Origin: Mobula hypostoma
Lineage: Eukaryota
Direction of reading: 5' to 3'
Length of the DNA stretch: 64,000 bases
Assembly (NCBI RefSeq): GCF_963921235.1
Contig: NC_086108.1
Location: 33,420,001-33,484,000 of the forward strand
Shown: piece after piece, positions 1-64,000 of the stretch
How positions within the stretch are numbered: the stretch's first letter is position 1
Layout of the letters: the number at the start of each line of letters is the position of its first letter
Notes under the pieces: model-generated
Seen by the model: the letters and a program-made list of their open reading frames with translations, nothing else
Told to the model about the DNA's origin: nothing
Database searches by the model: none
Position numbers and translations under genes: made by a program

Positions 1-290
1 TTTCTATTTTTTTTCTTTTTCATGACTTTTCTTCAGTTATTTTTGTCCTGTATCATCTCAATGTGTACTTAAGAATGTATAAATAATTGTAGTTTTATAC
101 ATATAAAAAAATGGAAAAGGTTATATGTGTGAAAAAAGTACATGATAATTGTGAATTCCTTATCCAAATAAAAATAAAATTTAAAAAAAATACTCATTTT
201 AAGTACAACAATGTATCTCCTACTATTGGTATTATTGCTATGTTATGTTCTAACTTCATGAAACTAATAAAAAGATTGAAAAAGAAAGAA
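1..290 (+). mobile_element. Two LINE-type 3' tails (L1/Tx1-like)
   Basis: AATAAAAATAAAATTTAAAAAAAA at about 166-190 and AATAAAAAGATTGAAAAAGAAAGAAAG at about 267-292, each after AT-rich UTR-like sequence. Confidence 0.4.
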
Positions 291-527
291 AGGAAGGGGG
301 AAGACGGCAGAATAAAAAGGAAGTGGGAGGGGAAGGAGGATAGCTAGAAGGTGATAGGTGAAGTCAGGCAGGTGGGAAAGGTAAAGGGCTGGAGAGGAAT
401 CTGATAGGAGCAGAGAGTGGACCATAGGAGAAAGGGAAGGAGTAGAGGACTGAGAGGGAGGTGATAGGCAGGTGACCAGAGGTAGGAGGCCAGAGTGGGG
501 AATAGAAGACGAGGGGAGGAGGGAAAT

Positions 528-1135
528 CATCAACCTCCCCCCATGCACAAAAAAAACAAATCACACAAATGGCAACAGGAACATCAACCGCCCCATTCAC
601 CAAAACCAAATTGCACAAATAACAAGTACATCAACTACCCCTCCGCCCACACAAAAAGACAAATCACAAAAATGGTAACAAAAACACCAACCCCCTCATG
701 CACAAAAAAAATGACAAAAATAGCAACAGGAACATCATCTGCCCCAAGCACAAAAAAAACCCAAATTGCACAAATGGCAATAAGAACATCAACCCCCCCA
801 TCACACAAAGAAAATAAATCACACAAATGGCAACAAGAACATCAAACACCCACGCAAAAAAATCACACAAGAGGGAATAAAAACATCAAACCCCCATGCA
901 AAAAAACAAATCCCACAAATAGCAATGAGTACATCAACACCACCACACGCAGAAAAGCAAATCACACAAATAGCAACAAGAACATCAGCTGCCCCATGCA
1001 CAAAAAAGAATCACACAAAGAGAACAAGTACATTAACCCCCCACATGTAAAAAAAACAAATCACACAAATGGCAACAAGAACATCAACACCCCCCCCCAT
1101 GCACAAATAAAGACGTCCCACAAATAGCAACAAGA
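528..1135. repeat. Minisatellite, 12 diverged units of about 45-56 bp
   Basis: Repeating CATCAAC(C)nCATGCACAAAAAAACAAATCACACAAATGGCAACAAGAA. Confidence 0.9.
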
Positions 1136-1321
1136 TAGAATGAGCAAAAACATAGAAAATAAAACACAAAAATTGAATTCCATATTCATTTCAGCTCAGT
1201 GTTCTTTAGTCCAATCCACAAACCGGCGATCCAGAACTTCAGCACCATCCTCCGACCGCATTGGGGGACAGAGAATCCACTCGAACCAAGTGGCTTTCCT
1301 CTGGGAGCAGCGAGTGGGATG

Positions 1322-1379
1322 GAGAGTGAGAGGGAGAGACAGAGAGAGAGAGCGAGAGAGAGTGAGAGGGAGAGACAGA

Positions 1380-1410
<31 letters not shown>
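1322..1410. repeat. Imperfect (GA)n microsatellite
   Basis: gagagtgagagggagagacagagagagagag... Confidence 0.9.
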
Positions 1411-1411
<1 letters not shown>

Positions 1412-3744
1412 CCTTTCTCCAGCCGCGGCGAGCGAGAGGCTGGTAGTCAGCGCTGAACACCCGCTTGCCTTCCACACTCACTTCGATGTTTCAATCTTCC
1501 TTGATGATTTGATCAGTGAGATTGATAAGAAATGGTGTCAATCATGGGCTCACGTCCCATCCCTAAGTTTCTCGGCCTCAAGGCCATTCGCGTACCGGAA
1601 CCTCCTCGGAGACGGCAAAGTGACAGATCACTCCATCATCCCGAAAACCCACCATTGAACTGTAGATGACAGGCTCCAGCAGTACCAGAGCCACATTTAA
1701 ATAAAAAAAGAAGCAAAAGAGACAATCTCATGGGCCATCTGGAGAGAGTTGCTGTGGTAGTGTTGTTTGCTGGTGCTATCTTCTCTTAACTATCTTCTAT
1801 GCTATCAATCTATTGTACGAGCATTTTTATTTATTATGCTCACATACGAGTCTTCCTGATTTTGGCACTGAAATCCAAGGTGTCTGAGGTATGGACTGAT
1901 GGGACCACCCATGGCTTCCTCTGTGCCTGTGCAGATCAGCATTGCAGCCAGGTTGACTTGAAATTCCTCTCATTACTATTTGTCACTGCACAATTTAGCA
2001 ACCCAGCAGAGAAAAAAAATAATGCTGAATTCAAAGATGTCAAAACAATCATCTGTTTGCAATTACTGTTGTTCTTGCTTTTCTGATTAATTTAGCAACT
2101 CATTTGGGTCATTGAAAAATGTAGTCACAGACAAAAACATTGCAGGTGTAAATATTTGGAAACTCTAATTGAACAATTTGATTGGTCAGATTAGCCTGCA
2201 TGTATTCTCGAAATATGCATGGATCTCAAGTAACTTCTTGTACTGGCAAATTTCTGAAAGGCTTCTTTAGGTCTTTGTTACCTTAAAAGTTGACTGTTTA
2301 AGTGCTCTTTTGGTCAGCTGCCCGCTTAAATCTTCTACTCACCAAAATCATGACTGCCTACCATCCATCTCACATCAAGTCCAGTTCTTAACTTTCTTGA
2401 CTACTATGGCTCCAGGTCTGGAAACTCAGTTCCAAAATTCCCACCCTTGAGATCACATTTCATTATTGATTTACTCCTTACCATTGCTGTAATCTTCTTT
2501 AGTCCTATAACTTTTAAGTTCCTCTGCTCCATCAATTGCTGACACATGGCCCTGAGGTTCTGGAATTCCCTTCCTAAAACTCCCTAATTCAAACAGTTTC
2601 CTCCTCTTTTAGGTCCTTCCTTAAAACAGAATCTTTTTACCAAACTTTTGGTGATACATTAATATATGGCTTGCAGTGATATTGCTCTTGTGAAATGCCA
2701 AGGAACATCTTATATTTTCTCTTGTGTGATATGTCATATGGTGAAGGATTCTTACTTTGGTTTCAGAATCAGAATCAGGTTTATTATCTCTGGCAGATGT
2801 TGTGGAATTTGTTGTTTTGGGGCAGCAGTAAGTGCAAGACATAAAAAATTACTGTAAGTTACAAGATGAAATCTAAAAAATAAATAAATAAAACAAAAAG
2901 AGAGCAATTAATAAGGCACAATCACAGGCCTGTTAATTGGTATTTAGTAACAATATAATAAAACTGGTGTAATAAATCTGGTGCGACACCAGATCTATTG
3001 TCGCTAAAAGCAATACTGTCTTGCTCGAGAAGGAACTGTTAGTACGATAGGAGGTTTATCAGTAGAATTTAATGATCCTGAAAGTAAGAAGAATCTGTAC
3101 TTGTTTTACAACTTATAGTTTAAAGCATGGATAATCTTGGCAAGAAATTAAGAGAAATCATAAAAGGACATTTTCTACCCAGCAATCTGCAACGTGGTTT
3201 CTTTATGCTTTGAACAATGCTTTGGTCCAGTTCATTTCAGGCTGTTTCAACATGCTTCACAACATCATATGATTAATCTTTAAATAAGATCTCCTACGCT
3301 CAGTTAATGCTATACTGAATTAATTATTTTTCTCCAATTCCTCTTGGACATTATGATTGAATCACAGCCACTCTTTCAATACCAATTACCTTAATAGTAA
3401 TTTAAATTATATTGTCTTAATCCTCATTTGTAGCTTTGCAACATTCACAATATTAATTATATTTATACTTTTTTGTAATGATATACAGTAACTTGATTAT
3501 TTTTTTCTCCTATTTTACGAACAATTGACAATAGGTAAAACTGAAAACAATATTACAATAAGCACAAAAACAACTCTGATTTACTCCATTTTAAAATTTA
3601 AATTAATTTCTGATACCTTTATTACTTTATTTTAAATAATTTATATAAGCCACATATATAATGTGTGGGAAATTCTGTCATTGAAAGGATACATAACTTT
3701 ACAACTTCTAATACCCATGAATTATGAAGTCTACCTTCTGGTAT

Positions 3745-6723
3745 TGTCCTGGGTATGACTCTAAACTGCAACCGGTTATGAGGCTCTGATTGGGGACTTC
3801 CAGAGCTTTGGGGAAAGTGGAGTTACCTCTTAGTTATTCATTGCTCCCAGGGCCGCTCTGACCCAGAGCGATAGCACCTGCAAGAGTTTCTGCTCAGGAT
3901 ACGAGCAAAGGCCAACAGCAGATCCGGCAAGTTCAGTAACTGAACTTATGACGGAGAAGGCGGATGAGCTAGGACCTGAAATGTCAACGGCTATAGTACA
4001 GGCGGATGAACACTTGGGAAGAGAAATGGCGATTTCTTTAGTTTGCCGGACGGTAGGCAACAGCAAACCACCGTTGCTAGATACTAGGTTTCCCAGAATT
4101 TATTTGCAAAGAAAACCATGGTCAAACTCACAAAATGTATCGCACAACAACAGCATCAAGAGGATCTTCAAGACAATACTGAGGATGCTTCGCTTGGTAG
4201 GGTTGATTCTGGTCAGCAGGAGATCCCCGACTGTCATCAAGCTACTGCTCATAAAATTCAAGTAAAACAAAAGAAAATTATTGCCACTTGGAATGTAAGA
4301 ACCCTATATCAAGCAGGAAGATTGGACAATGTGATAAATGAAATGGAACGACTAAAGATCAACATCATGGGAATTAGTGAAGTTCGTTGGATAGGTGATG
4401 GAACATGTCAGAATAGAGATAAAACACTAATTTATTCTTGTGGAACATCCCATACTAGTGCAGTAGGAATCCTTATGGATGAAAACATGGCAAAAAGTGT
4501 TTTAGGACTGAGCAATATCAGAAAAGATCCTAGATGAAGATTCGAAAGACCTCCGCCTAATCAGAAATCTGTACTGGGAACAAACTGCCGCTGTAAGAAT
4601 AGATGGAGAAGTGAGTCCGTTTACGAAAATCAAGGGAGGCATTAGACAAGGGTGTGTTTTCTCCCCTGATTTATTTAATGTGTACAGTGAAACAATACTA
4701 CAAAAAATAGGAGACATCTTGGGAATCAAAGTTGGCGGTGAAAACATCAATAATTTCAGATATGCACTGTGTTAATTGCAAGTACGGAGGAAGAATTGCA
4801 AAACTTAATTGATATAGTTGTTGAAGAAAGTGCAAAAATGGGTCTATCTATGAATTGCAAAAAGACAGAATGTATGGTGATATCAAAAAAGATGGAGAAT
4901 CCTATCTGCAAGCTGAGAATAAATGGGGAAGATATAAAACAAGTACAGAACTTTTGTCACTTAGGAAGCTGGGTGACGTCAGATGGCAGGTGCGACATGG
5001 ACATCAAAAGAAGAATAGGGATGGCAAAAGACACCTTTATGAGAATGAAGAGTATACTGACCAATACTAAACTAGGCATGACAACCCACCTCAGAGTACG
5101 AAATGTTACGTTTATCCAGTTAGATTAGATTAGATTATGAGGACACACAGTCCTCTTTTATTGTCATTTAGTAATGCATGCATTAAGAAATGATACAATG
5201 TTCCTCCAGAATGATATCACAGAAACACAAGACAAACCAAGACTGAAAAACTGACAAAAACCACATAATTATAACATGTAGTTACAACAGTGCAAAGCAA
5301 TACCGTAATTTGATAAGAACAGACCATGGGCACGGTAAAAAAAAGTCTCAAAGTCTCTTGAAAGTCCCATCATCTCACGCAAATGGTAGAAGGAAGAAAA
5401 ACTCTCCCTGCCATGAGCTTCCAGCACCGCAAACTTGCCGATGCAGCACCCTGGAAGCACCCGACCACAGCCGACTCTGAATCTGTCCTAAAACTTCAAG
5501 CCTCCGAACAGCGCTCCGACACCGAGCACCGAGCACCATCTCTGCCGAGCGCTTCGATCCCGACCCCGGCAACAGGCAATAGACAAAGCCGAGGATTTGG
5601 ATCCTTCCCCTTCAGAGATTCTCAATCGCATAGTAGCAGCAGCAGCGAAGTGGGCATTTCAGAAGTTTCTCCAGATGTTCCTCCATGCTTCTCACATCAG
5701 TCTCCATCAAATCAGAATTGTGCACGGTATGTGCTTACAAATACGATATCATTTAGGAGCAGCCGCGTGCTCTGTGTCACGCTGCCATCTTCTCCTCCCC
5801 TCTAAAGAGCAGACCATGGGCACGGTAAAAAAAAGTCTCCAAGTCCTGATAGACTCATCATCTCATGCAGGTGGCAGACGGGAGGAACTCTCCCTGCCAT
5901 GAACCTCCAAGCACCACGAACTTGCCGATGTAGCACCATTGGAAGCACCCGACTGCAGCGGACTCTGAGTCCGTCCGAAAACTTCGAGCCTCCGACCAGC
6001 CCCTCTGACACAGCCTCTCCGAGCACCATCCTCTGACGAGCGCTTCTACCCCGCCCCGGCCGCCGAGCAACAAGCAAAGCCGAGGACTCGGGGCCTTCCC
6101 CACCGGAGATTTCGGACCACACAGTAGCAGCAGCAGTGAAGCAGGCATTTCAGAAGTTTCACCAGATGTTTCTCCGTGCTCTCATGTCCATCTCCATCAA
6201 ATCAGGATTGCGCACGGCACCCTACTTGACAAATAACAAACATCACTACTGGAGTGGCCGCCGCGAGCTGCGTCGCGCCGTCATCTTCTCCTCCCGCTGT
6301 TGCTTTTTTTTATATGGCTCAGAATGTTGGACAATATCTAGTAACATGAGGAAATGAATTGAAGCAGCAGCAATGTGGTTTTTGAGGAGGATGCAGAGAA
6401 TATCATGAATGAAACGAGTATCTAACGAGGATGTCATGAACAGAGCAAACACAAAAAGAGAAATAATGTGTGAGATCATGAAAAGGCAATGTAACTTCAT
6501 TGGACATGTGATTAGGAAAGAGGAGTTAGAATGCATGGTAATTATGGGAAAGATTGAAGGGAAGAAAGCAAGAGGAAGACAATGACAAATGATGATGGAG
6601 ACAGCAGCCAGAGAACTGGAAATGAATACCAATTAATTGATCCACTTGACCCAAAATAGGAGTGTGTGGGCCATGGCAGTCAAAGCTCAAACTGGGCATG
6701 GCACCTGATGATGATGATGATGA
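3745..6723 (+). mobile_element. RTE-clade LINE, internally deleted and interrupted by an insertion at about 5121-6300
   Basis: 5' UTR, then endonuclease start IATWNVRTL...GISEVRW. RT motifs LRLIRNLY, GIRQGCVFSPDLFN, INNFRYA. After the insertion: LYGSECWT, GHVIRK, GKIEGK, and a (TGA)n 3' tail at about 6706-6723. Confidence 0.9.
5121..6297 (-). mobile_element. Two tandem copies of a non-autonomous retroposon-like repeat (family A)
   Basis: Units 5121-5803 and 5806-6297 each begin on the minus strand with GGGAGGAGAAGATG. The 3' end reads AATAAAAGAGGACTG...(AATCT)n. Homologous to 11608-13912 and 29971-30622. Confidence 0.8.
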
Positions 6724-6742
6724 CCGGCTGGTAGCATTATTA

Positions 6743-7257
6743 AGGCTGATTTACACTTCTGCATCAAATGGACGCCGTAACCTACGCAAGTGGCCTACGT
6801 GCGTTGTGAGCACTTATACTTGTGTGTTGGTGTGTCTGCATCGCTCTGCAATTCGAGCACGTTGTGCATGCACACACACCTGCCAGTGCAAGGCTTCATG
6901 GTCATGGTAGTCTTTCTTGGGGTGAACAAGTTTAAAGCGAGCGTCTTTTTTCGTAAAAGCGAAATGTGTCCTCCATAATTTTGGAAGTTTATAAAGCTTT
7001 ATGGAAAGCATTTCAGCCAGAGTTCCTTCCCTGCCCTTCGGTCATCCAGTGGGAAGCTATTGCAGCGTAGGAGGAAATGTGATGCTACCAAGAGGACCAA
7101 TCACAGTTGCTGCGGTCTGCGTTACCACGACGCGTAGTTACGTTTTGGGAGAGGTGCGCATCAGGCTACAGCATAGGCGTCCGTGTAGGCTCTGCATAGG
7201 GTTTGCGGCAATGCTGTACCTACAGCATTGATTTGACGCAGAAGTATAAATCAGCCT
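6743..7257. mobile_element. PIF/Harbinger-type MITE
   Basis: 27-bp TIRs (AGGCTGATTTAYACTTCTGCRTCAAAT, 25/27 match) at 6743-6769 and 7231-7257; TTA target duplication at 6740-6742 and 7258-7260. Confidence 0.88.
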
Positions 7258-7479
7258 TTACAAGATAACTTTTAACCCAAGCACTGTCAGGCGACAGAAA
7301 ACTTTCTCTGTTGTTTTACGTAAATAAAGATTCCATCCAGGATTATTCAGGCCAATTGTGGTGCCGTGGCTTTAAAAGCCAGAAGAAAGTGAAAGTTCTA
7401 CACATTTTTGAAATGGAGGGTGGGAATAAACTGAGAAAAAATAGGTATAGATGGCTCAGTTATCAGTATATTAGAAGAT

Positions 7480-8420
7480 GTTGATCAAGTTTAATGGCAC
7501 ACCCAATGCCTCATCATCTTTTACACCGCTATCAAATCACCTCTCATCCTTCTTCTCTCCAGAGAGAAAAACACTTAACTCACTCAAACTTTCCTCAAAA
7601 GCTATGTCCTCTAATTCAGGCAGTGTCCTGGCAAATTTCCACTGCGCCCTCTCTAAAGCTTCCATATTCTTCTCATAAGATCAGATCTGAACACAACACA
7701 AAGTGTGGTCTTACCAGAGTTTTATAGAGCTGCAATATTAACTCTTGACTTCAATCCCCCAACAAATGAGGCCAGCACACTAGATGCCTCCTTAACCATC
7801 GTATCAACTCAAAGATCCCTTTGTTCCTCTACACTGCTAAGAACCTTGTGCTCTTCCATCAAGTTCCATCTTCCAAAGTGTATTAATTCACAGTTTTCCA
7901 GATTGAACATCTGCCATTTCTCCACCCAACTCTGCATCCTGTCTATACTTTATTTAAACCTCTGACAACCTTCCAGACTATCCACAATACCATCAACAAA
8001 CTACAAACTTACTAACCCATGCCTCCACCTCCTCATCCAAGTCACTTCACTTACAAAAATCACAAAGAACAGCAGTTGCAGTACTGATGCCTGTGGAACA
8101 CCACTGGTCACCGATCTACAAGCAGAGTACACTCTATCTACTACCACCCTCTGCTATCTGTGGACAAGCCAGTTTCCCATGGCTCCCTTGCTTCATAACT
8201 TCCCGGTTGATCCTTGCTAAAATCCATACATTCCACATTTACCACTCTACTTTCGTCAATTTATTTTGCCAACCCCTCGGAAAACCCAATTAGACTCATG
8301 AGACATGAACCGTCCCTCACAAAGCCCTGATAACTACCCCTAATCAGACTATGCTTCTCCAAATGCTTGTATATCCTGTCCCTAAGAATTGTCTCCAAAA
8401 TTCTGCCTTTCACTGCCTTT
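7480..8420 (-). mobile_element. Degraded CR1 RT/C-terminal fragment
   Basis: The reverse complement resembles CR1 ORF2 (SGVPQ, KWQMFN, SVEEQRDL, LYKTLVRPH). Confidence 0.7.
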
Positions 8421-9989
8421 CAGTGAGGCTCTGTATGCAGGAATATGGACCACCATTGCTGTCCACTCCATTGACTGCGATGAAATAGAGTATTTAATCA
8501 TCAATTTATGCCCAAGTCCATGTATAATGGCAACACCCTAAATGTCACAATTTACCACAAGTGTTTACTTCGGACATTTGAGAGACTTAACGTGTACCCA
8601 ATTTTTTTTTGTCGTTAGCATGAGATAAATTGATATAACTTAGTCATTCATGGGAAGCAAGTACTTTAAAGGCAAGGCTAGAATTTACTTTTTATTCCTG
8701 CTTAAGTCCTGAAACTGGGAGCACAACTAACATCACCATATTGGTGGGTCTGGAGTCACAACTGATTAATAGGCCAGACCAAGTAAGGATAATACCATTC
8801 TTTTTCTGAAACACAGAAACAGTTTGGTAGTTTGCTGGTCACTTTAACTGACAGAAAAGTTATTTCATATTTTTGTAATTACGTGAGGGATTTGAACTGT
8901 GTCTCCAGATCAGTAAATAGGGACTCAGAGTACCAAAGCAGTGATTTAATCATGGCTCCCTTGTACACCACCCAATATATCTTGTCAAATGATTATGAAG
9001 CTTTTCCCAATGCTCGACCTCCTATCACCGCGTCTCTTTCTCTTCATTGCACATAAAGCCATTTAAGTTGCTTGCAAAGTTTAAGTAAGTCTCAGCTGCA
9101 TCTCCATTGCCTGTGATACCCTAGCCTGGCTTGCATTATTTCAGTGTGCTAATCTGGCACCACGTGATTTGTTTTGCCGTCTACAATTTGCACTTATAAA
9201 CTTTAATCTGATAGAAATAGTCCAGTTTTGAGGCTGAAATTAATGGCAGGAGTCACAATCATACCACTTTAGTGCAAGATTAGGACCCCTAAGCACACTC
9301 TTCGAATATCTGAAAAAGAAGGTTTCAACCAACAATGGCTTTCAAGTTTATAATATTGCGAATTAGTACATGAATATACTGTTCCCAGTCACTAGAGTGC
9401 TGTGCATAAAATTTTCTCACCTCATTTTTATTCAAGAAGTGAGTGACAGAGGGAGGACTTTTATGCAACATTCATGCTCTTCGAACAGGTTTTCAGTAGC
9501 CAGCTGCTAGGTGAAAGAGATCAGAATGTTCCAGCACAATATTTACTGACCAACTGGTCAACAGTAACCATGGAGATCAATACATCTGCACAATGATTAA
9601 GTGTCCCTCTAATGTTTTAGAAGTTCAGGCTTGAAAGAATAGCTTTAATTTTGCAAATAAGCTACTCTAATATTGAAAATGTAAAATGTATTTTACAAAG
9701 TAATTAATTTCTCAAAATATAATATCAAATTTTTCACAGGTTGTTTTTGTTTAGATTGGTTTGCTCAAGAACAATGTGAAAAATGGAAGCGGCCACACAC
9801 GGTGCAGTTAACAATAATTGCGAAAATTCTAAAGCTGAGCTCATGTGTATGCATGACATTCTTCCACTTGATGGAGATATTGATCTTTTTATATAATTTA
9901 TTATATTTTCTTGGAAGAAAGCCCATTTGACCCTTTGTCCATGTCGCCTACGCACTCCCTTATTTTCAGTTGACCTATTCTCTTTCAAA

Positions 9990-10195
9990 AAAAACTCTTC
10001 AACTCCCCCTGATTCTCTTACCACTCAACTATGCCGGGGTAATCTATGGTGGGCAATTAACCTACTTACCGGCGCATCTTTGGGACATGGGAGGAACCTA
10101 GAGGATTGGGAAACTGCAAACCCGAGACAGATAGCAGGAGATCTGGACTGAACGCGAGTAGCTGGACATGTAAGACAGCAGCACCACGGTGCCGA
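9990..10195 (-). mobile_element. Degraded HE1/V-SINE-like SINE
   Basis: The reverse complement begins GGCACCGTGGTGCTGCTGTCTTACA and contains CTCCCATGTCCCAAAGA..GTAGGTTAATTG. Confidence 0.55.
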
Positions 10196-10882
10196 TAGTG
10201 GCTCAGACTTCGGGGCAGTAATTAGGTTGTATTATTGTCGCTTCTGCTCATGTATAACTCGCCCCTGATACTGACCTCCCTCAACCACTGAAGGGTACTT
10301 GGGGCACATGGCCTATTAACTGAGAGGTGCTTGCAGTATCACAGGTGAAGTTTGTGTTGGTTGAGTGAATTTCAGTAACGTGCTGCTGTTATGATGCAAC
10401 TTGACCTAGTTTCCCCATGTACCAGGTAATTTGCTCACTGGTGTATCCAGTGCATCAGCTGCTCTCAGTTCAGCTGAGCTGGGAGGTGCTGAACTAACTT
10501 CAAAGCTTGCTTGTTTCAATCTGGCTAACTACTGTACCCAGAGTGGACCTAAGCCATTCAGATGAGGAAGGATTCAATTCTCCTTCCTCTTCGTGAATCT
10601 CAGCCAGAACAGGAGTGAAAAGGATTGCTTCAGCCCAGGCTTTCCACCGCTGACCATGAGCTAATGAGTGTGTGCATATGTTGATTTTGGGTGAGGATAA
10701 GTTCCAAGCTTCAGACAAACAAAAAAGCTACTAATGATTTGCTTAACTCATCTAGTCTAGGGTCATACACTTGACAAAGTTACAGGAAACGCAGCCAGCA
10801 TTTGTTAAGAGAAGTGTTGTGATCCAGAATGCGTAGCTTAAAGGACTGGTGGAAGATGATTTAATAAAGCTTGAATTATGTA

Positions 10883-11416
10883 CAGTACTGTCCAAAAGTC
10901 TTATGCACATATAAAGCTAGGGTGTCTGAGACTTCTACTTAGTACTGTAGTAATTTTACGAATTGCACTGTACTGCTGCTTCACGAAAAAAGACATATTT
11001 CTTGACATATGTGAGTGATGATAAATCTGATTCTGATATGGGTCTCTGTTGTGGATTGAGAGTGGGAAAGGGGCAGGGAGAGGGGAATCATGGTTGGGAA
11101 AAATGGAAGGGAGAGGGGAGAGAGTGGGAATCACTAGAGAGACATCCTGTAATGATCAATAAACCAATTGTTTGGAATCAAATGACCTTGCCTGGTGTCT
11201 CAGTGCTGGGTGTGTCAATCCCCCTACCCCTGGCAATTCTTCACTGCCACCTGCCCCATGCCCCTCCCATGGCTTCCCACCTTTGTCCTTCACAACATCT
11301 TTGCTCCAACCAGTTTACAAACTTGCTATCTGCTCCATGTTTTAAAATAAAATACTACACAAACATCTCAGGCACCCTAGCTACATATCTGTGCTTAAGA
11401 CTTTTGCACAGTGCTG
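10883..11416. mobile_element. Tc1/mariner-type composite MITE
   Basis: TA|CAGTACTGTCCAAAAGTCTT ... AAGACTTTTGCACAGTGCTG|TA, with inverted arms of about 65 bp. Confidence 0.8.
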
Positions 11417-12132
11417 TAGTTAGCAGTGAAACCAAGACTTTACCATTAAGCTTAACAGAATCTCCTCACAGAGATCCAGGCACCTCTGAGGGACTGTTTC
11501 TCATTACTTAGGTTGATTGATGACGTATCAAAAGGAATGCCCCATGTCCAACAACCATGATGTCTTCAAACCTGACAATCATCTTGAAAAATGAAGATTT
11601 TGAAGAATGCAGCTTGCAGCGGCCACTCCGGTGGTGATGTCTGTTATTTGTCAAGTAGGGTGCCATGCACAATCCTGATTTGATGGAGACGGACGTGAGA
11701 GAATGGAGGAACATCTGGTGAAACTTCTGAAATGCCTGCTTTGCTGCTGCTGCTACTGTGTGGTCCAGAATCTCCGGAGGGGAAGGCCCCAAGTCCTCGG
11801 CTTTGCTTGTTGCTCGGCGGCCAGGGCAGGGTCGAAGCGCTCGGCAGAGGATGGTGCTTGGTGTCGAAAGTCTGGTCGGAGGCTCGAAGTTTTCGGATGG
11901 ACTCAGAGTCCGCTGCAGTCGGGTGCTTCCAGTGGTGCTGCATCGGCAGGTTTGTGGCACTTGGAGGTTCATGATGGGGAGAGTTTCTCCCTTCTACTGT
12001 CTGCGTGAGATGATGAGGCTATGGGGACTTTGAGACTTTTTTTTTACCATGCCCATGGTCTGCTCTTTATCAAATTACGGTATTGCTTTTCACTTTTGTA
12101 ACTATATGTTATATAATTATGTATATAATTAT

Positions 12133-13414
12133 ACCTAATCAGTTCCCCTCTACCACCACTCTGCTCCGTCTAGCAGAATTAGTCCTTACTCTTAATAATT
12201 TCTCCTTTTGCTCCTCCCATTTCCTCCAAACTAAAGGTGTAGCTATGGGCACCCGTATGGGTCCTAGCTATGCCTGCCTTTTTGTTGGGTTTGTGGAACA
12301 ATCTATGTTCCGTGCCTATTCTGGTATCTGTCCCCCACTTTTCCTTCGCTACATCGACGACTGCATTGGCGCTGCTTCCTGCACGCATGCAGAACTCGTT
12401 GACTTTATTAACTTTGCCTCCAACTTTCACCTTGCCCTCAAGTTTACCTGGTCCATTTCCGACACCTCCCTCCTCTTTCTAGATCTTTCTGTCTCTGTCT
12501 CTGGAGACAGCTTATCCACTGATGTCTACTATAAGCCTACTGACTCTCACAGCTATCTGGACTATTCCTCTTCTCACCCTGTCTCTTGCAAAAACGCCAT
12601 CCCCTTCTCGCAATTCCTCCGTCTCCGCCGCATCTGCTCTCAGGATGAGGCTTTTCATTCTAGGACGAGGGAGATGTCTTCATTTTTTAAAGAAAGGGGC
12701 TTCCCTTCCTCCACTATCAACTCTGCTCTTAAACGCATCTCCTCCATTTCACGTACATCTGCTCTCACTCCATCCTCCCACCACCCCACTAGGAATAGGG
12801 TTCCCCTGGTCCTCACCTACCACCCCACCAGCCTCCGGGTCCAACATATTATTCTCCGTAACTTCCGCCACCTCCAACGGGATCCCACCACTAAGCATAT
12901 CTTTCCCTCCCCCCCCTCTGCATTCCGCAGGGATCGCTCCCTACACAACTCCCTTGTCCATTCGTCCCCCCCATCCCTCCCCACTGAACTCCCTCCTGGC
13001 ACTTATCCGTGTAAGCGGAACAAGTGCTACACATGCCCTTACACTTCCTCCCTTACCACCATTCAGGGCCCCAAACAGTCCTTCCAGGTGAGGCATCACT
13101 TCACCTGTGAGTCGACTGGGGTGATATACTGCGTCCGGTGCTCCCGATGTGGCCTTTTATATATTGGTGAGACCCGACGCAGACTGGGAGACCGCTTTGC
13201 TGAACATCTACGCTCTGTCTGCCAGAGAAAGCAGGATCTCCCAGTGGCCACACATTTTAATTCCACATCCCATTCCCATTCTGACATGTCTATCCACGGC
13301 CTCCTCTACTGTAAAGATGAAGCCACACTCAGGTTGGAGGAACAACACCTTATATTCCGTATGGGTAGCCTCCAACCTGATGGCATGAACATTGACTTCT
13401 CTAACTTCCGCTAG
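12133..13414 (+). CDS. PLE RT C-terminal half plus GIY-YIG endonuclease (5'-truncated, uninterrupted frame)
   Basis: ORF track 12083..13414. The first ~17 codons come from the host repeat; the remainder has no stops or frameshifts. Confidence 0.8.
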
Positions 13415-13706
13415 GCCCCACCTCCCCCTCGTACCCCATCTGTTACTCTTTTTTATGCACACATTCTTTCTCTCACTCTCCTTTTTCTCCCTCTGTCCCT
13501 CTGAATATACCTCTTGTCCATCCTCTGGGTCACCCCCCCCCCGTCTTTCTTCCCGGACCTCCTGTCCCATGATCCTCTCGTATCCCCTTCTGCCTATCAC
13601 CTGTCCAGCTCTCGGCTCCATCCCTCCCCCTCCTGTCTTCTCCTATCATTTTGCATCTCCCCCTCCCCCTCCAGCTTTCAAATCCCTTACTCACTCTTCC
13701 TTCAGT

Positions 13707-13744
13707 TAGTCCTGACGAAGGGTCTCGGCCTGAAACGTCGACTG
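13707..13744 (+). ncRNA. Minimal type I hammerhead ribozyme in the PLE pLTR
   Basis: Sequence TAGTC-CTGACGA-AGGGTCTCGGCCT-GAAA-CG-TC-GACTG. Stem I UAGUC/GACUG, core CUGACGA and GAAA, a stem II hairpin, palindromic ACGU in place of stem III, and a UC cleavage site (cut predicted after 13739). Confidence 0.8.
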
Positions 13745-14734
13745 CGCCTCTTCCTATAGATGCTGCCTGGCCTGCTGCGTTCACCAGCAACTTTGATGTG
13801 TGTTGCTTGAATTTCCAGCATCTGCAGAATTCCTGTTGTTTGTTATAATTATGTGCTTTTGTCAGTTTTAGTCTTGGTTTGTCCTGTGTTTCTTGTGATA
13901 TCATTCTGGAGGATCAAAGAGTTGTTTTTAAGTAAGTTGAAGTCCCAACCAATATTCTTCGGTCAGCTTCCTGTTGCAAACAAGAACCAGTCTTCAGTTC
14001 TTAATGTAAATTGTGAGCCATAATCAGTCTGAAGTTAAAAGGACAGATTTACAAACAAGCAGCACTGTGTGTAGAGCACAGGACTCTGACCCACAGCACA
14101 GGGCTGACTGCACAAGAGGTGCAGTGTAAGACAATGGGGTTGCATTAATTGAGCCTGAATCAAACTGGACAGCATTGGCTAAGTTACTTGGTTCAAGGCA
14201 ATTTGCAGACCTGACTTATATTATCACTTAGCACATCAAATAGCTGATCTGTCTTATAAACGATTTCCAAATTACAAACAGTGTCTAAACAGTGACTTTA
14301 GAGTTAAATATATTCTTGATAAGCAAGTGGATAGAAGATTGCAGCAGCTAGTTAGGAGTGTGGAGTTGAGCCACGGTGTTGTTGAATAGTGAAGCAGATT
14401 CAGGGGCTGAATTGGTTAGTCCTTTTCCTAGTTTTTAGGTTTGTAAGTTTGTACAATAATGAGAAACATTTTCAGAAACCTTTTACGGCAGATACTTGAG
14501 CAACACACATAATTCCTATTTAGCCAGAGGGCAGTGCAGTGGAGACCAAGTCAGTGCCTGTACTTAAGGCAAAAGTTCATCGTTTCCTGATCGGCTCAGG
14601 CATCAAAGGAGATGGCGAGAAGGCGGGTATATGTGGTTGAGTGGGATCTGCGATCAGCTATGATGGAATGGCAGAGCAGACTCGATGGGCTGAATGGCCT
14701 AATTCTGCTCCTATGTGTTATGGTCATATGATCT

Positions 14735-16410
14735 AAGACACTGATGGAACTCAGCAAGTCAGGCAGCATCTATGAAGGGAATAAAGAGTTGACATTTCAG
14801 GCTGAGACGAGAAAGGGGCAGAGCTTTAGAATTAGAAGGTGTGGGGGGAGGGAAAGAAATACAAGATGTCAGGAGATAGGTGAGACCAGGTGAGCAGGAA
14901 GGTGGATGGGGGAGGGGTGACGAAGTAGGAAGTTGGGAGTTGACAGGTGGAAGAGATAAAAGGCTGAAGAAGGAATCTGAGAGGAGAGGACAATGAAGTA
15001 TGGAAGAAAGGGAAGGAGGAAGGAAACCAGAGGGAAGTGAAGTGCAGGTGAGGAAAAGGGGTGAGAGGATAACCAGAATGGGGAACAGAAAAAGAGGGAA
15101 GGAGGAGTGGGGAGAAATTGCCAGAATTTAGAGAAATCGATGTTCAAGCCATCAAGTTGGAGGCTAACCAGATGGATTTGTTCAGCTAACCTGAGTTTAG
15201 CCAGTTTAGAGGATCAGTCGAAGAGCCCATGGACAGACATGTCAGAATGGGAATGGAAATTTGAATTGAAATGGATAGCCCCTGGGAGGTGCAGTGCAGA
15301 CAGAGCAAAGGTACTCAACAAAGCAGGCCTCAATCTACGTCAGGTCTTACTGATGTGGACAACACCTCACTGTGAGCTCTGGATACAACGGATGACACTG
15401 ACAGACTCACAGGTGAAGCATCACCTGTTTGGGGCCCTGATGATTGTGAGGTAGGGTGTAGCACTTGCCACAGTTTCAGGGTAAATAACAGGGGTGACAG
15501 CAGTGTGGAGGTATGAGTGGATAAGAGTGTCACATAGAGAGTGATCTCACTGCAAAGCTGGGGGTGGGGTGGTTTGAGGGAAAGATGTGCCTGCTGGCGG
15601 GATCCCTTTGGAATGTTGGAAATTTTGGAGAATGACATGTTGTGTATGGAGGGGACAAGGGGGTCTCATTTCAGAAGGTGGGGGATGTGGTGAGGGCAGA
15701 GGTGTTGGAAATGGAGGAGGCATGGGTGAGGGCTGCAATGTGTAAAAAGAGGACATCTTGGATGGTCTGGAATGGTAAGCCTCATCTTGGGAACAAATGC
15801 AATGGAGACAAAGGAACTGAGAAAAGGAATAGCATTTTTACAAGTGATAGGGTGAGAAGAGGCAGAGTCGGGATAACTGTGGGAGTCAGTAGGTTTGTAA
15901 ACTGTGTTGATAGATAATCTGTCTCCAGAGGGGAACACAGAGAATTATGAAAGGGAGAGGAGTGTCAAGAGATTGACCAAGTAAATTTGAGGTCAGGTTT
16001 GAAGGTTTGGGGTAAAATTGAAAAAATTGATGAGCCTGGCATGGGTAAAGGAAGCACCATCAATGTAGTCATTGACGTAGCAGAGGAAGAGTCAGGAGTG
16101 CTGCTGGTGTAGGCCTGAACCATGGGCCTTCCCACGTAGCCAGTGGAGAGGCATGTACAGCTGGGGCCCCATGCAAGTGTCCATGGCTGCAACAGTGGGT
16201 TTGGAGAGCGTGAGAGGACCTGAAAAAGACATTGTTGATGGTCATTTCCAGTTCTGCCAGGTGGAAGTGGGGGGCAGTGTAGGGTAGCCAGTTAGGTCTG
16301 TTGTCAAGAAAGAAGCGGACAGCCTTAAGACCTTCTTGATGGTGGATGGAAGTGTACAGAGACTGAACATCCATGTTGAAATAAGGTGGCCAGGGTCAGG
16401 GAATTGAAAA
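14735..16410 (-). mobile_element. Degraded Penelope-like element
   Basis: Minus-strand ORF fragments MDVQSLYTSI, LKFTWSIS, VYKPTDSHSY and KNAIPF are homologous to the 12133 element but frameshifted. The purine-rich 3' UTR and a broken hammerhead remnant lie near 14790. Confidence 0.85.
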
Positions 16411-16758
16411 CGGCCAGTGAAGGAGTGGAGCTTTGAGGCTTTGACTCAAGAGATTCTGGCAGTTTTGGCAGTTGGTCTGTGCAATCAAATCAATCAAGAT
16501 TTGAATAGCTCAGCAGAAAGCAGGAGATTATACAATCAAGATTTGAATAGCTCAGACTCAGCAGAAAGCAGATGATTGGGCAATCGAGGTCAGGTGACCA
16601 AGCAGTTTGAAAAGCTCAAACAGATAAATGGAGGGGTAGCTCAAGCGGAGCGGCCTGTGGAAAGCGGCCAGTGAGTGAGTGGGCCAGTGAAGGAGTGGAG
16701 TTTTGAGGCTTTGACGGGAAGAGGCAAAGGACGAACTTGTTCCCAATTAGTCTTTACA

Positions 16759-17700
16759 ATGCTTCCTGAGACGGTGATGTGCCTCTCATGTGAGATGTGG
16801 CAGTCTTGGGGAAACGCCCCTCTCCTGCAGAGTCACATCTGCCAGAAGTGCATACGGCTGGGCGATCTGGAAGACCATGTAATGAATCTGGAGCAGCAGC
16901 TGGATGACCTTCGACTCATAAGGGAGAATGAGGCAGTCATAGATGAGAGCTACAGGGAGGTAGTCACACCTAGGCTGTCGGAAGCAGGTCGTTGGGTGAC
17001 AGTCAGAGGGGGGAAAGCGAAGGTGAGCAGACAGATAGTGCAGAGCACCCCTGTAGCCATTCCCCTGAATAATAAGTTTACTGTCCTGGATACTGTTGGC
17101 GGGGACGACTGACCAGGTGTGAGCCACGGTCTCAGGGCCTCCGGCACTGAGTCTGACCTGGTGATGCAGAAGGGTGGGACGGAGAAGAAGAGTGCTGTTG
17201 TCATTGGAGACTCTGTAGTCAGGGGAGCAGACAGGAGATTTTGTGGACATGAGAAGGACACCTGCATGGTTTGTTGCCTCCCGGGTGCCAGGGTCCAGGA
17301 AGTCTCTGACCGGATGCACGACATCCTGGTACGAGAGGGAAAGCAACCAGAAGTCGTGATACATGTTGGCACCGACGACATAGGCAGGAAGAGGGATGAG
17401 GTCCTGAAGTGTGAGTTTCGGGAACTAGGCAGAAGGCTGAAGAACAGGGCCTCAAGGGTGGCGTTCTCAGGATTGCTGCCAGTGCTACGTGATAGTGATG
17501 GTAAGAATTGGAGGAGTTGGCAGTAGAATGCGTGGCTGAGGAGTTGGTGCAGGGAGCAGGGTTTTAGATTTTTGGATCATTGGGATCTCTTCTGGGAAAG
17601 GGGGGACCTGTACAGATTGGATGTCTTGCACCTGAACTCAAGGAGGAGCAATATCCTTGCAGGTAGGTTTGCTAGCATGGTTCGGGAAGGTTTAAACTAA
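16759..17700 (+). pseudogene. CR1 ORF1 (CxxC...CxxC zinc finger, leucine zipper, SGNH esterase) with two in-frame stops
   Basis: CLSC...CQKC, a heptad-leucine segment LEDHVMNLEQQLDDL, VIGDSVVRG, HVGTDDIG and DVLHLN all lie in one frame. Premature stops at 17110 and 17524; terminal TAA at 17698-17700. Confidence 0.85.
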
Positions 17701-17829
17701 TTTGCAAGAGGGATGGGACCCGGAGCGATAGATCAGTGAAAGAAGTGCATGGTGTAAAGCCAGATCTAACATATATAGAGGCTTTGAGGAAAGAGAAGCA
17801 GAATAAACGGTGTAAAGGTAGTAAGGTAG

Positions 17830-20600
17830 AAGGGCTGAAGTGTGTGTACCTCAATGCAAGAAGCATCAGGAACAAAGGTGATGAACTGAGAGCTTGGATA
17901 CATACATGGAATTATGATGTAGTGGACATTACAGAGACTTGGCTGGCACCAGGGCAGGAATGGATTCTCAATATTCCTGGATTTCAGTGCTTTAAAAGGG
18001 ATGGGGGGGGAGGGGAAGAGGGGTGGCATTACTGGTCAGGGATACTATTACAGCTACAGAAAGGGTGGGTAATGAAGCCGGATCCTCCTTTGAGTCAGTA
18101 TGGGTGGAAGTCAGGAACAGGAAGGGAGCAGTTATTCTATTGGGAGTATTCTATCGGCCCCCTGGTAGCAGCAGAGATACCAAGGAGCAGATTGGGAGGC
18201 AGATTTTGGAAAGGTGCAAAAATAACAGGGTTGTTATCATGGGTGACTTTAACTTCCCTAGTATTGATTGGCACCTGATTAGTTCCAAGAGTTTAGACAG
18301 GGCAGAGTTTTTTAAGTGTGTCCAGGACGGATTCCTGTCACAGTATGTTGACAGGCCGACTAGGGGGAATGCCATACTAGATCTAGTATTCGGTAATGAA
18401 CCTGGTCAGGTCACAAATCTCTCAGTGGGTGAACATCTGGGGGACAGTGACCACTGCCCCCTGGCCTTTAGCATTATCATGGAAAAGGATAGAATAAGAG
18501 AGGGCAGAAACATTTTTAATTGGGGAAGGGCAAATTATGAGGTTATAAGGCTAGAACTTGTGGGTGTGAATTGGAATGGTGTTTTTGCAGGGAAATGTAC
18601 TATGGACATGTGGTCGATGTTTATAGATTTCTTGCAGGATGTTAGGGATAAATTTGTCCCGGTGAGGAAGATAAAGAATGGTAGGGTGAAGGAACCATGG
18701 GTGACAAGTGAGGTGGAAAATCTAGTCAGGTGGAAGAAGGCAGCATACATGAGGTTTAGGAAGCAAAGATCAGATGTGTCTATTGAGGAATATAGGGTAG
18801 CAAGAAAGGAGCTTAAGAAGGGGCTGAGAAGAGCAAGAAGGGGGCATGAGAAGGCCTTGGCAAGTAGGGTAAAGGAAAACCCCAAGGCATTCTTCAGTTA
18901 TGTGAAGAACAAAAGGGTGACAAGAGTGAAGGTAGGACCAATTAGAGATAAAGGTGGGAAGATGTGCCTGGAGGCTGTGGAAGTGAGCGAGGTCCTCAAT
19001 GAATACTTCTCTTCAGTATTCACCAATGAGAGGGAACTTGATGACGGTGAGGATGATATGAGTGAGGTTGGTGTTCTGGAGCATGTTGATATTAAGGGAG
19101 AGGAGGTGTTGGAGTTATTAAAATACATTAGGACGGATAAGTCCCCGGGACTGGACGGAATATGCCTCAGGCTGCTACACGAGGCGAGGGAAGAGATTGC
19201 TGAGCCTCTGGCTAGGATCTTTATGTCCTCGTTGTCTAAGGGAATGGTACTGGAGGATTGGAGGGAGGCGAATGTTGTCTCCTTTTTCAAAAAAGGTAGT
19301 AGGGATAGTCCGAGTAATTATAGACCAGTGAGCCTTGCATCTGTGGTGGGAAAGCTGTTGGAAAAGATTCTTAGAGATAGGATCTATGGGCATTTAGAGA
19401 ATTATGGTCTGATCAGGGACAGTGAGCATGGCTTTGTGAAGGACAGATCATGTCTAACAAGCCTGGTAGAGTTCTTTGAGGAGGTGACCAGGCATATAGA
19501 TGAGGGTAGTGCAGTGGATGTGATCTATATGGATTTTAGTAAGGCATTTGACAAGGTTCCACATGGTAGGCTTATTCAGAAAGTTAGAAGGCATGGGATC
19601 CAGAAATGTTTGGACAGGCGGATTCAGAATTGGCTTGCCTGCAGAAGGCAGAGGGTGGTGGTGGAGGGAGTACATTCAAATTGGAGGATTGTGACTAGTG
19701 GTGTCCCACAAGGATCTGTTCTGGGACCTCTACTTTTCGTGATTTTTATTAACGACCTGGATGTGGGGGTAGAAGAGTGGGTTGGCAAGTTTGCAGACGA
19801 CACAAAGGTTAGTGGTGTTGTGGATAGTGTAGAGGATTGTCAAAGATTGCAGGGAGACATTGATAGGTTGCAGAAGTGGGCTGAGAAGTGGCATATTGAG
19901 TTCAACCCGGAGAAGTATGAGGTGGTACACTTTGGAAAGACAAACTCCAAGGCAGAGTACAAAGTAAATGGCAGGATACTTGGTAGTGTGGAGGAGCAGA
20001 GGGATCTGGGGGGTACATGTCCACAGATCCCTGAAAGTTGCCTCACAGGTGGATAGGGTAGTTAAGAAAGCTTATGGGGTGTTAGCTTTCATAAGTTGAG
20101 GGATAGAGTTTAGGAGTCACGAGGTAATGATGCAGCTCTATAAAACTCTGGTTAGGCCACACTTGGAGTACTGTGTCCAGTTCTGGTTGCCTCACTATAG
20201 GAAGGATGTTGAAGCATTGGAAAGGGTATGGAGGAGATTTACCAGGATGCTGCTTGGTTTAGAGAGTATGGATTATGATTAGAGATTAAGGGAGCTAGGG
20301 CTTTACTCTTTGGAGAGAAGGAGGATGAGAGGAGACATGATAGAGGTGTACAAGATAATAAGAGGAATAGACAGAGTGGATAGCCAGCGCCTCTTCCCCA
20401 GGGCACCACTGCTCAATACAAGAGAACATGGCTTTAAGGTAAGGGGTGGGAAGTTCAAGGGGGATACTAGAGGAAAGTTTTTAACTCAGAGTGGTTGGTG
20501 CATGGAATGCACTGCCTGAGTCAGTGGAGGAGGCAGATACACTAGTGAAGTTTAAGAGACTACTAGACAGGTATATGGAGGAATTTAAGGTGGGAGGTTA
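17830..20600 (+). pseudogene. CR1 ORF2 (apurinic endonuclease + reverse transcriptase), disrupted
   Basis: Motifs YLNARSIRNK, ITETWL, GVFYRPP, GDFNFP, SDH, NYRPVSL, DFSKAFDKVPH, GVPQGSVLGP and KFADD. Frameshifts in G runs near 18005 and 20010; stops at 20097 and 20280. Confidence 0.92.
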
Positions 20601-20706
20601 TATGGGTTTGAGGGTCGGCACAACAATGTGGGCCAAAGTGCCTGTACTGTGCAGGACTGTTCTACGTTCGATGTTCTATGTTAAATACCTGAAATATTTG
20701 ACAGAT

Positions 20707-21040
20707 GGCAACACAGGTAGTACAGCCAAAGCTTCACAGCTCCAGGGATTCAAGTTCAATCCCGACCTCCAGTGCAGACTGTCAGGGGTTTGCACATTTT
20801 CCTTGTATCCATTTGAGTATCCTAAAGATGTTCTAGTTTCTTCCCTCATTCAACGATGCAGATGAATAGGATAATTGTCCTCTGTAAATTGTCCCTAATT
20901 CATTGGAGAGTTATTGAACATGGGCAAAGTTGATTGGGAATATGAGGAGAATTTAAAAATGAGATCCCTGTAAGGTTAGTGTAAGTGGATATTTGATGAT
21001 GATATGGCCTCAGTTGGCTGAAGTGCCTGTGTGAGTGCTG
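20707..21040 (+). mobile_element. Degraded HE1/V-SINE-like SINE
   Basis: CTTCACAGCTCCAGGGA..GTTCAATCCCGACCTC..GTTTGCACATTTTCC..TGTAAATTGTCCCTA. Confidence 0.6.
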
Positions 21041-21929
21041 TAAGACGATTGATTACAACAAAAAAAATTACCAAATAGCGCGGCCTGTTTAGACTAGCCA
21101 AAGCACTGAGAGAACGTTTGAGACTTCGATGTTAAGCTGTCTGTGTATAGAAACCAAGAAATATCTGCATTTTTGCAGTGTAATGATGGTGATACAATAC
21201 TTCTATTGAAAACTAACCAGTCTGAAACATTAACCCTGTTTCCCTCTCCATGGATGCTGCCTGACCTTCTGAGTATTTTCAACATTATCGATTTTTATTG
21301 CAGATTTTTAGCTTCTGTAATTTTTAAAAACTTTATATTAGGAACTTTTCATTAAATCTATAAAATGAAATCAGAGATATAAAAATTCATGTTTAGGTCA
21401 TGGAGAAAGGGCGGGGAGTAAGAGTGATTGAAAACTAAGTAGTCTTTTCAAAGAGTTTGTTAAAGGACAATTGGCTTTTGTTTTGATAGTTCTCTGTCAA
21501 AAGGGCAAAAAAAGAAATGGATGAGTGAAATCTGAAACTTAAAAAGGAAGGGCTGGGTGCAGTCAGCAAATTGGGGAAGACTCTGGAAAGAGTGAGGTAA
21601 CTTTGAACTTTCAGGTTGTTGACTTTTCAACGGAACTATGCATGTCATTATCCTAGGGCAAGAATTAAGAAAAAGAATCCCACATAAATCACTATAAAAA
21701 GTTGAGAAAAGAAATACTTAATTGACAAGATAAATCATTTGAATTGAGAGGTGATGATATGTGTTTAGTGGTAGAGAGGTTGTAAGAAGCTGTGTTCAAG
21801 TCAATGTCTATTGGCCAGAGTGCCTGCTAGGAATGTTTCCAGATGATACGTTTGTGTTCACCCTTATCACCAAAGGCACTGGCTCTTTAAAGTACATGAA
21901 GTACAACTCCATGAAAAATCCCTTGCTGT

Positions 21930-22480
21930 GTTAATAGCAGAACTCTTGGCATTCATGCTGCTGATCATAGCTATTGAGCTATTGAAAAACCTAACAAGTT
22001 TCTGCAGACATGCAGTGGAGAGCATTCTGAATGATTGCGTCACCGCCTGGCACAGAGGTTCTAATGCACAGAATAAAAAAAAAGCTGCTGAGGGCTGTAG
22101 GCTCAGCCAGCTCCATTATGGGTATTCGCCTGCCACCCATTAAGGACATCTTCTAAAGCTGGCGCCTTAAGAAAGTAGCATCCATCACTGGGCACCCTCA
22201 CCACCCAGGGCATGCTCTTTTCTCATTACCAGCATCAAGGGGGAGGTACAGGAGCCTGAAGACGTGCACTCAAAGTTTCAGGAACAATTTATTCCACCTC
22301 TGCCGTCAAATTTCTGATAGTTTCATGAACAGTACCTCATGATTTTGCTCACTTTTTGCACTATTTATACATTTTCATGTATTTCTTATTGTAACATAAT
22401 AATTTTAATGCATCGTACTGTACATCTACCACAAAGCAACAAGTCTCACAGAGATAATAAACCTTATTCTAATTCTGTTC
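21930..22480 (+). mobile_element. Rex1/Babar-like LINE 3' fragment
   Basis: LTSFCRHAVESILNDCVTAWH resembles the Rex1 RT C-terminus (NFYRCTIESILTGCITAWY). Followed by GGGAGGTACAGGAGCCTGAAGAC and an AATAAACC-TATTCT tail. Confidence 0.65.
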
Positions 22481-22682
22481 TGAATTGTACATTTTCTCAC
22501 GATCTTACTGGGACTAACCTGGAATTCAGAAAAAACACAGGAGACAAATGGATTAGATATAATAACCCTGTGATTCTGAACAATTCCTAGTAACAGCTTT
22601 TCTCCATATGAACAATTCCAACCTCCATCTGAACAACAGTGACCGCAGGAAAACTGCCCTTTCTCTCACATTTAGTCAGAGA

Positions 22683-23130
22683 TGGCACAGTGGCACAGCA
22701 GGTAGAGTTTCCGCTTCATAGACAGAATCAGTGACTTGGCTTCAGTCCTGACCTCTGTAGTTGTCCGCATGGAGCTCACACACTTGTCCTGTGGCCACAT
22801 GGTTTTACCCTAGGTGCTCCGGAGAATTGCGGAATTATGTTCTGTCATTATTGCCAGCGAACTGAAACAGGAAAGTGTCCAAGATTTAGACTGTGCCAAG
22901 TCACGAACAGAAGAGCTTCAAATTCCCCCCACATCTGCAAGATGTGTGAGTTACAAGGTTAATTAGCCACAGTAAATTGTCCCTAATGTGCTGGTGACTG
23001 GCAGATCCTGGGAGGAGTGGAGGGGAGTTAAAGAAGAATAAAACAGCATTAGTGTTGACTAGTGTAAGGGGTGCTTGATGGTCGAGGTTGAGTCTGTGGG
23101 CTGAAGGGGCTGTTTCCTTGGTGTATGACT
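22683..23130 (+). mobile_element. tRNA-derived HE1/V-SINE-like SINE with an internal ~100 bp insertion
   Basis: GGCACAGTGGCACAGCAGGTAGAG head, TCCTGACCTC, V-domain-like GGAGCTCACACACTTGTCCTGTGGCCACATGGTTTT...GGTGCTCCGG, GTAAATTGTCCCTA, and a CR1-like 3' end. Confidence 0.7.
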
Positions 23131-24509
23131 CTGGTTCTAATGGCATAATCAATTGTCTTACTCCGACATGTGATCAGGTGGCAATAGGGTACTGCCGAGC
23201 TGGCACATTTATTGCTGCAGTGTTTGGTGAACAGTTTGGGCATGCAGTAACCACCCAGTGAGTGGAGGTGGAGGCTTGGAAAATTGTGGGAATACCATTG
23301 AAACTGCCACATTGCAATTGTGACATTAATTACCCTGAATTGTCTCTTCTGGAATTGTGGAATTATGTCCTGCCATTGTTGCCAGGCAACGGAACCTGGA
23401 AAAGACTCAAGATTTAGAGTCAACTCTTGAACAGAAGCTGCTTCAAATTTCGCATGCAATATAATCTGTTGCCAAATAAATGCAAAATCAGGAAATTAAA
23501 TTATGGATAAGTCAAATCAAAGGCCCTCCATTTGTAGCATCATGCAATTTTTGGCAGTTCAAGAAGACATGCCTCCACCTCTTCTAGTCAATAAATAGGG
23601 CCACAGCCTAATTGTGATATAAAATAGCTCAACACAGAGAAATAAAAAGAGAAAAACAAAACCAGCCGTCTCACAGCTTCCATCTTCTCTGCAACATGCA
23701 ACTAACTTGTTTTTCCTCTTTTCAAGTTCTGACAACTTGACATGTTAACTCTTTTTCTCTTTCCACAGACTTGATGAGTGTTTCCAGCACATTCTGGTTC
23801 TCTTTCAGTACATGTGAAAAGGTTTAATACTCTTTGAAGTATTTTCTTACTCCAGTGAGTCACATACAGTATTCTCCAGAGCACAGATAGAGCAATGTAA
23901 ACTTCTAGAAACAGATGATTTGGGTTGGGTGAGAGGCTAATAAAATTATTTTTGGTATATTGCAGAGTCCAAAGGATCAAGGTTGCCCTCCTGATACCAC
24001 AACTGTAGTCCACCTCTGCCCTGCAATCCCCTCCCAGATCTTTGTGATTGGTTCCTGGAATTGACACTGCCTTGACAAGTTATATGGGTACAAAATTCTC
24101 TCTAATTCTGGACTGAGAAAGAGGAGGGCAGGGGAATAGGAGAGGGAGGGTGAGAGCTAAATAGGATTGGGGAAAGCCAGAGGGTGGGGGAGAGAACTGG
24201 GGGAGGTGGAAGCGAGAGGGAAGGAAGTGAGAGGCCTCATGCAAAGGGATGCGAGAGTGTGTGTGAGGAGGGAGTAGTGAGAAAAGAGAGCAAAAAGAGA
24301 ATGGAAAAAAGAGAGACTTGATGCTCCATTTTCAGGAAACCAGATATCAACGAAAATGAAGTATTGAAGGATTAAAGAAGACTGAAACAATTAAAGAAAT
24401 GAAAGACTGAGGAAAATGAACACAGCAAGACTCAACACACGACAATGAGACATTTGATTAGAACATCACTTACTGTGAGTTAGCTGTAATGGCCAGGATA
24501 CTGTAAGTT

Positions 24510-24650
24510 TCAGCTGATCTTTTACGTCCATCCAAGAGGGAAAATGTGGCCCCAATTTAACATCTGAACTGAAGGAAAGCAGTATGGCACTGGTCTCAGC
24601 CCAGGATACCAGCTGTAACTGGAGCCTTCAATTAAAGCCTGAGCCAAGGC
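24510..24650 (-). mobile_element. Ancient Deu-domain SINE-like fragment (SacSINE/AmnSINE-like)
   Basis: CTTTTACGTCCATCCAAGAGGG..GGCCCCAATTTAACATCT resembles the reverse complement of the Deu-SINE body as I recall it. Confidence 0.4.
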
Positions 24651-25892
24651 CGTGGCGTTAAGTCTAGCGCTATAAATTAGAATACTAAGACCTAATTAAT
24701 AAAAGCCATGAAATAAGTATGTATTTCTTTCTTTTATATCTGCTTTCCCTTTGAGAATGGAGCTGAGGGAACTTAGCTTTATTGTTTAGTCAGCACTCTT
24801 TGGCCAACAACCTGAAGCAGTAATTACTTGCTGTGTTTGTATTCATCGGTGATTACGAACAGAGTGGCATAGTGTTTTCCACCGATGGGACTAGACCAGA
24901 CCAGCTGGCAGAGAAGGTATTTTTTTTTTGCTTGAACAGGCTGAATTCAACCCAGGATCCGGCTTTGAAAGAGCTTTGTGCCAATCCAGTTGAATGCGAT
25001 AATCATGACTTATATTAAAGAGAATTTATAAAGAGCAGGGGATTATATGATTTTCCTTGAATTGTGTTCCCTGTGTTTGACTTACAGAGACACAGAAAAA
25101 ACATTATTTGATTTAATTGGAGTGTCTGGGATTATTCTCCCTGACAGGTGAAAGGCAATCTGTGAGAGAAGTACTCAGGATGAAGGGGACTGGAACTAAC
25201 TGCTTAACTCTTTCAAAGAGCCTTTTTATTCACAATCCGCAGGTCCCCATTTTAGAGTTCACGCTTCCAAGGTCCCAAAAGAACAAAAGGTACAGTTTAC
25301 AAATAAATATTCTGACCTCTGCGTCATATGAGTGCCCGAAACACAAAGACCAATCAAATCATGCAATCCCTTCTTTGGGATATCGACTTGCTACAACAAA
25401 CATTCAGAACCAATATCCTTTATAGAGAATGAGGAAAATTTTCATTGGCCAGAGGTTGTTGAATCTGTAGAATTCATTGTCACAGACAGTTGTGGAAGTC
25501 AATTCATTAGGTATACTTAAGGCAGAGGTTGATAGGTTCCTGATTAGTAATGGTGTCAAAGGTTATAGGGCAAAGGCAGGAGAATGGGGTTGAGAGGGAA
25601 TATTAAATCAGCTATGGTCTAATGGCGGACCAGACTCGATGGGCCTAATGCTCTAATTCTATTGCTACATCTTATGATCCTCTGTTATTCATGTCACTAA
25701 CACAGAGCACCTCAGTAGTCCTTCCCACAATAATAATTGTAGAAATAAATTTTGCTGCATAATTTGGCATTTTGTGCTCTCCAACAGCCAGTCACTTATA
25801 CTGTAAAATTATAATTACATTAATTAGATTGTATATTTGAAATTTGAATGGGAATTGGAGTGAGCTGTACATTTGAATGGGAATTGGAGTGA

Positions 25893-26610
25893 GCAGGATA
25901 CTTGGTAGTGTGGAGGAGCAGAGGGATCTGGGGGTACATGTCCACAGATCCCTGAAAGTTGCCTCACAGATGGATAGCATAGATAAGAAAACTTATGGGG
26001 TGTTAGCTTTCATAAGTCGAGGGATAGAGTTTAAGAGTCGCGATGTAATGATGCAGCTCTATAAAACTCTGGTTAGGCCACACTTGGAGTACTGTGTCCA
26101 GTTCTGGTCATCTCACTATATGAAGGATGTGGAAGCATTGGAAAGGGTACAGAGGAGATTTACCAGGATGCTGCCTGGTTCAGAAAGTATGCATTATGAT
26201 CAGAGATTAAGGGAGCTAGGGCTTTACTCTTTGGAGAGAAGGAGGATGAGAGGAGACATGATAGAGGTGTACAAGATAATAAGAGGAATAGATAGAGTGG
26301 ATAGCCAGCGCCTCTTCCCCAGGGCACCACTGCTCAATACAAGAGGACATGGCTTTAAGGTAAGGGGTGGGAAGTTCAAGGGGGATATTAAAGGAAGGTT
26401 TTTTACTCAGAGAGTGGTTGGTGCGTGGAATGCACTACCTGAGTCAGTGGTGGAGGCAGATACACTAGTGAAGTTTAAGAGACTACTAGACAGGTATATG
26501 GAGGAATCTAAGGTGGGGGCTTATATGGGAGGCAGGGTTTGAGGGTCGGCACAATATTGTGGGCCAAAGGGCCTGTACTGTGCTTTACTGTTCTATGTTC
26601 TATGTTCTAT
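25893..26610 (+). mobile_element. 5'-truncated CR1, same young family as 16410-20682
   Basis: Nearly identical to 19970-20680. ORF2 C-terminus is open to 26542; (TTCTATG)n tail. Confidence 0.93.
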
Positions 26611-27087
26611 TAGGGTGGTCAAGGCAATGTAGTTTTGGGACAGAATTTTCACTTTCCTCTCAACTGAAATCAATTTATTTCCGTGAAGGAAGGGAAATAT
26701 GTCTGGTATAATATCAGGCAAGAAATCTCACCAGCGGATAAGACCTAATCCGGAGCACAGCAAATAGATTCACAAATCACTTCACATAAGATGAAGGTTT
26801 GAAGATACCCGCAAGGGTGGGACTAGAATGCTATCACTGGAAGTATTCTTAGTAATCCCCAGTGGCTGAGGAGTTAATAGGGTGGTTATGTTGAATAGCT
26901 TCCACTGGGATTCCAGTGATGCTAAGATTATGCTCAGTTGTGAAGTCTTTAATGATTGGTCATCAATAATTGGACTTGTATTATTAAGGGTCATCTTTAC
27001 AAAGGCTGTTGGAATTGTTGCTGCAGTTACTGATCCATAGGATAAGTATGGCCATAAAAGGATAGAACTGGAGGAAATTTCAAAATG

Positions 27088-27468
27088 AGAGGCCTTCCAC
27101 TGGCCAGGTCGACCATGGATGTTGCGTCCTAGTTGTTTATGTTCAGTCGATACGCAAACCAGTATAGTACGATGTGGAGAGCAAGCTGTTGCCCATGTAG
27201 CAGGCTCCCCCTCTCCATGCAGCTGATGAATCCAAAGGAATGGCAGAGACTGATACAATTTGGCACCAGTGGCATCGGTGGAGTTGCCAGTCAGCATTGA
27301 ATTCATTGCAAAACTGCTTTAGAGACTCCAGCTCCAAGTTTTCCCTCAGGATTTACTCCCAAAGCCTTCCCCATGAGTGGGTATAGCTGCAAGGCAGAGG
27401 AGGTTTGAAATCAGAGTTTTCCTTCTCCAAGATGTGCTGCCAACCACGACTGACGAGCCCCATCTGCC
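27088..27468 (-). mobile_element. Non-autonomous repeat resembling an RTE 5' UTR
   Basis: The minus strand begins GGGCAGATGGGGCTCGTCAG..TTGGCAGC..GGAGAAGGAAAACTCTGATTTCAAACC, a motif I recall from RTE leaders. Confidence 0.45.
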
Positions 27469-27959
27469 CATTGCAAAATAAAAGTTTATACTGAACAGAA
27501 ATATCACACTGCACTTTCTCTGTAACTGCAATATTTTATTCCGCATTCTGTTAATATTTTGCCTCAATGCACTGTTATAATGAATTGACGTGCGTGGACA
27601 GTGAGCAAGACAAGTTTTCCACTGCACCTCAGTACATGTGACAATACTACATATTCATGTTACGTGTCAGCAGACGTGGGAAAGGGTAGAATGGTGATTA
27701 GGAAGAAGCTTAGCTCCTTCCAGTGCAAGTTTCTGCTCTTCCTAATGTCTCAAGATAGGAAGGCTTTGGAATATCAAAGTAAACAGAGCAGGGAATAAGA
27801 GACATCGATGACCTCTCGAGGAAGGTAGAGACATGATAGGTCTGTTCCTGGAAGGAGGGCCTCTAGAGACAGGAAAGAGGAAAGAGATAAAGGAAAGAGA
27901 TGATCTCTGAAGGGCAGAGAGGATGAGGGATATATATATATAAAATTCCAGTGAATTGG

Positions 27960-28345
27960 ACCATTTTACTTTTTGCAGGAAGTACAGAAGCCTTCAGTCC
28001 AACAGACCACCAGGTTCAGGAACAGCTATTACCCTACAACAATCAGGATTCTGAACTGTGTTTGATGCTTTCACTCACCCCAACTCTGAACTGACTCTAC
28101 CATCTACAGACTCAATTTCAAGTTCAACTCTTTACAACTCATGTACTTTGTATTTTTTAATTTGCACAATTTGTCTTCTTTTTCACATTAGTTGTTTGTC
28201 AGTCTTTGCTTACGTATAGTTTTTTAAAAATTCTGTTGTATTTATTCAGTTTTTTCTGTAAATGCCTACAAGAAAATGAATATCAAGGTAATACAGTATA
28301 TCGTAACATACTATATATACTTTGATAATAAATTTACTTTGAACT
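27960..28345 (+). mobile_element. Rex1-like 3' UTR fragment (similar pieces at about 31260-31600 on +, and 40920-41090, 42650-42850, 56767-57055, 60340-60670, 63330-63500 on -)
   Basis: CAGGAAGTACAGAAGCC..CAGGTTCAGGAACAGCT..TGATAATAAATTTACTTTGAACTT. Confidence 0.55.
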
Positions 28346-29970
28346 TAATTGAAATATCATACCTCATTTCCAAAATACATATGAAAAGGTAAAGCTTAGG
28401 AAAGGTGTATGGACCACAATATTATGACAAGCAGCCCACTTCTCCCCTCGAGATGAATGAATCATCATATGAAAACATTTCTGTTTTGTCTGAAAGTAGA
28501 CGAGTGCAAGTGATTTCAGTTCAGCAAGGACCTTGCGCACACTTGGATTTAGTTGGTGTTTACATTCAATCGGAAGAACGCAGCAGCATACACTGGATGA
28601 AATCCTCTGTTGATAACCATTAGGAACTAATATGCAGTGTTATAGTACTGCAGAGGCATTAGTAGTGTTCTAATTTGTTCTGCATTTCATTTAAGTTTAC
28701 TCTGAATTTATTCCCACCACTAATTGATGTGAGCTATTCCGGCAAATTAACCACATCACCACCACTGTTCCTCCAAGATTATGCAGTTAGATTTAGGAAT
28801 TCTTTATACCAGGCCTAAGTAGCAAATGATTTTGAACAACTTAATTTTACACTTAAGATTAAATGGGTAGAAAATTGTCAGTTTTTTCTACCTTTCCAGC
28901 TTTATGTTGCTATATTTATGTGTGAGGAGAGGATATTAAATATTGTAAGGTCCAATAGTTCTTTGCTTTGCAGATTTCCAGCATGGAAAATCATGCACAC
29001 ATTAAAAGCTCTTGCTATCTAAACTGCCATTGCCTCAGTTCCAGAAGCTCAGAGACTGGACCGACAATGAAGCATCAATTAATTAGGTTTGGGTTCATTA
29101 CAGGTTGTTCTGTAGTCAATAATGATTGGACAATTTATAAAAAGCAACCAGCGCTGTGCTTTTGACCATCTTGGATTATTACACTATGATTATAATAAGG
29201 ACTAAAACAGGACAAGGCAGCAAACAACATTCATGTGGAATATTTTTATTTTTTAAAATGAATTCTTTTGCAGGCTTGATTAAAACAATAGTTATGTCAT
29301 CATCTGAAATAATAGAAGGCAGCTGCAAATAATTGATGCATTTCCTTGAACTTTTATCCCATGTTCTGCCTACCCTTGCTATCTGCAGGGGGAGTGAGCA
29401 AATGAGATGACGTTCAAACAGAGGAGTTTTTTTCTGCTGTCATTAACAGAGCCATCAATAGCACTCAGTAGTGTGTAGACAGATAACATGAAAGGTAGGT
29501 AATCCATCAAGATCTGTATGGGAAGGAAATTTAAGGAATTTGAAAATAATTTAAAAGGACTCTTGAGAAATGGCTGAGGGTGGGGTGGTTGAGAAAGCAC
29601 TGTGGAAATTAGGAAGCCCACATAGGGAGGATGAGATGGCAGTGGCAGAGGACAAGAGGACAGACCAAATCCGTGAGTCCTTGTTTTGGAATTTGAGGTC
29701 GAGGATGGGAAGAGGTGGAGAGAAACATATTTGATGTATTTTGGGCAAACAGGACTTTGGGTTGGTCAGCAAAATCTCAAAGTAGCAGAAGGAATTTGCT
29801 GTAGAATATGGTCACATCAGATCCAGGAGGAAAAATTTAGATTAGGAGAAAGTCCAGACTTATTCCCCCCCGCCCCCCCCCCCCCGACTCCTCCACTGAG
29901 AACAATCTTCCATTGTTCAGGGCTTTGAGTGAATCAGATGATTCACTCTCATATGGATACCTGTGGTTGA

Positions 29971-30622
29971 ATTATTATTATTATGATTATGAAGACACGC
30001 AGTCCCCTTTTATTGTCGTTTAGTAATGCATGCATTAAGAAACGTTAAAAATGTTTTTCCAGAATGATATCACGAAAACACATGACAAACTGACTTAAAA
30101 ACTAACAAAAAACACATAATTATAACATATAGTTACAACAGTGCAAAGCAGTACCGTAATTTGATAAGTACAGACCATGGCACAGTAAAAGTCACAAAGT
30201 CTCTCGAAAGTCCCATCATCTCATGCAGATGGTAAACCTCCAGCGCCGCCAACTTGCCGATGCAGCATCCCGGAGGCATCCGACCACAGTCCGACTCCGA
30301 GTCCGTCCGAAAACTCCGAGCCTCCGACCACCTCTTTGACACCGAGCACCGAGCACCATCTCTGCCGAGCATTTCGACCCGGCCCCAGTAACTGGTGATA
30401 CACAAAGCCGAGGATTTGGGCCCTTCGTCTCCGGAGATTCTCGATCGCACAGTAGCAGCGGCAGCAAAGCAGGCATTTCAGAAGTAACTCCAGATGTTCC
30501 TCTGCGCTTCTCACGGCTGTCTCCATCAAATCCGGATTGTGCACGGCCCCTAGTTAAACATATCGATATTCATTCGGAACGGCCGTGCGCACTGCGGCGC
30601 GCCGCCATCTTCACCTCCCTCC
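29971..30622 (-). mobile_element. Family A repeat, complete copy
   Basis: Colinear with 5121-5803; ends GCCGCCATCTT on the plus strand; ATT-rich tail. Confidence 0.85.
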
Positions 30623-31157
30623 TTCCCGATTTGTAAGAATTACAAATCTTCATAAGAGCAAGCAGAGATTAGTGGCACCGAATAATTTCCTGCATGGTAA
30701 ACCAAGTAGCAGGAACTTGATTCTTGGCTCACCTCAAGTATTAATCTATATTAAGCATTCATTACTTTCATGCTTGCTTGAATGCATGTCAGAGATTAAG
30801 AGAGAAAAGTAACATATCTTCTTGGTAAATGCAATAGGTTAGCAGAGGGGTGGGTAGGTTGGATATACTGTAGGACTCCACTATCCATGATGCCTTTTTT
30901 GCTTTCAGGAGAGATTAGCCTCTTTATTCTCTCACAACTGGAAAGTTCCTCAAACTGCCAAGCCAATTTTCATGGGTGTCTAACAGCCTTTAGCATCTTG
31001 AAATTACCCAGAGATTTGACTATGGGCCAACCAAGTCATATCCAGTGCTGTCTTCAATTAATGACACTCCTGCAGAGATTCATAAATCTGCCAACAGGAA
31101 TTAGAAACTTGTTTCTCCACCATTAATCCATTGGGCAATAGGTTGACTCCTCTACAT

Positions 31158-31237
31158 CAGGGGTTCCCAGCCTTTTTTACGCCATGGACTCCTACCATTA
31201 ACAGACGGCTCTGTGGACCCCAGGGTGGGAACCCTTG
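31158..31237. mobile_element. 80-bp hAT (Charlie-like) MITE
   Basis: TIRs CAGGGGTTCCCA / TGGGAACCCTTG; 8-bp TSD CTCTACAT / TTCTACAT. Confidence 0.85.
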
Positions 31238-31918
31238 TTCTACATGGTCACAAATTAGATAACAGTTATTACCACTCCATCATCAAAGGGGATAACTTCA
31301 CTCAACTTCACTTGCTCCATCATTGAAATGTTCCCAAAACCTATGGACTCACTTTCAAGGACTCTTCACCTCATGTTTTCAATATTTATTGATCATTATT
31401 TCTTTCTTTTTCTATTTGCACAATTCGTAGTCTTTTGCACACCGGTTGAACGGCCAAGTTGGTACGGTCTGCCATTGATTCTGTTATGGTTATCATTCTA
31501 TGCATTCATTGAGTATGCCCATGAGACTTTGAGTCTCAGGGTTGAATATGGTGACATAAACAGTGTATGCTTTGACAGTAAATTTACTTTGAACTTTGAA
31601 GTCTGGGGCAATGCTGTTCAGCCTTTTAAAAGACAGAAATAGATTTTCCTGCCTATAAGACCTCCCCTTATCTTCCAGATGCAAGATGCTGAGTAAGTCT
31701 CATTTTATACTGAATGCTAAATTAAGAGGCTCATTCACCAAACATCTTGTACAATGCTCCAAAGAGATGTAAGTAATAATCAAAAACTGTTAAAAAGGAT
31801 GAAAAACTGGGTGAATCCTCAAAAACAATGACTAATGTTGATGGCCCTGAGTGACTAGTGTAAAGCTTTTCAAATGCACCATATTTCATTCAGCAGAACA
31901 GATTTTGATGTGAATTAT

Positions 31919-33122
31919 CATAGAAACATAGAAAACCTACAGCACAATACAGGCCTTTCAGCCCATGAAGTTGTGCCGAACATGTCCCTACCTTAGAAAT
32001 TACTAGGGGTACCCATAGCCCTCTATTTTTCTAGGCTCCATGTACCTATCCAAAAGTCTCTTAAAAGACCCTATTGTATCTGTCTCCACTGCCGTTGCCG
32101 GCAGCCCATTCCACGCACTCACCACACTCTGCGTAAAAAACTTACCTCTGACATCTCCTCTGTACCTACTCCCAAGAACCTTAAACCTGCGCCCTCTTGT
32201 GGCAGCCATTTCAGCCCTGGGAAAAAGCCTCTGACGATCCACACGTTCAATGCCTTTCATCATCTTATACGCCTCTATCAGGTCACCTCTCATCCTCCGT
32301 CGCTCCAAGGAAAAAAGGCCGAGTTCACTCAACCTGTTTTCATAAGGCATGCTCCCAATCCAGGCAACATCCTTGTAAATCTCCTCTGCACCCTTTCTAT
32401 GGTTTCCATATCCTTCCTGTAGTGAAGCGACCAGAACTGAGCACAGTACTCCAAGTGGGGTCTGACCAGGGTCCTATATAGCTGCAACATTACCTCTCAG
32501 CTCCTAAATTCAGTTCCACGATTGATGAAGGCCAATACACTGTATGCTTTCTTAACCACAGAGTCAACCTGCACAGCTGCTTTGAGCGTCCTATGGACTT
32601 GGACCCCATGATCCCTCTGATCCTCCACACTGCCAAGAGTCTTACCATTAATAATATATTCTGCCATCATATTTGACCTACCAAAATGAACCACTTCACA
32701 CTTATCTGGGTGGAACTGCATCTGCCACTTCTCAGCCCAATTTTGCATCCTATCAATGTCCTGCTGTAACCTCTGTCAGCCCTCCACACTATCCACAACA
32801 CCCTTTGTATCATCAGAAACTTACTAACCCATCCCACCATTTCCCCCTCCAGGTCATTTATAAAAATCATGAAGAGTAAGGGTCCCAGAACGATCCCTGA
32901 GGCACAACATTGGTGACCGACCTCCATGCAGAATATGACCCCTCTACAACCACTCTTCGCCTTTTGTGGGCAAGCCAGTTCTGGATCCGCAAAGCAATGA
33001 CCCTTGGATCCCATGCCTCCTTACTTTCTCAATAAGCCTTGCATGGGCTACCTTATCAAATGCCTTGCTGAAATCCATTAACACTACATCTACTGCTCTT
33101 CCTTCATCAATGTGTTTAGTCA
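31919..33122 (-). mobile_element. 5'-truncated CR1 (RT to 3' tail)
   Basis: Minus-strand peptides DFSKAFDKV, WAEKWQMQF and ELGLFSLERRRMRGDLIE; tail catagaaacatagaaa. Confidence 0.9.
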
Positions 33123-36100
33123 TGATCAATAGTTAAAACAGGAAAAGCTGAAAACACAGGCGGCAACTGTGGAAAAAGCAAGTTAATGTTTCAGTTAAAG
33201 CGACCTGAAACTTTAACTCTCTTTCTTAATCCACAGATGCTACCTGACCCGATGAGTGCTCCTAGCATTTTCTGTTTTTATTTCAGACTTCCAGCATCTG
33301 CAGTTTTTGTTTAATTTACATATTGTGCTTGATATCTGCTTTTTTCCCCACCCACTGTAGTTTTTTGTGTGTCTGTCTTTGTGTCATCATTCTGAGGCAG
33401 ATGCAGAATAAGCCTTCGAGATCAAGCGTAGCAACATTCCTGTGCACACGTCAAAGCAATAAGGAAGTTCTTGATGTTTTAGACTGGTGTTGCCTGACAA
33501 TACAAAGTCAGTAATCTCTCAGTAATTCAGTTATGGAAAGTTAGGTCACATCTATAGTTGAGATATTTCAAGAATTTGAAGGGTGCTGCATTTTCCAATG
33601 TGAAAAAAAACTTTCCCATAACAAGCAAGCATGCAAAATGTTGAAGTCTATTACTGTAGAGCATGAAATAGTGCAGCACCTGGAAATGGATCTTCATTCC
33701 ATGATATTGTACCAAACTAATTAAACTAGTATTTAAAAGCCTAAGCAAACTAACCCCTTTTACCTATACAATGCTCAGATCTGTCTATTTTCTGCACATT
33801 CTCATGTTTACATTTATCTATGTCCACCACCAGCCCTGGCAGTGCATTCCAGATACCCACCACTCTCTATGCAAAAAATTTGCCTTGTGCATCTCATTTG
33901 AATCTTCCCTCTCTCCTTAAATGCATGCCCTCTAGTGTAGGATATTTTGACCTTGGGGGAAAAAGATACCAGCTGCTTAATCTATGTCTTTCTTAATCTT
34001 ATAAACTTGTATCAGGTCTCCCCTCAGCCTCTGACACACCACAGGAACAAACAGCTCAAGGGCCATAAGAGGGTAAGTGGGCAACCAAAGAGTAGGGTGC
34101 ACACTCTATATGTACTCGACCTACACACAATCTGTTGGAAGGACTCAGCAGGTCAGACAACACTGGTGGAAGAAGAGACACAGCAGTATTTCAGGTCAGA
34201 CCTCTGCATCAGGACTGAAAGTGGAGAGGCAAGGTGGCCAGGGAAAAGAGGGGAAAAGGGAGCAGCAAGACAGGACTCAGCGGCAACCTGAGACTGTGAG
34301 TGTTGTAAGATGACACCCGGGTAGGAGACATGAGTTGGGGTGGAGTCGAAAGACTGTGGCAGGTGAATGACAGATGGAGGCAAGCAGAGAGAGAGAAAGA
34401 GAGAAAAGGGAAAAAACAGATGGAGCAAGGTGGGGGAGGGGAGTGTGAAGATCAGAGACAGCTACTGGAGGGAGATAAGCAGGAACACAGGTGCTGGATT
34501 CTGATAAGTAAAACAAGAGGGAATGAATCTACCTCCCAATGTATTAGAAGAGCAAATGCATAATTGCTTCATACTAAGGTTTTTGAGGAAATTGAAATAT
34601 TGAGGGAAAATGTCTGTGGGTTCAATGCACCTTTTCCAAAGTAAGCACAGGAGAGCTCTCAGACATCCAACAGGGCAGACCTCAGTTGAGGATTCCCAGG
34701 CTGAGACCCTGCCACTGATGCCAAGGTTGTACCTGTTTGTGTCCCAAGGGTTTGCTAGCAGCATCTGCTATCACCCTTCTGCAAGCTGGCATGATGCTAG
34801 CCGGGCTCTCCTGTTGAGCCTCTCTGCTTTTCATAACCTCAGGTCAAGGCCCTGTCCAATGACATCCATGTGAGCCCTACTGGACCCCAAGCAGGAACTA
34901 GGCACGAGGCCTAAGAAATGTTACCTTTTACTATTGTATCCAAGCAATTAGTTTCAATAATCAAGTCATCACTAAAGGAAGAAAGAACATGTATTTATAC
35001 TGTGCTTTTAGTATGCTTGAAAGATTACTTTTGAAGTGTGGGCACTGTTTTAATGCGAAGGAGCAAAAATGCCTGTGCTGACACCTGTCCCACCTCCAAC
35101 ATCTTGATGCACATAACCCATATGATAAGGTGCTGTTGTCTGGCCAATCACTACTACCCTGTCCCTCACAAGAACTGTAGAGTGCACACTCTATTTATAC
35201 ACCATTACTATTTGACTTTTTATTATAATCTGTAAACATAAAATAGACATTTTTGACAAATTTGCTCCTTATTAATAATGATTTGATATGGGATTAGATA
35301 CTCAGTTAGGCCTCAGCAAAACAGTGTTTTCAATGTGTAGTACAGAAAGACTAGCTTGCAGATACCTGAAATAATTGCCAAAAGAGCTGAATTTGCCTAT
35401 TTTTTTACTGGAAGCAGTGCTTCTTTGAAAGGGAACTGAATCACAGACAGAAACCTTGGGATTTTTGCATTAAACAACAAAAGCACAGAAATCCTAGAGG
35501 TGCTGTCAGTTTTAATACAAAATTCAGATCCATGTCTTGGGCAAGATACCCTGCTTTGGCACTCCCTCAAATCATCAAAATTGGTCTTAATATTCCCAGC
35601 TATAGTTGATAAAAACAGAAAAAGTCAGCGACCTGACAGCAGTGAAGATAACCAGAAGACGCAACAGAAATTGGGTTACAAACCAAACATGCAGCGGATT
35701 GTGTGAAAAGAAATTAACATTTCACTGCAGAAATGGTAATGTGAAAGCCTGAACTAGTCTGTAAATAGAGTAAGAGTTGCTGTTTCTGTGGTTACTGGCA
35801 AAATCATCTGTTGGATTTCAGAGCCACCTAAGGAGCACATGATACAAAATTAGAATTCGCCATTTCTAGAGCAGTACAGAGTATCACCAACAGAAACAGT
35901 GATCGGAATGAAAAGGAAGCATGAGGAAGATGAGGACTTCATGAATGAATCTTTTCAATGCTGCATTCAGGGACGGCACTGAATCAAGTGGATGGACACC
36001 CTGGTCATCTGTTTCGCAAGAGGGGCCCTGCTCATCTTTAGAGCACATATTTGTCAGAGCTTTTTAGAAATGATTTACAACTTAATCCAAGTGCTACTAT

Positions 36101-38069
36101 CCTTGCTGAAAGCCATGAGGTTCATGGCTATCCAACCGCAGGTATCCTGTAGTCTTTATATGAGGATGAGCTCAAAGCTGAAATGGATGCTGTGATGTCC
36201 AACATGGAAGTTGCGTAAGTACACCACTATGGAGCAAAAATTTCAATGTGTCCAAAACACAGCGACTGATGTGGTGGAACTAATTCTGCAGGCACATCGA
36301 ATGTGATAGAGAATTTCTTCATTGACATTTGCCTTTGCCAAGAACTGGTTTCTGATACAGGTAAAGATTCACATTTTCCAGGGCCCTGTTGCGAGCCTTT
36401 ATTGCTGGAGGGCAGTGGGTCATGGAAGCAGATTTTGCATTGTAGGTGTGGTCTATACAATGGTCTTATCAGCCACCTTAGAAACTACAGAACCAGGGAA
36501 GGAGCAGGTCATCCTTGTTTCCCAGTTTTGGTCTAAGGAAAAGCAGCAGCAACTCCATGGCAAAGCCGGTCTACCACCTGAAGTCACACCATTCTTCTTT
36601 ATGGGGTATATCTATCGGACATTTGCTAATTGTGAGAGACAATAATCGAGGCTGTTTCTTTTATGAAGGTGATACATTTTTTATTTATACTGCAACTTCA
36701 TCTAATCATAAACAATATTAGTTCAGTTGCCAAGACCTTTTCTGTGACCTGCATATCAAAACGTCCATTCATCAGAGTACTAAGTAACGGAGTACTAGAG
36801 TATTTGCTGACAGATGAACATAGCCTTCTGCTCAGCAGGATACCAGCCCTGGGACACCTACGCTGTGCCGAAGAACTCCCCAGTGGAGCGTTGCCAGCTT
36901 CTGCAGATCTTCCAGTTCACTGGCTGGGAAATCTGGGCTGTGAGCTTACACTAGATAAGCATAGCTGCCTCATTGAAATGAGTGAGAGAAATCGGCTGTC
37001 GGCAGGCAGGTAAAATGAAGCTTTTCAGATGATTTAATTGTTAGCTTAAATGTTTTCAACTGGTTTAAGTGCATGTGTTTTGGTTTATTAAAATTATTTT
37101 AATTTTTTAAAAACCAGTTGAAAGTGATTTTGAACACTTGTGAATGCTAATTCAATTGCTGTGACAGTTTTAACAGTGATGGGCCAGGAAGAGGGTGGGA
37201 GGGACCTTCCACTGGCTGTCCAAGCCCATTCTATCAACGCAGTTGGTCAATGATGCCAGCAGATCTCTGTACTGCTGTAGCCCTTGTAGAGCAGAGTCTG
37301 TCAACGACCGGCCCCTGGGTACATGAAGAGAAGAACTGTGGCGCAGGGGGGAATGATCAGTGACTTTGGACAGTGGATGATCTGCCAAAGTTCTGATGGT
37401 GTCTCAACTCAAGCAATACAAATTCTGACATTTGTTTTTATGAAGAAATTTTAACCATTTATTCTGAAAATTTCCAGTTCAAATCACAGCCTAGTGTAAT
37501 GCAAAAGGTGGGTATTGCAACAGAATTCAAAACTGGAGCAAATACTGCACACAGCAGCCACTGGCCATGGTGTGTTTGATTTGCTGATGTACTCACTGTG
37601 CTGAATTGGACTTAAAGAACAAATAAAGGAGATGTTGTTTAATTGTGTAAGATCAGGACGAGAAACAGCATAACACGGAGGATATTCCCAGTGCGAGAAA
37701 TTTTGGGCTATAACCTTTAAGTGGCTATAACGAATCGCGATGCTCTCTGACCCCCAACTCCCGGAGTTTGTTGCTGTTTCACAGCTCAACGTGAATTAAT
37801 TTGATGTCATCAAGCCTGTTTGTGGATAGACAACCAACACTTCTAGTTACTGTAGAGACAGTGCAGATTATTCAGCTAGACTACGGTGGTATTTTAAATC
37901 ATTGAAAGCTTATGAATAAAGAACGTTCTGTTTGAGCAATAAAAGATGGAGACTAAAATCACACAATTCTTGGTGTGTGTAAAAGAAAGCAAGCAATCAA
38001 AGCTGGCAGCTGTGCTCAATCAGATTAATGGCATCTACTGAGAATGTAAGCACTTAGGTGAATGGAACA

Positions 38070-38652
38070 TGTGAAAAAGAGAGTCGGGAGCACGGTAGGA
38101 AAGGGGAGAGGGAGCAGGTGGGAAGGAGAGAGGAATATGGAGTGAGGGAAGATGAAGCTGAAGGGAAGGAAAATGGGGGAGGAAGATGGAAATTGGAAGT
38201 GAACCAGGGGAGGGGGAGTGATGAAGCGATGAGGGATAAAGGAGGTGGGGCAGAAAGGGGGAGAGGGAGAGTGGGGAGAGAAAGAAGGGAGGGGGAGGAG
38301 GAAAGAGGAGAAGAGAGGGACATTGGTGTAGGAAGAATGGTGGTGTGGGAAGAAGGGATGGTGAGGTGGGATGAGTGTGAGGTAGGTGGAATGGCAGAGT
38401 AGGAGGCAAGCAGAGTGGAAGAGAGATGGGGAAGGGGAAGAGGAAGAAAAGGGGGAGGGGAAGGAAAGAGAGAGGGAAGAGGCAGAGATGTGGGAGGGAG
38501 AGAGATTAATGGAGGGAGAAGAGAGGTGAAGACAGAGAGATGGAGAATGGATAGAAAAAGAGGAAGGATAGAGAGGGGGAGGATAAAGAGTTGGAGAAGG
38601 AGGGGAGAGAGAGGAAAAGAGAGAGGGAGGAGAGTGGAGGGGGAAGAAGAGA
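38070..38652. repeat. Low-complexity purine-rich (G/A) tract, about 580 bp
   Basis: Almost exclusively G and A on the plus strand, with many GGG/GGGG runs. Confidence 0.85.
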
Positions 38653-41600
38653 CTATTTAATGCTTAGACAGTAACAATATTAAATGTTTGCTATTTTCTC
38701 ACTGTGATATTATGATAGAATATCTTCTGTTCCCCCAATGCCCAGAGAATATGTTTGTTTAAGCATTACCCTGAGGATTTACTTGCATTTGTCTGCAGTG
38801 GACCTAACCCATTGGAAGTGTCTCTTGTTTGATTTTGCTTGTTATTTGGGATGTCAGATCTGACCATCTATGGAATGTTTCTTTACACAGCAAATAGTCA
38901 GGGCTTCTAATGCACCAGGGGCAGTAGAGGAAACAGATAACGTTGTTCCTTTCAAAAGGGAACTGGATGGCTTTCTGAAAGAAAAACGCTTGAATGCATA
39001 CAGAAGTAAAATTAGCTGGAATGCTCAGACACAAATTCAGTATTGACTCAATGGGTGGAAACGTGACTCAGAGACCCTTTAAGCCCTCACAGAGCCCAAT
39101 GGCCCAAGGGAACCGAAGGGAAGATGCCTAAAATAGCCTGTTTGGGGCTGAATAGCGGTGCAACCCCAACCAGTTTACAATTCGTCCTTGTAGTGATTGA
39201 AGTTAAAAGTCAAATTGTTCTTGGAGCTGGAACTGGGGTTAGGCATTGATGAAATATATAGTAGCATTTCCTTAATTTACACTGCATAAGAGTTGAGGTC
39301 ACTGAAAGCTGTGAGAACAGCTTACAGTTCAAGACTCAGGTAAAAAATATTTACTGATAAATTTCACTGTTATTCTGTCTGAAGCTTCACCATCGTCTGA
39401 TAGCTGCAATTGCTGTAAGCCATAAAATATTTTGGGCTCAGCCTACATGCAGGAATCATTACATTGTTCATGAAAAAAAACACAGAATTGTGAAGAGCAC
39501 CTCATGGAACATACAGAACCCTTTTCTGCACACAGGAGATCGAGAACAATCTTTGTTTTATGAATATTGTTGTGAGGGTTATTTGCTTTTCTCCTTCTAC
39601 AGAAGTCTATGTTGCATCAATGTGATTCTGTTCCATAACTCACTCCCTTTGTATACTTGTGAATGTGGCTTTACATAAAAATGTGGACTAACAACGTGTC
39701 AGTGGCAGTAATAATTTAAGTTAGGCACCACCCCATCAGTATGTTTCCAGTAGAACTCAAGCTTTATAAAGGCACCCTCCTCTTTTTTTTTTAACGTGTG
39801 TAACGATAATTCTTGTTTCACTTTTACTTGCACCTAGCTAAACTGTTGGAAGAGAGATAGCTGCTCTGAAGACTCGACAGTAATCCAATCACTCATATGA
39901 GAACATGTGGTTTCAGTTCCAATGCTATAAAGTTGGATTTCCCGAATGGACAGATTCTCGGAGGTGCTGACTGTATCTATTTTAATTGGTTTAACTTAAT
40001 GGCAATGCTAAGATAACACCGAATGTAAACCTCAAGACCAAAAGGAGAACATTGGTGACTCTTCTGCAGGTAAGATTTATAATATTGTCTTTAATTCATC
40101 TAATAGTTCACAATCCAAAAATTTGCTAGAACAGATTACAATTGTAGTGAGAAAATCATCTTTCAACTAGAGGTACTGGAGTAGCTGTCTTCATGTTCAG
40201 TAGTTGGATTTTTAGGAAGGTCTTGCAAGTAAGACGCAGATATCAGACTCAAGAAATGACTAGGCTGATCTCATTTTATTAAAATACTAACATTCAAACT
40301 AGCTTAATAATGTTCAAACAGTAACTGAGCTCCAGCCTACTGTCATCTCAGAAAGAGGATAAAAGCTCAAAAGGGAGGATCCCATTCAAACGAGAAAGAT
40401 TCTTATAATAATAAAGCGGTATGACTCTAGGAATAACTGAGCACAGTGCTACATAGTAAGTGACAAATGCACTTTTATCACAGTTACTTAAGTCTGGTCA
40501 AGTGTTAACCTGAAGCCCATTCTAACCTTCTGTAGGAACTTAAAAGGTCCACAAGAGCGCTGGAAGAGCAAGTGAGTTCTCCTCAGAGTACAGCAAAAAA
40601 AAACCCTCTCAAATTCTTACAAAATGGAAGGACACTTAATTATGTTAGTTAAGGAACACCAGTATCGTACTTTTTACGAGAATGTGAGAGCCTTTTGCTG
40701 AAGTGCCTGGGGAAAGCTTCTTTACTGGAAAAACAGGAAGTGAACACACGGTTGTACAGAGATAAATCCTGCTGTATCACCCTGTGGCAATGAGCTGCCA
40801 ATTTTGAAAAAGCACTGACTTTCTACTTGTGCAGACTATTTACTGTGGTATCCATAGTGAAGTCCGATTGTAATCACCTTTCATGAAAAACACGGAATGC
40901 CAAGGGTTTGATTACCTCAAGTAAGTACAGGCACATAACATCAGATATACAACATTGACAATTAAAGCATAAATTAACGATATAAATTTTTAAAAATACA
41001 AGAAAGGACACAATTAGAATAAAAAATTCAGAGTCTGTTTTAGTACAAAGTGGTCATTGTTGCTAAACTGAGTTTTATCAATAGTGATTAGGTTTGTATA
41101 TAGTGATGCAATATTAGCTCTGACCACACTCTAACATTGGACTCCTCATGGAGTTCATAATGAGAGGCTGAGGAATGGAAAGACAGTATCAGAGATGGTA
41201 ACAAGATGGATTGCTATACAAGCATACCCGGGACACTAATCCCTTTAGGGAAAGACGTCTGCTAACTTGACCCGGTTTAGCTTATTTGTAATGTATTTAC
41301 CCACAAATGCCAAATCAGTTTAGGGGCAATGAGGGACAGAAATAAATTCTGGCCTTGAAGTCACTAACCATTTCATTAAAAAATGCAGAAATGGTTTGCA
41401 GTGTAAATTTTAGGCTTTGGCACTATTTCTTATTTGGTAACCTCAACTCATGTGGAATATGATACCAGAGTAACATAAAATGGATGTTCAGTCTCAAGGC
41501 CACAAAAATTCAATCCAGTTTAAAGTCAAGCACTTCCAAAACACTCAGCATCTTGAACAGGCAAGAACAGCGATGTTCCACTGAAATACAGAAGCTGTTT

Positions 41601-42014
41601 ATGATGCTATATAGCCCTGAATGGGATATTTTATCAGCAGGATTGTGCCTTCCCTACTTAAAGATAGGAGAATTTCACCCATGTACTAGAAGAGACATGA
41701 ATTGACGGAGTAAGCTCATTTGTCACAAAGTAGATAATGCCAAGGTGCTACATCCATATTATTCATTACCTAGTCATAGGCTTGTTCAAAAAAGTTTTGG
41801 TGTCAAAAGCAAATAAATATGTGAGGAGATTATTCAAGCTTCTTTAACCAACCCCCATAAAATTCACATTTTTCATTTGATGTCAGCTGACATTTTCTTT
41901 CAAGTGTATATCACAATTGGAAGTATATTCTAGGTGAGCAGTATGGGAGTACAGGAGCAGTACCACCTCTGATCATGACTAAATTGGCCCAGTAGATTAA
42001 CATCCTCAAAGACC

Positions 42015-42470
42015 ATATTAAGATCATAAGATATAGGAGCAGAATTAGGCCATTTGGCCCATCAAGTTTGCTCTGCCACATCATCATGGCTGATACAATT
42101 TTCCTCTCAGCCCCAACCTCCTGCCTTCTCCCCGTATCCCTTCATGCCCTGACCAATCAAGCATTTATCAACCCCTGCCCTAAGTATACATAAAGACTTG
42201 GCCTCTACAGCCACCTTTGCCAATGAATTCCACATTTTCATCACCCTCAGGCTAAAGAAACTCCTCTGCATCTCTATTGTAAAAGGACGCCACTCTATTC
42301 TGAGGCAGTGTCCTCTGGTCTCAGACTCTCCCACCATAGGAAACTATCCACATTCACTCTATCAAGGCCTTTCACATTTTGATAGGTTTCAATGAGGTCA
42401 CCCCTCATTCTTCTGAATTCTGGGGAATACAGGCCCAGAGCTATCAAACGCTCTTCATCTGACAAGCCCT
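42015..42470 (-). mobile_element. CR1 3' fragment
   Basis: Peptide VGESETRGHCLRI...FFSLRVMKMWNSL; tail cataagatataggagcagaattaggcc. Confidence 0.8.
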
Positions 42471-42999
42471 TCAAATTAAAGTTCAGAGGATTCTGACAAA
42501 ACTTACTCCATTCAGGTCAACTTAGAAAGAGTCATGCTTTGCTGATCATAAAAGCATGAGATCTGTTATCACCGCCACTCTACTAAAGGTGAATTATTGG
42601 TTGACATTTCAAAAAAGGTTCCTTTTTCTTCCAATAACATTTTAAGGCAAATTGGTTCATATTTGTCATATGTACTGAGGTCCAGTGAAAAACTTGTCTT
42701 GCATACTGTCCATGCAGATCAATAGATTAAAACAGTGCATTGAGACAATATAAAGAAAAGCAACAACAGAATGCACAATAATTTGCTATACTTACAGAGA
42801 AAGCGCAGTCAGGCAGACAGTAAGGGGCAATAGATTGTGAGGTCTGATTAAAACCTTTGTAAATCACAATTATAATTGCAGAGGAGAACAGGAAGAAGAC
42901 TGGGAGAAAAATAATTGATCAAAGATTAAATGGCTAGAGGGATTAAATGTCTTTCTGTGGCAATGGATCGTGTGTTGTCTTCCAGTTTTCAAGGTCACT

Positions 43000-44700
43000 G
43001 AATACCTGCAGACCATCTGGAAAATGTAAGGTGAAGAACCAGAAGTTGTGGCTCATTTTGCCCTGAGATTAGGGAGAGAGGGAAGAGGATGATAAACATG
43101 ATTTTGCAGGCAATAATCTCAGGATTATTGCCCATGTTACATATGTCTATAGAAATTAGAGTATAGAGCAGGTAAATGTGTGGCTGGAGAGATAGTGTAA
43201 CAGAGGGAGCGACCTGTTTCTGGGGTAGTGGTAATTGGACAATTCGGATAGGTCATATCTGCAGAGCCAGCACTGACATCCCTGAGGGAGGGATTTTCTT
43301 GTTCAGGAGGGGAGGTCTCAATCAGCTTGACAAAGGAATGGGAACCTTGAAATCTGGAAGGATGGAAATGAACAGGGAGGTGAAGATTGACTGTAATGAG
43401 ACAGCAATAGTAAAGTCAAAGAGTAAAGCATGGGGAGGGAGTGAAAATACAAAAAAAATCTAGTGATGGAATTAAATGCACTGCATCTGAATGCTCACAA
43501 CATTCACAACAAGGCAAATTAAATTCAAATAATTCCCTAAAGCATAGGAGGCTATTTGTCACTGAGATTTGCCAAATCTCAGAGCATCTCCATCAATGCC
43601 ATTCCCTCACTTATTTTCTGTGCCCTGTTTTCTCTTATATGTTTTTCATCAACACTGCGATTCATCCATCAGTCATCCAATCATGGGAGTTTACAGCAGT
43701 CAATGAACACATCAAGCTGCACATTATTAGGATGCCGGGTAAACTCAGGCATTGTGGAGAAACCCCATACAGATGGAAGTACAAGCACTACACAGACATG
43801 GAGGCTAAGATCAAGCCTGGATCATCGAAGCACATTATGCCACACATAATTAACATGAAAATGCAAGTAAATGTGTATGATCAAATTGCCATTAAGGATG
43901 GAGGATGATTAAAGCTGGGAATTAAATATTCCATGGTATTCAACATTTATGACATGCAAACAAAATGGTAAGCTCCACCCACAAAATGTTGGAGGAACTC
44001 TGCAGGTTAGGGAGCATCCATGGAAAAGAGTAAACAGTTGACTTTCTGGGCCAAGAGCTTTTGTTAGGACTAGAAAGGAAGGGGTGGGGGAGACCCCAGA
44101 ATAAAAAGGTGGGAGGAGGGGAAGGAGGATAGCTAGGTGGTGATAGGTGGAGCCAGGTGGGTAGGAAAGGTCAAAGGCTGGATAGCAAGGAACTGATAGG
44201 AGAGGAGAGTGGAAACAAAATGGTATGCAATATCAATATTAACAAGGGAGGAGATCTAAGCAGTGGTGAGAAATTATCTTGATTTGACAGATCATGATGT
44301 AGAACTAGAAATAAATTAGAGTTGAGCTAGGTAAATAACAAAGAGTAGAAACTATTGGTAGAAATTAATTATAGGTGACCAATTAGTATTCGCAATATTG
44401 GACACAACATAAAGTAGGAAAGTAGATGTGCGTGTATGGAGGAAATTAGTGGACATTTTAACATACGGACAGACTGGGGGAAGCGAGATTGCTGTGATAA
44501 ACTAAAAGAGGGATTTGTGGAATATATTTCAGACACCTTTGCAAATTAATATGATGTGGAACCAACTAGTGGAAAGGCTATTTAGATCTTGTTTTATGCA
44601 AAGAGAAATGGTTAATTAATAACTTTGATATCCTGGACATTTGGGAAAGAGGGATCTAATATGATAGAATTTAATATTCAGTTTGAAAATGTTGCGTTTC
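43000..44700 (+). mobile_element. Highly degraded CR1 ORF1/endonuclease, interrupted by other repeats
   Basis: Remnants resemble KCxxLNAxxI, ELNIPxY and VEPTSGKAILDL. A PLE 3' fragment is inserted at about 43975-44215. Confidence 0.5.
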
Positions 44701-44714
44701 AATATGAATGTGAT

Positions 44715-47700
44715 GTCGATGTCAATAGTGACAGGACATTCAGCAGTTAGCGGGACAGACTGTGCAGAATAGTTGCCATGGTCGAGAGTGCCTGTGAGTA
44801 GCTGCAGAACAGTCTGAAGGGGGAGGGTGAGCAGCAGGATGTCATGGTGCACATTGGCACCAATGACATAGGTTATAGGGTGGAAGAGGTCATACAGCAC
44901 AGAAACAGGCCCTTCAACCCATCTAGTCCATGCCAGATTATTATTCTGCCTAATTCCATTGACCTGCACCTGACCATAGCCCTCACATACATGTATAGTA
45001 CTTACCCAAACTTTAGTTAAATAGTGAAATTGAACCCGCATCCAACAGTTCTGCAGGCAGCTCTTTCTACGCTTGCACCATCCTCTGGGTGAAGAAGTTG
45101 ACCCTTATGTAACCCTTAACTATTTCACCCTTCACCATGACCTCCAGTTCTAATCTCACCCAAGCCTATCTATACCTCATATCTCTGTCAAACTTCCCTT
45201 CATTCTCCCACACTCCTTGAATAAAGTCCTATCCTATTCAATCTTTCCCTAAAACTCAGGTCATCAAATCCTGGCAACACCTTTGTAAATTTTCTCTGTA
45301 CTCTTTCAATCTTATTGATATGGTTCCTGTAGTTAGGTGACCAGCGCTGCACCCAATATTCCAATTTAGGCTTCACCAACATCTTGTACAACTTCAACTG
45401 TGGTGCTCAATACTTTGATTTGTGAAGGCCAATATGCCAAAAGTTCTCTTTGTGACCATGTCCATCTGTGATGCCACTTTCACAGATCCCACTGCAAGCT
45501 TTGATAGCCTTTCTCGCTGTCCACTACGTCCCCAGTTGTGGTGTCATCCGCAAATTTGCTGATCCAGCTGACCACATTTTCGTCCAGATCATTGATATAG
45601 GTGACAAACAATGGACCCAGTATTGATCCCTGCACACCAATAGCCACAGGCCTGCAGTCAGAAAGACAGCCATCCACCACCACTCTCTGGATCCTCCCAC
45701 AAAGTCAAAGTCAAATCCTAAATTGGATTTAAATCCTACCTCATCTTGAATGTCAAACGACTGAACCTTTTGGAGCAACACCCCATGCAGGACCTTGTCA
45801 AAGCCTTTGCTGAAGCAGACAGCATCCACACCCTTTCCTTTATCAATTTTCTTGGTAACCTTGAAAAACTCAAAATGTTTGAATGATCCTAGATCGTTTT
45901 ATAAAGGTTAGGTTAGCCATGACCTACCACACACAAAGCCATGTTGCCTATCCCTAATCAGGCCCTGTCTATCTAAATATATATATATTTGGTTCCTTAG
46001 AATACTTTCCAAGAATTTACCCACAACTGATGTCAGATTCATTGGCCTGTAATTTCCCAATTTATTCTTAGAGCATATTTTAAGCAACAGAACAACAGTA
46101 GCTATCCTCCAATCCCCTGGCACGTCTGCCATGGCAAAGGACATTTTAAGTATATCTGCTAGGGCTCCTGCAATTTCTACCCCAGCCTCCCACAAGCTCC
46201 AAGGGGACACCATGTCAGGCCTTGAGGATTTATCTGTCCTAATTTGCCTCAAGACAGCAAGCGCCTCCTCCTCTGTAATCCAAATAAGTCCATGTCCTTA
46301 CTGCTGCTTTGCTCAGTTCTATAGGCTCTGTGTCCATCTTCTGAGCAAATACGGATACAGAAAAAAAGCCATTTAAGGTCTCCCCCACCTCTTTCAACAC
46401 AACACATAGATGATCAAGCTGATGATCAAGAGGACTTGTTATCCTTTTGATCTTAATGTATCTGTAAAAGCCCTTGGGATTCTCCTTCACCTTGTCTGCT
46501 AGAGCAACCTCACACCTTTTTTGCCCTCCTGATTTCCCTCTTAAGTGTTCCCTTGCATTTTGTAGACTTCTCAAGTGTCTCATTTGTTGCTTACACCAAC
46601 TATGCACCTCCTTCCTTTTAACCAGGGCCTCAATATCTCTCAAAAACCAAGTCAACCATTTATTCATCTTCATAGATACTGCTTGACCTGCAGAGTTCCT
46701 CCAGTATTTTGTGCGTGCGTTTCCCTAAAACGGCTAGCATTGCCTCTTATCTTGACAAGAACGTGCAAACACTGTACTTCCAAAATTTCCGTTTTGAAGG
46801 CTTCCTACTAACCAAGCGTGTCTTTGTTAGGAAACAATCTATCCCAATCTGCACTTACCAGATTGTTTCTGACGCCATCAAAATTGGCCTTCCTCCAATC
46901 TAGAATCTCAATCCAAGGACCAGATCTATCCTTCTCTCTAATTAATTTGAAACTAATGGAATTATGATCACTAGCTCCAAACTGTTCCCATATTCACACT
47001 CTCTCTTTCTCTAATAGGACATCCAGTATTGCACTCTCTCTGGTTGGAACCTCTATGTATAGGTTACGGAAATTTTCATGGACACATTTGACAAACTATT
47101 CCATACCGCCCTTTTGCAATATGGGTATCCCAGTCAATATGTGGAAAGTTAAAATCACCTACCTTCACAACTTTATGTTTCTTGCAACAGTCCGTTATCC
47201 CTACAAATTTCCTTCTCTAAATCCCACTGACTGTTGGGTGGGCTATGATATAATCTCATTAACATTGTCATCCTTATCATATTCCTCAGTCCCACACATA
47301 TAACCTAAGTAGATAAGCCCTCCTGTCTGCCCTGTCTGAGCACTGTCATGACATTTTCCCTGACTAGTGATGCCACCTCTTTCCCCTTTAATCCCTCCTG
47401 TTCTATCGAGCGTAAAACAATGGAACCCTGGAACATTGAGCTGCCAGTCCTGCCCCTCCTCCAACCAAGTCTCAATAATGGTTGTAATGTCATAATTCCA
47501 CATGCTAATCCATGCTCTAAGCGTGTCTGCCTTACCTACAATACTTCATTCATTGAAATAGATAAACTGAGAATATTATTCACACCATGTTCAACCTTTC
47601 AATTCCTGCTTTGTAACTTAAAGACATCTTTCCCTACAACTCCCCCACTAATTGTCCTGGCATTCTAGTCCATCACCCCCCAAAACTCTAAGTTTAAGCC

Positions 47701-49680
47701 CCTGGAGCAGTGCTAGCAACTTTCCTGTGAGGACATTAGTCCCCCTTCCAGTTCAGGTGCAAACCATCTTTCCTTTACAGGTCCCACCTTCCCTGGAAGA
47801 CAGTGCAATTATCCAAAAACCTGAAGCCCTCCCGCTTGCATCATCTCCTTACCCATGTGTTAAACTGTATTATCAACCTATTCCTGGCCTCTCTAGCACA
47901 TGCCAATCCTGCGATCATAACCCTGGATGTCCTGCCCTTAACTTAGCACCTAACTCCATGAATTCACTTTGCAGGACCTCATTACCCTTCCTACCCATGT
48001 TGTTGGGCCAATGTGGACCACATCTTCTGGCTGCTCAGCCTCCTACTTAGGAATGCTATTGATCTGATCTGAGATGTCCCTGACCCTTGCACCTGATTCT
48101 TGACTGGAAGGGCGTCAAAGGTTATAGGGAGAAGGCAGGAGAATGGTGTTGAGATAAATCAGGCATGACTAAATGGCAAAGCAGACTCAATGGTACTAAC
48201 AGACTAAATCTGCTCCTGTGTCTTGTGGTTTAACTGCAGGGAGACCAATATCCTGCCCAGGAGGTTCACTAGTGCTTCTCAGGAGGGTTTAAATGAGTTT
48301 GGCAGTGGGGTGGGAACCAAAGCACCCACCAGAGAGTGGATTGAGAGGAAAGTAGATGTCATGATCAGTAAGATTAGGCAGGATTAAAGTAATAGATACA
48401 ATGGTCTGGAGCATTTTAGGTAAGGGTGATGAACTTCGTAAGGAGCAGTACATGAACTACAGTGCTGTGGCCATAACAGAGACTTCGTTGAAAGAAGGAC
48501 AGGAATAGATGTTTAATGTTCCAGGGTTTCCATGGTTTAGAAAGGATAGAAAAGAAGGTAAAAAATGTGTGTGTGTGGGAGAATTGTGCTATTAATCAGG
48601 GACAATATCACAGCTGCACTCAGGGGTCATAATGGGGGGGCTCACCCATTGAGTTGATATGAGTATAATTCAAAGATAAGAAAGTTGCAATCAATTTGAG
48701 GGGACTGTATTACAGACCCTTCAATAGCCACTGGGACATTGAGGGAAAGTTATGTAAGCAGATTTGGAAAAGGTGTGAAAACAAAACTGTTGTTATGGTT
48801 GGTGACTTCAACTTCCCTAACATACACTGGGACCTCCTTAATGCAGGAGGTTTAGATGGGGTAGAGTTTGTTAGCTCCATCCAAAAGGGTTTCTTAAATC
48901 AATATGTAGATAGTCCAACAAGAGGAGGGGCCATACTGGACCTGGTATTGGTTAATGAGCCTGGCCAGATGACTGGCCTTTCAATGGGAGAACGGTGAGG
49001 GAATAGTGATTCACATCTCTTTACCTTTTAATATAGGTACAGGTAAGGATAAGTACGGACTTTGTGGGAGAACATTAAATTGGAGTAGGGTGAAATATGG
49101 GAGTACTAGGCATGAACTAGGGTGAGTAAATTGGGAACAGCTTGGATGTTGAATGAGGTGGTGAATTTAAAGAAAAGAAAGGAAAGGTAAGTTATAAGAA
49201 GATAAAATCACATCGGGTCCTTGAGAATTATAAAAATGCCAGAAAAGATCTCAAGAAGGACTTAGGAAAGACAGGAATGGCTATGAAAACTCATTGGCAA
49301 ATAGGATTAAAGTGAATCTGAAGGCATTCTATACACACATCTAGAGCAAAAGGACATCTAAGGAACAGGTTAGAAAACACAAGGACAAGGAGGATACATA
49401 CAGTATGTTTGAAGGTGGAGAAATAGGAGTTTGTAGAGTTAGTGGGTGCTCTGGTAATCATCTTCCAAAGTTCTACAGATTCTGGAATGTGCCTGTGGAT
49501 TAGAGGGTAGCAAATATGAACTCACTAGTTAGAACAGGGGGTGAGACAGAAATCAGGCAACCAGTGACCTGTCGACCTAATGTCAATGGTAAGGAAATTG
49601 CTGGACTCTAACAAAAGATGCCACATGGATCATTCTGAAGAATAGTAGGGTTGAGTTGAGCCAATATGGATTATAGAAAG
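44715..49680 (+). mobile_element. Old plus-strand CR1 split by the minus-strand CR1 (pieces at about 44715-44875 and 48230-49680)
   Basis: VMVHIGTNDIG (esterase) on the left. On the right, the ORF1 end, then GLYYRP, VGDFNFP, YVDSPTRGGAILDLVL and degraded RT-proximal sequence. Confidence 0.7.
44880..48095 (-). mobile_element. Older CR1 (esterase end, ORF2, 3' UTR), degraded
   Basis: Minus-strand peptides WNYDITTIIETWL, VKENPKGFY, NYRPMNLTSVVGK, FSKGFDKV, SKFADD and LYKMLVKPKLEY. Confidence 0.88.
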
Positions 49681-50629
49681 AAATTAAGCTGGCATCTCAT
49701 AGTCTCTATTTCTCACGTGCTTGTTCCATTGCCACTCCTCATACAAAATAAGATACATAGTTTTCTTTCTGAAAAAGTGGAATTTCTCAGGGTGACTGAA
49801 TGAGCTGAGCAACAGGACTTTGCTCCTGAGTGAAAAGAAAAATGACATGACCTATTTCCTGGCGAGGTTGTTGCACAATAAATGGAAAGTGATCAGACTC
49901 CCAGTTTCTGACTTTTCTTGACGTTTAAATGGAGAGAGGCAATGATGTCAAATTTCATGTCCCATTCCAAATTAAAGAAACTAATGTGTCCCCTTCCCTC
50001 TGATAGCTGATGACCAGTTGAGGTGTAGCTCCAAAGATCTCCAACATTTCCTATACATTCTTCAGTTGTTGACTATTGGTGGAGAAAAGGTAAAATTATT
50101 ACAACTGGACCCAAACTTTCCCTCCCTTGAAATTCACAGATTTCAGCAGCAATGCTGGATATCTACCAGGAGTGAAATCACATCAGATACTTTGGATTTA
50201 TGATCTTTCAAGCTCTTTAAATTCTCTAGTGTTCTTTTTCTGATTGTAATTAAATTAATCAAACTCATGCCCCTACCATTGGACGTTGACTGAAAGGGCT
50301 GATAACGGAACTGAACTGAACCCCCAACTCTGTTGAGTAATTGGGTTCAACACTGGTTAGTCATGATCTAACTGAATGATGAAAGGTTTTAGGGTTTCAA
50401 GGTACTTTCTACCTACCTTAAACAACAGTCAGTTTAAAAAGTAGGCAAGTTTCTGGTAAGTATTTAATTATAAATATTATCTTGAAAATTTAGCGGCTTT
50501 TCCCAACAATTTCTGACTGATTTGAATAGCTAAAGGCTTCCTGGGATATCAAAGCTAGGAATTGAGTAAAAGAATATTTGTGTTTGAAGCTTGCACAATG
50601 CAACTCCTAGAAGCATGGTTGTCATTTCT

Positions 50630-51356
50630 TACATAAGGGTTGGGTGGTGTGCGCCACGTTAATACCGAGCCTCATAACCAGTCCTTAATATTTCATATGT
50701 CGGTGATGTTTGGTTTGGCTTTCACTGGTGTGAAATGTCATCTTCTTACCTGAAACCTCAAAATACAAACAATGTGCACTTGTTAAAGCATTCGTGGCCG
50801 AACGAAATTCCACTTTAATGGATTTATTAAAAGTGACGCTGAAACGAAAAGCGACACATAAAACAATCTGTACCCGTTAATAATTTACCCGTTATATTTA
50901 GTGGACTGGTTAAAGGATTATGATAGCGCAGGTAGGCATTTAAGCACATAGTAAATAAATAATCCATAATCTAAAAATAGCGCACGCTAAGGAAATGGAA
51001 GTGTCTTCTGGGTTGCATGCGGTACAGCTGAGTGGTAACATGCCATCAACTCACCACAGCCTTTATTTCACCGTTCCCAGTTTAGGTTATAACATCTCTC
51101 CGGATGTGTCAGCTCCCGAAAACCAGAGCGTACAAAGGGACCAGATGTACAATCAACTGACCAATAAGCAAACTCTCTATGATCTTCATTGTCCTACGCT
51201 TTCTGCACCAATTGCACACGGCGTGACTATGGATCGCGATGGCGCTTGATCCTTCAACTTTTCCAAGACCGCAGGCAGACACAACCGAATTTCGCGCGAT
51301 GGAGATGCTCTGGGTAAAAAGACTTGAATGAAAGAACTTCCCTCGATAACCGGAGT
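50630..51356 (+). promoter_or_regulatory. CpG-enriched putative promoter/5' UTR of the LRRC52-like gene
   Basis: CpG dinucleotides are visibly more frequent (gcgccacg, gcgcacgc, gatcgcgat, ttcgcgcgat) in apparently non-repetitive DNA directly upstream of the ATG than in the CpG-poor background. The TSS cannot be determined. Confidence 0.45.
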
Positions 51357-51981
51357 ATGGATGTGTCTTTCACTGTAAGGACGTTAAGACTGTTGTGTAT
51401 TGTTTTTATTGCCAAAGTGTGTCGGGTTGCTGGCTGCCCTCACGGATGCAATTGTAGTCCGTTTCTAGTCAACTGCACGGGGGCCCAACTCCAACAATTT
51501 CCAACAGACATCCCACTCAACACCAAGCAACTGATTATTTCCAACAATAACATTTCCAGCCTCCCCGCTGCCCAGCTCAACTATCTGGGCAGCCTGGTGT
51601 ACCTGGACATCAGTAACAACTCCCTGACTGAGATCTCACAAAGCTCCTTCCTCAACATGCAGATGCTGGTGTACCTGGACCTCAGCCGCAATCACTTGCG
51701 GAAGATCGCTCCTTTCACTTTCAAATATCTGCCCAACTTAGTAGTGCTGAAAGTGAGCAGCAACAATGAGCTGATCTTCTTCGACAAGCGGGCCCTCTCA
51801 ACAAACTCGAAACTGCAAGAAATTGACATAAGTGGAAATAGTTTAACATTCATTGATGTCAATCTGCTCGCAGCGCTTCCGTACCTGAGGTCTGTGCGTC
51901 TTGCTGGAAACCCCTGGACGTGCAACTGTAACACGGAATGCTTAATTAGCTGGATGAGAAGACACAGAAAAATTATTCCAG
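51357..51981 (+). CDS. LRRC52: LRRC52-like (BK/Slo gamma-subunit family) coding exon 1: signal peptide, LRRNT, about 6 LRRs, start of LRRCT
   Basis: First in-frame ATG (agtATGG, strong Kozak) after an in-frame TAA at 51315. Hydrophobic leader, then CPHGCNC LRRNT, DIPLNT, repeated LVYLDISNN / LVYLDLSRN / LQEIDISGN units and GNPWTCNC. Donor CCAG|GTACAT at 51981/51982. The DIPLNT, LVYLD and PFTF motifs match my recollection of mammalian LRRC52. Confidence 0.85.
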
Positions 51982-53831
51982 GTACATTTTCAGCTGTCCT
52001 TCACTGCTGGGTGAAATTACATCTATTTAAATTTCAATTATTTCAGAATGCATCGTAGGATATCGGAAATGCGTTCAGATCGTGCTTAAACCCACCTTGA
52101 GTTCATTTTAAATTTGTATTCCGGAACGAATGAACATGTAAAGGGTTTGCTCAATCAAAGCCTTCGCCTGTACGTTTCAAATTATTTAGGTTTGCTCTAA
52201 ATGAAGTTGTTGTGGAGGTGAATATTAGTGAAGTATGTTAACGATAAAACAACATTAAAATATATTAATGATAATTATAACAAACCCCAGCACTACGTCG
52301 GCGCCTCTAATCCAGTCAGAATTAAGACGTATTTTAATATCAACTCCAACAACTATTCATCTTTCAGTCATGTTACATGTTAAACACTTGATCACTAGGT
52401 AAGGCATATATGCATTATGATCCAAGTTTAAACTTAATACGTGATATGCTGCCCGTCTTGTTTCTTCTTCCATTACTAGTAAATGAGGTTGGGGTCTGGT
52501 TTCTCTGATGTCAACGAAAGTTCAGTACCCTGTCAAGGAGCATTCGCTGCATGGATATTAATAAACTATTTTACTGTGCAGAGGGGGAAACATAAGAACA
52601 GAGTTTGATTCTGATCTGATGTGCGAACACATTTCTTAACGGGTGGGATTAATTGCAATTTCAATTTGAAATTATATTGTAGTTACAGGATTTAAAGCTT
52701 GGGTTAGACCTAATTTAGAACTTCATCACTGGATGTGTGTGTGTGTGTCGGGGAGGGGGGATGTTAGTATCGGAAGGGTCAAATTATGTAGGCAATTTGC
52801 TTAGGCTATGCATCTATTCCCTTGATTATAGAGTACAGAATATTACAGTACTGTTGATCAAAGGAATGGATAATGTAGCTGGAGATAAACTGGAAGGCTA
52901 GGTCAAGCAATGAGCCATTTAATTAGGCATTGTAGCCACGATGCTGTGCTCCTTCACAGGAAGAGCAGGGATCTAGCTCTGTTTCCTCAGTGAGTTGTTG
53001 AAACTAAGACAACCGAAGTTTTCGAAGCAGTTTGCCACATTTTCTCAGCTGAGTGAAATAAATGGAGTGGTCATAGCAGTTACAGTAGCTGTGTTCTAAA
53101 GTAAAGACGATTTGGCTTGAAAGGGAATAAATGAATAGTTTGGTGGTGACTCATATGACTTGGAGGGTCTGAGGTGATATTAAATTGCCCAAACAAATTA
53201 GGCCGCACTTTATGCTTTAGCCATTTACCTTCAGAAATGACTGTGCAGAGAAGCTGAACTCTAATGCTGTAGTCTTTCAAATGAGACTCATGCCGCAGTC
53301 TATGAATGAAGATGGTGAACAAGATTCAATAACCTGCACCAAGATTGCAATAGTGAGACCTTTTGTTGAAACTAATGTTTCTAACATTAACCATAGCATT
53401 GTTTGAAGCCATGTGTGGAGCATCCTGGGCACAGTTGCAAAGATCCTAATTGAAGGGTATTTGTGAAGCAGTTAATTTTTCTAACAAATGGGTATTTATA
53501 TTTTAGTGCTTGTCAGTCTATTGTATGTATGCAATATAACTATACAAAGTTCCAAATCAAATTTATATTGATTCAAATTCTAATTAATATTCTTTTCAAT
53601 ATTTCCAGGTGCAAATCAGGCTTGGTTTTGGATGAAATTTTGAATGTTCTTTGTAGTCACATATTTCATGATATACAACATCTTTACTATTCTTTTGTTT
53701 TCCAAAGAAACAAATCAAGACATTTTTGTTCAGTGAAATGTGAATTCAAATCCACCATGTATTAATCTTTGGATCAGATTGAACTGGTTACAAAATCTTC
53801 ATTTGATGGTTATTGTTTTCATCTTTACCAG

Positions 53832-54190
53832 ATGCTGCTGATGTCACTTGTGAATTTCCAGATTCTTTGCAAGGAATCCTTATCACAGAAGCTGCAGATA
53901 AACTTTTCCCACTTTGTCACAGGAAAAGGGAAATTAAATTGAAAGAAATCCTTTACTTTTGCCTCATTGGCCCCGGATTATTTTCTGCGAGCATTGCTCT
54001 CAATTTGACTTTCAGTTTATTGATGGTTTATTACAAGAGGATCAAAAAGAAAGATCTGAAACATTATCGCAAACTCCGCAGGGCCATTTCTTGTAAGTAT
54101 GCCAAGCGGCCTAATGTGATTATTCAAGAAATAAATACCAAAGTCAACACAAATCAGAGCACTGCTGTAGGAACGAAAGTCAAACAATGA
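53832..54190 (+). CDS. LRRC52: LRRC52-like coding exon 2: rest of LRRCT, transmembrane helix, basic cytoplasmic tail
   Basis: Pyrimidine-rich acceptor ttttcatctttaccAG ending at 53831. The phase-1 join gives ...KIIP-D-AADVTCEFPDSLQG...PLC and completes the LRRCT cysteines. TM segment ILYFCLIGPGLFSASIALNLTFSLLMVYY, then KRIKKKDLKHYRKLRR, stop TGA ending at 54190. Spliced CDS is 984 nt = 327 aa. Confidence 0.85.
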
Positions 54191-55840
54191 CTTTACTTCT
54201 GAGCTTTTACTGTGAAAAGATGGTCCATATTGTGAGCGTGCTAAAGCAGCACAAAAGATGTTAGTAACAGTTACAGTATTGCCTTAATGCCTACACAATC
54301 AGAAAACCACCATAATCAACAGGACTTACAACTGCTATTCTGAAACTTCATTTTGTAGCATGTTTGATCTCAGTGATTTCTGCACATATATTTGTTTCTA
54401 AGGAGTATTGGAATACAGAATCATCCAGATTTTATGACTTGAATTTTTGCAAATGAAATTTATTAAGTATAATCTTATTTTATTACTATATTGTTGGATA
54501 ACTTTAAACATTGGTCAGTCTCGATCATCTCCCCATAAAACAATGGACTGCCACAATAATTCATTTTACACGTAGGGAGCAAATTTGAAATCAGAGCAGA
54601 ATTAACTGGCGGCAAAAAAAGAAAACGCTTTCTATTTGTGAACAAATTAAGGAGAGTTGGTAAAGTAAAAATGTGTTATTGTATCATTTAAGTTTATTTT
54701 CAATGGACACAAGTTTGACCTTCAATAAGATTCTGAAAGATGTTGTCAAGAGAGATTGAGTGCTTCCTCACAGAGCTGGAACTGAATCAAACATCGTCTG
54801 ATGGAAAGGAAAACCCATTTTAACTTTGGGATAGTTGAATGACACAGCCAGTTCTATTTCAGAGAGATCAATACTGACCATTGTTTGACACAAATGAACA
54901 ATTTAACTCAGAGAAACTGCAAGGTGAGAGAAATGTCAATTTAATCAAACTAAGAACTTCACCTTAGATTAGGATGTTAAATTATTAGATGCGAGCAGAG
55001 AATTTGGTGATACCTGACTTAACGGCACTTCACTTGAATTCAAAAGGCCAAAATTAAAAATGTACCCATGATGCTGTTTACCTTAATGAAGAAGAATATT
55101 CTGAAATGTTCTGCATTTTTTAATTTTATTTATATATTTATTTATTTATTATTGCGATACAATACAGGTAGGACCTTCTGGCCCTTTGAGCCACACTGCC
55201 CAGCAATCTCTGGATTACTCACACCCTAATCATGGGACAAATTATAATGACCAATTAGCCTACCTGTACTGTAAAGAGTTGTGCTAACCACTACGCTACT
55301 GTGTTGCCCTATACTGAAACTGAATACTTTAGAATAATTTTCATGTAGTTGTTAAAAATTCTAGAGAACAAGGACAACATCTAATTAAATGGGACATTTT
55401 AAATCCTGTGGCCTGGGGAGTGGCAAGTCAGAGAACTTCTCACACCCTTCCCCTCTGTCTTCACATTGCTGTTTCTTTTTCTGTTTCGGTGTCTCCCTCT
55501 GCTTGGATCACTTCTTTTTTGCTTTACTCTATACACCCTAATGCTTCTCTCCCACTCTTCATGATTTATTTCTCTAATCCTTCTTTCCCTTCCAGTAGGA
55601 TATCGCAAGTATGGAACTGAGCAGCATAGCTATAGGTTACCATCGTGGTAAACAATGGTTGAACTTTGATTGTCAAAGACTCCCTTTCCAAGCCAAACAA
55701 GGACTTTAGTTAGAATGTGTAAAATTACAATGAAGTGTGCATGCTGTAAATTTAAAATAAGAATAGAAACAGCTGGAAATACTCAATGGATCAGGCTGCA
55801 TATCAAATTTCAAAGTCAATTTTATTATGCAAGTACATAC

Positions 55841-56766
55841 TTCCAGTCAAGATGGCGCCTGCATACAATGCTCCCTCGGTCGACATCTTCTGGATAAATC
55901 ATGAAACTTCTTTTATGCCTTTTGCGTTTGTTTTTCATCTTGGATATGATTCCAGAATGGTTGGAGCCTGTGGTTTGCTGTTTGGAGATTGTTTGGGTGT
56001 TCCAGTGCTCTGCATTCTCTGAGACGATTCTGGGAGGCAGAGGCAGTTTGCACAAACCTCATGGTGGCAAGCCGATGTTTGACTCTATTTCTCCAATTAA
56101 AGTGACGAGGCAGATAGAAACATCGAGGAAAATGCAGAAGCTTGGAGATCATTTGGGTGCTTCAGCTCTCTGCAGTGTCCAAGATGAATCCTGGAGACAG
56201 AGGCAGCGTGTGCAAATGTCATGGCAAGCAGCTGCCAGACAGGATGTATGCCAGTGTTTGACTCCATTTTGCCGATCATGGTGTGCCAATAAAAGCGATG
56301 AAGGAGATTGAAACATCAAGGCAAAAGTGGAAGGGGGTATTGGCTGCCTGCCTTTTGATCACTCTATTACGGGACAGGGGAGAGCCCACTGCTGGGACCA
56401 GGGAATGTTATCCAGGTTTTCTGACTTTTGGATGTGGACTTAGATTGTAGACTTTCTTTTCGGTCTTATAGTTAATTATATTCTGTGTTTTTTTGCCCAA
56501 TCTTTCTAATTTTTTTGTGTGGGGGTGGATTTGGAGGTCAATATGCCTGTTTTGTTTTGTTCATTGTTTTTGCTAGTGCAGGGAAGAGGGATTTGGGAGT
56601 TGATGTGCCTGTTCCATTTTTATTTGGTTTTTTTTTGCGTGTGGAGGTGGGATTTGGGGATTGATGATAGCGATGCCTTCCTTTTCTTTCTTGGTATCAG
56701 AGCTACCTGGAGAAGAAGAATTTCAGAGTTGTATACTTTGATAATAAATGAAACTTTGAACCTTTG
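55841..56766 (+). mobile_element. Family B repeat
   Basis: Starts TTCCAGTCAAGATGGCGCC and ends TGATAATAAATGAAACTTTGAACCTTTG. Contains about 3 T/G-rich units related to the 528-1135 minisatellite. Confidence 0.65.
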
Positions 56767-58479
56767 GCATGTCATCATACGTATACAACCCTGAGATTCA
56801 TTTTCCTGTGGGCATATTCAGCAAATCTACAGGGTAGTAACTATAACAGCATCAATGAAAAATTAACCAGAGAGCAAAAAACAACAAACTGTGCCAATGA
56901 AAATATAAATAAACAGCAATAAATAACGAGAATGTAAGATAATGAGATATAGAGTCCTTAAAGTGAAATGATTGGTTGTGGGGACATCTCAATGGATGGG
57001 CAAATGAGCGTAGTTATTCCCTTTTCTTCAAGAGCCTGATGGTTGATGGTTGATGGTTGATGTGGGAAAAGAAACATGATTAACATTTCAGTTCTGACAA
57101 TGGGTCTTCGACATGAAACATTATCTCTGTTCCTTCTCCCACAAACGTGGTCTGACCTGCTGAGTATTTCCAGCATTTGGTGTTATTTTAGTTAGAGCAC
57201 TGCATGTAGTAGTCACCTCTTTGTGCAGGACAGATCTGCAGGCATTAAAGAAAAAATGTATGCAAATTGTGTTTAGCATGTAGAAGTAGTGATACAAAAA
57301 TGCCATGAAAATTGTTGCTCTCATATTCTAAGTGAAGATGTATTCAAAGTAACTTAAATATGCTTCAGGTTCTCATTGGTTGAGAGGGCTGCCATAGATA
57401 TTAAGTGTGAATGAAACATTTCGTATATTGCTGAGGCTCTACAATTCAAGAATTTCTGTTTGACACAGAAACTGGGTAGCGTTCAGGATTTAGAACACAG
57501 GACGTTACAGCACAGCACAGACCCTTTGTCCATAATGATGTGATGACTTTTTAACCTATTCTGAGATCAATCTAAATCTTCCCTCGTACATTGCCCTCTA
57601 TTTCTCCATCAGCCATGTGCCAGATTTGAATGGGACAGGCAGGATAAAGCAATGAAGGAATAACAAACAGCTTAGGTAAATGTGACCAGGACAGTAGGTT
57701 GGCTGAGGAACAGAATTTAGATTGTATTCTACATATTTTTGCTTTAATTCCATCTCATTTTCTTATTCTTTTCCAATTTATTTACCTTCAATAATTTCCT
57801 TTTTATTTTCCCATTACTTGTGCCTTACTCTGTTTCCATAATTACCTCACTCAAAGTTATTGAATTACCAGTAGAGCCTCCCCATCCCCAGTCTGCTGTT
57901 GCTCAACTTTATCCTGCCACAAACTTATTCTCACTCCCCTATGATCAATGATGTGAGGCTTTTGAATCCATAACAGGCACCACCCCACCCCATCCAGTTT
58001 CCTTTCCCTCCAACTTTTCCAATTTCTTCTTTTAGTCATTCACCCAAAACCTTTATTTTCTTCAATTTTGTTTTTTTTTTGTTTTACAAGACAACGCATA
58101 TATAAGCTGAACATAAATATTGTGGAGTAATTTTCAAATAGTGTATGAAGCATTTTCAAGGATAGTGGAGTGGCTATACATTATTTTCTATCCAATCATG
58201 CCCGTGCAATGCAAAAGCCATTTTAAGGTCCTGAAATGCTGCCATAAGGGGAATCAACTGGAGTTTAGTCTAGGAAATGGTGGCAGGGGATGAGGAGAAA
58301 GTGATTCAAAGGGGCCAGCACAGTGATGGAGTTTGAGAACATTCTTGAAGGAGAAGTTGTTACCGTTATGCGAAGAGCAAAAACAATCCTCTAAACCTGT
58401 TTAGACTGCTCACAGCCCATCATAGAAGTCTAGGTATTAGGCTGAGACACACACAAAGTTCTGGAACTGTGTTAAAATT

Positions 58480-58730
58480 AGGACAGTTGTCCTATAGACT
58501 ACTCAAGCAATGGACAGATGTAGTCATACCCATTGTGGTCAATGTTTCAAGCTCCTCTGTCAAGACTCCTGGCTATATCTTGCTCTACTGACAGGACCGA
58601 ACCACCAGAGGTGGAGGTACAATTGCATTAAATCATCACTGAGCACTGGACGTCCTCAATATTAACAGCAGATCACGTGAAGTTCCATGCTATCAAATGA
58701 AATAAGGACAAGGAAACCTCCTCCTGTGTT
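58480..58730 (+). mobile_element. Degraded CR1/L2-group endonuclease fragment
   Basis: Reads RLLKQWTDVVI..PGYILL.*QDRTTRGGGT..LDVLNINS..HEV..GQGNLLL across frameshifts. Confidence 0.45.
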
Positions 58731-59789
58731 GGTTAGAAGTATCCAGTTCTATGGCCCATATGCTGCCTGCTCCAATAGGCTTTATTGTAACTGTGTCATC
58801 AGATGTTTCTTATGACATGTGCAGTGCAGTGAATCACTTAAAAACTAGTTTGGTGGGAATCATTCACTTGGTAATACTGATAAAGTTGCAAATATTTCAG
58901 CCTAGTGCTTGGTTCCACCATTGCTGACGGGGGGGGGGGGATATTCTTGTCACATTCTCTTCTGATCAGCTGTCTGTCTGCCATCATTCATGACTAGATG
59001 TGACAGATCTATGGAGTTTTCAGGTGATTTACTGGTTGTAGGATCTCACATCCTCAACCGTTTTATAAACAAAAGGCAGAGGATGATGTGAACTGCTGGA
59101 GGGTGTTCCGAGACAGTTACAATAATAGCATCGATCCAGCAATGTGGAGAATTCATTGAGCATTTCCTATCCACAAGAATCAGAACAAATCCAGTCTGTA
59201 TTTTCTCAATAACTGGCAAAATGTTGGCTGATAGTGACAGCAAGTAGAATTTGCTGAACTTACCTCCTGTCATCTACATCTTTACCAAACAAGAAAAAGG
59301 AGGATCATCCCAAAGTTGAAGCGGGATTGACTAGTTAAAATCAAAACAACATCTGGCTGAGTATGACACTGATGTCCCATAAAGTCACTGAATTTCAATG
59401 AACAATGATTTCTTTCTCAGAACATCTAGCCAAAGTTTATCGGAATGGTTTTCCAAGCACAGGTATTGCAATGTATTTTCTTCCATCAGAAGGTCAAAAA
59501 ATCCAGGCATTCATCGATGACACCATAATATTCACCTGAAGTCACAACTCTTCAGAAAATGAAACAGCACAACCAAGAAAACACTTATCACACCATGTCT
59601 AAATGTTAACTAACATGGTCAGCAATGTATATATTTTGGAAGAACACAGAAAGGTAGGAGCAGGAGTAGGAAACTTGGGCTTCAAGCCTGCCCTGCCATT
59701 TGATAAGATAAGCTCATTTGATCTCCTCTTCCATGCCAGATATCCAAAGCCCTAAGTTTCCTAATTCTTCAAATAAATTATTGACCAAC

Positions 59790-60300
59790 CCACAGAAAGT
59801 ACTGGAGGAACTCAGCAGTTCAGACAGTATCTAAGCAGTGGAGTAAACAGTTGACGTTTTTGGGGGTCAGACCCTTCCTCAAGACTGGAAAGGAAGGCAG
59901 CAGAGGCCAGAATAAGAAGGCAAGCAAATTGATAGGTAAGACCGGGTAAGGGAGAAGGTAGTTGCATGTGGGAGGCGTGGAATGAAGTAAGGAGCTGGGA
60001 GGTGATAGGTGGAAGTGGTAAAGGGCTGAAGAAGAAGAAATCTGATAGGAGAGGAGAATGGGCCCTGGGAGAAAGGGAAGTTGGTAGGGCACCAGAGGGA
60101 GGTGATGTGCATGAGAGAAGGAAGGTGAGAGGAGAGCCAGAATGGGGAATGGATAAAGAGAGAAAAGGAATCGGGGAGTGAAATTACCAGAAGTTACAGA
60201 AATCAATGTTTATGCCATCAGATTGAAGGCTACCCAGTGTTGCTCCTCGCCACGTTGTGGCAGTAAAGGAGGCTTGAGACTCACATTTCAGAATGGGATG
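59790..60300 (-). mobile_element. PLE 3' end/pLTR fragment (others at about 290-530, 34125-34330 and 43975-44215)
   Basis: Reverse complement of the 13300-13800 region, including a mutated hammerhead CAGTC-TTGAGGA-AGGGTCTGACCCCC-AAAAACGTC-AACTG. Confidence 0.75.
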
Positions 60301-62299
60301 ATCAACATGTCAGAACGTATGCAAAGAAAGTTAAAGTCAAGTTTATTGCTATATGCTCAAGTACAGCTATGCACAGATGCAATGAACTGAAGCAGAATTG
60401 CAAGCACATGGTATCATATAAGCAGCGTTCACAAGAATGAACACAAACATAAAACTATTACAAGAAAGAAAACAATTGGAAGAAATAAAAAAAATAGAAG
60501 TCCACTTCAGTGCAAAGTGATTAAAGTGGCCATAATGTTGCTGGACAACAGTGATTAGGGTTGGTTGATTCAAGAAGTGAATGTTTAAAGGGAAGTAGCT
60601 GTTCTTGAACCTGGAGATGCACATATTCAGGCTTTTGTACCTCCTGCCTAATGGCAGCTGTAAGAAGCCAGCATGGCATTTCTTGGCGATGGGATGCTTG
60701 CTCTTTGTAAATCCATTGCCATTACATTGAAATGGTCTCATGTGCCAATGGACTGGTTGTAATTCTGAATCACTCACGGCCCTTATTCAGGTAAGAAATG
60801 GACGGCTGAAAAATTACCTCCAAGTTATCCCTTTTTATTCTTTCCATTCTTGTTCATATCAACATTTCCTAACTGTTACTAGAACATGAGCGAGCCAATG
60901 ACTAGTATTAAGACAAGGAAAGATAAAGCAATTTTAACTTTTCGTATATGATGGTATCATCTTTTCTGACCATTTTGTCCAATCCTGAATTCTCCCTCTG
61001 ACTGACTGAAAAAGAAGATGTTTAGTGTGTACATAAACAGTAGCAAATTTAGTATTCGATGTTAAGAATACACTACTCCCTCTCATTTCATGTTAAGTTT
61101 TGGATTTTATAGAATATAATTGTTACAACAGAGCTTTAAACAATACATCTGTATTTAAAAAAAAACTGCAGTGCTGGAAAAAGGGATAATAATATATAAT
61201 AATAAATAACCAGAAACATTTAGCAGATGAGAGACAGCACCTGTGGGAAGAGAAATAGAATTAATACTTCAGACTTTTCCATCAATGCTGCCAGTCTTAC
61301 TGAGTGTTTCCAGCATTTGTTGTTTATTTTAAAAAATAAATACATCCCATTTTATCTCACACATACAAATTCATTAGAGTTCACACAAAATCAATTTTTG
61401 AAACGTTTGCTCAAATAATTTTGAACAAACCACACAAAAGGATAGAAAAACAACCATAAAAATGATTCAACACTAAAGGTGCACCCTGGGAAATTAACAA
61501 CTGTGCTCATGCTCAGTAGATTATTGCACTGATGAGGTAAATGAAAGAGAAACTATAATTTAGTGAACTGTTATTAATGTTATCATGAAATAAATGTATT
61601 TTCATTTTGTTTATCTAACTCTTTTCAATGAAAATTTAAGTTACTGAGATAAAACCAAAGACCGTCTTCATCAAATTATTTTGAGCAATTTAAGGGAAAT
61701 TAGACCATGCAGTGACACCTGGTGGTTCAAAATAACAGAGTCAGAAAACACAAGAGACAGCAAATACCGGGATCTGCAGATTAATCCTTGATTTCCACAG
61801 ATGTTGCCAGACCCTTCAGCAGTTTGTATTTTGCATTGAACCCCTGAAGTCAATGATATCATGGCTGATCTGTGACACATCCGCCCTTTCTCCATGTTCC
61901 ATAATAAGACCATAAGATATAGGAGAAGAAATTAAGCATTCTACCTATTGAGTCTGCAGTATCATTCAATCTTGGCTGCTTTTTAAAAACCCCAATCTCC
62001 TGTCTCTTCCCCATAATCTTTAACCCCCACCCCCACTTCCCTGCCAATCTGGCTTACATAAACCCAATGTCTGTTCTCCATAGTTTTTTTGTTGCAATGA
62101 ATTCCTCAACTTCACCACCCTCTGGCTGAAGAAATTACTCCTCATCTCAGTTTGAAGAAACAAATAATTTGCTTGTTTATTGATTTAGTTTATATTTTGA
62201 ATTATTACTTAATCTGAAGCACCCACCTAACAATTTAATTATCTATGTCTATGAAACCTAATTTTTTTTAGCCTTGAATACTACTAAAAGTTCAGTATA

Positions 62300-63320
62300 T
62301 AGAAAGTATTTTGTTCTAAACATTTCAGGCACGAAGTAGATGACCTCACATATGCCCAAGTCAAAAGCCTTCCAAGATGGTTTCTCCCATTCACTCAGTT
62401 CATGGCTATAACTGTAATTTATTACTTCAATCAACACTGCTAAAAATGCTGGCTTATCTTTGCATCTCTGGCAAACCTGGAGATACAACTCTTCTTCCTA
62501 TTGTTGACATCAATTACCTGGACTCTGTAAACTCCCGCTCATTCCTCACCACACTTTATTTTACTTGTGCATGAGGAGAACAGCATGGTCCCTGTCACCC
62601 ACACTGTTCTCAAGTCTGAACAGAGAAATAAATGCCATTTTTATACAGAATTGATCAATTGGTAAACTATGTATCTTTGAATTCCTTACTTGCAAGATCT
62701 GTCAACATTCACAATACAGGTGTTAAAAGTCAATAGAAACTACAAGATGATAACCGATTATACTTTGAAATTGGTACAGCAATTGTCCCTTAGTTGGTGT
62801 GTGTGTATTTTGCATCTTTCTTCTACATTCTTATCTCATCTAGGGTGAGCGAAATGCCTCTGGTAACCTAGTATATAAAGGGAAGCTACACTCTTCAAAG
62901 ACTTTTCTTGCTTGTGTTGTCCAACTTTTTCTGCAACCTATCCTTGCCTGAATATTATGTTCACCTTTGCCTTCCCGCAACTTCCAGACTATCATCCCAA
63001 TCACTTCAAAGTACACTGTCAACACAGTTAATTCTCAGATTCCACTAGTCACACTCTAGCAGTTTGTGTTGTTGCCAGTAAACCCCTCCTCTCTGTCTCT
63101 TGCATTTCAGCAAATTTTCTGTCTGGACCAATTAGGTTGCCTTCATTTCCATGGTCTCAGGTACTGACTTCTTAGGAGCGACTTTTTCAAATCACTTCAA
63201 GAAGTCCATATGAAGCGTCCCCTGTCCATCACTTTAGCCAGCTCTTCATATATTTCTGTTGATCCTGCTGGACACGACCTGCTCTTCACAATTCAATCTT
63301 GTCTCCTTTTATCAACTGAA
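62300..63320 (-). mobile_element. Ancient CR1-like RT fragments
   Basis: The reverse complement reads SRSC..EIYEE..KV.D.G..MDFLK*FEKV and SRFARDAKI, degenerate versions of CR1 RT motifs. Confidence 0.5.
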
Positions 63321-64000
63321 AAGCTTGAAGTTGATCAAAGTATGTATATTATACACAACCTTGAGATTCATCTTCTTGCGGGCAGCCACAAAAACAAAGA
63401 CACCCACCAGAACCCATTAAAAAAGACCGACAAGCACCCAATGTGCAAAAAAAAGAACAAATCGTGCAAACAAGAAAAGGTGTTTATTTGTTTAAATAAC
63501 ATGCAGAACTAAAGAGAGTCCACAGTCACAAAGCCAGTTCATCACTGCAGCCGGTCCAGGAGCCCGCTGGTTACAGGTCACAGATTCAGCTCAGTGCAGA
63601 GATGAATAATCCTTGCAAAGCAGTGAGATGAACACTGGCCCACCCCTCATCTCCAGCCCCAACACCCCAACCTTTTCAATCCGGCCCGGTACCTAAATTG
63701 GGCAAACATCGGCTGGTTCCTCACACTTGGGCCCAGAGCCCAGTGCCTGGATTCAGTTTGTACCCAATCTTTTCAATCTGGCCCAGGATTAATTATAAAT
63801 TAATGATTTCTACACAGCTGTCAGCCTATCCAGTTTGTATTTTCCAGGTTAAGAAATGCTATATTTGGCATTCTCATTAACTGTACAGTGTAAGTTCTCT
63901 GGGGTAGAAACATCCCCTGGGTTTGTGACATTAAATGAGTGCAAAAATGCCATCAATTAAGAAGAATTTTGGAAAGGGCTACAAAAATCCCCACTTAGTG

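Follow-up and report, generated by a model that had tools for sequence, protein, structure and literature searches.

A minimal type I hammerhead motif in the 3' pLTR of a truncated Penelope-like element with Neptune features in the ray Mobula hypostoma

The locus discussed here raises the question of whether the 38 nucleotides at 13707-13744 (+) belong to the hammerhead ribozymes carried by Penelope-like elements (PLEs) and, if so, whether this copy can be expected to cleave RNA. Coordinates are those of the window, which is the whole stretch of 64,000 nucleotides of Mobula hypostoma DNA that was analysed.

Anatomy of the motif and its score

Read from sequence, the segment is a minimal type I hammerhead with a 5-bp stem I, an intact core and an ACGU palindrome that replaces stem III. 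Its parts are the following (supporting evidence in brackets).

13707-13711 (+): 5' strand of stem I, pairing with 13740-13744 (sequence, folding, covariance model)
13712-13719 (+): catalytic core C3-A9 (13712-13718) and an extra unpaired nucleotide, A13719 (sequence)
13720-13731 (+): stem II, 13720-13723 pairing with 13728-13731 as G-U, G-C, G-C and U-G around a 4-nt loop (folding)
13732-13739 (+): GAAA core strand (G12-A15.1, 13732-13735), ACGU palindrome (13735-13738) and C17 (13739) (sequence)
13740-13744 (+): 3' strand of stem I (sequence, folding)

The original prediction had described a complete catalytic core, a stem I closing around the cleavage site and a stem III reduced to the palindrome ACGU. 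Direct reading confirms all three at the positions listed, stem I being composed of four Watson-Crick pairs and an outer U-G. The stem II hairpin that it had also described is present, with four base pairs, and its details can be refined. Position 11.1 is U, which makes the core-adjacent pair a wobble, G13720-U13731, in place of G10.1-C11.1, and A13719 is left unpaired in the favoured register (folding probability 0.96), the slipped register being ruled out at 0.02. A second palindrome of 6 nt, at 13737-13742, spans the cut site. The scissile bond is presumably 13739/13740, by established hammerhead numbering.

The core-plus-palindrome pattern occurs once in the 64-kb window and in none of 100 dinucleotide shuffles. 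A covariance model built from 36 other motif families and trained without the window gives the site 37.7 bits (E 1.9e-8, a rough value); the next-best score in the window, 16.8 bits, belongs to a decayed relative on the minus strand, and scores elsewhere are at most 11 bits. The covariance-model check proposed with the original prediction therefore had a divided outcome, positive with this model and negative with Rfam, which returned no hammerhead match up to E 10 within 5000-20000. The absence of an Rfam match there, together with a folding stability of the 38-mer no better than that of shuffles (z -1.24), is what a chance resemblance to a hammerhead would predict. Set against it are the pattern counts in shuffles, the model score, the expected location behind a PLE ORF and the fit to the published consensus. 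With the stem I pairing and covariation described below, the shuffles, model score and consensus fit already refute this reading, which is given practically no weight, and we regard it as close to certain that the motif is of genuine hammerhead lineage.

The host element and its other copies in the window

The motif lies in a 5'-truncated PLE inserted into a host repeat.

12108-12133 (+): left copy of an imperfect target duplication of ~13 bp (12108-12122) and AT-only filler (comparison with two uninterrupted host-repeat copies)
~12134-13841 (+): 5'-truncated Penelope-like retroelement with Neptune features, ~1.7 kb (flanks matching the interrupted host repeat; ends of contig alignments)
12134-13414 (+): C-terminal half of the ORF, running from the RT core (YIDD) to the thumb, a Cx4Cx2C linker and a GIY-YIG endonuclease (open frame)
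13415-13706 (+): pyrimidine-rich 3' UTR or pLTR body, in which CAG at 13703-13705 resembles a splice acceptor (sequence, folding)
13745-13841 (+): 3' terminal segment, or tail, after the ribozyme; rejected as a structured element, its hairpins being no better than shuffles (z ~-1)
13842-13854 (+): right copy of the target duplication, after which the host repeat continues (host-repeat comparison)

The interrupted host repeat is unclassified and ~500 bp long (11609-12133 and 13842-13916), with copies at 5199-6271 and 30058-30555 that are 76-91% alike.

The frame of 427 codons is open. It lacks the N-terminal part and represents about half of a protein of 800-900 aa; the layout is that of EN+ PLEs (a single ORF with RT plus a C-terminal GIY-YIG domain), with the 5' half absent from this copy. 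Pfam detects the GIY-YIG domain at E 8e-4, a match that falls short of the curated cut-off. Identity to the ORF reaches 54% among full-length relatives, which measure 750-950 aa. The best protein match, at 94% identity, is from M. hypostoma itself, and among the matches listed those from Hypanus reach 71-89% and the top shark ones 62-70%. The Cys-rich linker corresponds to residues 294-302 of the translated frame. A CX2-5CxxC linker between RT and EN marks Neptune and Nematis, according to the section of PMC8557442 drawn on here. The assignment as Neptune-type is one by features, namely this linker and the likeness of the ribozyme to an Acropora Neptune entry. Pieces of this PLE are incorporated in a number of gene models from rays and sharks. 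One such model, the Stegostoma protein P0131, reads through the pLTR and ends in LMKGLRPKR, the translated hammerhead core of the family, which suggests, by its codons, that the motif is kept in sharks too.

Counted from the stop of the RT/GIY-YIG frame, the motif begins 293 nt downstream, and the right end of the family follows it after another 97 nt. Its placement at the 3' end of a Penelope element thus holds as regards the 3' pLTR, while the motif lies inside the end and not at it. Family contigs stop aligning at 13841/13842 and continue into unrelated AT-rich flanks (69 in run X1, 27 + 49 in run X5; agreement ~0.4); since this is seen in two runs, the right end is confirmed. The qualification of the element as young is reasonably supported by the open frame, the visible target duplication and a divergence of at least 18 of 802 positions (at least 2.2%) from the majority letter of the closest run, a hand count over 40 of 180 variable rows. 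The element would be young relative to the other copies in the window and not brand new.

A search with nhmmer yields eight other relatives of the element 3' end in the window, six of them above the inclusion threshold, and two more come from the repeat listing. Every core among these ten is mutated or deleted, several at CpG sites, and the statement that the window holds a single intact monomer stands. The relics are as follows.

14732-16092 (-): degraded copy of a related PLE, older than the young one and pointing towards it, with 64% identity over ~1.1 kb
21180-21310, 23700-23815, 33165-33310, 34100-34240, 43950-44095: PLE 3'-end relics, cores broken
46615-46750, 57070-57200, 59765-59910, 61220-61340: further PLE 3'-end relics, cores broken

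The nine relics listed beside the inverted copy correspond to about one family tail per 6 kb of window. A relaxed core scan of the window finds four other core-like strings, none of which is followed by the palindrome. Because no plus-strand relic keeps the palindrome, the window is without a cis partner for the motif. The inverted element at ~14740-16100 was considered as a dimer partner and rejected; it lies on the opposite strand and has lost the 5' half of its core. Other repeats in the window comprise a LINE-type element at 17996-20056 (+), with AP endonuclease and RT domains and an open frame of 686 aa, pieces related to it near 25900-26540, 32040-33120 and 7690-8400, and a degenerate A/C-rich tandem repeat with a period of ~50 bp at 528-1135.

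Related motifs in other organisms and in the ray family

Related motifs were gathered by core pattern. The 78 matches, less two dropped for short flanks, gave 76 loci (74 metagenome, 2 genome) that were collapsed to 36 families. Pairing is put to the test only in stem I and at the fourth pair of stem II, the remainder (core, palindrome, three pairs of stem II and a single purine) being prescribed by the pattern. A relative of the window ORF was detected by tblastn at 19 of the 76 loci and lies upstream on the same strand in all 19. Pair 2 of stem I is Watson-Crick in 29 of the 36 families (shuffled mean 10.2) and uses four pair types. The corresponding counts are 19 for pair 3 (shuffled 9.3) and 17 for pair 1 (shuffled 12.2), which is unpaired in 16 families, and pairs 4-8 are at chance level across the 36 families. 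No stem I position is enriched in a viral control of 25 families, drawn from 50 matches to a looser pattern that behave as chance. The covariation score is 0.325; shuffles give 0.154 (none of 500 reaches the observed value), slid registers never exceed 0.164, and eight double changes are seen at the fourth stem II pair; two of five covariation measures are within the shuffled range. The covarying families come from other organisms, and their kinship, only partly removed, may inflate these numbers. The pair G10.1-C11.1 is present in 32 families and G-U in four.

An ORF-based search of metagenome contigs gave 145 pattern matches, none of them confirmed, and a ray-specific pattern had no match among genome contigs and viral contigs. 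Some of the gathered loci have noteworthy arrangements. Head-to-head hammerhead pairs on opposite strands are found at L096:660-738 and L113:1942-2018, an inverted-pLTR arrangement known for PLEs, and in L123 the motif is between an upstream EN and a downstream RT, as in a tandem unit. At L125:1023-1049 a PLE hammerhead with an upstream EN-like match is carried by a contig of 1.1 kb that is probably a eukaryotic contaminant of the bacterial metagenome-assembled genome to which it is assigned.

The ray family itself was compared in four sequencing runs (X1, X5, X9 and X19) as contigs, which are of guessed RNA or DNA status and give no strand, level or RNA ends; depth was not used. The family is abundant, with 18,710 contigs of X1 and 89,646 of X19 on a stretch of 861 nt. 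No variable position falls in the motif among 40 of the 180 rows (P 0.14; 0.09 for the non-coding part), which is not significant and is only suggestive of conservation of the motif within the ray family. The covariation check proposed with the original prediction is thereby positive for stem I in the 36 families of other organisms and suggestive for the ray family. Position 13731 is absent from those 40 rows, and U11.1 may be either CpG decay in this copy or a common allele. In more distant contigs, alignment ends cluster at the motif edges 13708 and 13744 (9 and 13 in X9; 352 and 370 in X19). Ends cluster at 13113 and at 13408/13409 too, so that such clusters are not unique to the motif. Run X5 has a strand-switch joint between 13709 and 13751 and 22 contigs that begin aligning at 13709 with unrelated flanks, and the 5' edge of the ribozyme is possibly a hot spot of truncation or inversion. 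No contig ends cluster at 13739/13740 among 24 of 2,146 loose-end rows; the contigs are uninformative on cleavage.

Likeness to published hammerheads, predicted folding and possible role

Minimal hammerheads in the pLTRs of metazoan PLEs were described by Cervera and de la Pena in 2014 (PMC4209133). The comparison made here covers part of that source, and within it the architecture matches what the original prediction had taken as established, that PLE pLTRs carry palindromic minimal type I hammerheads of the dimer type. The window motif fits the >80% consensus (Fig. S3) at all positions except 11.1. It shares with the class the core CUGANGAH, the additional nucleotide that PLE minimal hammerheads typically have between 9 and 10.1, a short stem I, H17, a U-rich upstream sequence, a palindrome at 15.1-16.1 and the lack of a stable stem III. 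G10.1-C11.1 is highly conserved in the class and not obligatory, several representatives having U11.1. A single 3' motif in a 5'-truncated element is also what most rows of Table S1 report. The closest entry among those listed is the Neptune element of Acropora digitifera, with the same core, stem II start and palindrome and of one type with motifs in the set gathered here, and stem II has 4 bp in the window motif versus 7-8 in the Schistosoma (S. mansoni) families. Judged by sequence, the motif belongs to this published class in each defining feature that is open to testing, its U at 11.1 being a known variant.

The small PLE hammerheads of Lunse, Weinberg and Breaker likewise have a very short stem III that is palindromic and are proposed to cleave as dimers, a likeness taken from the review description alone (the pertinent part of PMC6765202). 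The catalytic core and type I topology are those of canonical type I hammerheads and of non-LTR retrozymes. Unlike these, the motif has no tandem array, no recognisable loop-loop tertiary contacts, no Rfam match and a coding PLE attached; a single monomer on a coding element differs from the non-coding tandem repeats with a hammerhead per unit that define non-LTR retrozymes. Retrozymes derived from PLE pLTRs are reported for the one chondrichthyan sampled in bioRxiv 10.64898/2026.07.22.740005, as far as the accessible part of that preprint goes. The species lists consulted from PMC4209133 include no shark, skate or ray, and PMC12602865 is without hammerhead or pLTR text. No ray PLE hammerhead was described in the literature searched, with subscription papers, repeat databases and preprint supplements, which may list ray or shark families, outside its scope.

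Folding was evaluated with nearest-neighbour energies, which ignore the tertiary core. The best fold of the 38-mer pairs core positions G5-G8 with the cleavage-site strand. Two 38-mers favour a non-hammerhead duplex (-30.3 versus -11.5 kcal/mol), to which the 6-nt palindrome across the cut site contributes, being more stable than ACGU (-7.5 versus -1.7 kcal/mol). Once at least 14 nt of native upstream sequence are included, neither stem I nor stem II is predicted with a probability above 0.04, since the core and stem II are then paired with 13693-13705. Monomer, dimer and native context are all predicted to prefer inactive structures, and this shortened copy is probably inactive. The proposal that it could cleave as a dimer is a prediction weaker than originally stated, owing to the G10.1-U11.1 wobble, the missing cis partner in the window and the competing folds. 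The literature search gave no usable measured effect of G10.1-U11.1; the wobble need not be fatal, as U11.1 occurs in several published representatives and in the four families noted above. In the available account of the published minimal hammerheads, monomers were not cleaved and dimers and trimers were cleaved at a low level (PMC4209133). For the isolated motif, the balance tips slightly towards measurable dimer cleavage in vitro.

Activity in vivo would require that this copy be transcribed, perhaps in a host transcript, pair in trans with RNA of other copies and cut after 13739. Its core nucleotides and palindrome are all intact and the family is abundant, as such activity would demand. 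The collapse of stems I and II in native context and the competing 38-mer and duplex folds argue against it, as does the Poseidon element of Anolis carolinensis (PAc), for which the part of Frangieh et al. 2024 covered here reports no RNA-seq reads ending at the cut site (PMC11167929). Cleavage of the locus at a meaningful rate in vivo is considered improbable, and so, to the same degree, is trans pairing as its route.

The inhibitory upstream pairing could also be read as a switch in which 13693-13705 locks the core until splicing to the CAG at 13703-13705, a nearby transcript start or a protein frees the ribozyme. For an RNA that begins at 13706, stem I recovers to a predicted probability of 0.23-0.96, and five decayed ray relatives have a pyrimidine tract with AG ahead of the core; the intron of the Drosophila (D. 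virilis) Penelope ends at the 5' end of helix I, in the relevant part of PMC4209133. The AG is conserved because it is also part of stem I, however, and in comparison with shuffles the anti-core pairing falls short of significance (p 0.058). An RNA starting at 13710 has its stem I destroyed in the folding, and no GT..AG joint lands at 13706 or 13710 among 15 of the 544 joints listed. The anti-core hairpin was also rejected as a conserved PLE feature, being seen in four of the 36 other families. Such gating is held to be very improbable. If true, a vertebrate retrotransposon would have a ribozyme gated by RNA processing, reminiscent of the intron boundary in D. virilis Penelope, and the in vivo role of PLE hammerheads could be studied well in the abundant ray family.

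In a further reading, the motif owes its retention chiefly to a protein-binding or structural role in cis for the PLE ribonucleoprotein, cleavage being secondary, protein-assisted and monomeric. It draws on PAc, whose hammerhead, in the portion of PMC11167929 considered, cleaved only with the PLE protein and was dispensable for insertion in vitro, which catalytic mutants left unaffected; Naiad elements, moreover, thrive without canonical hammerheads in the portion of PMC8557442 considered. The two elements are alike in having a pLTR hammerhead, copies that end ~100 nt further downstream and AT-rich targets; in PAc these ends are where reverse transcription starts, downstream of the ribozyme. 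PAc nevertheless belongs to a different PLE clade, no Cys linker being described for Penelope/Poseidon in the sources covered, and its ORF starts within stem II, whereas here the only nearby ATG (13759) opens 16 codons. The conserved palindrome of published PLE hammerheads, at 15.2-16.2, argues for pairing between monomers, and cleavage of dimers and trimers with inactive monomers, as given in the same part of PMC4209133, also opposes a monomeric cis element. This reading is judged unlikely, though it deserves some weight.

We favour, with good confidence, the reading that the motif was inherited as the pLTR hammerhead of a ray Penelope family of Neptune type and is a passive passenger at this locus. 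Following the literature, tandem source elements would give rise to read-through RNA with one monomer per unit; two monomers would join through ACGU, completing stem III, probably with the element's protein, and each would cut slowly after C17, leaving 2',3'-cyclic-phosphate and 5'-OH ends. At this locus, reverse transcription would have begun ~100 nt downstream of the motif and ended 1.7 kb later, carrying the ribozyme along passively into a solitary truncated insertion. Cutting in vivo would here be rare or nil, given the occluding folds and the lack of a cis partner, and any function would lie with tandem source elements elsewhere.

Other vertebrates have published counts of thousands of such motifs per genome (~4,000 for the coelacanth and ~9,000 for Xenopus tropicalis, taken from PMC4209133), and a single copy therefore matters little. 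The locus adds a ray example to the known PLE hammerheads, whose in vivo role would be better addressed with the tandem source elements of the family than with a solitary truncated copy.
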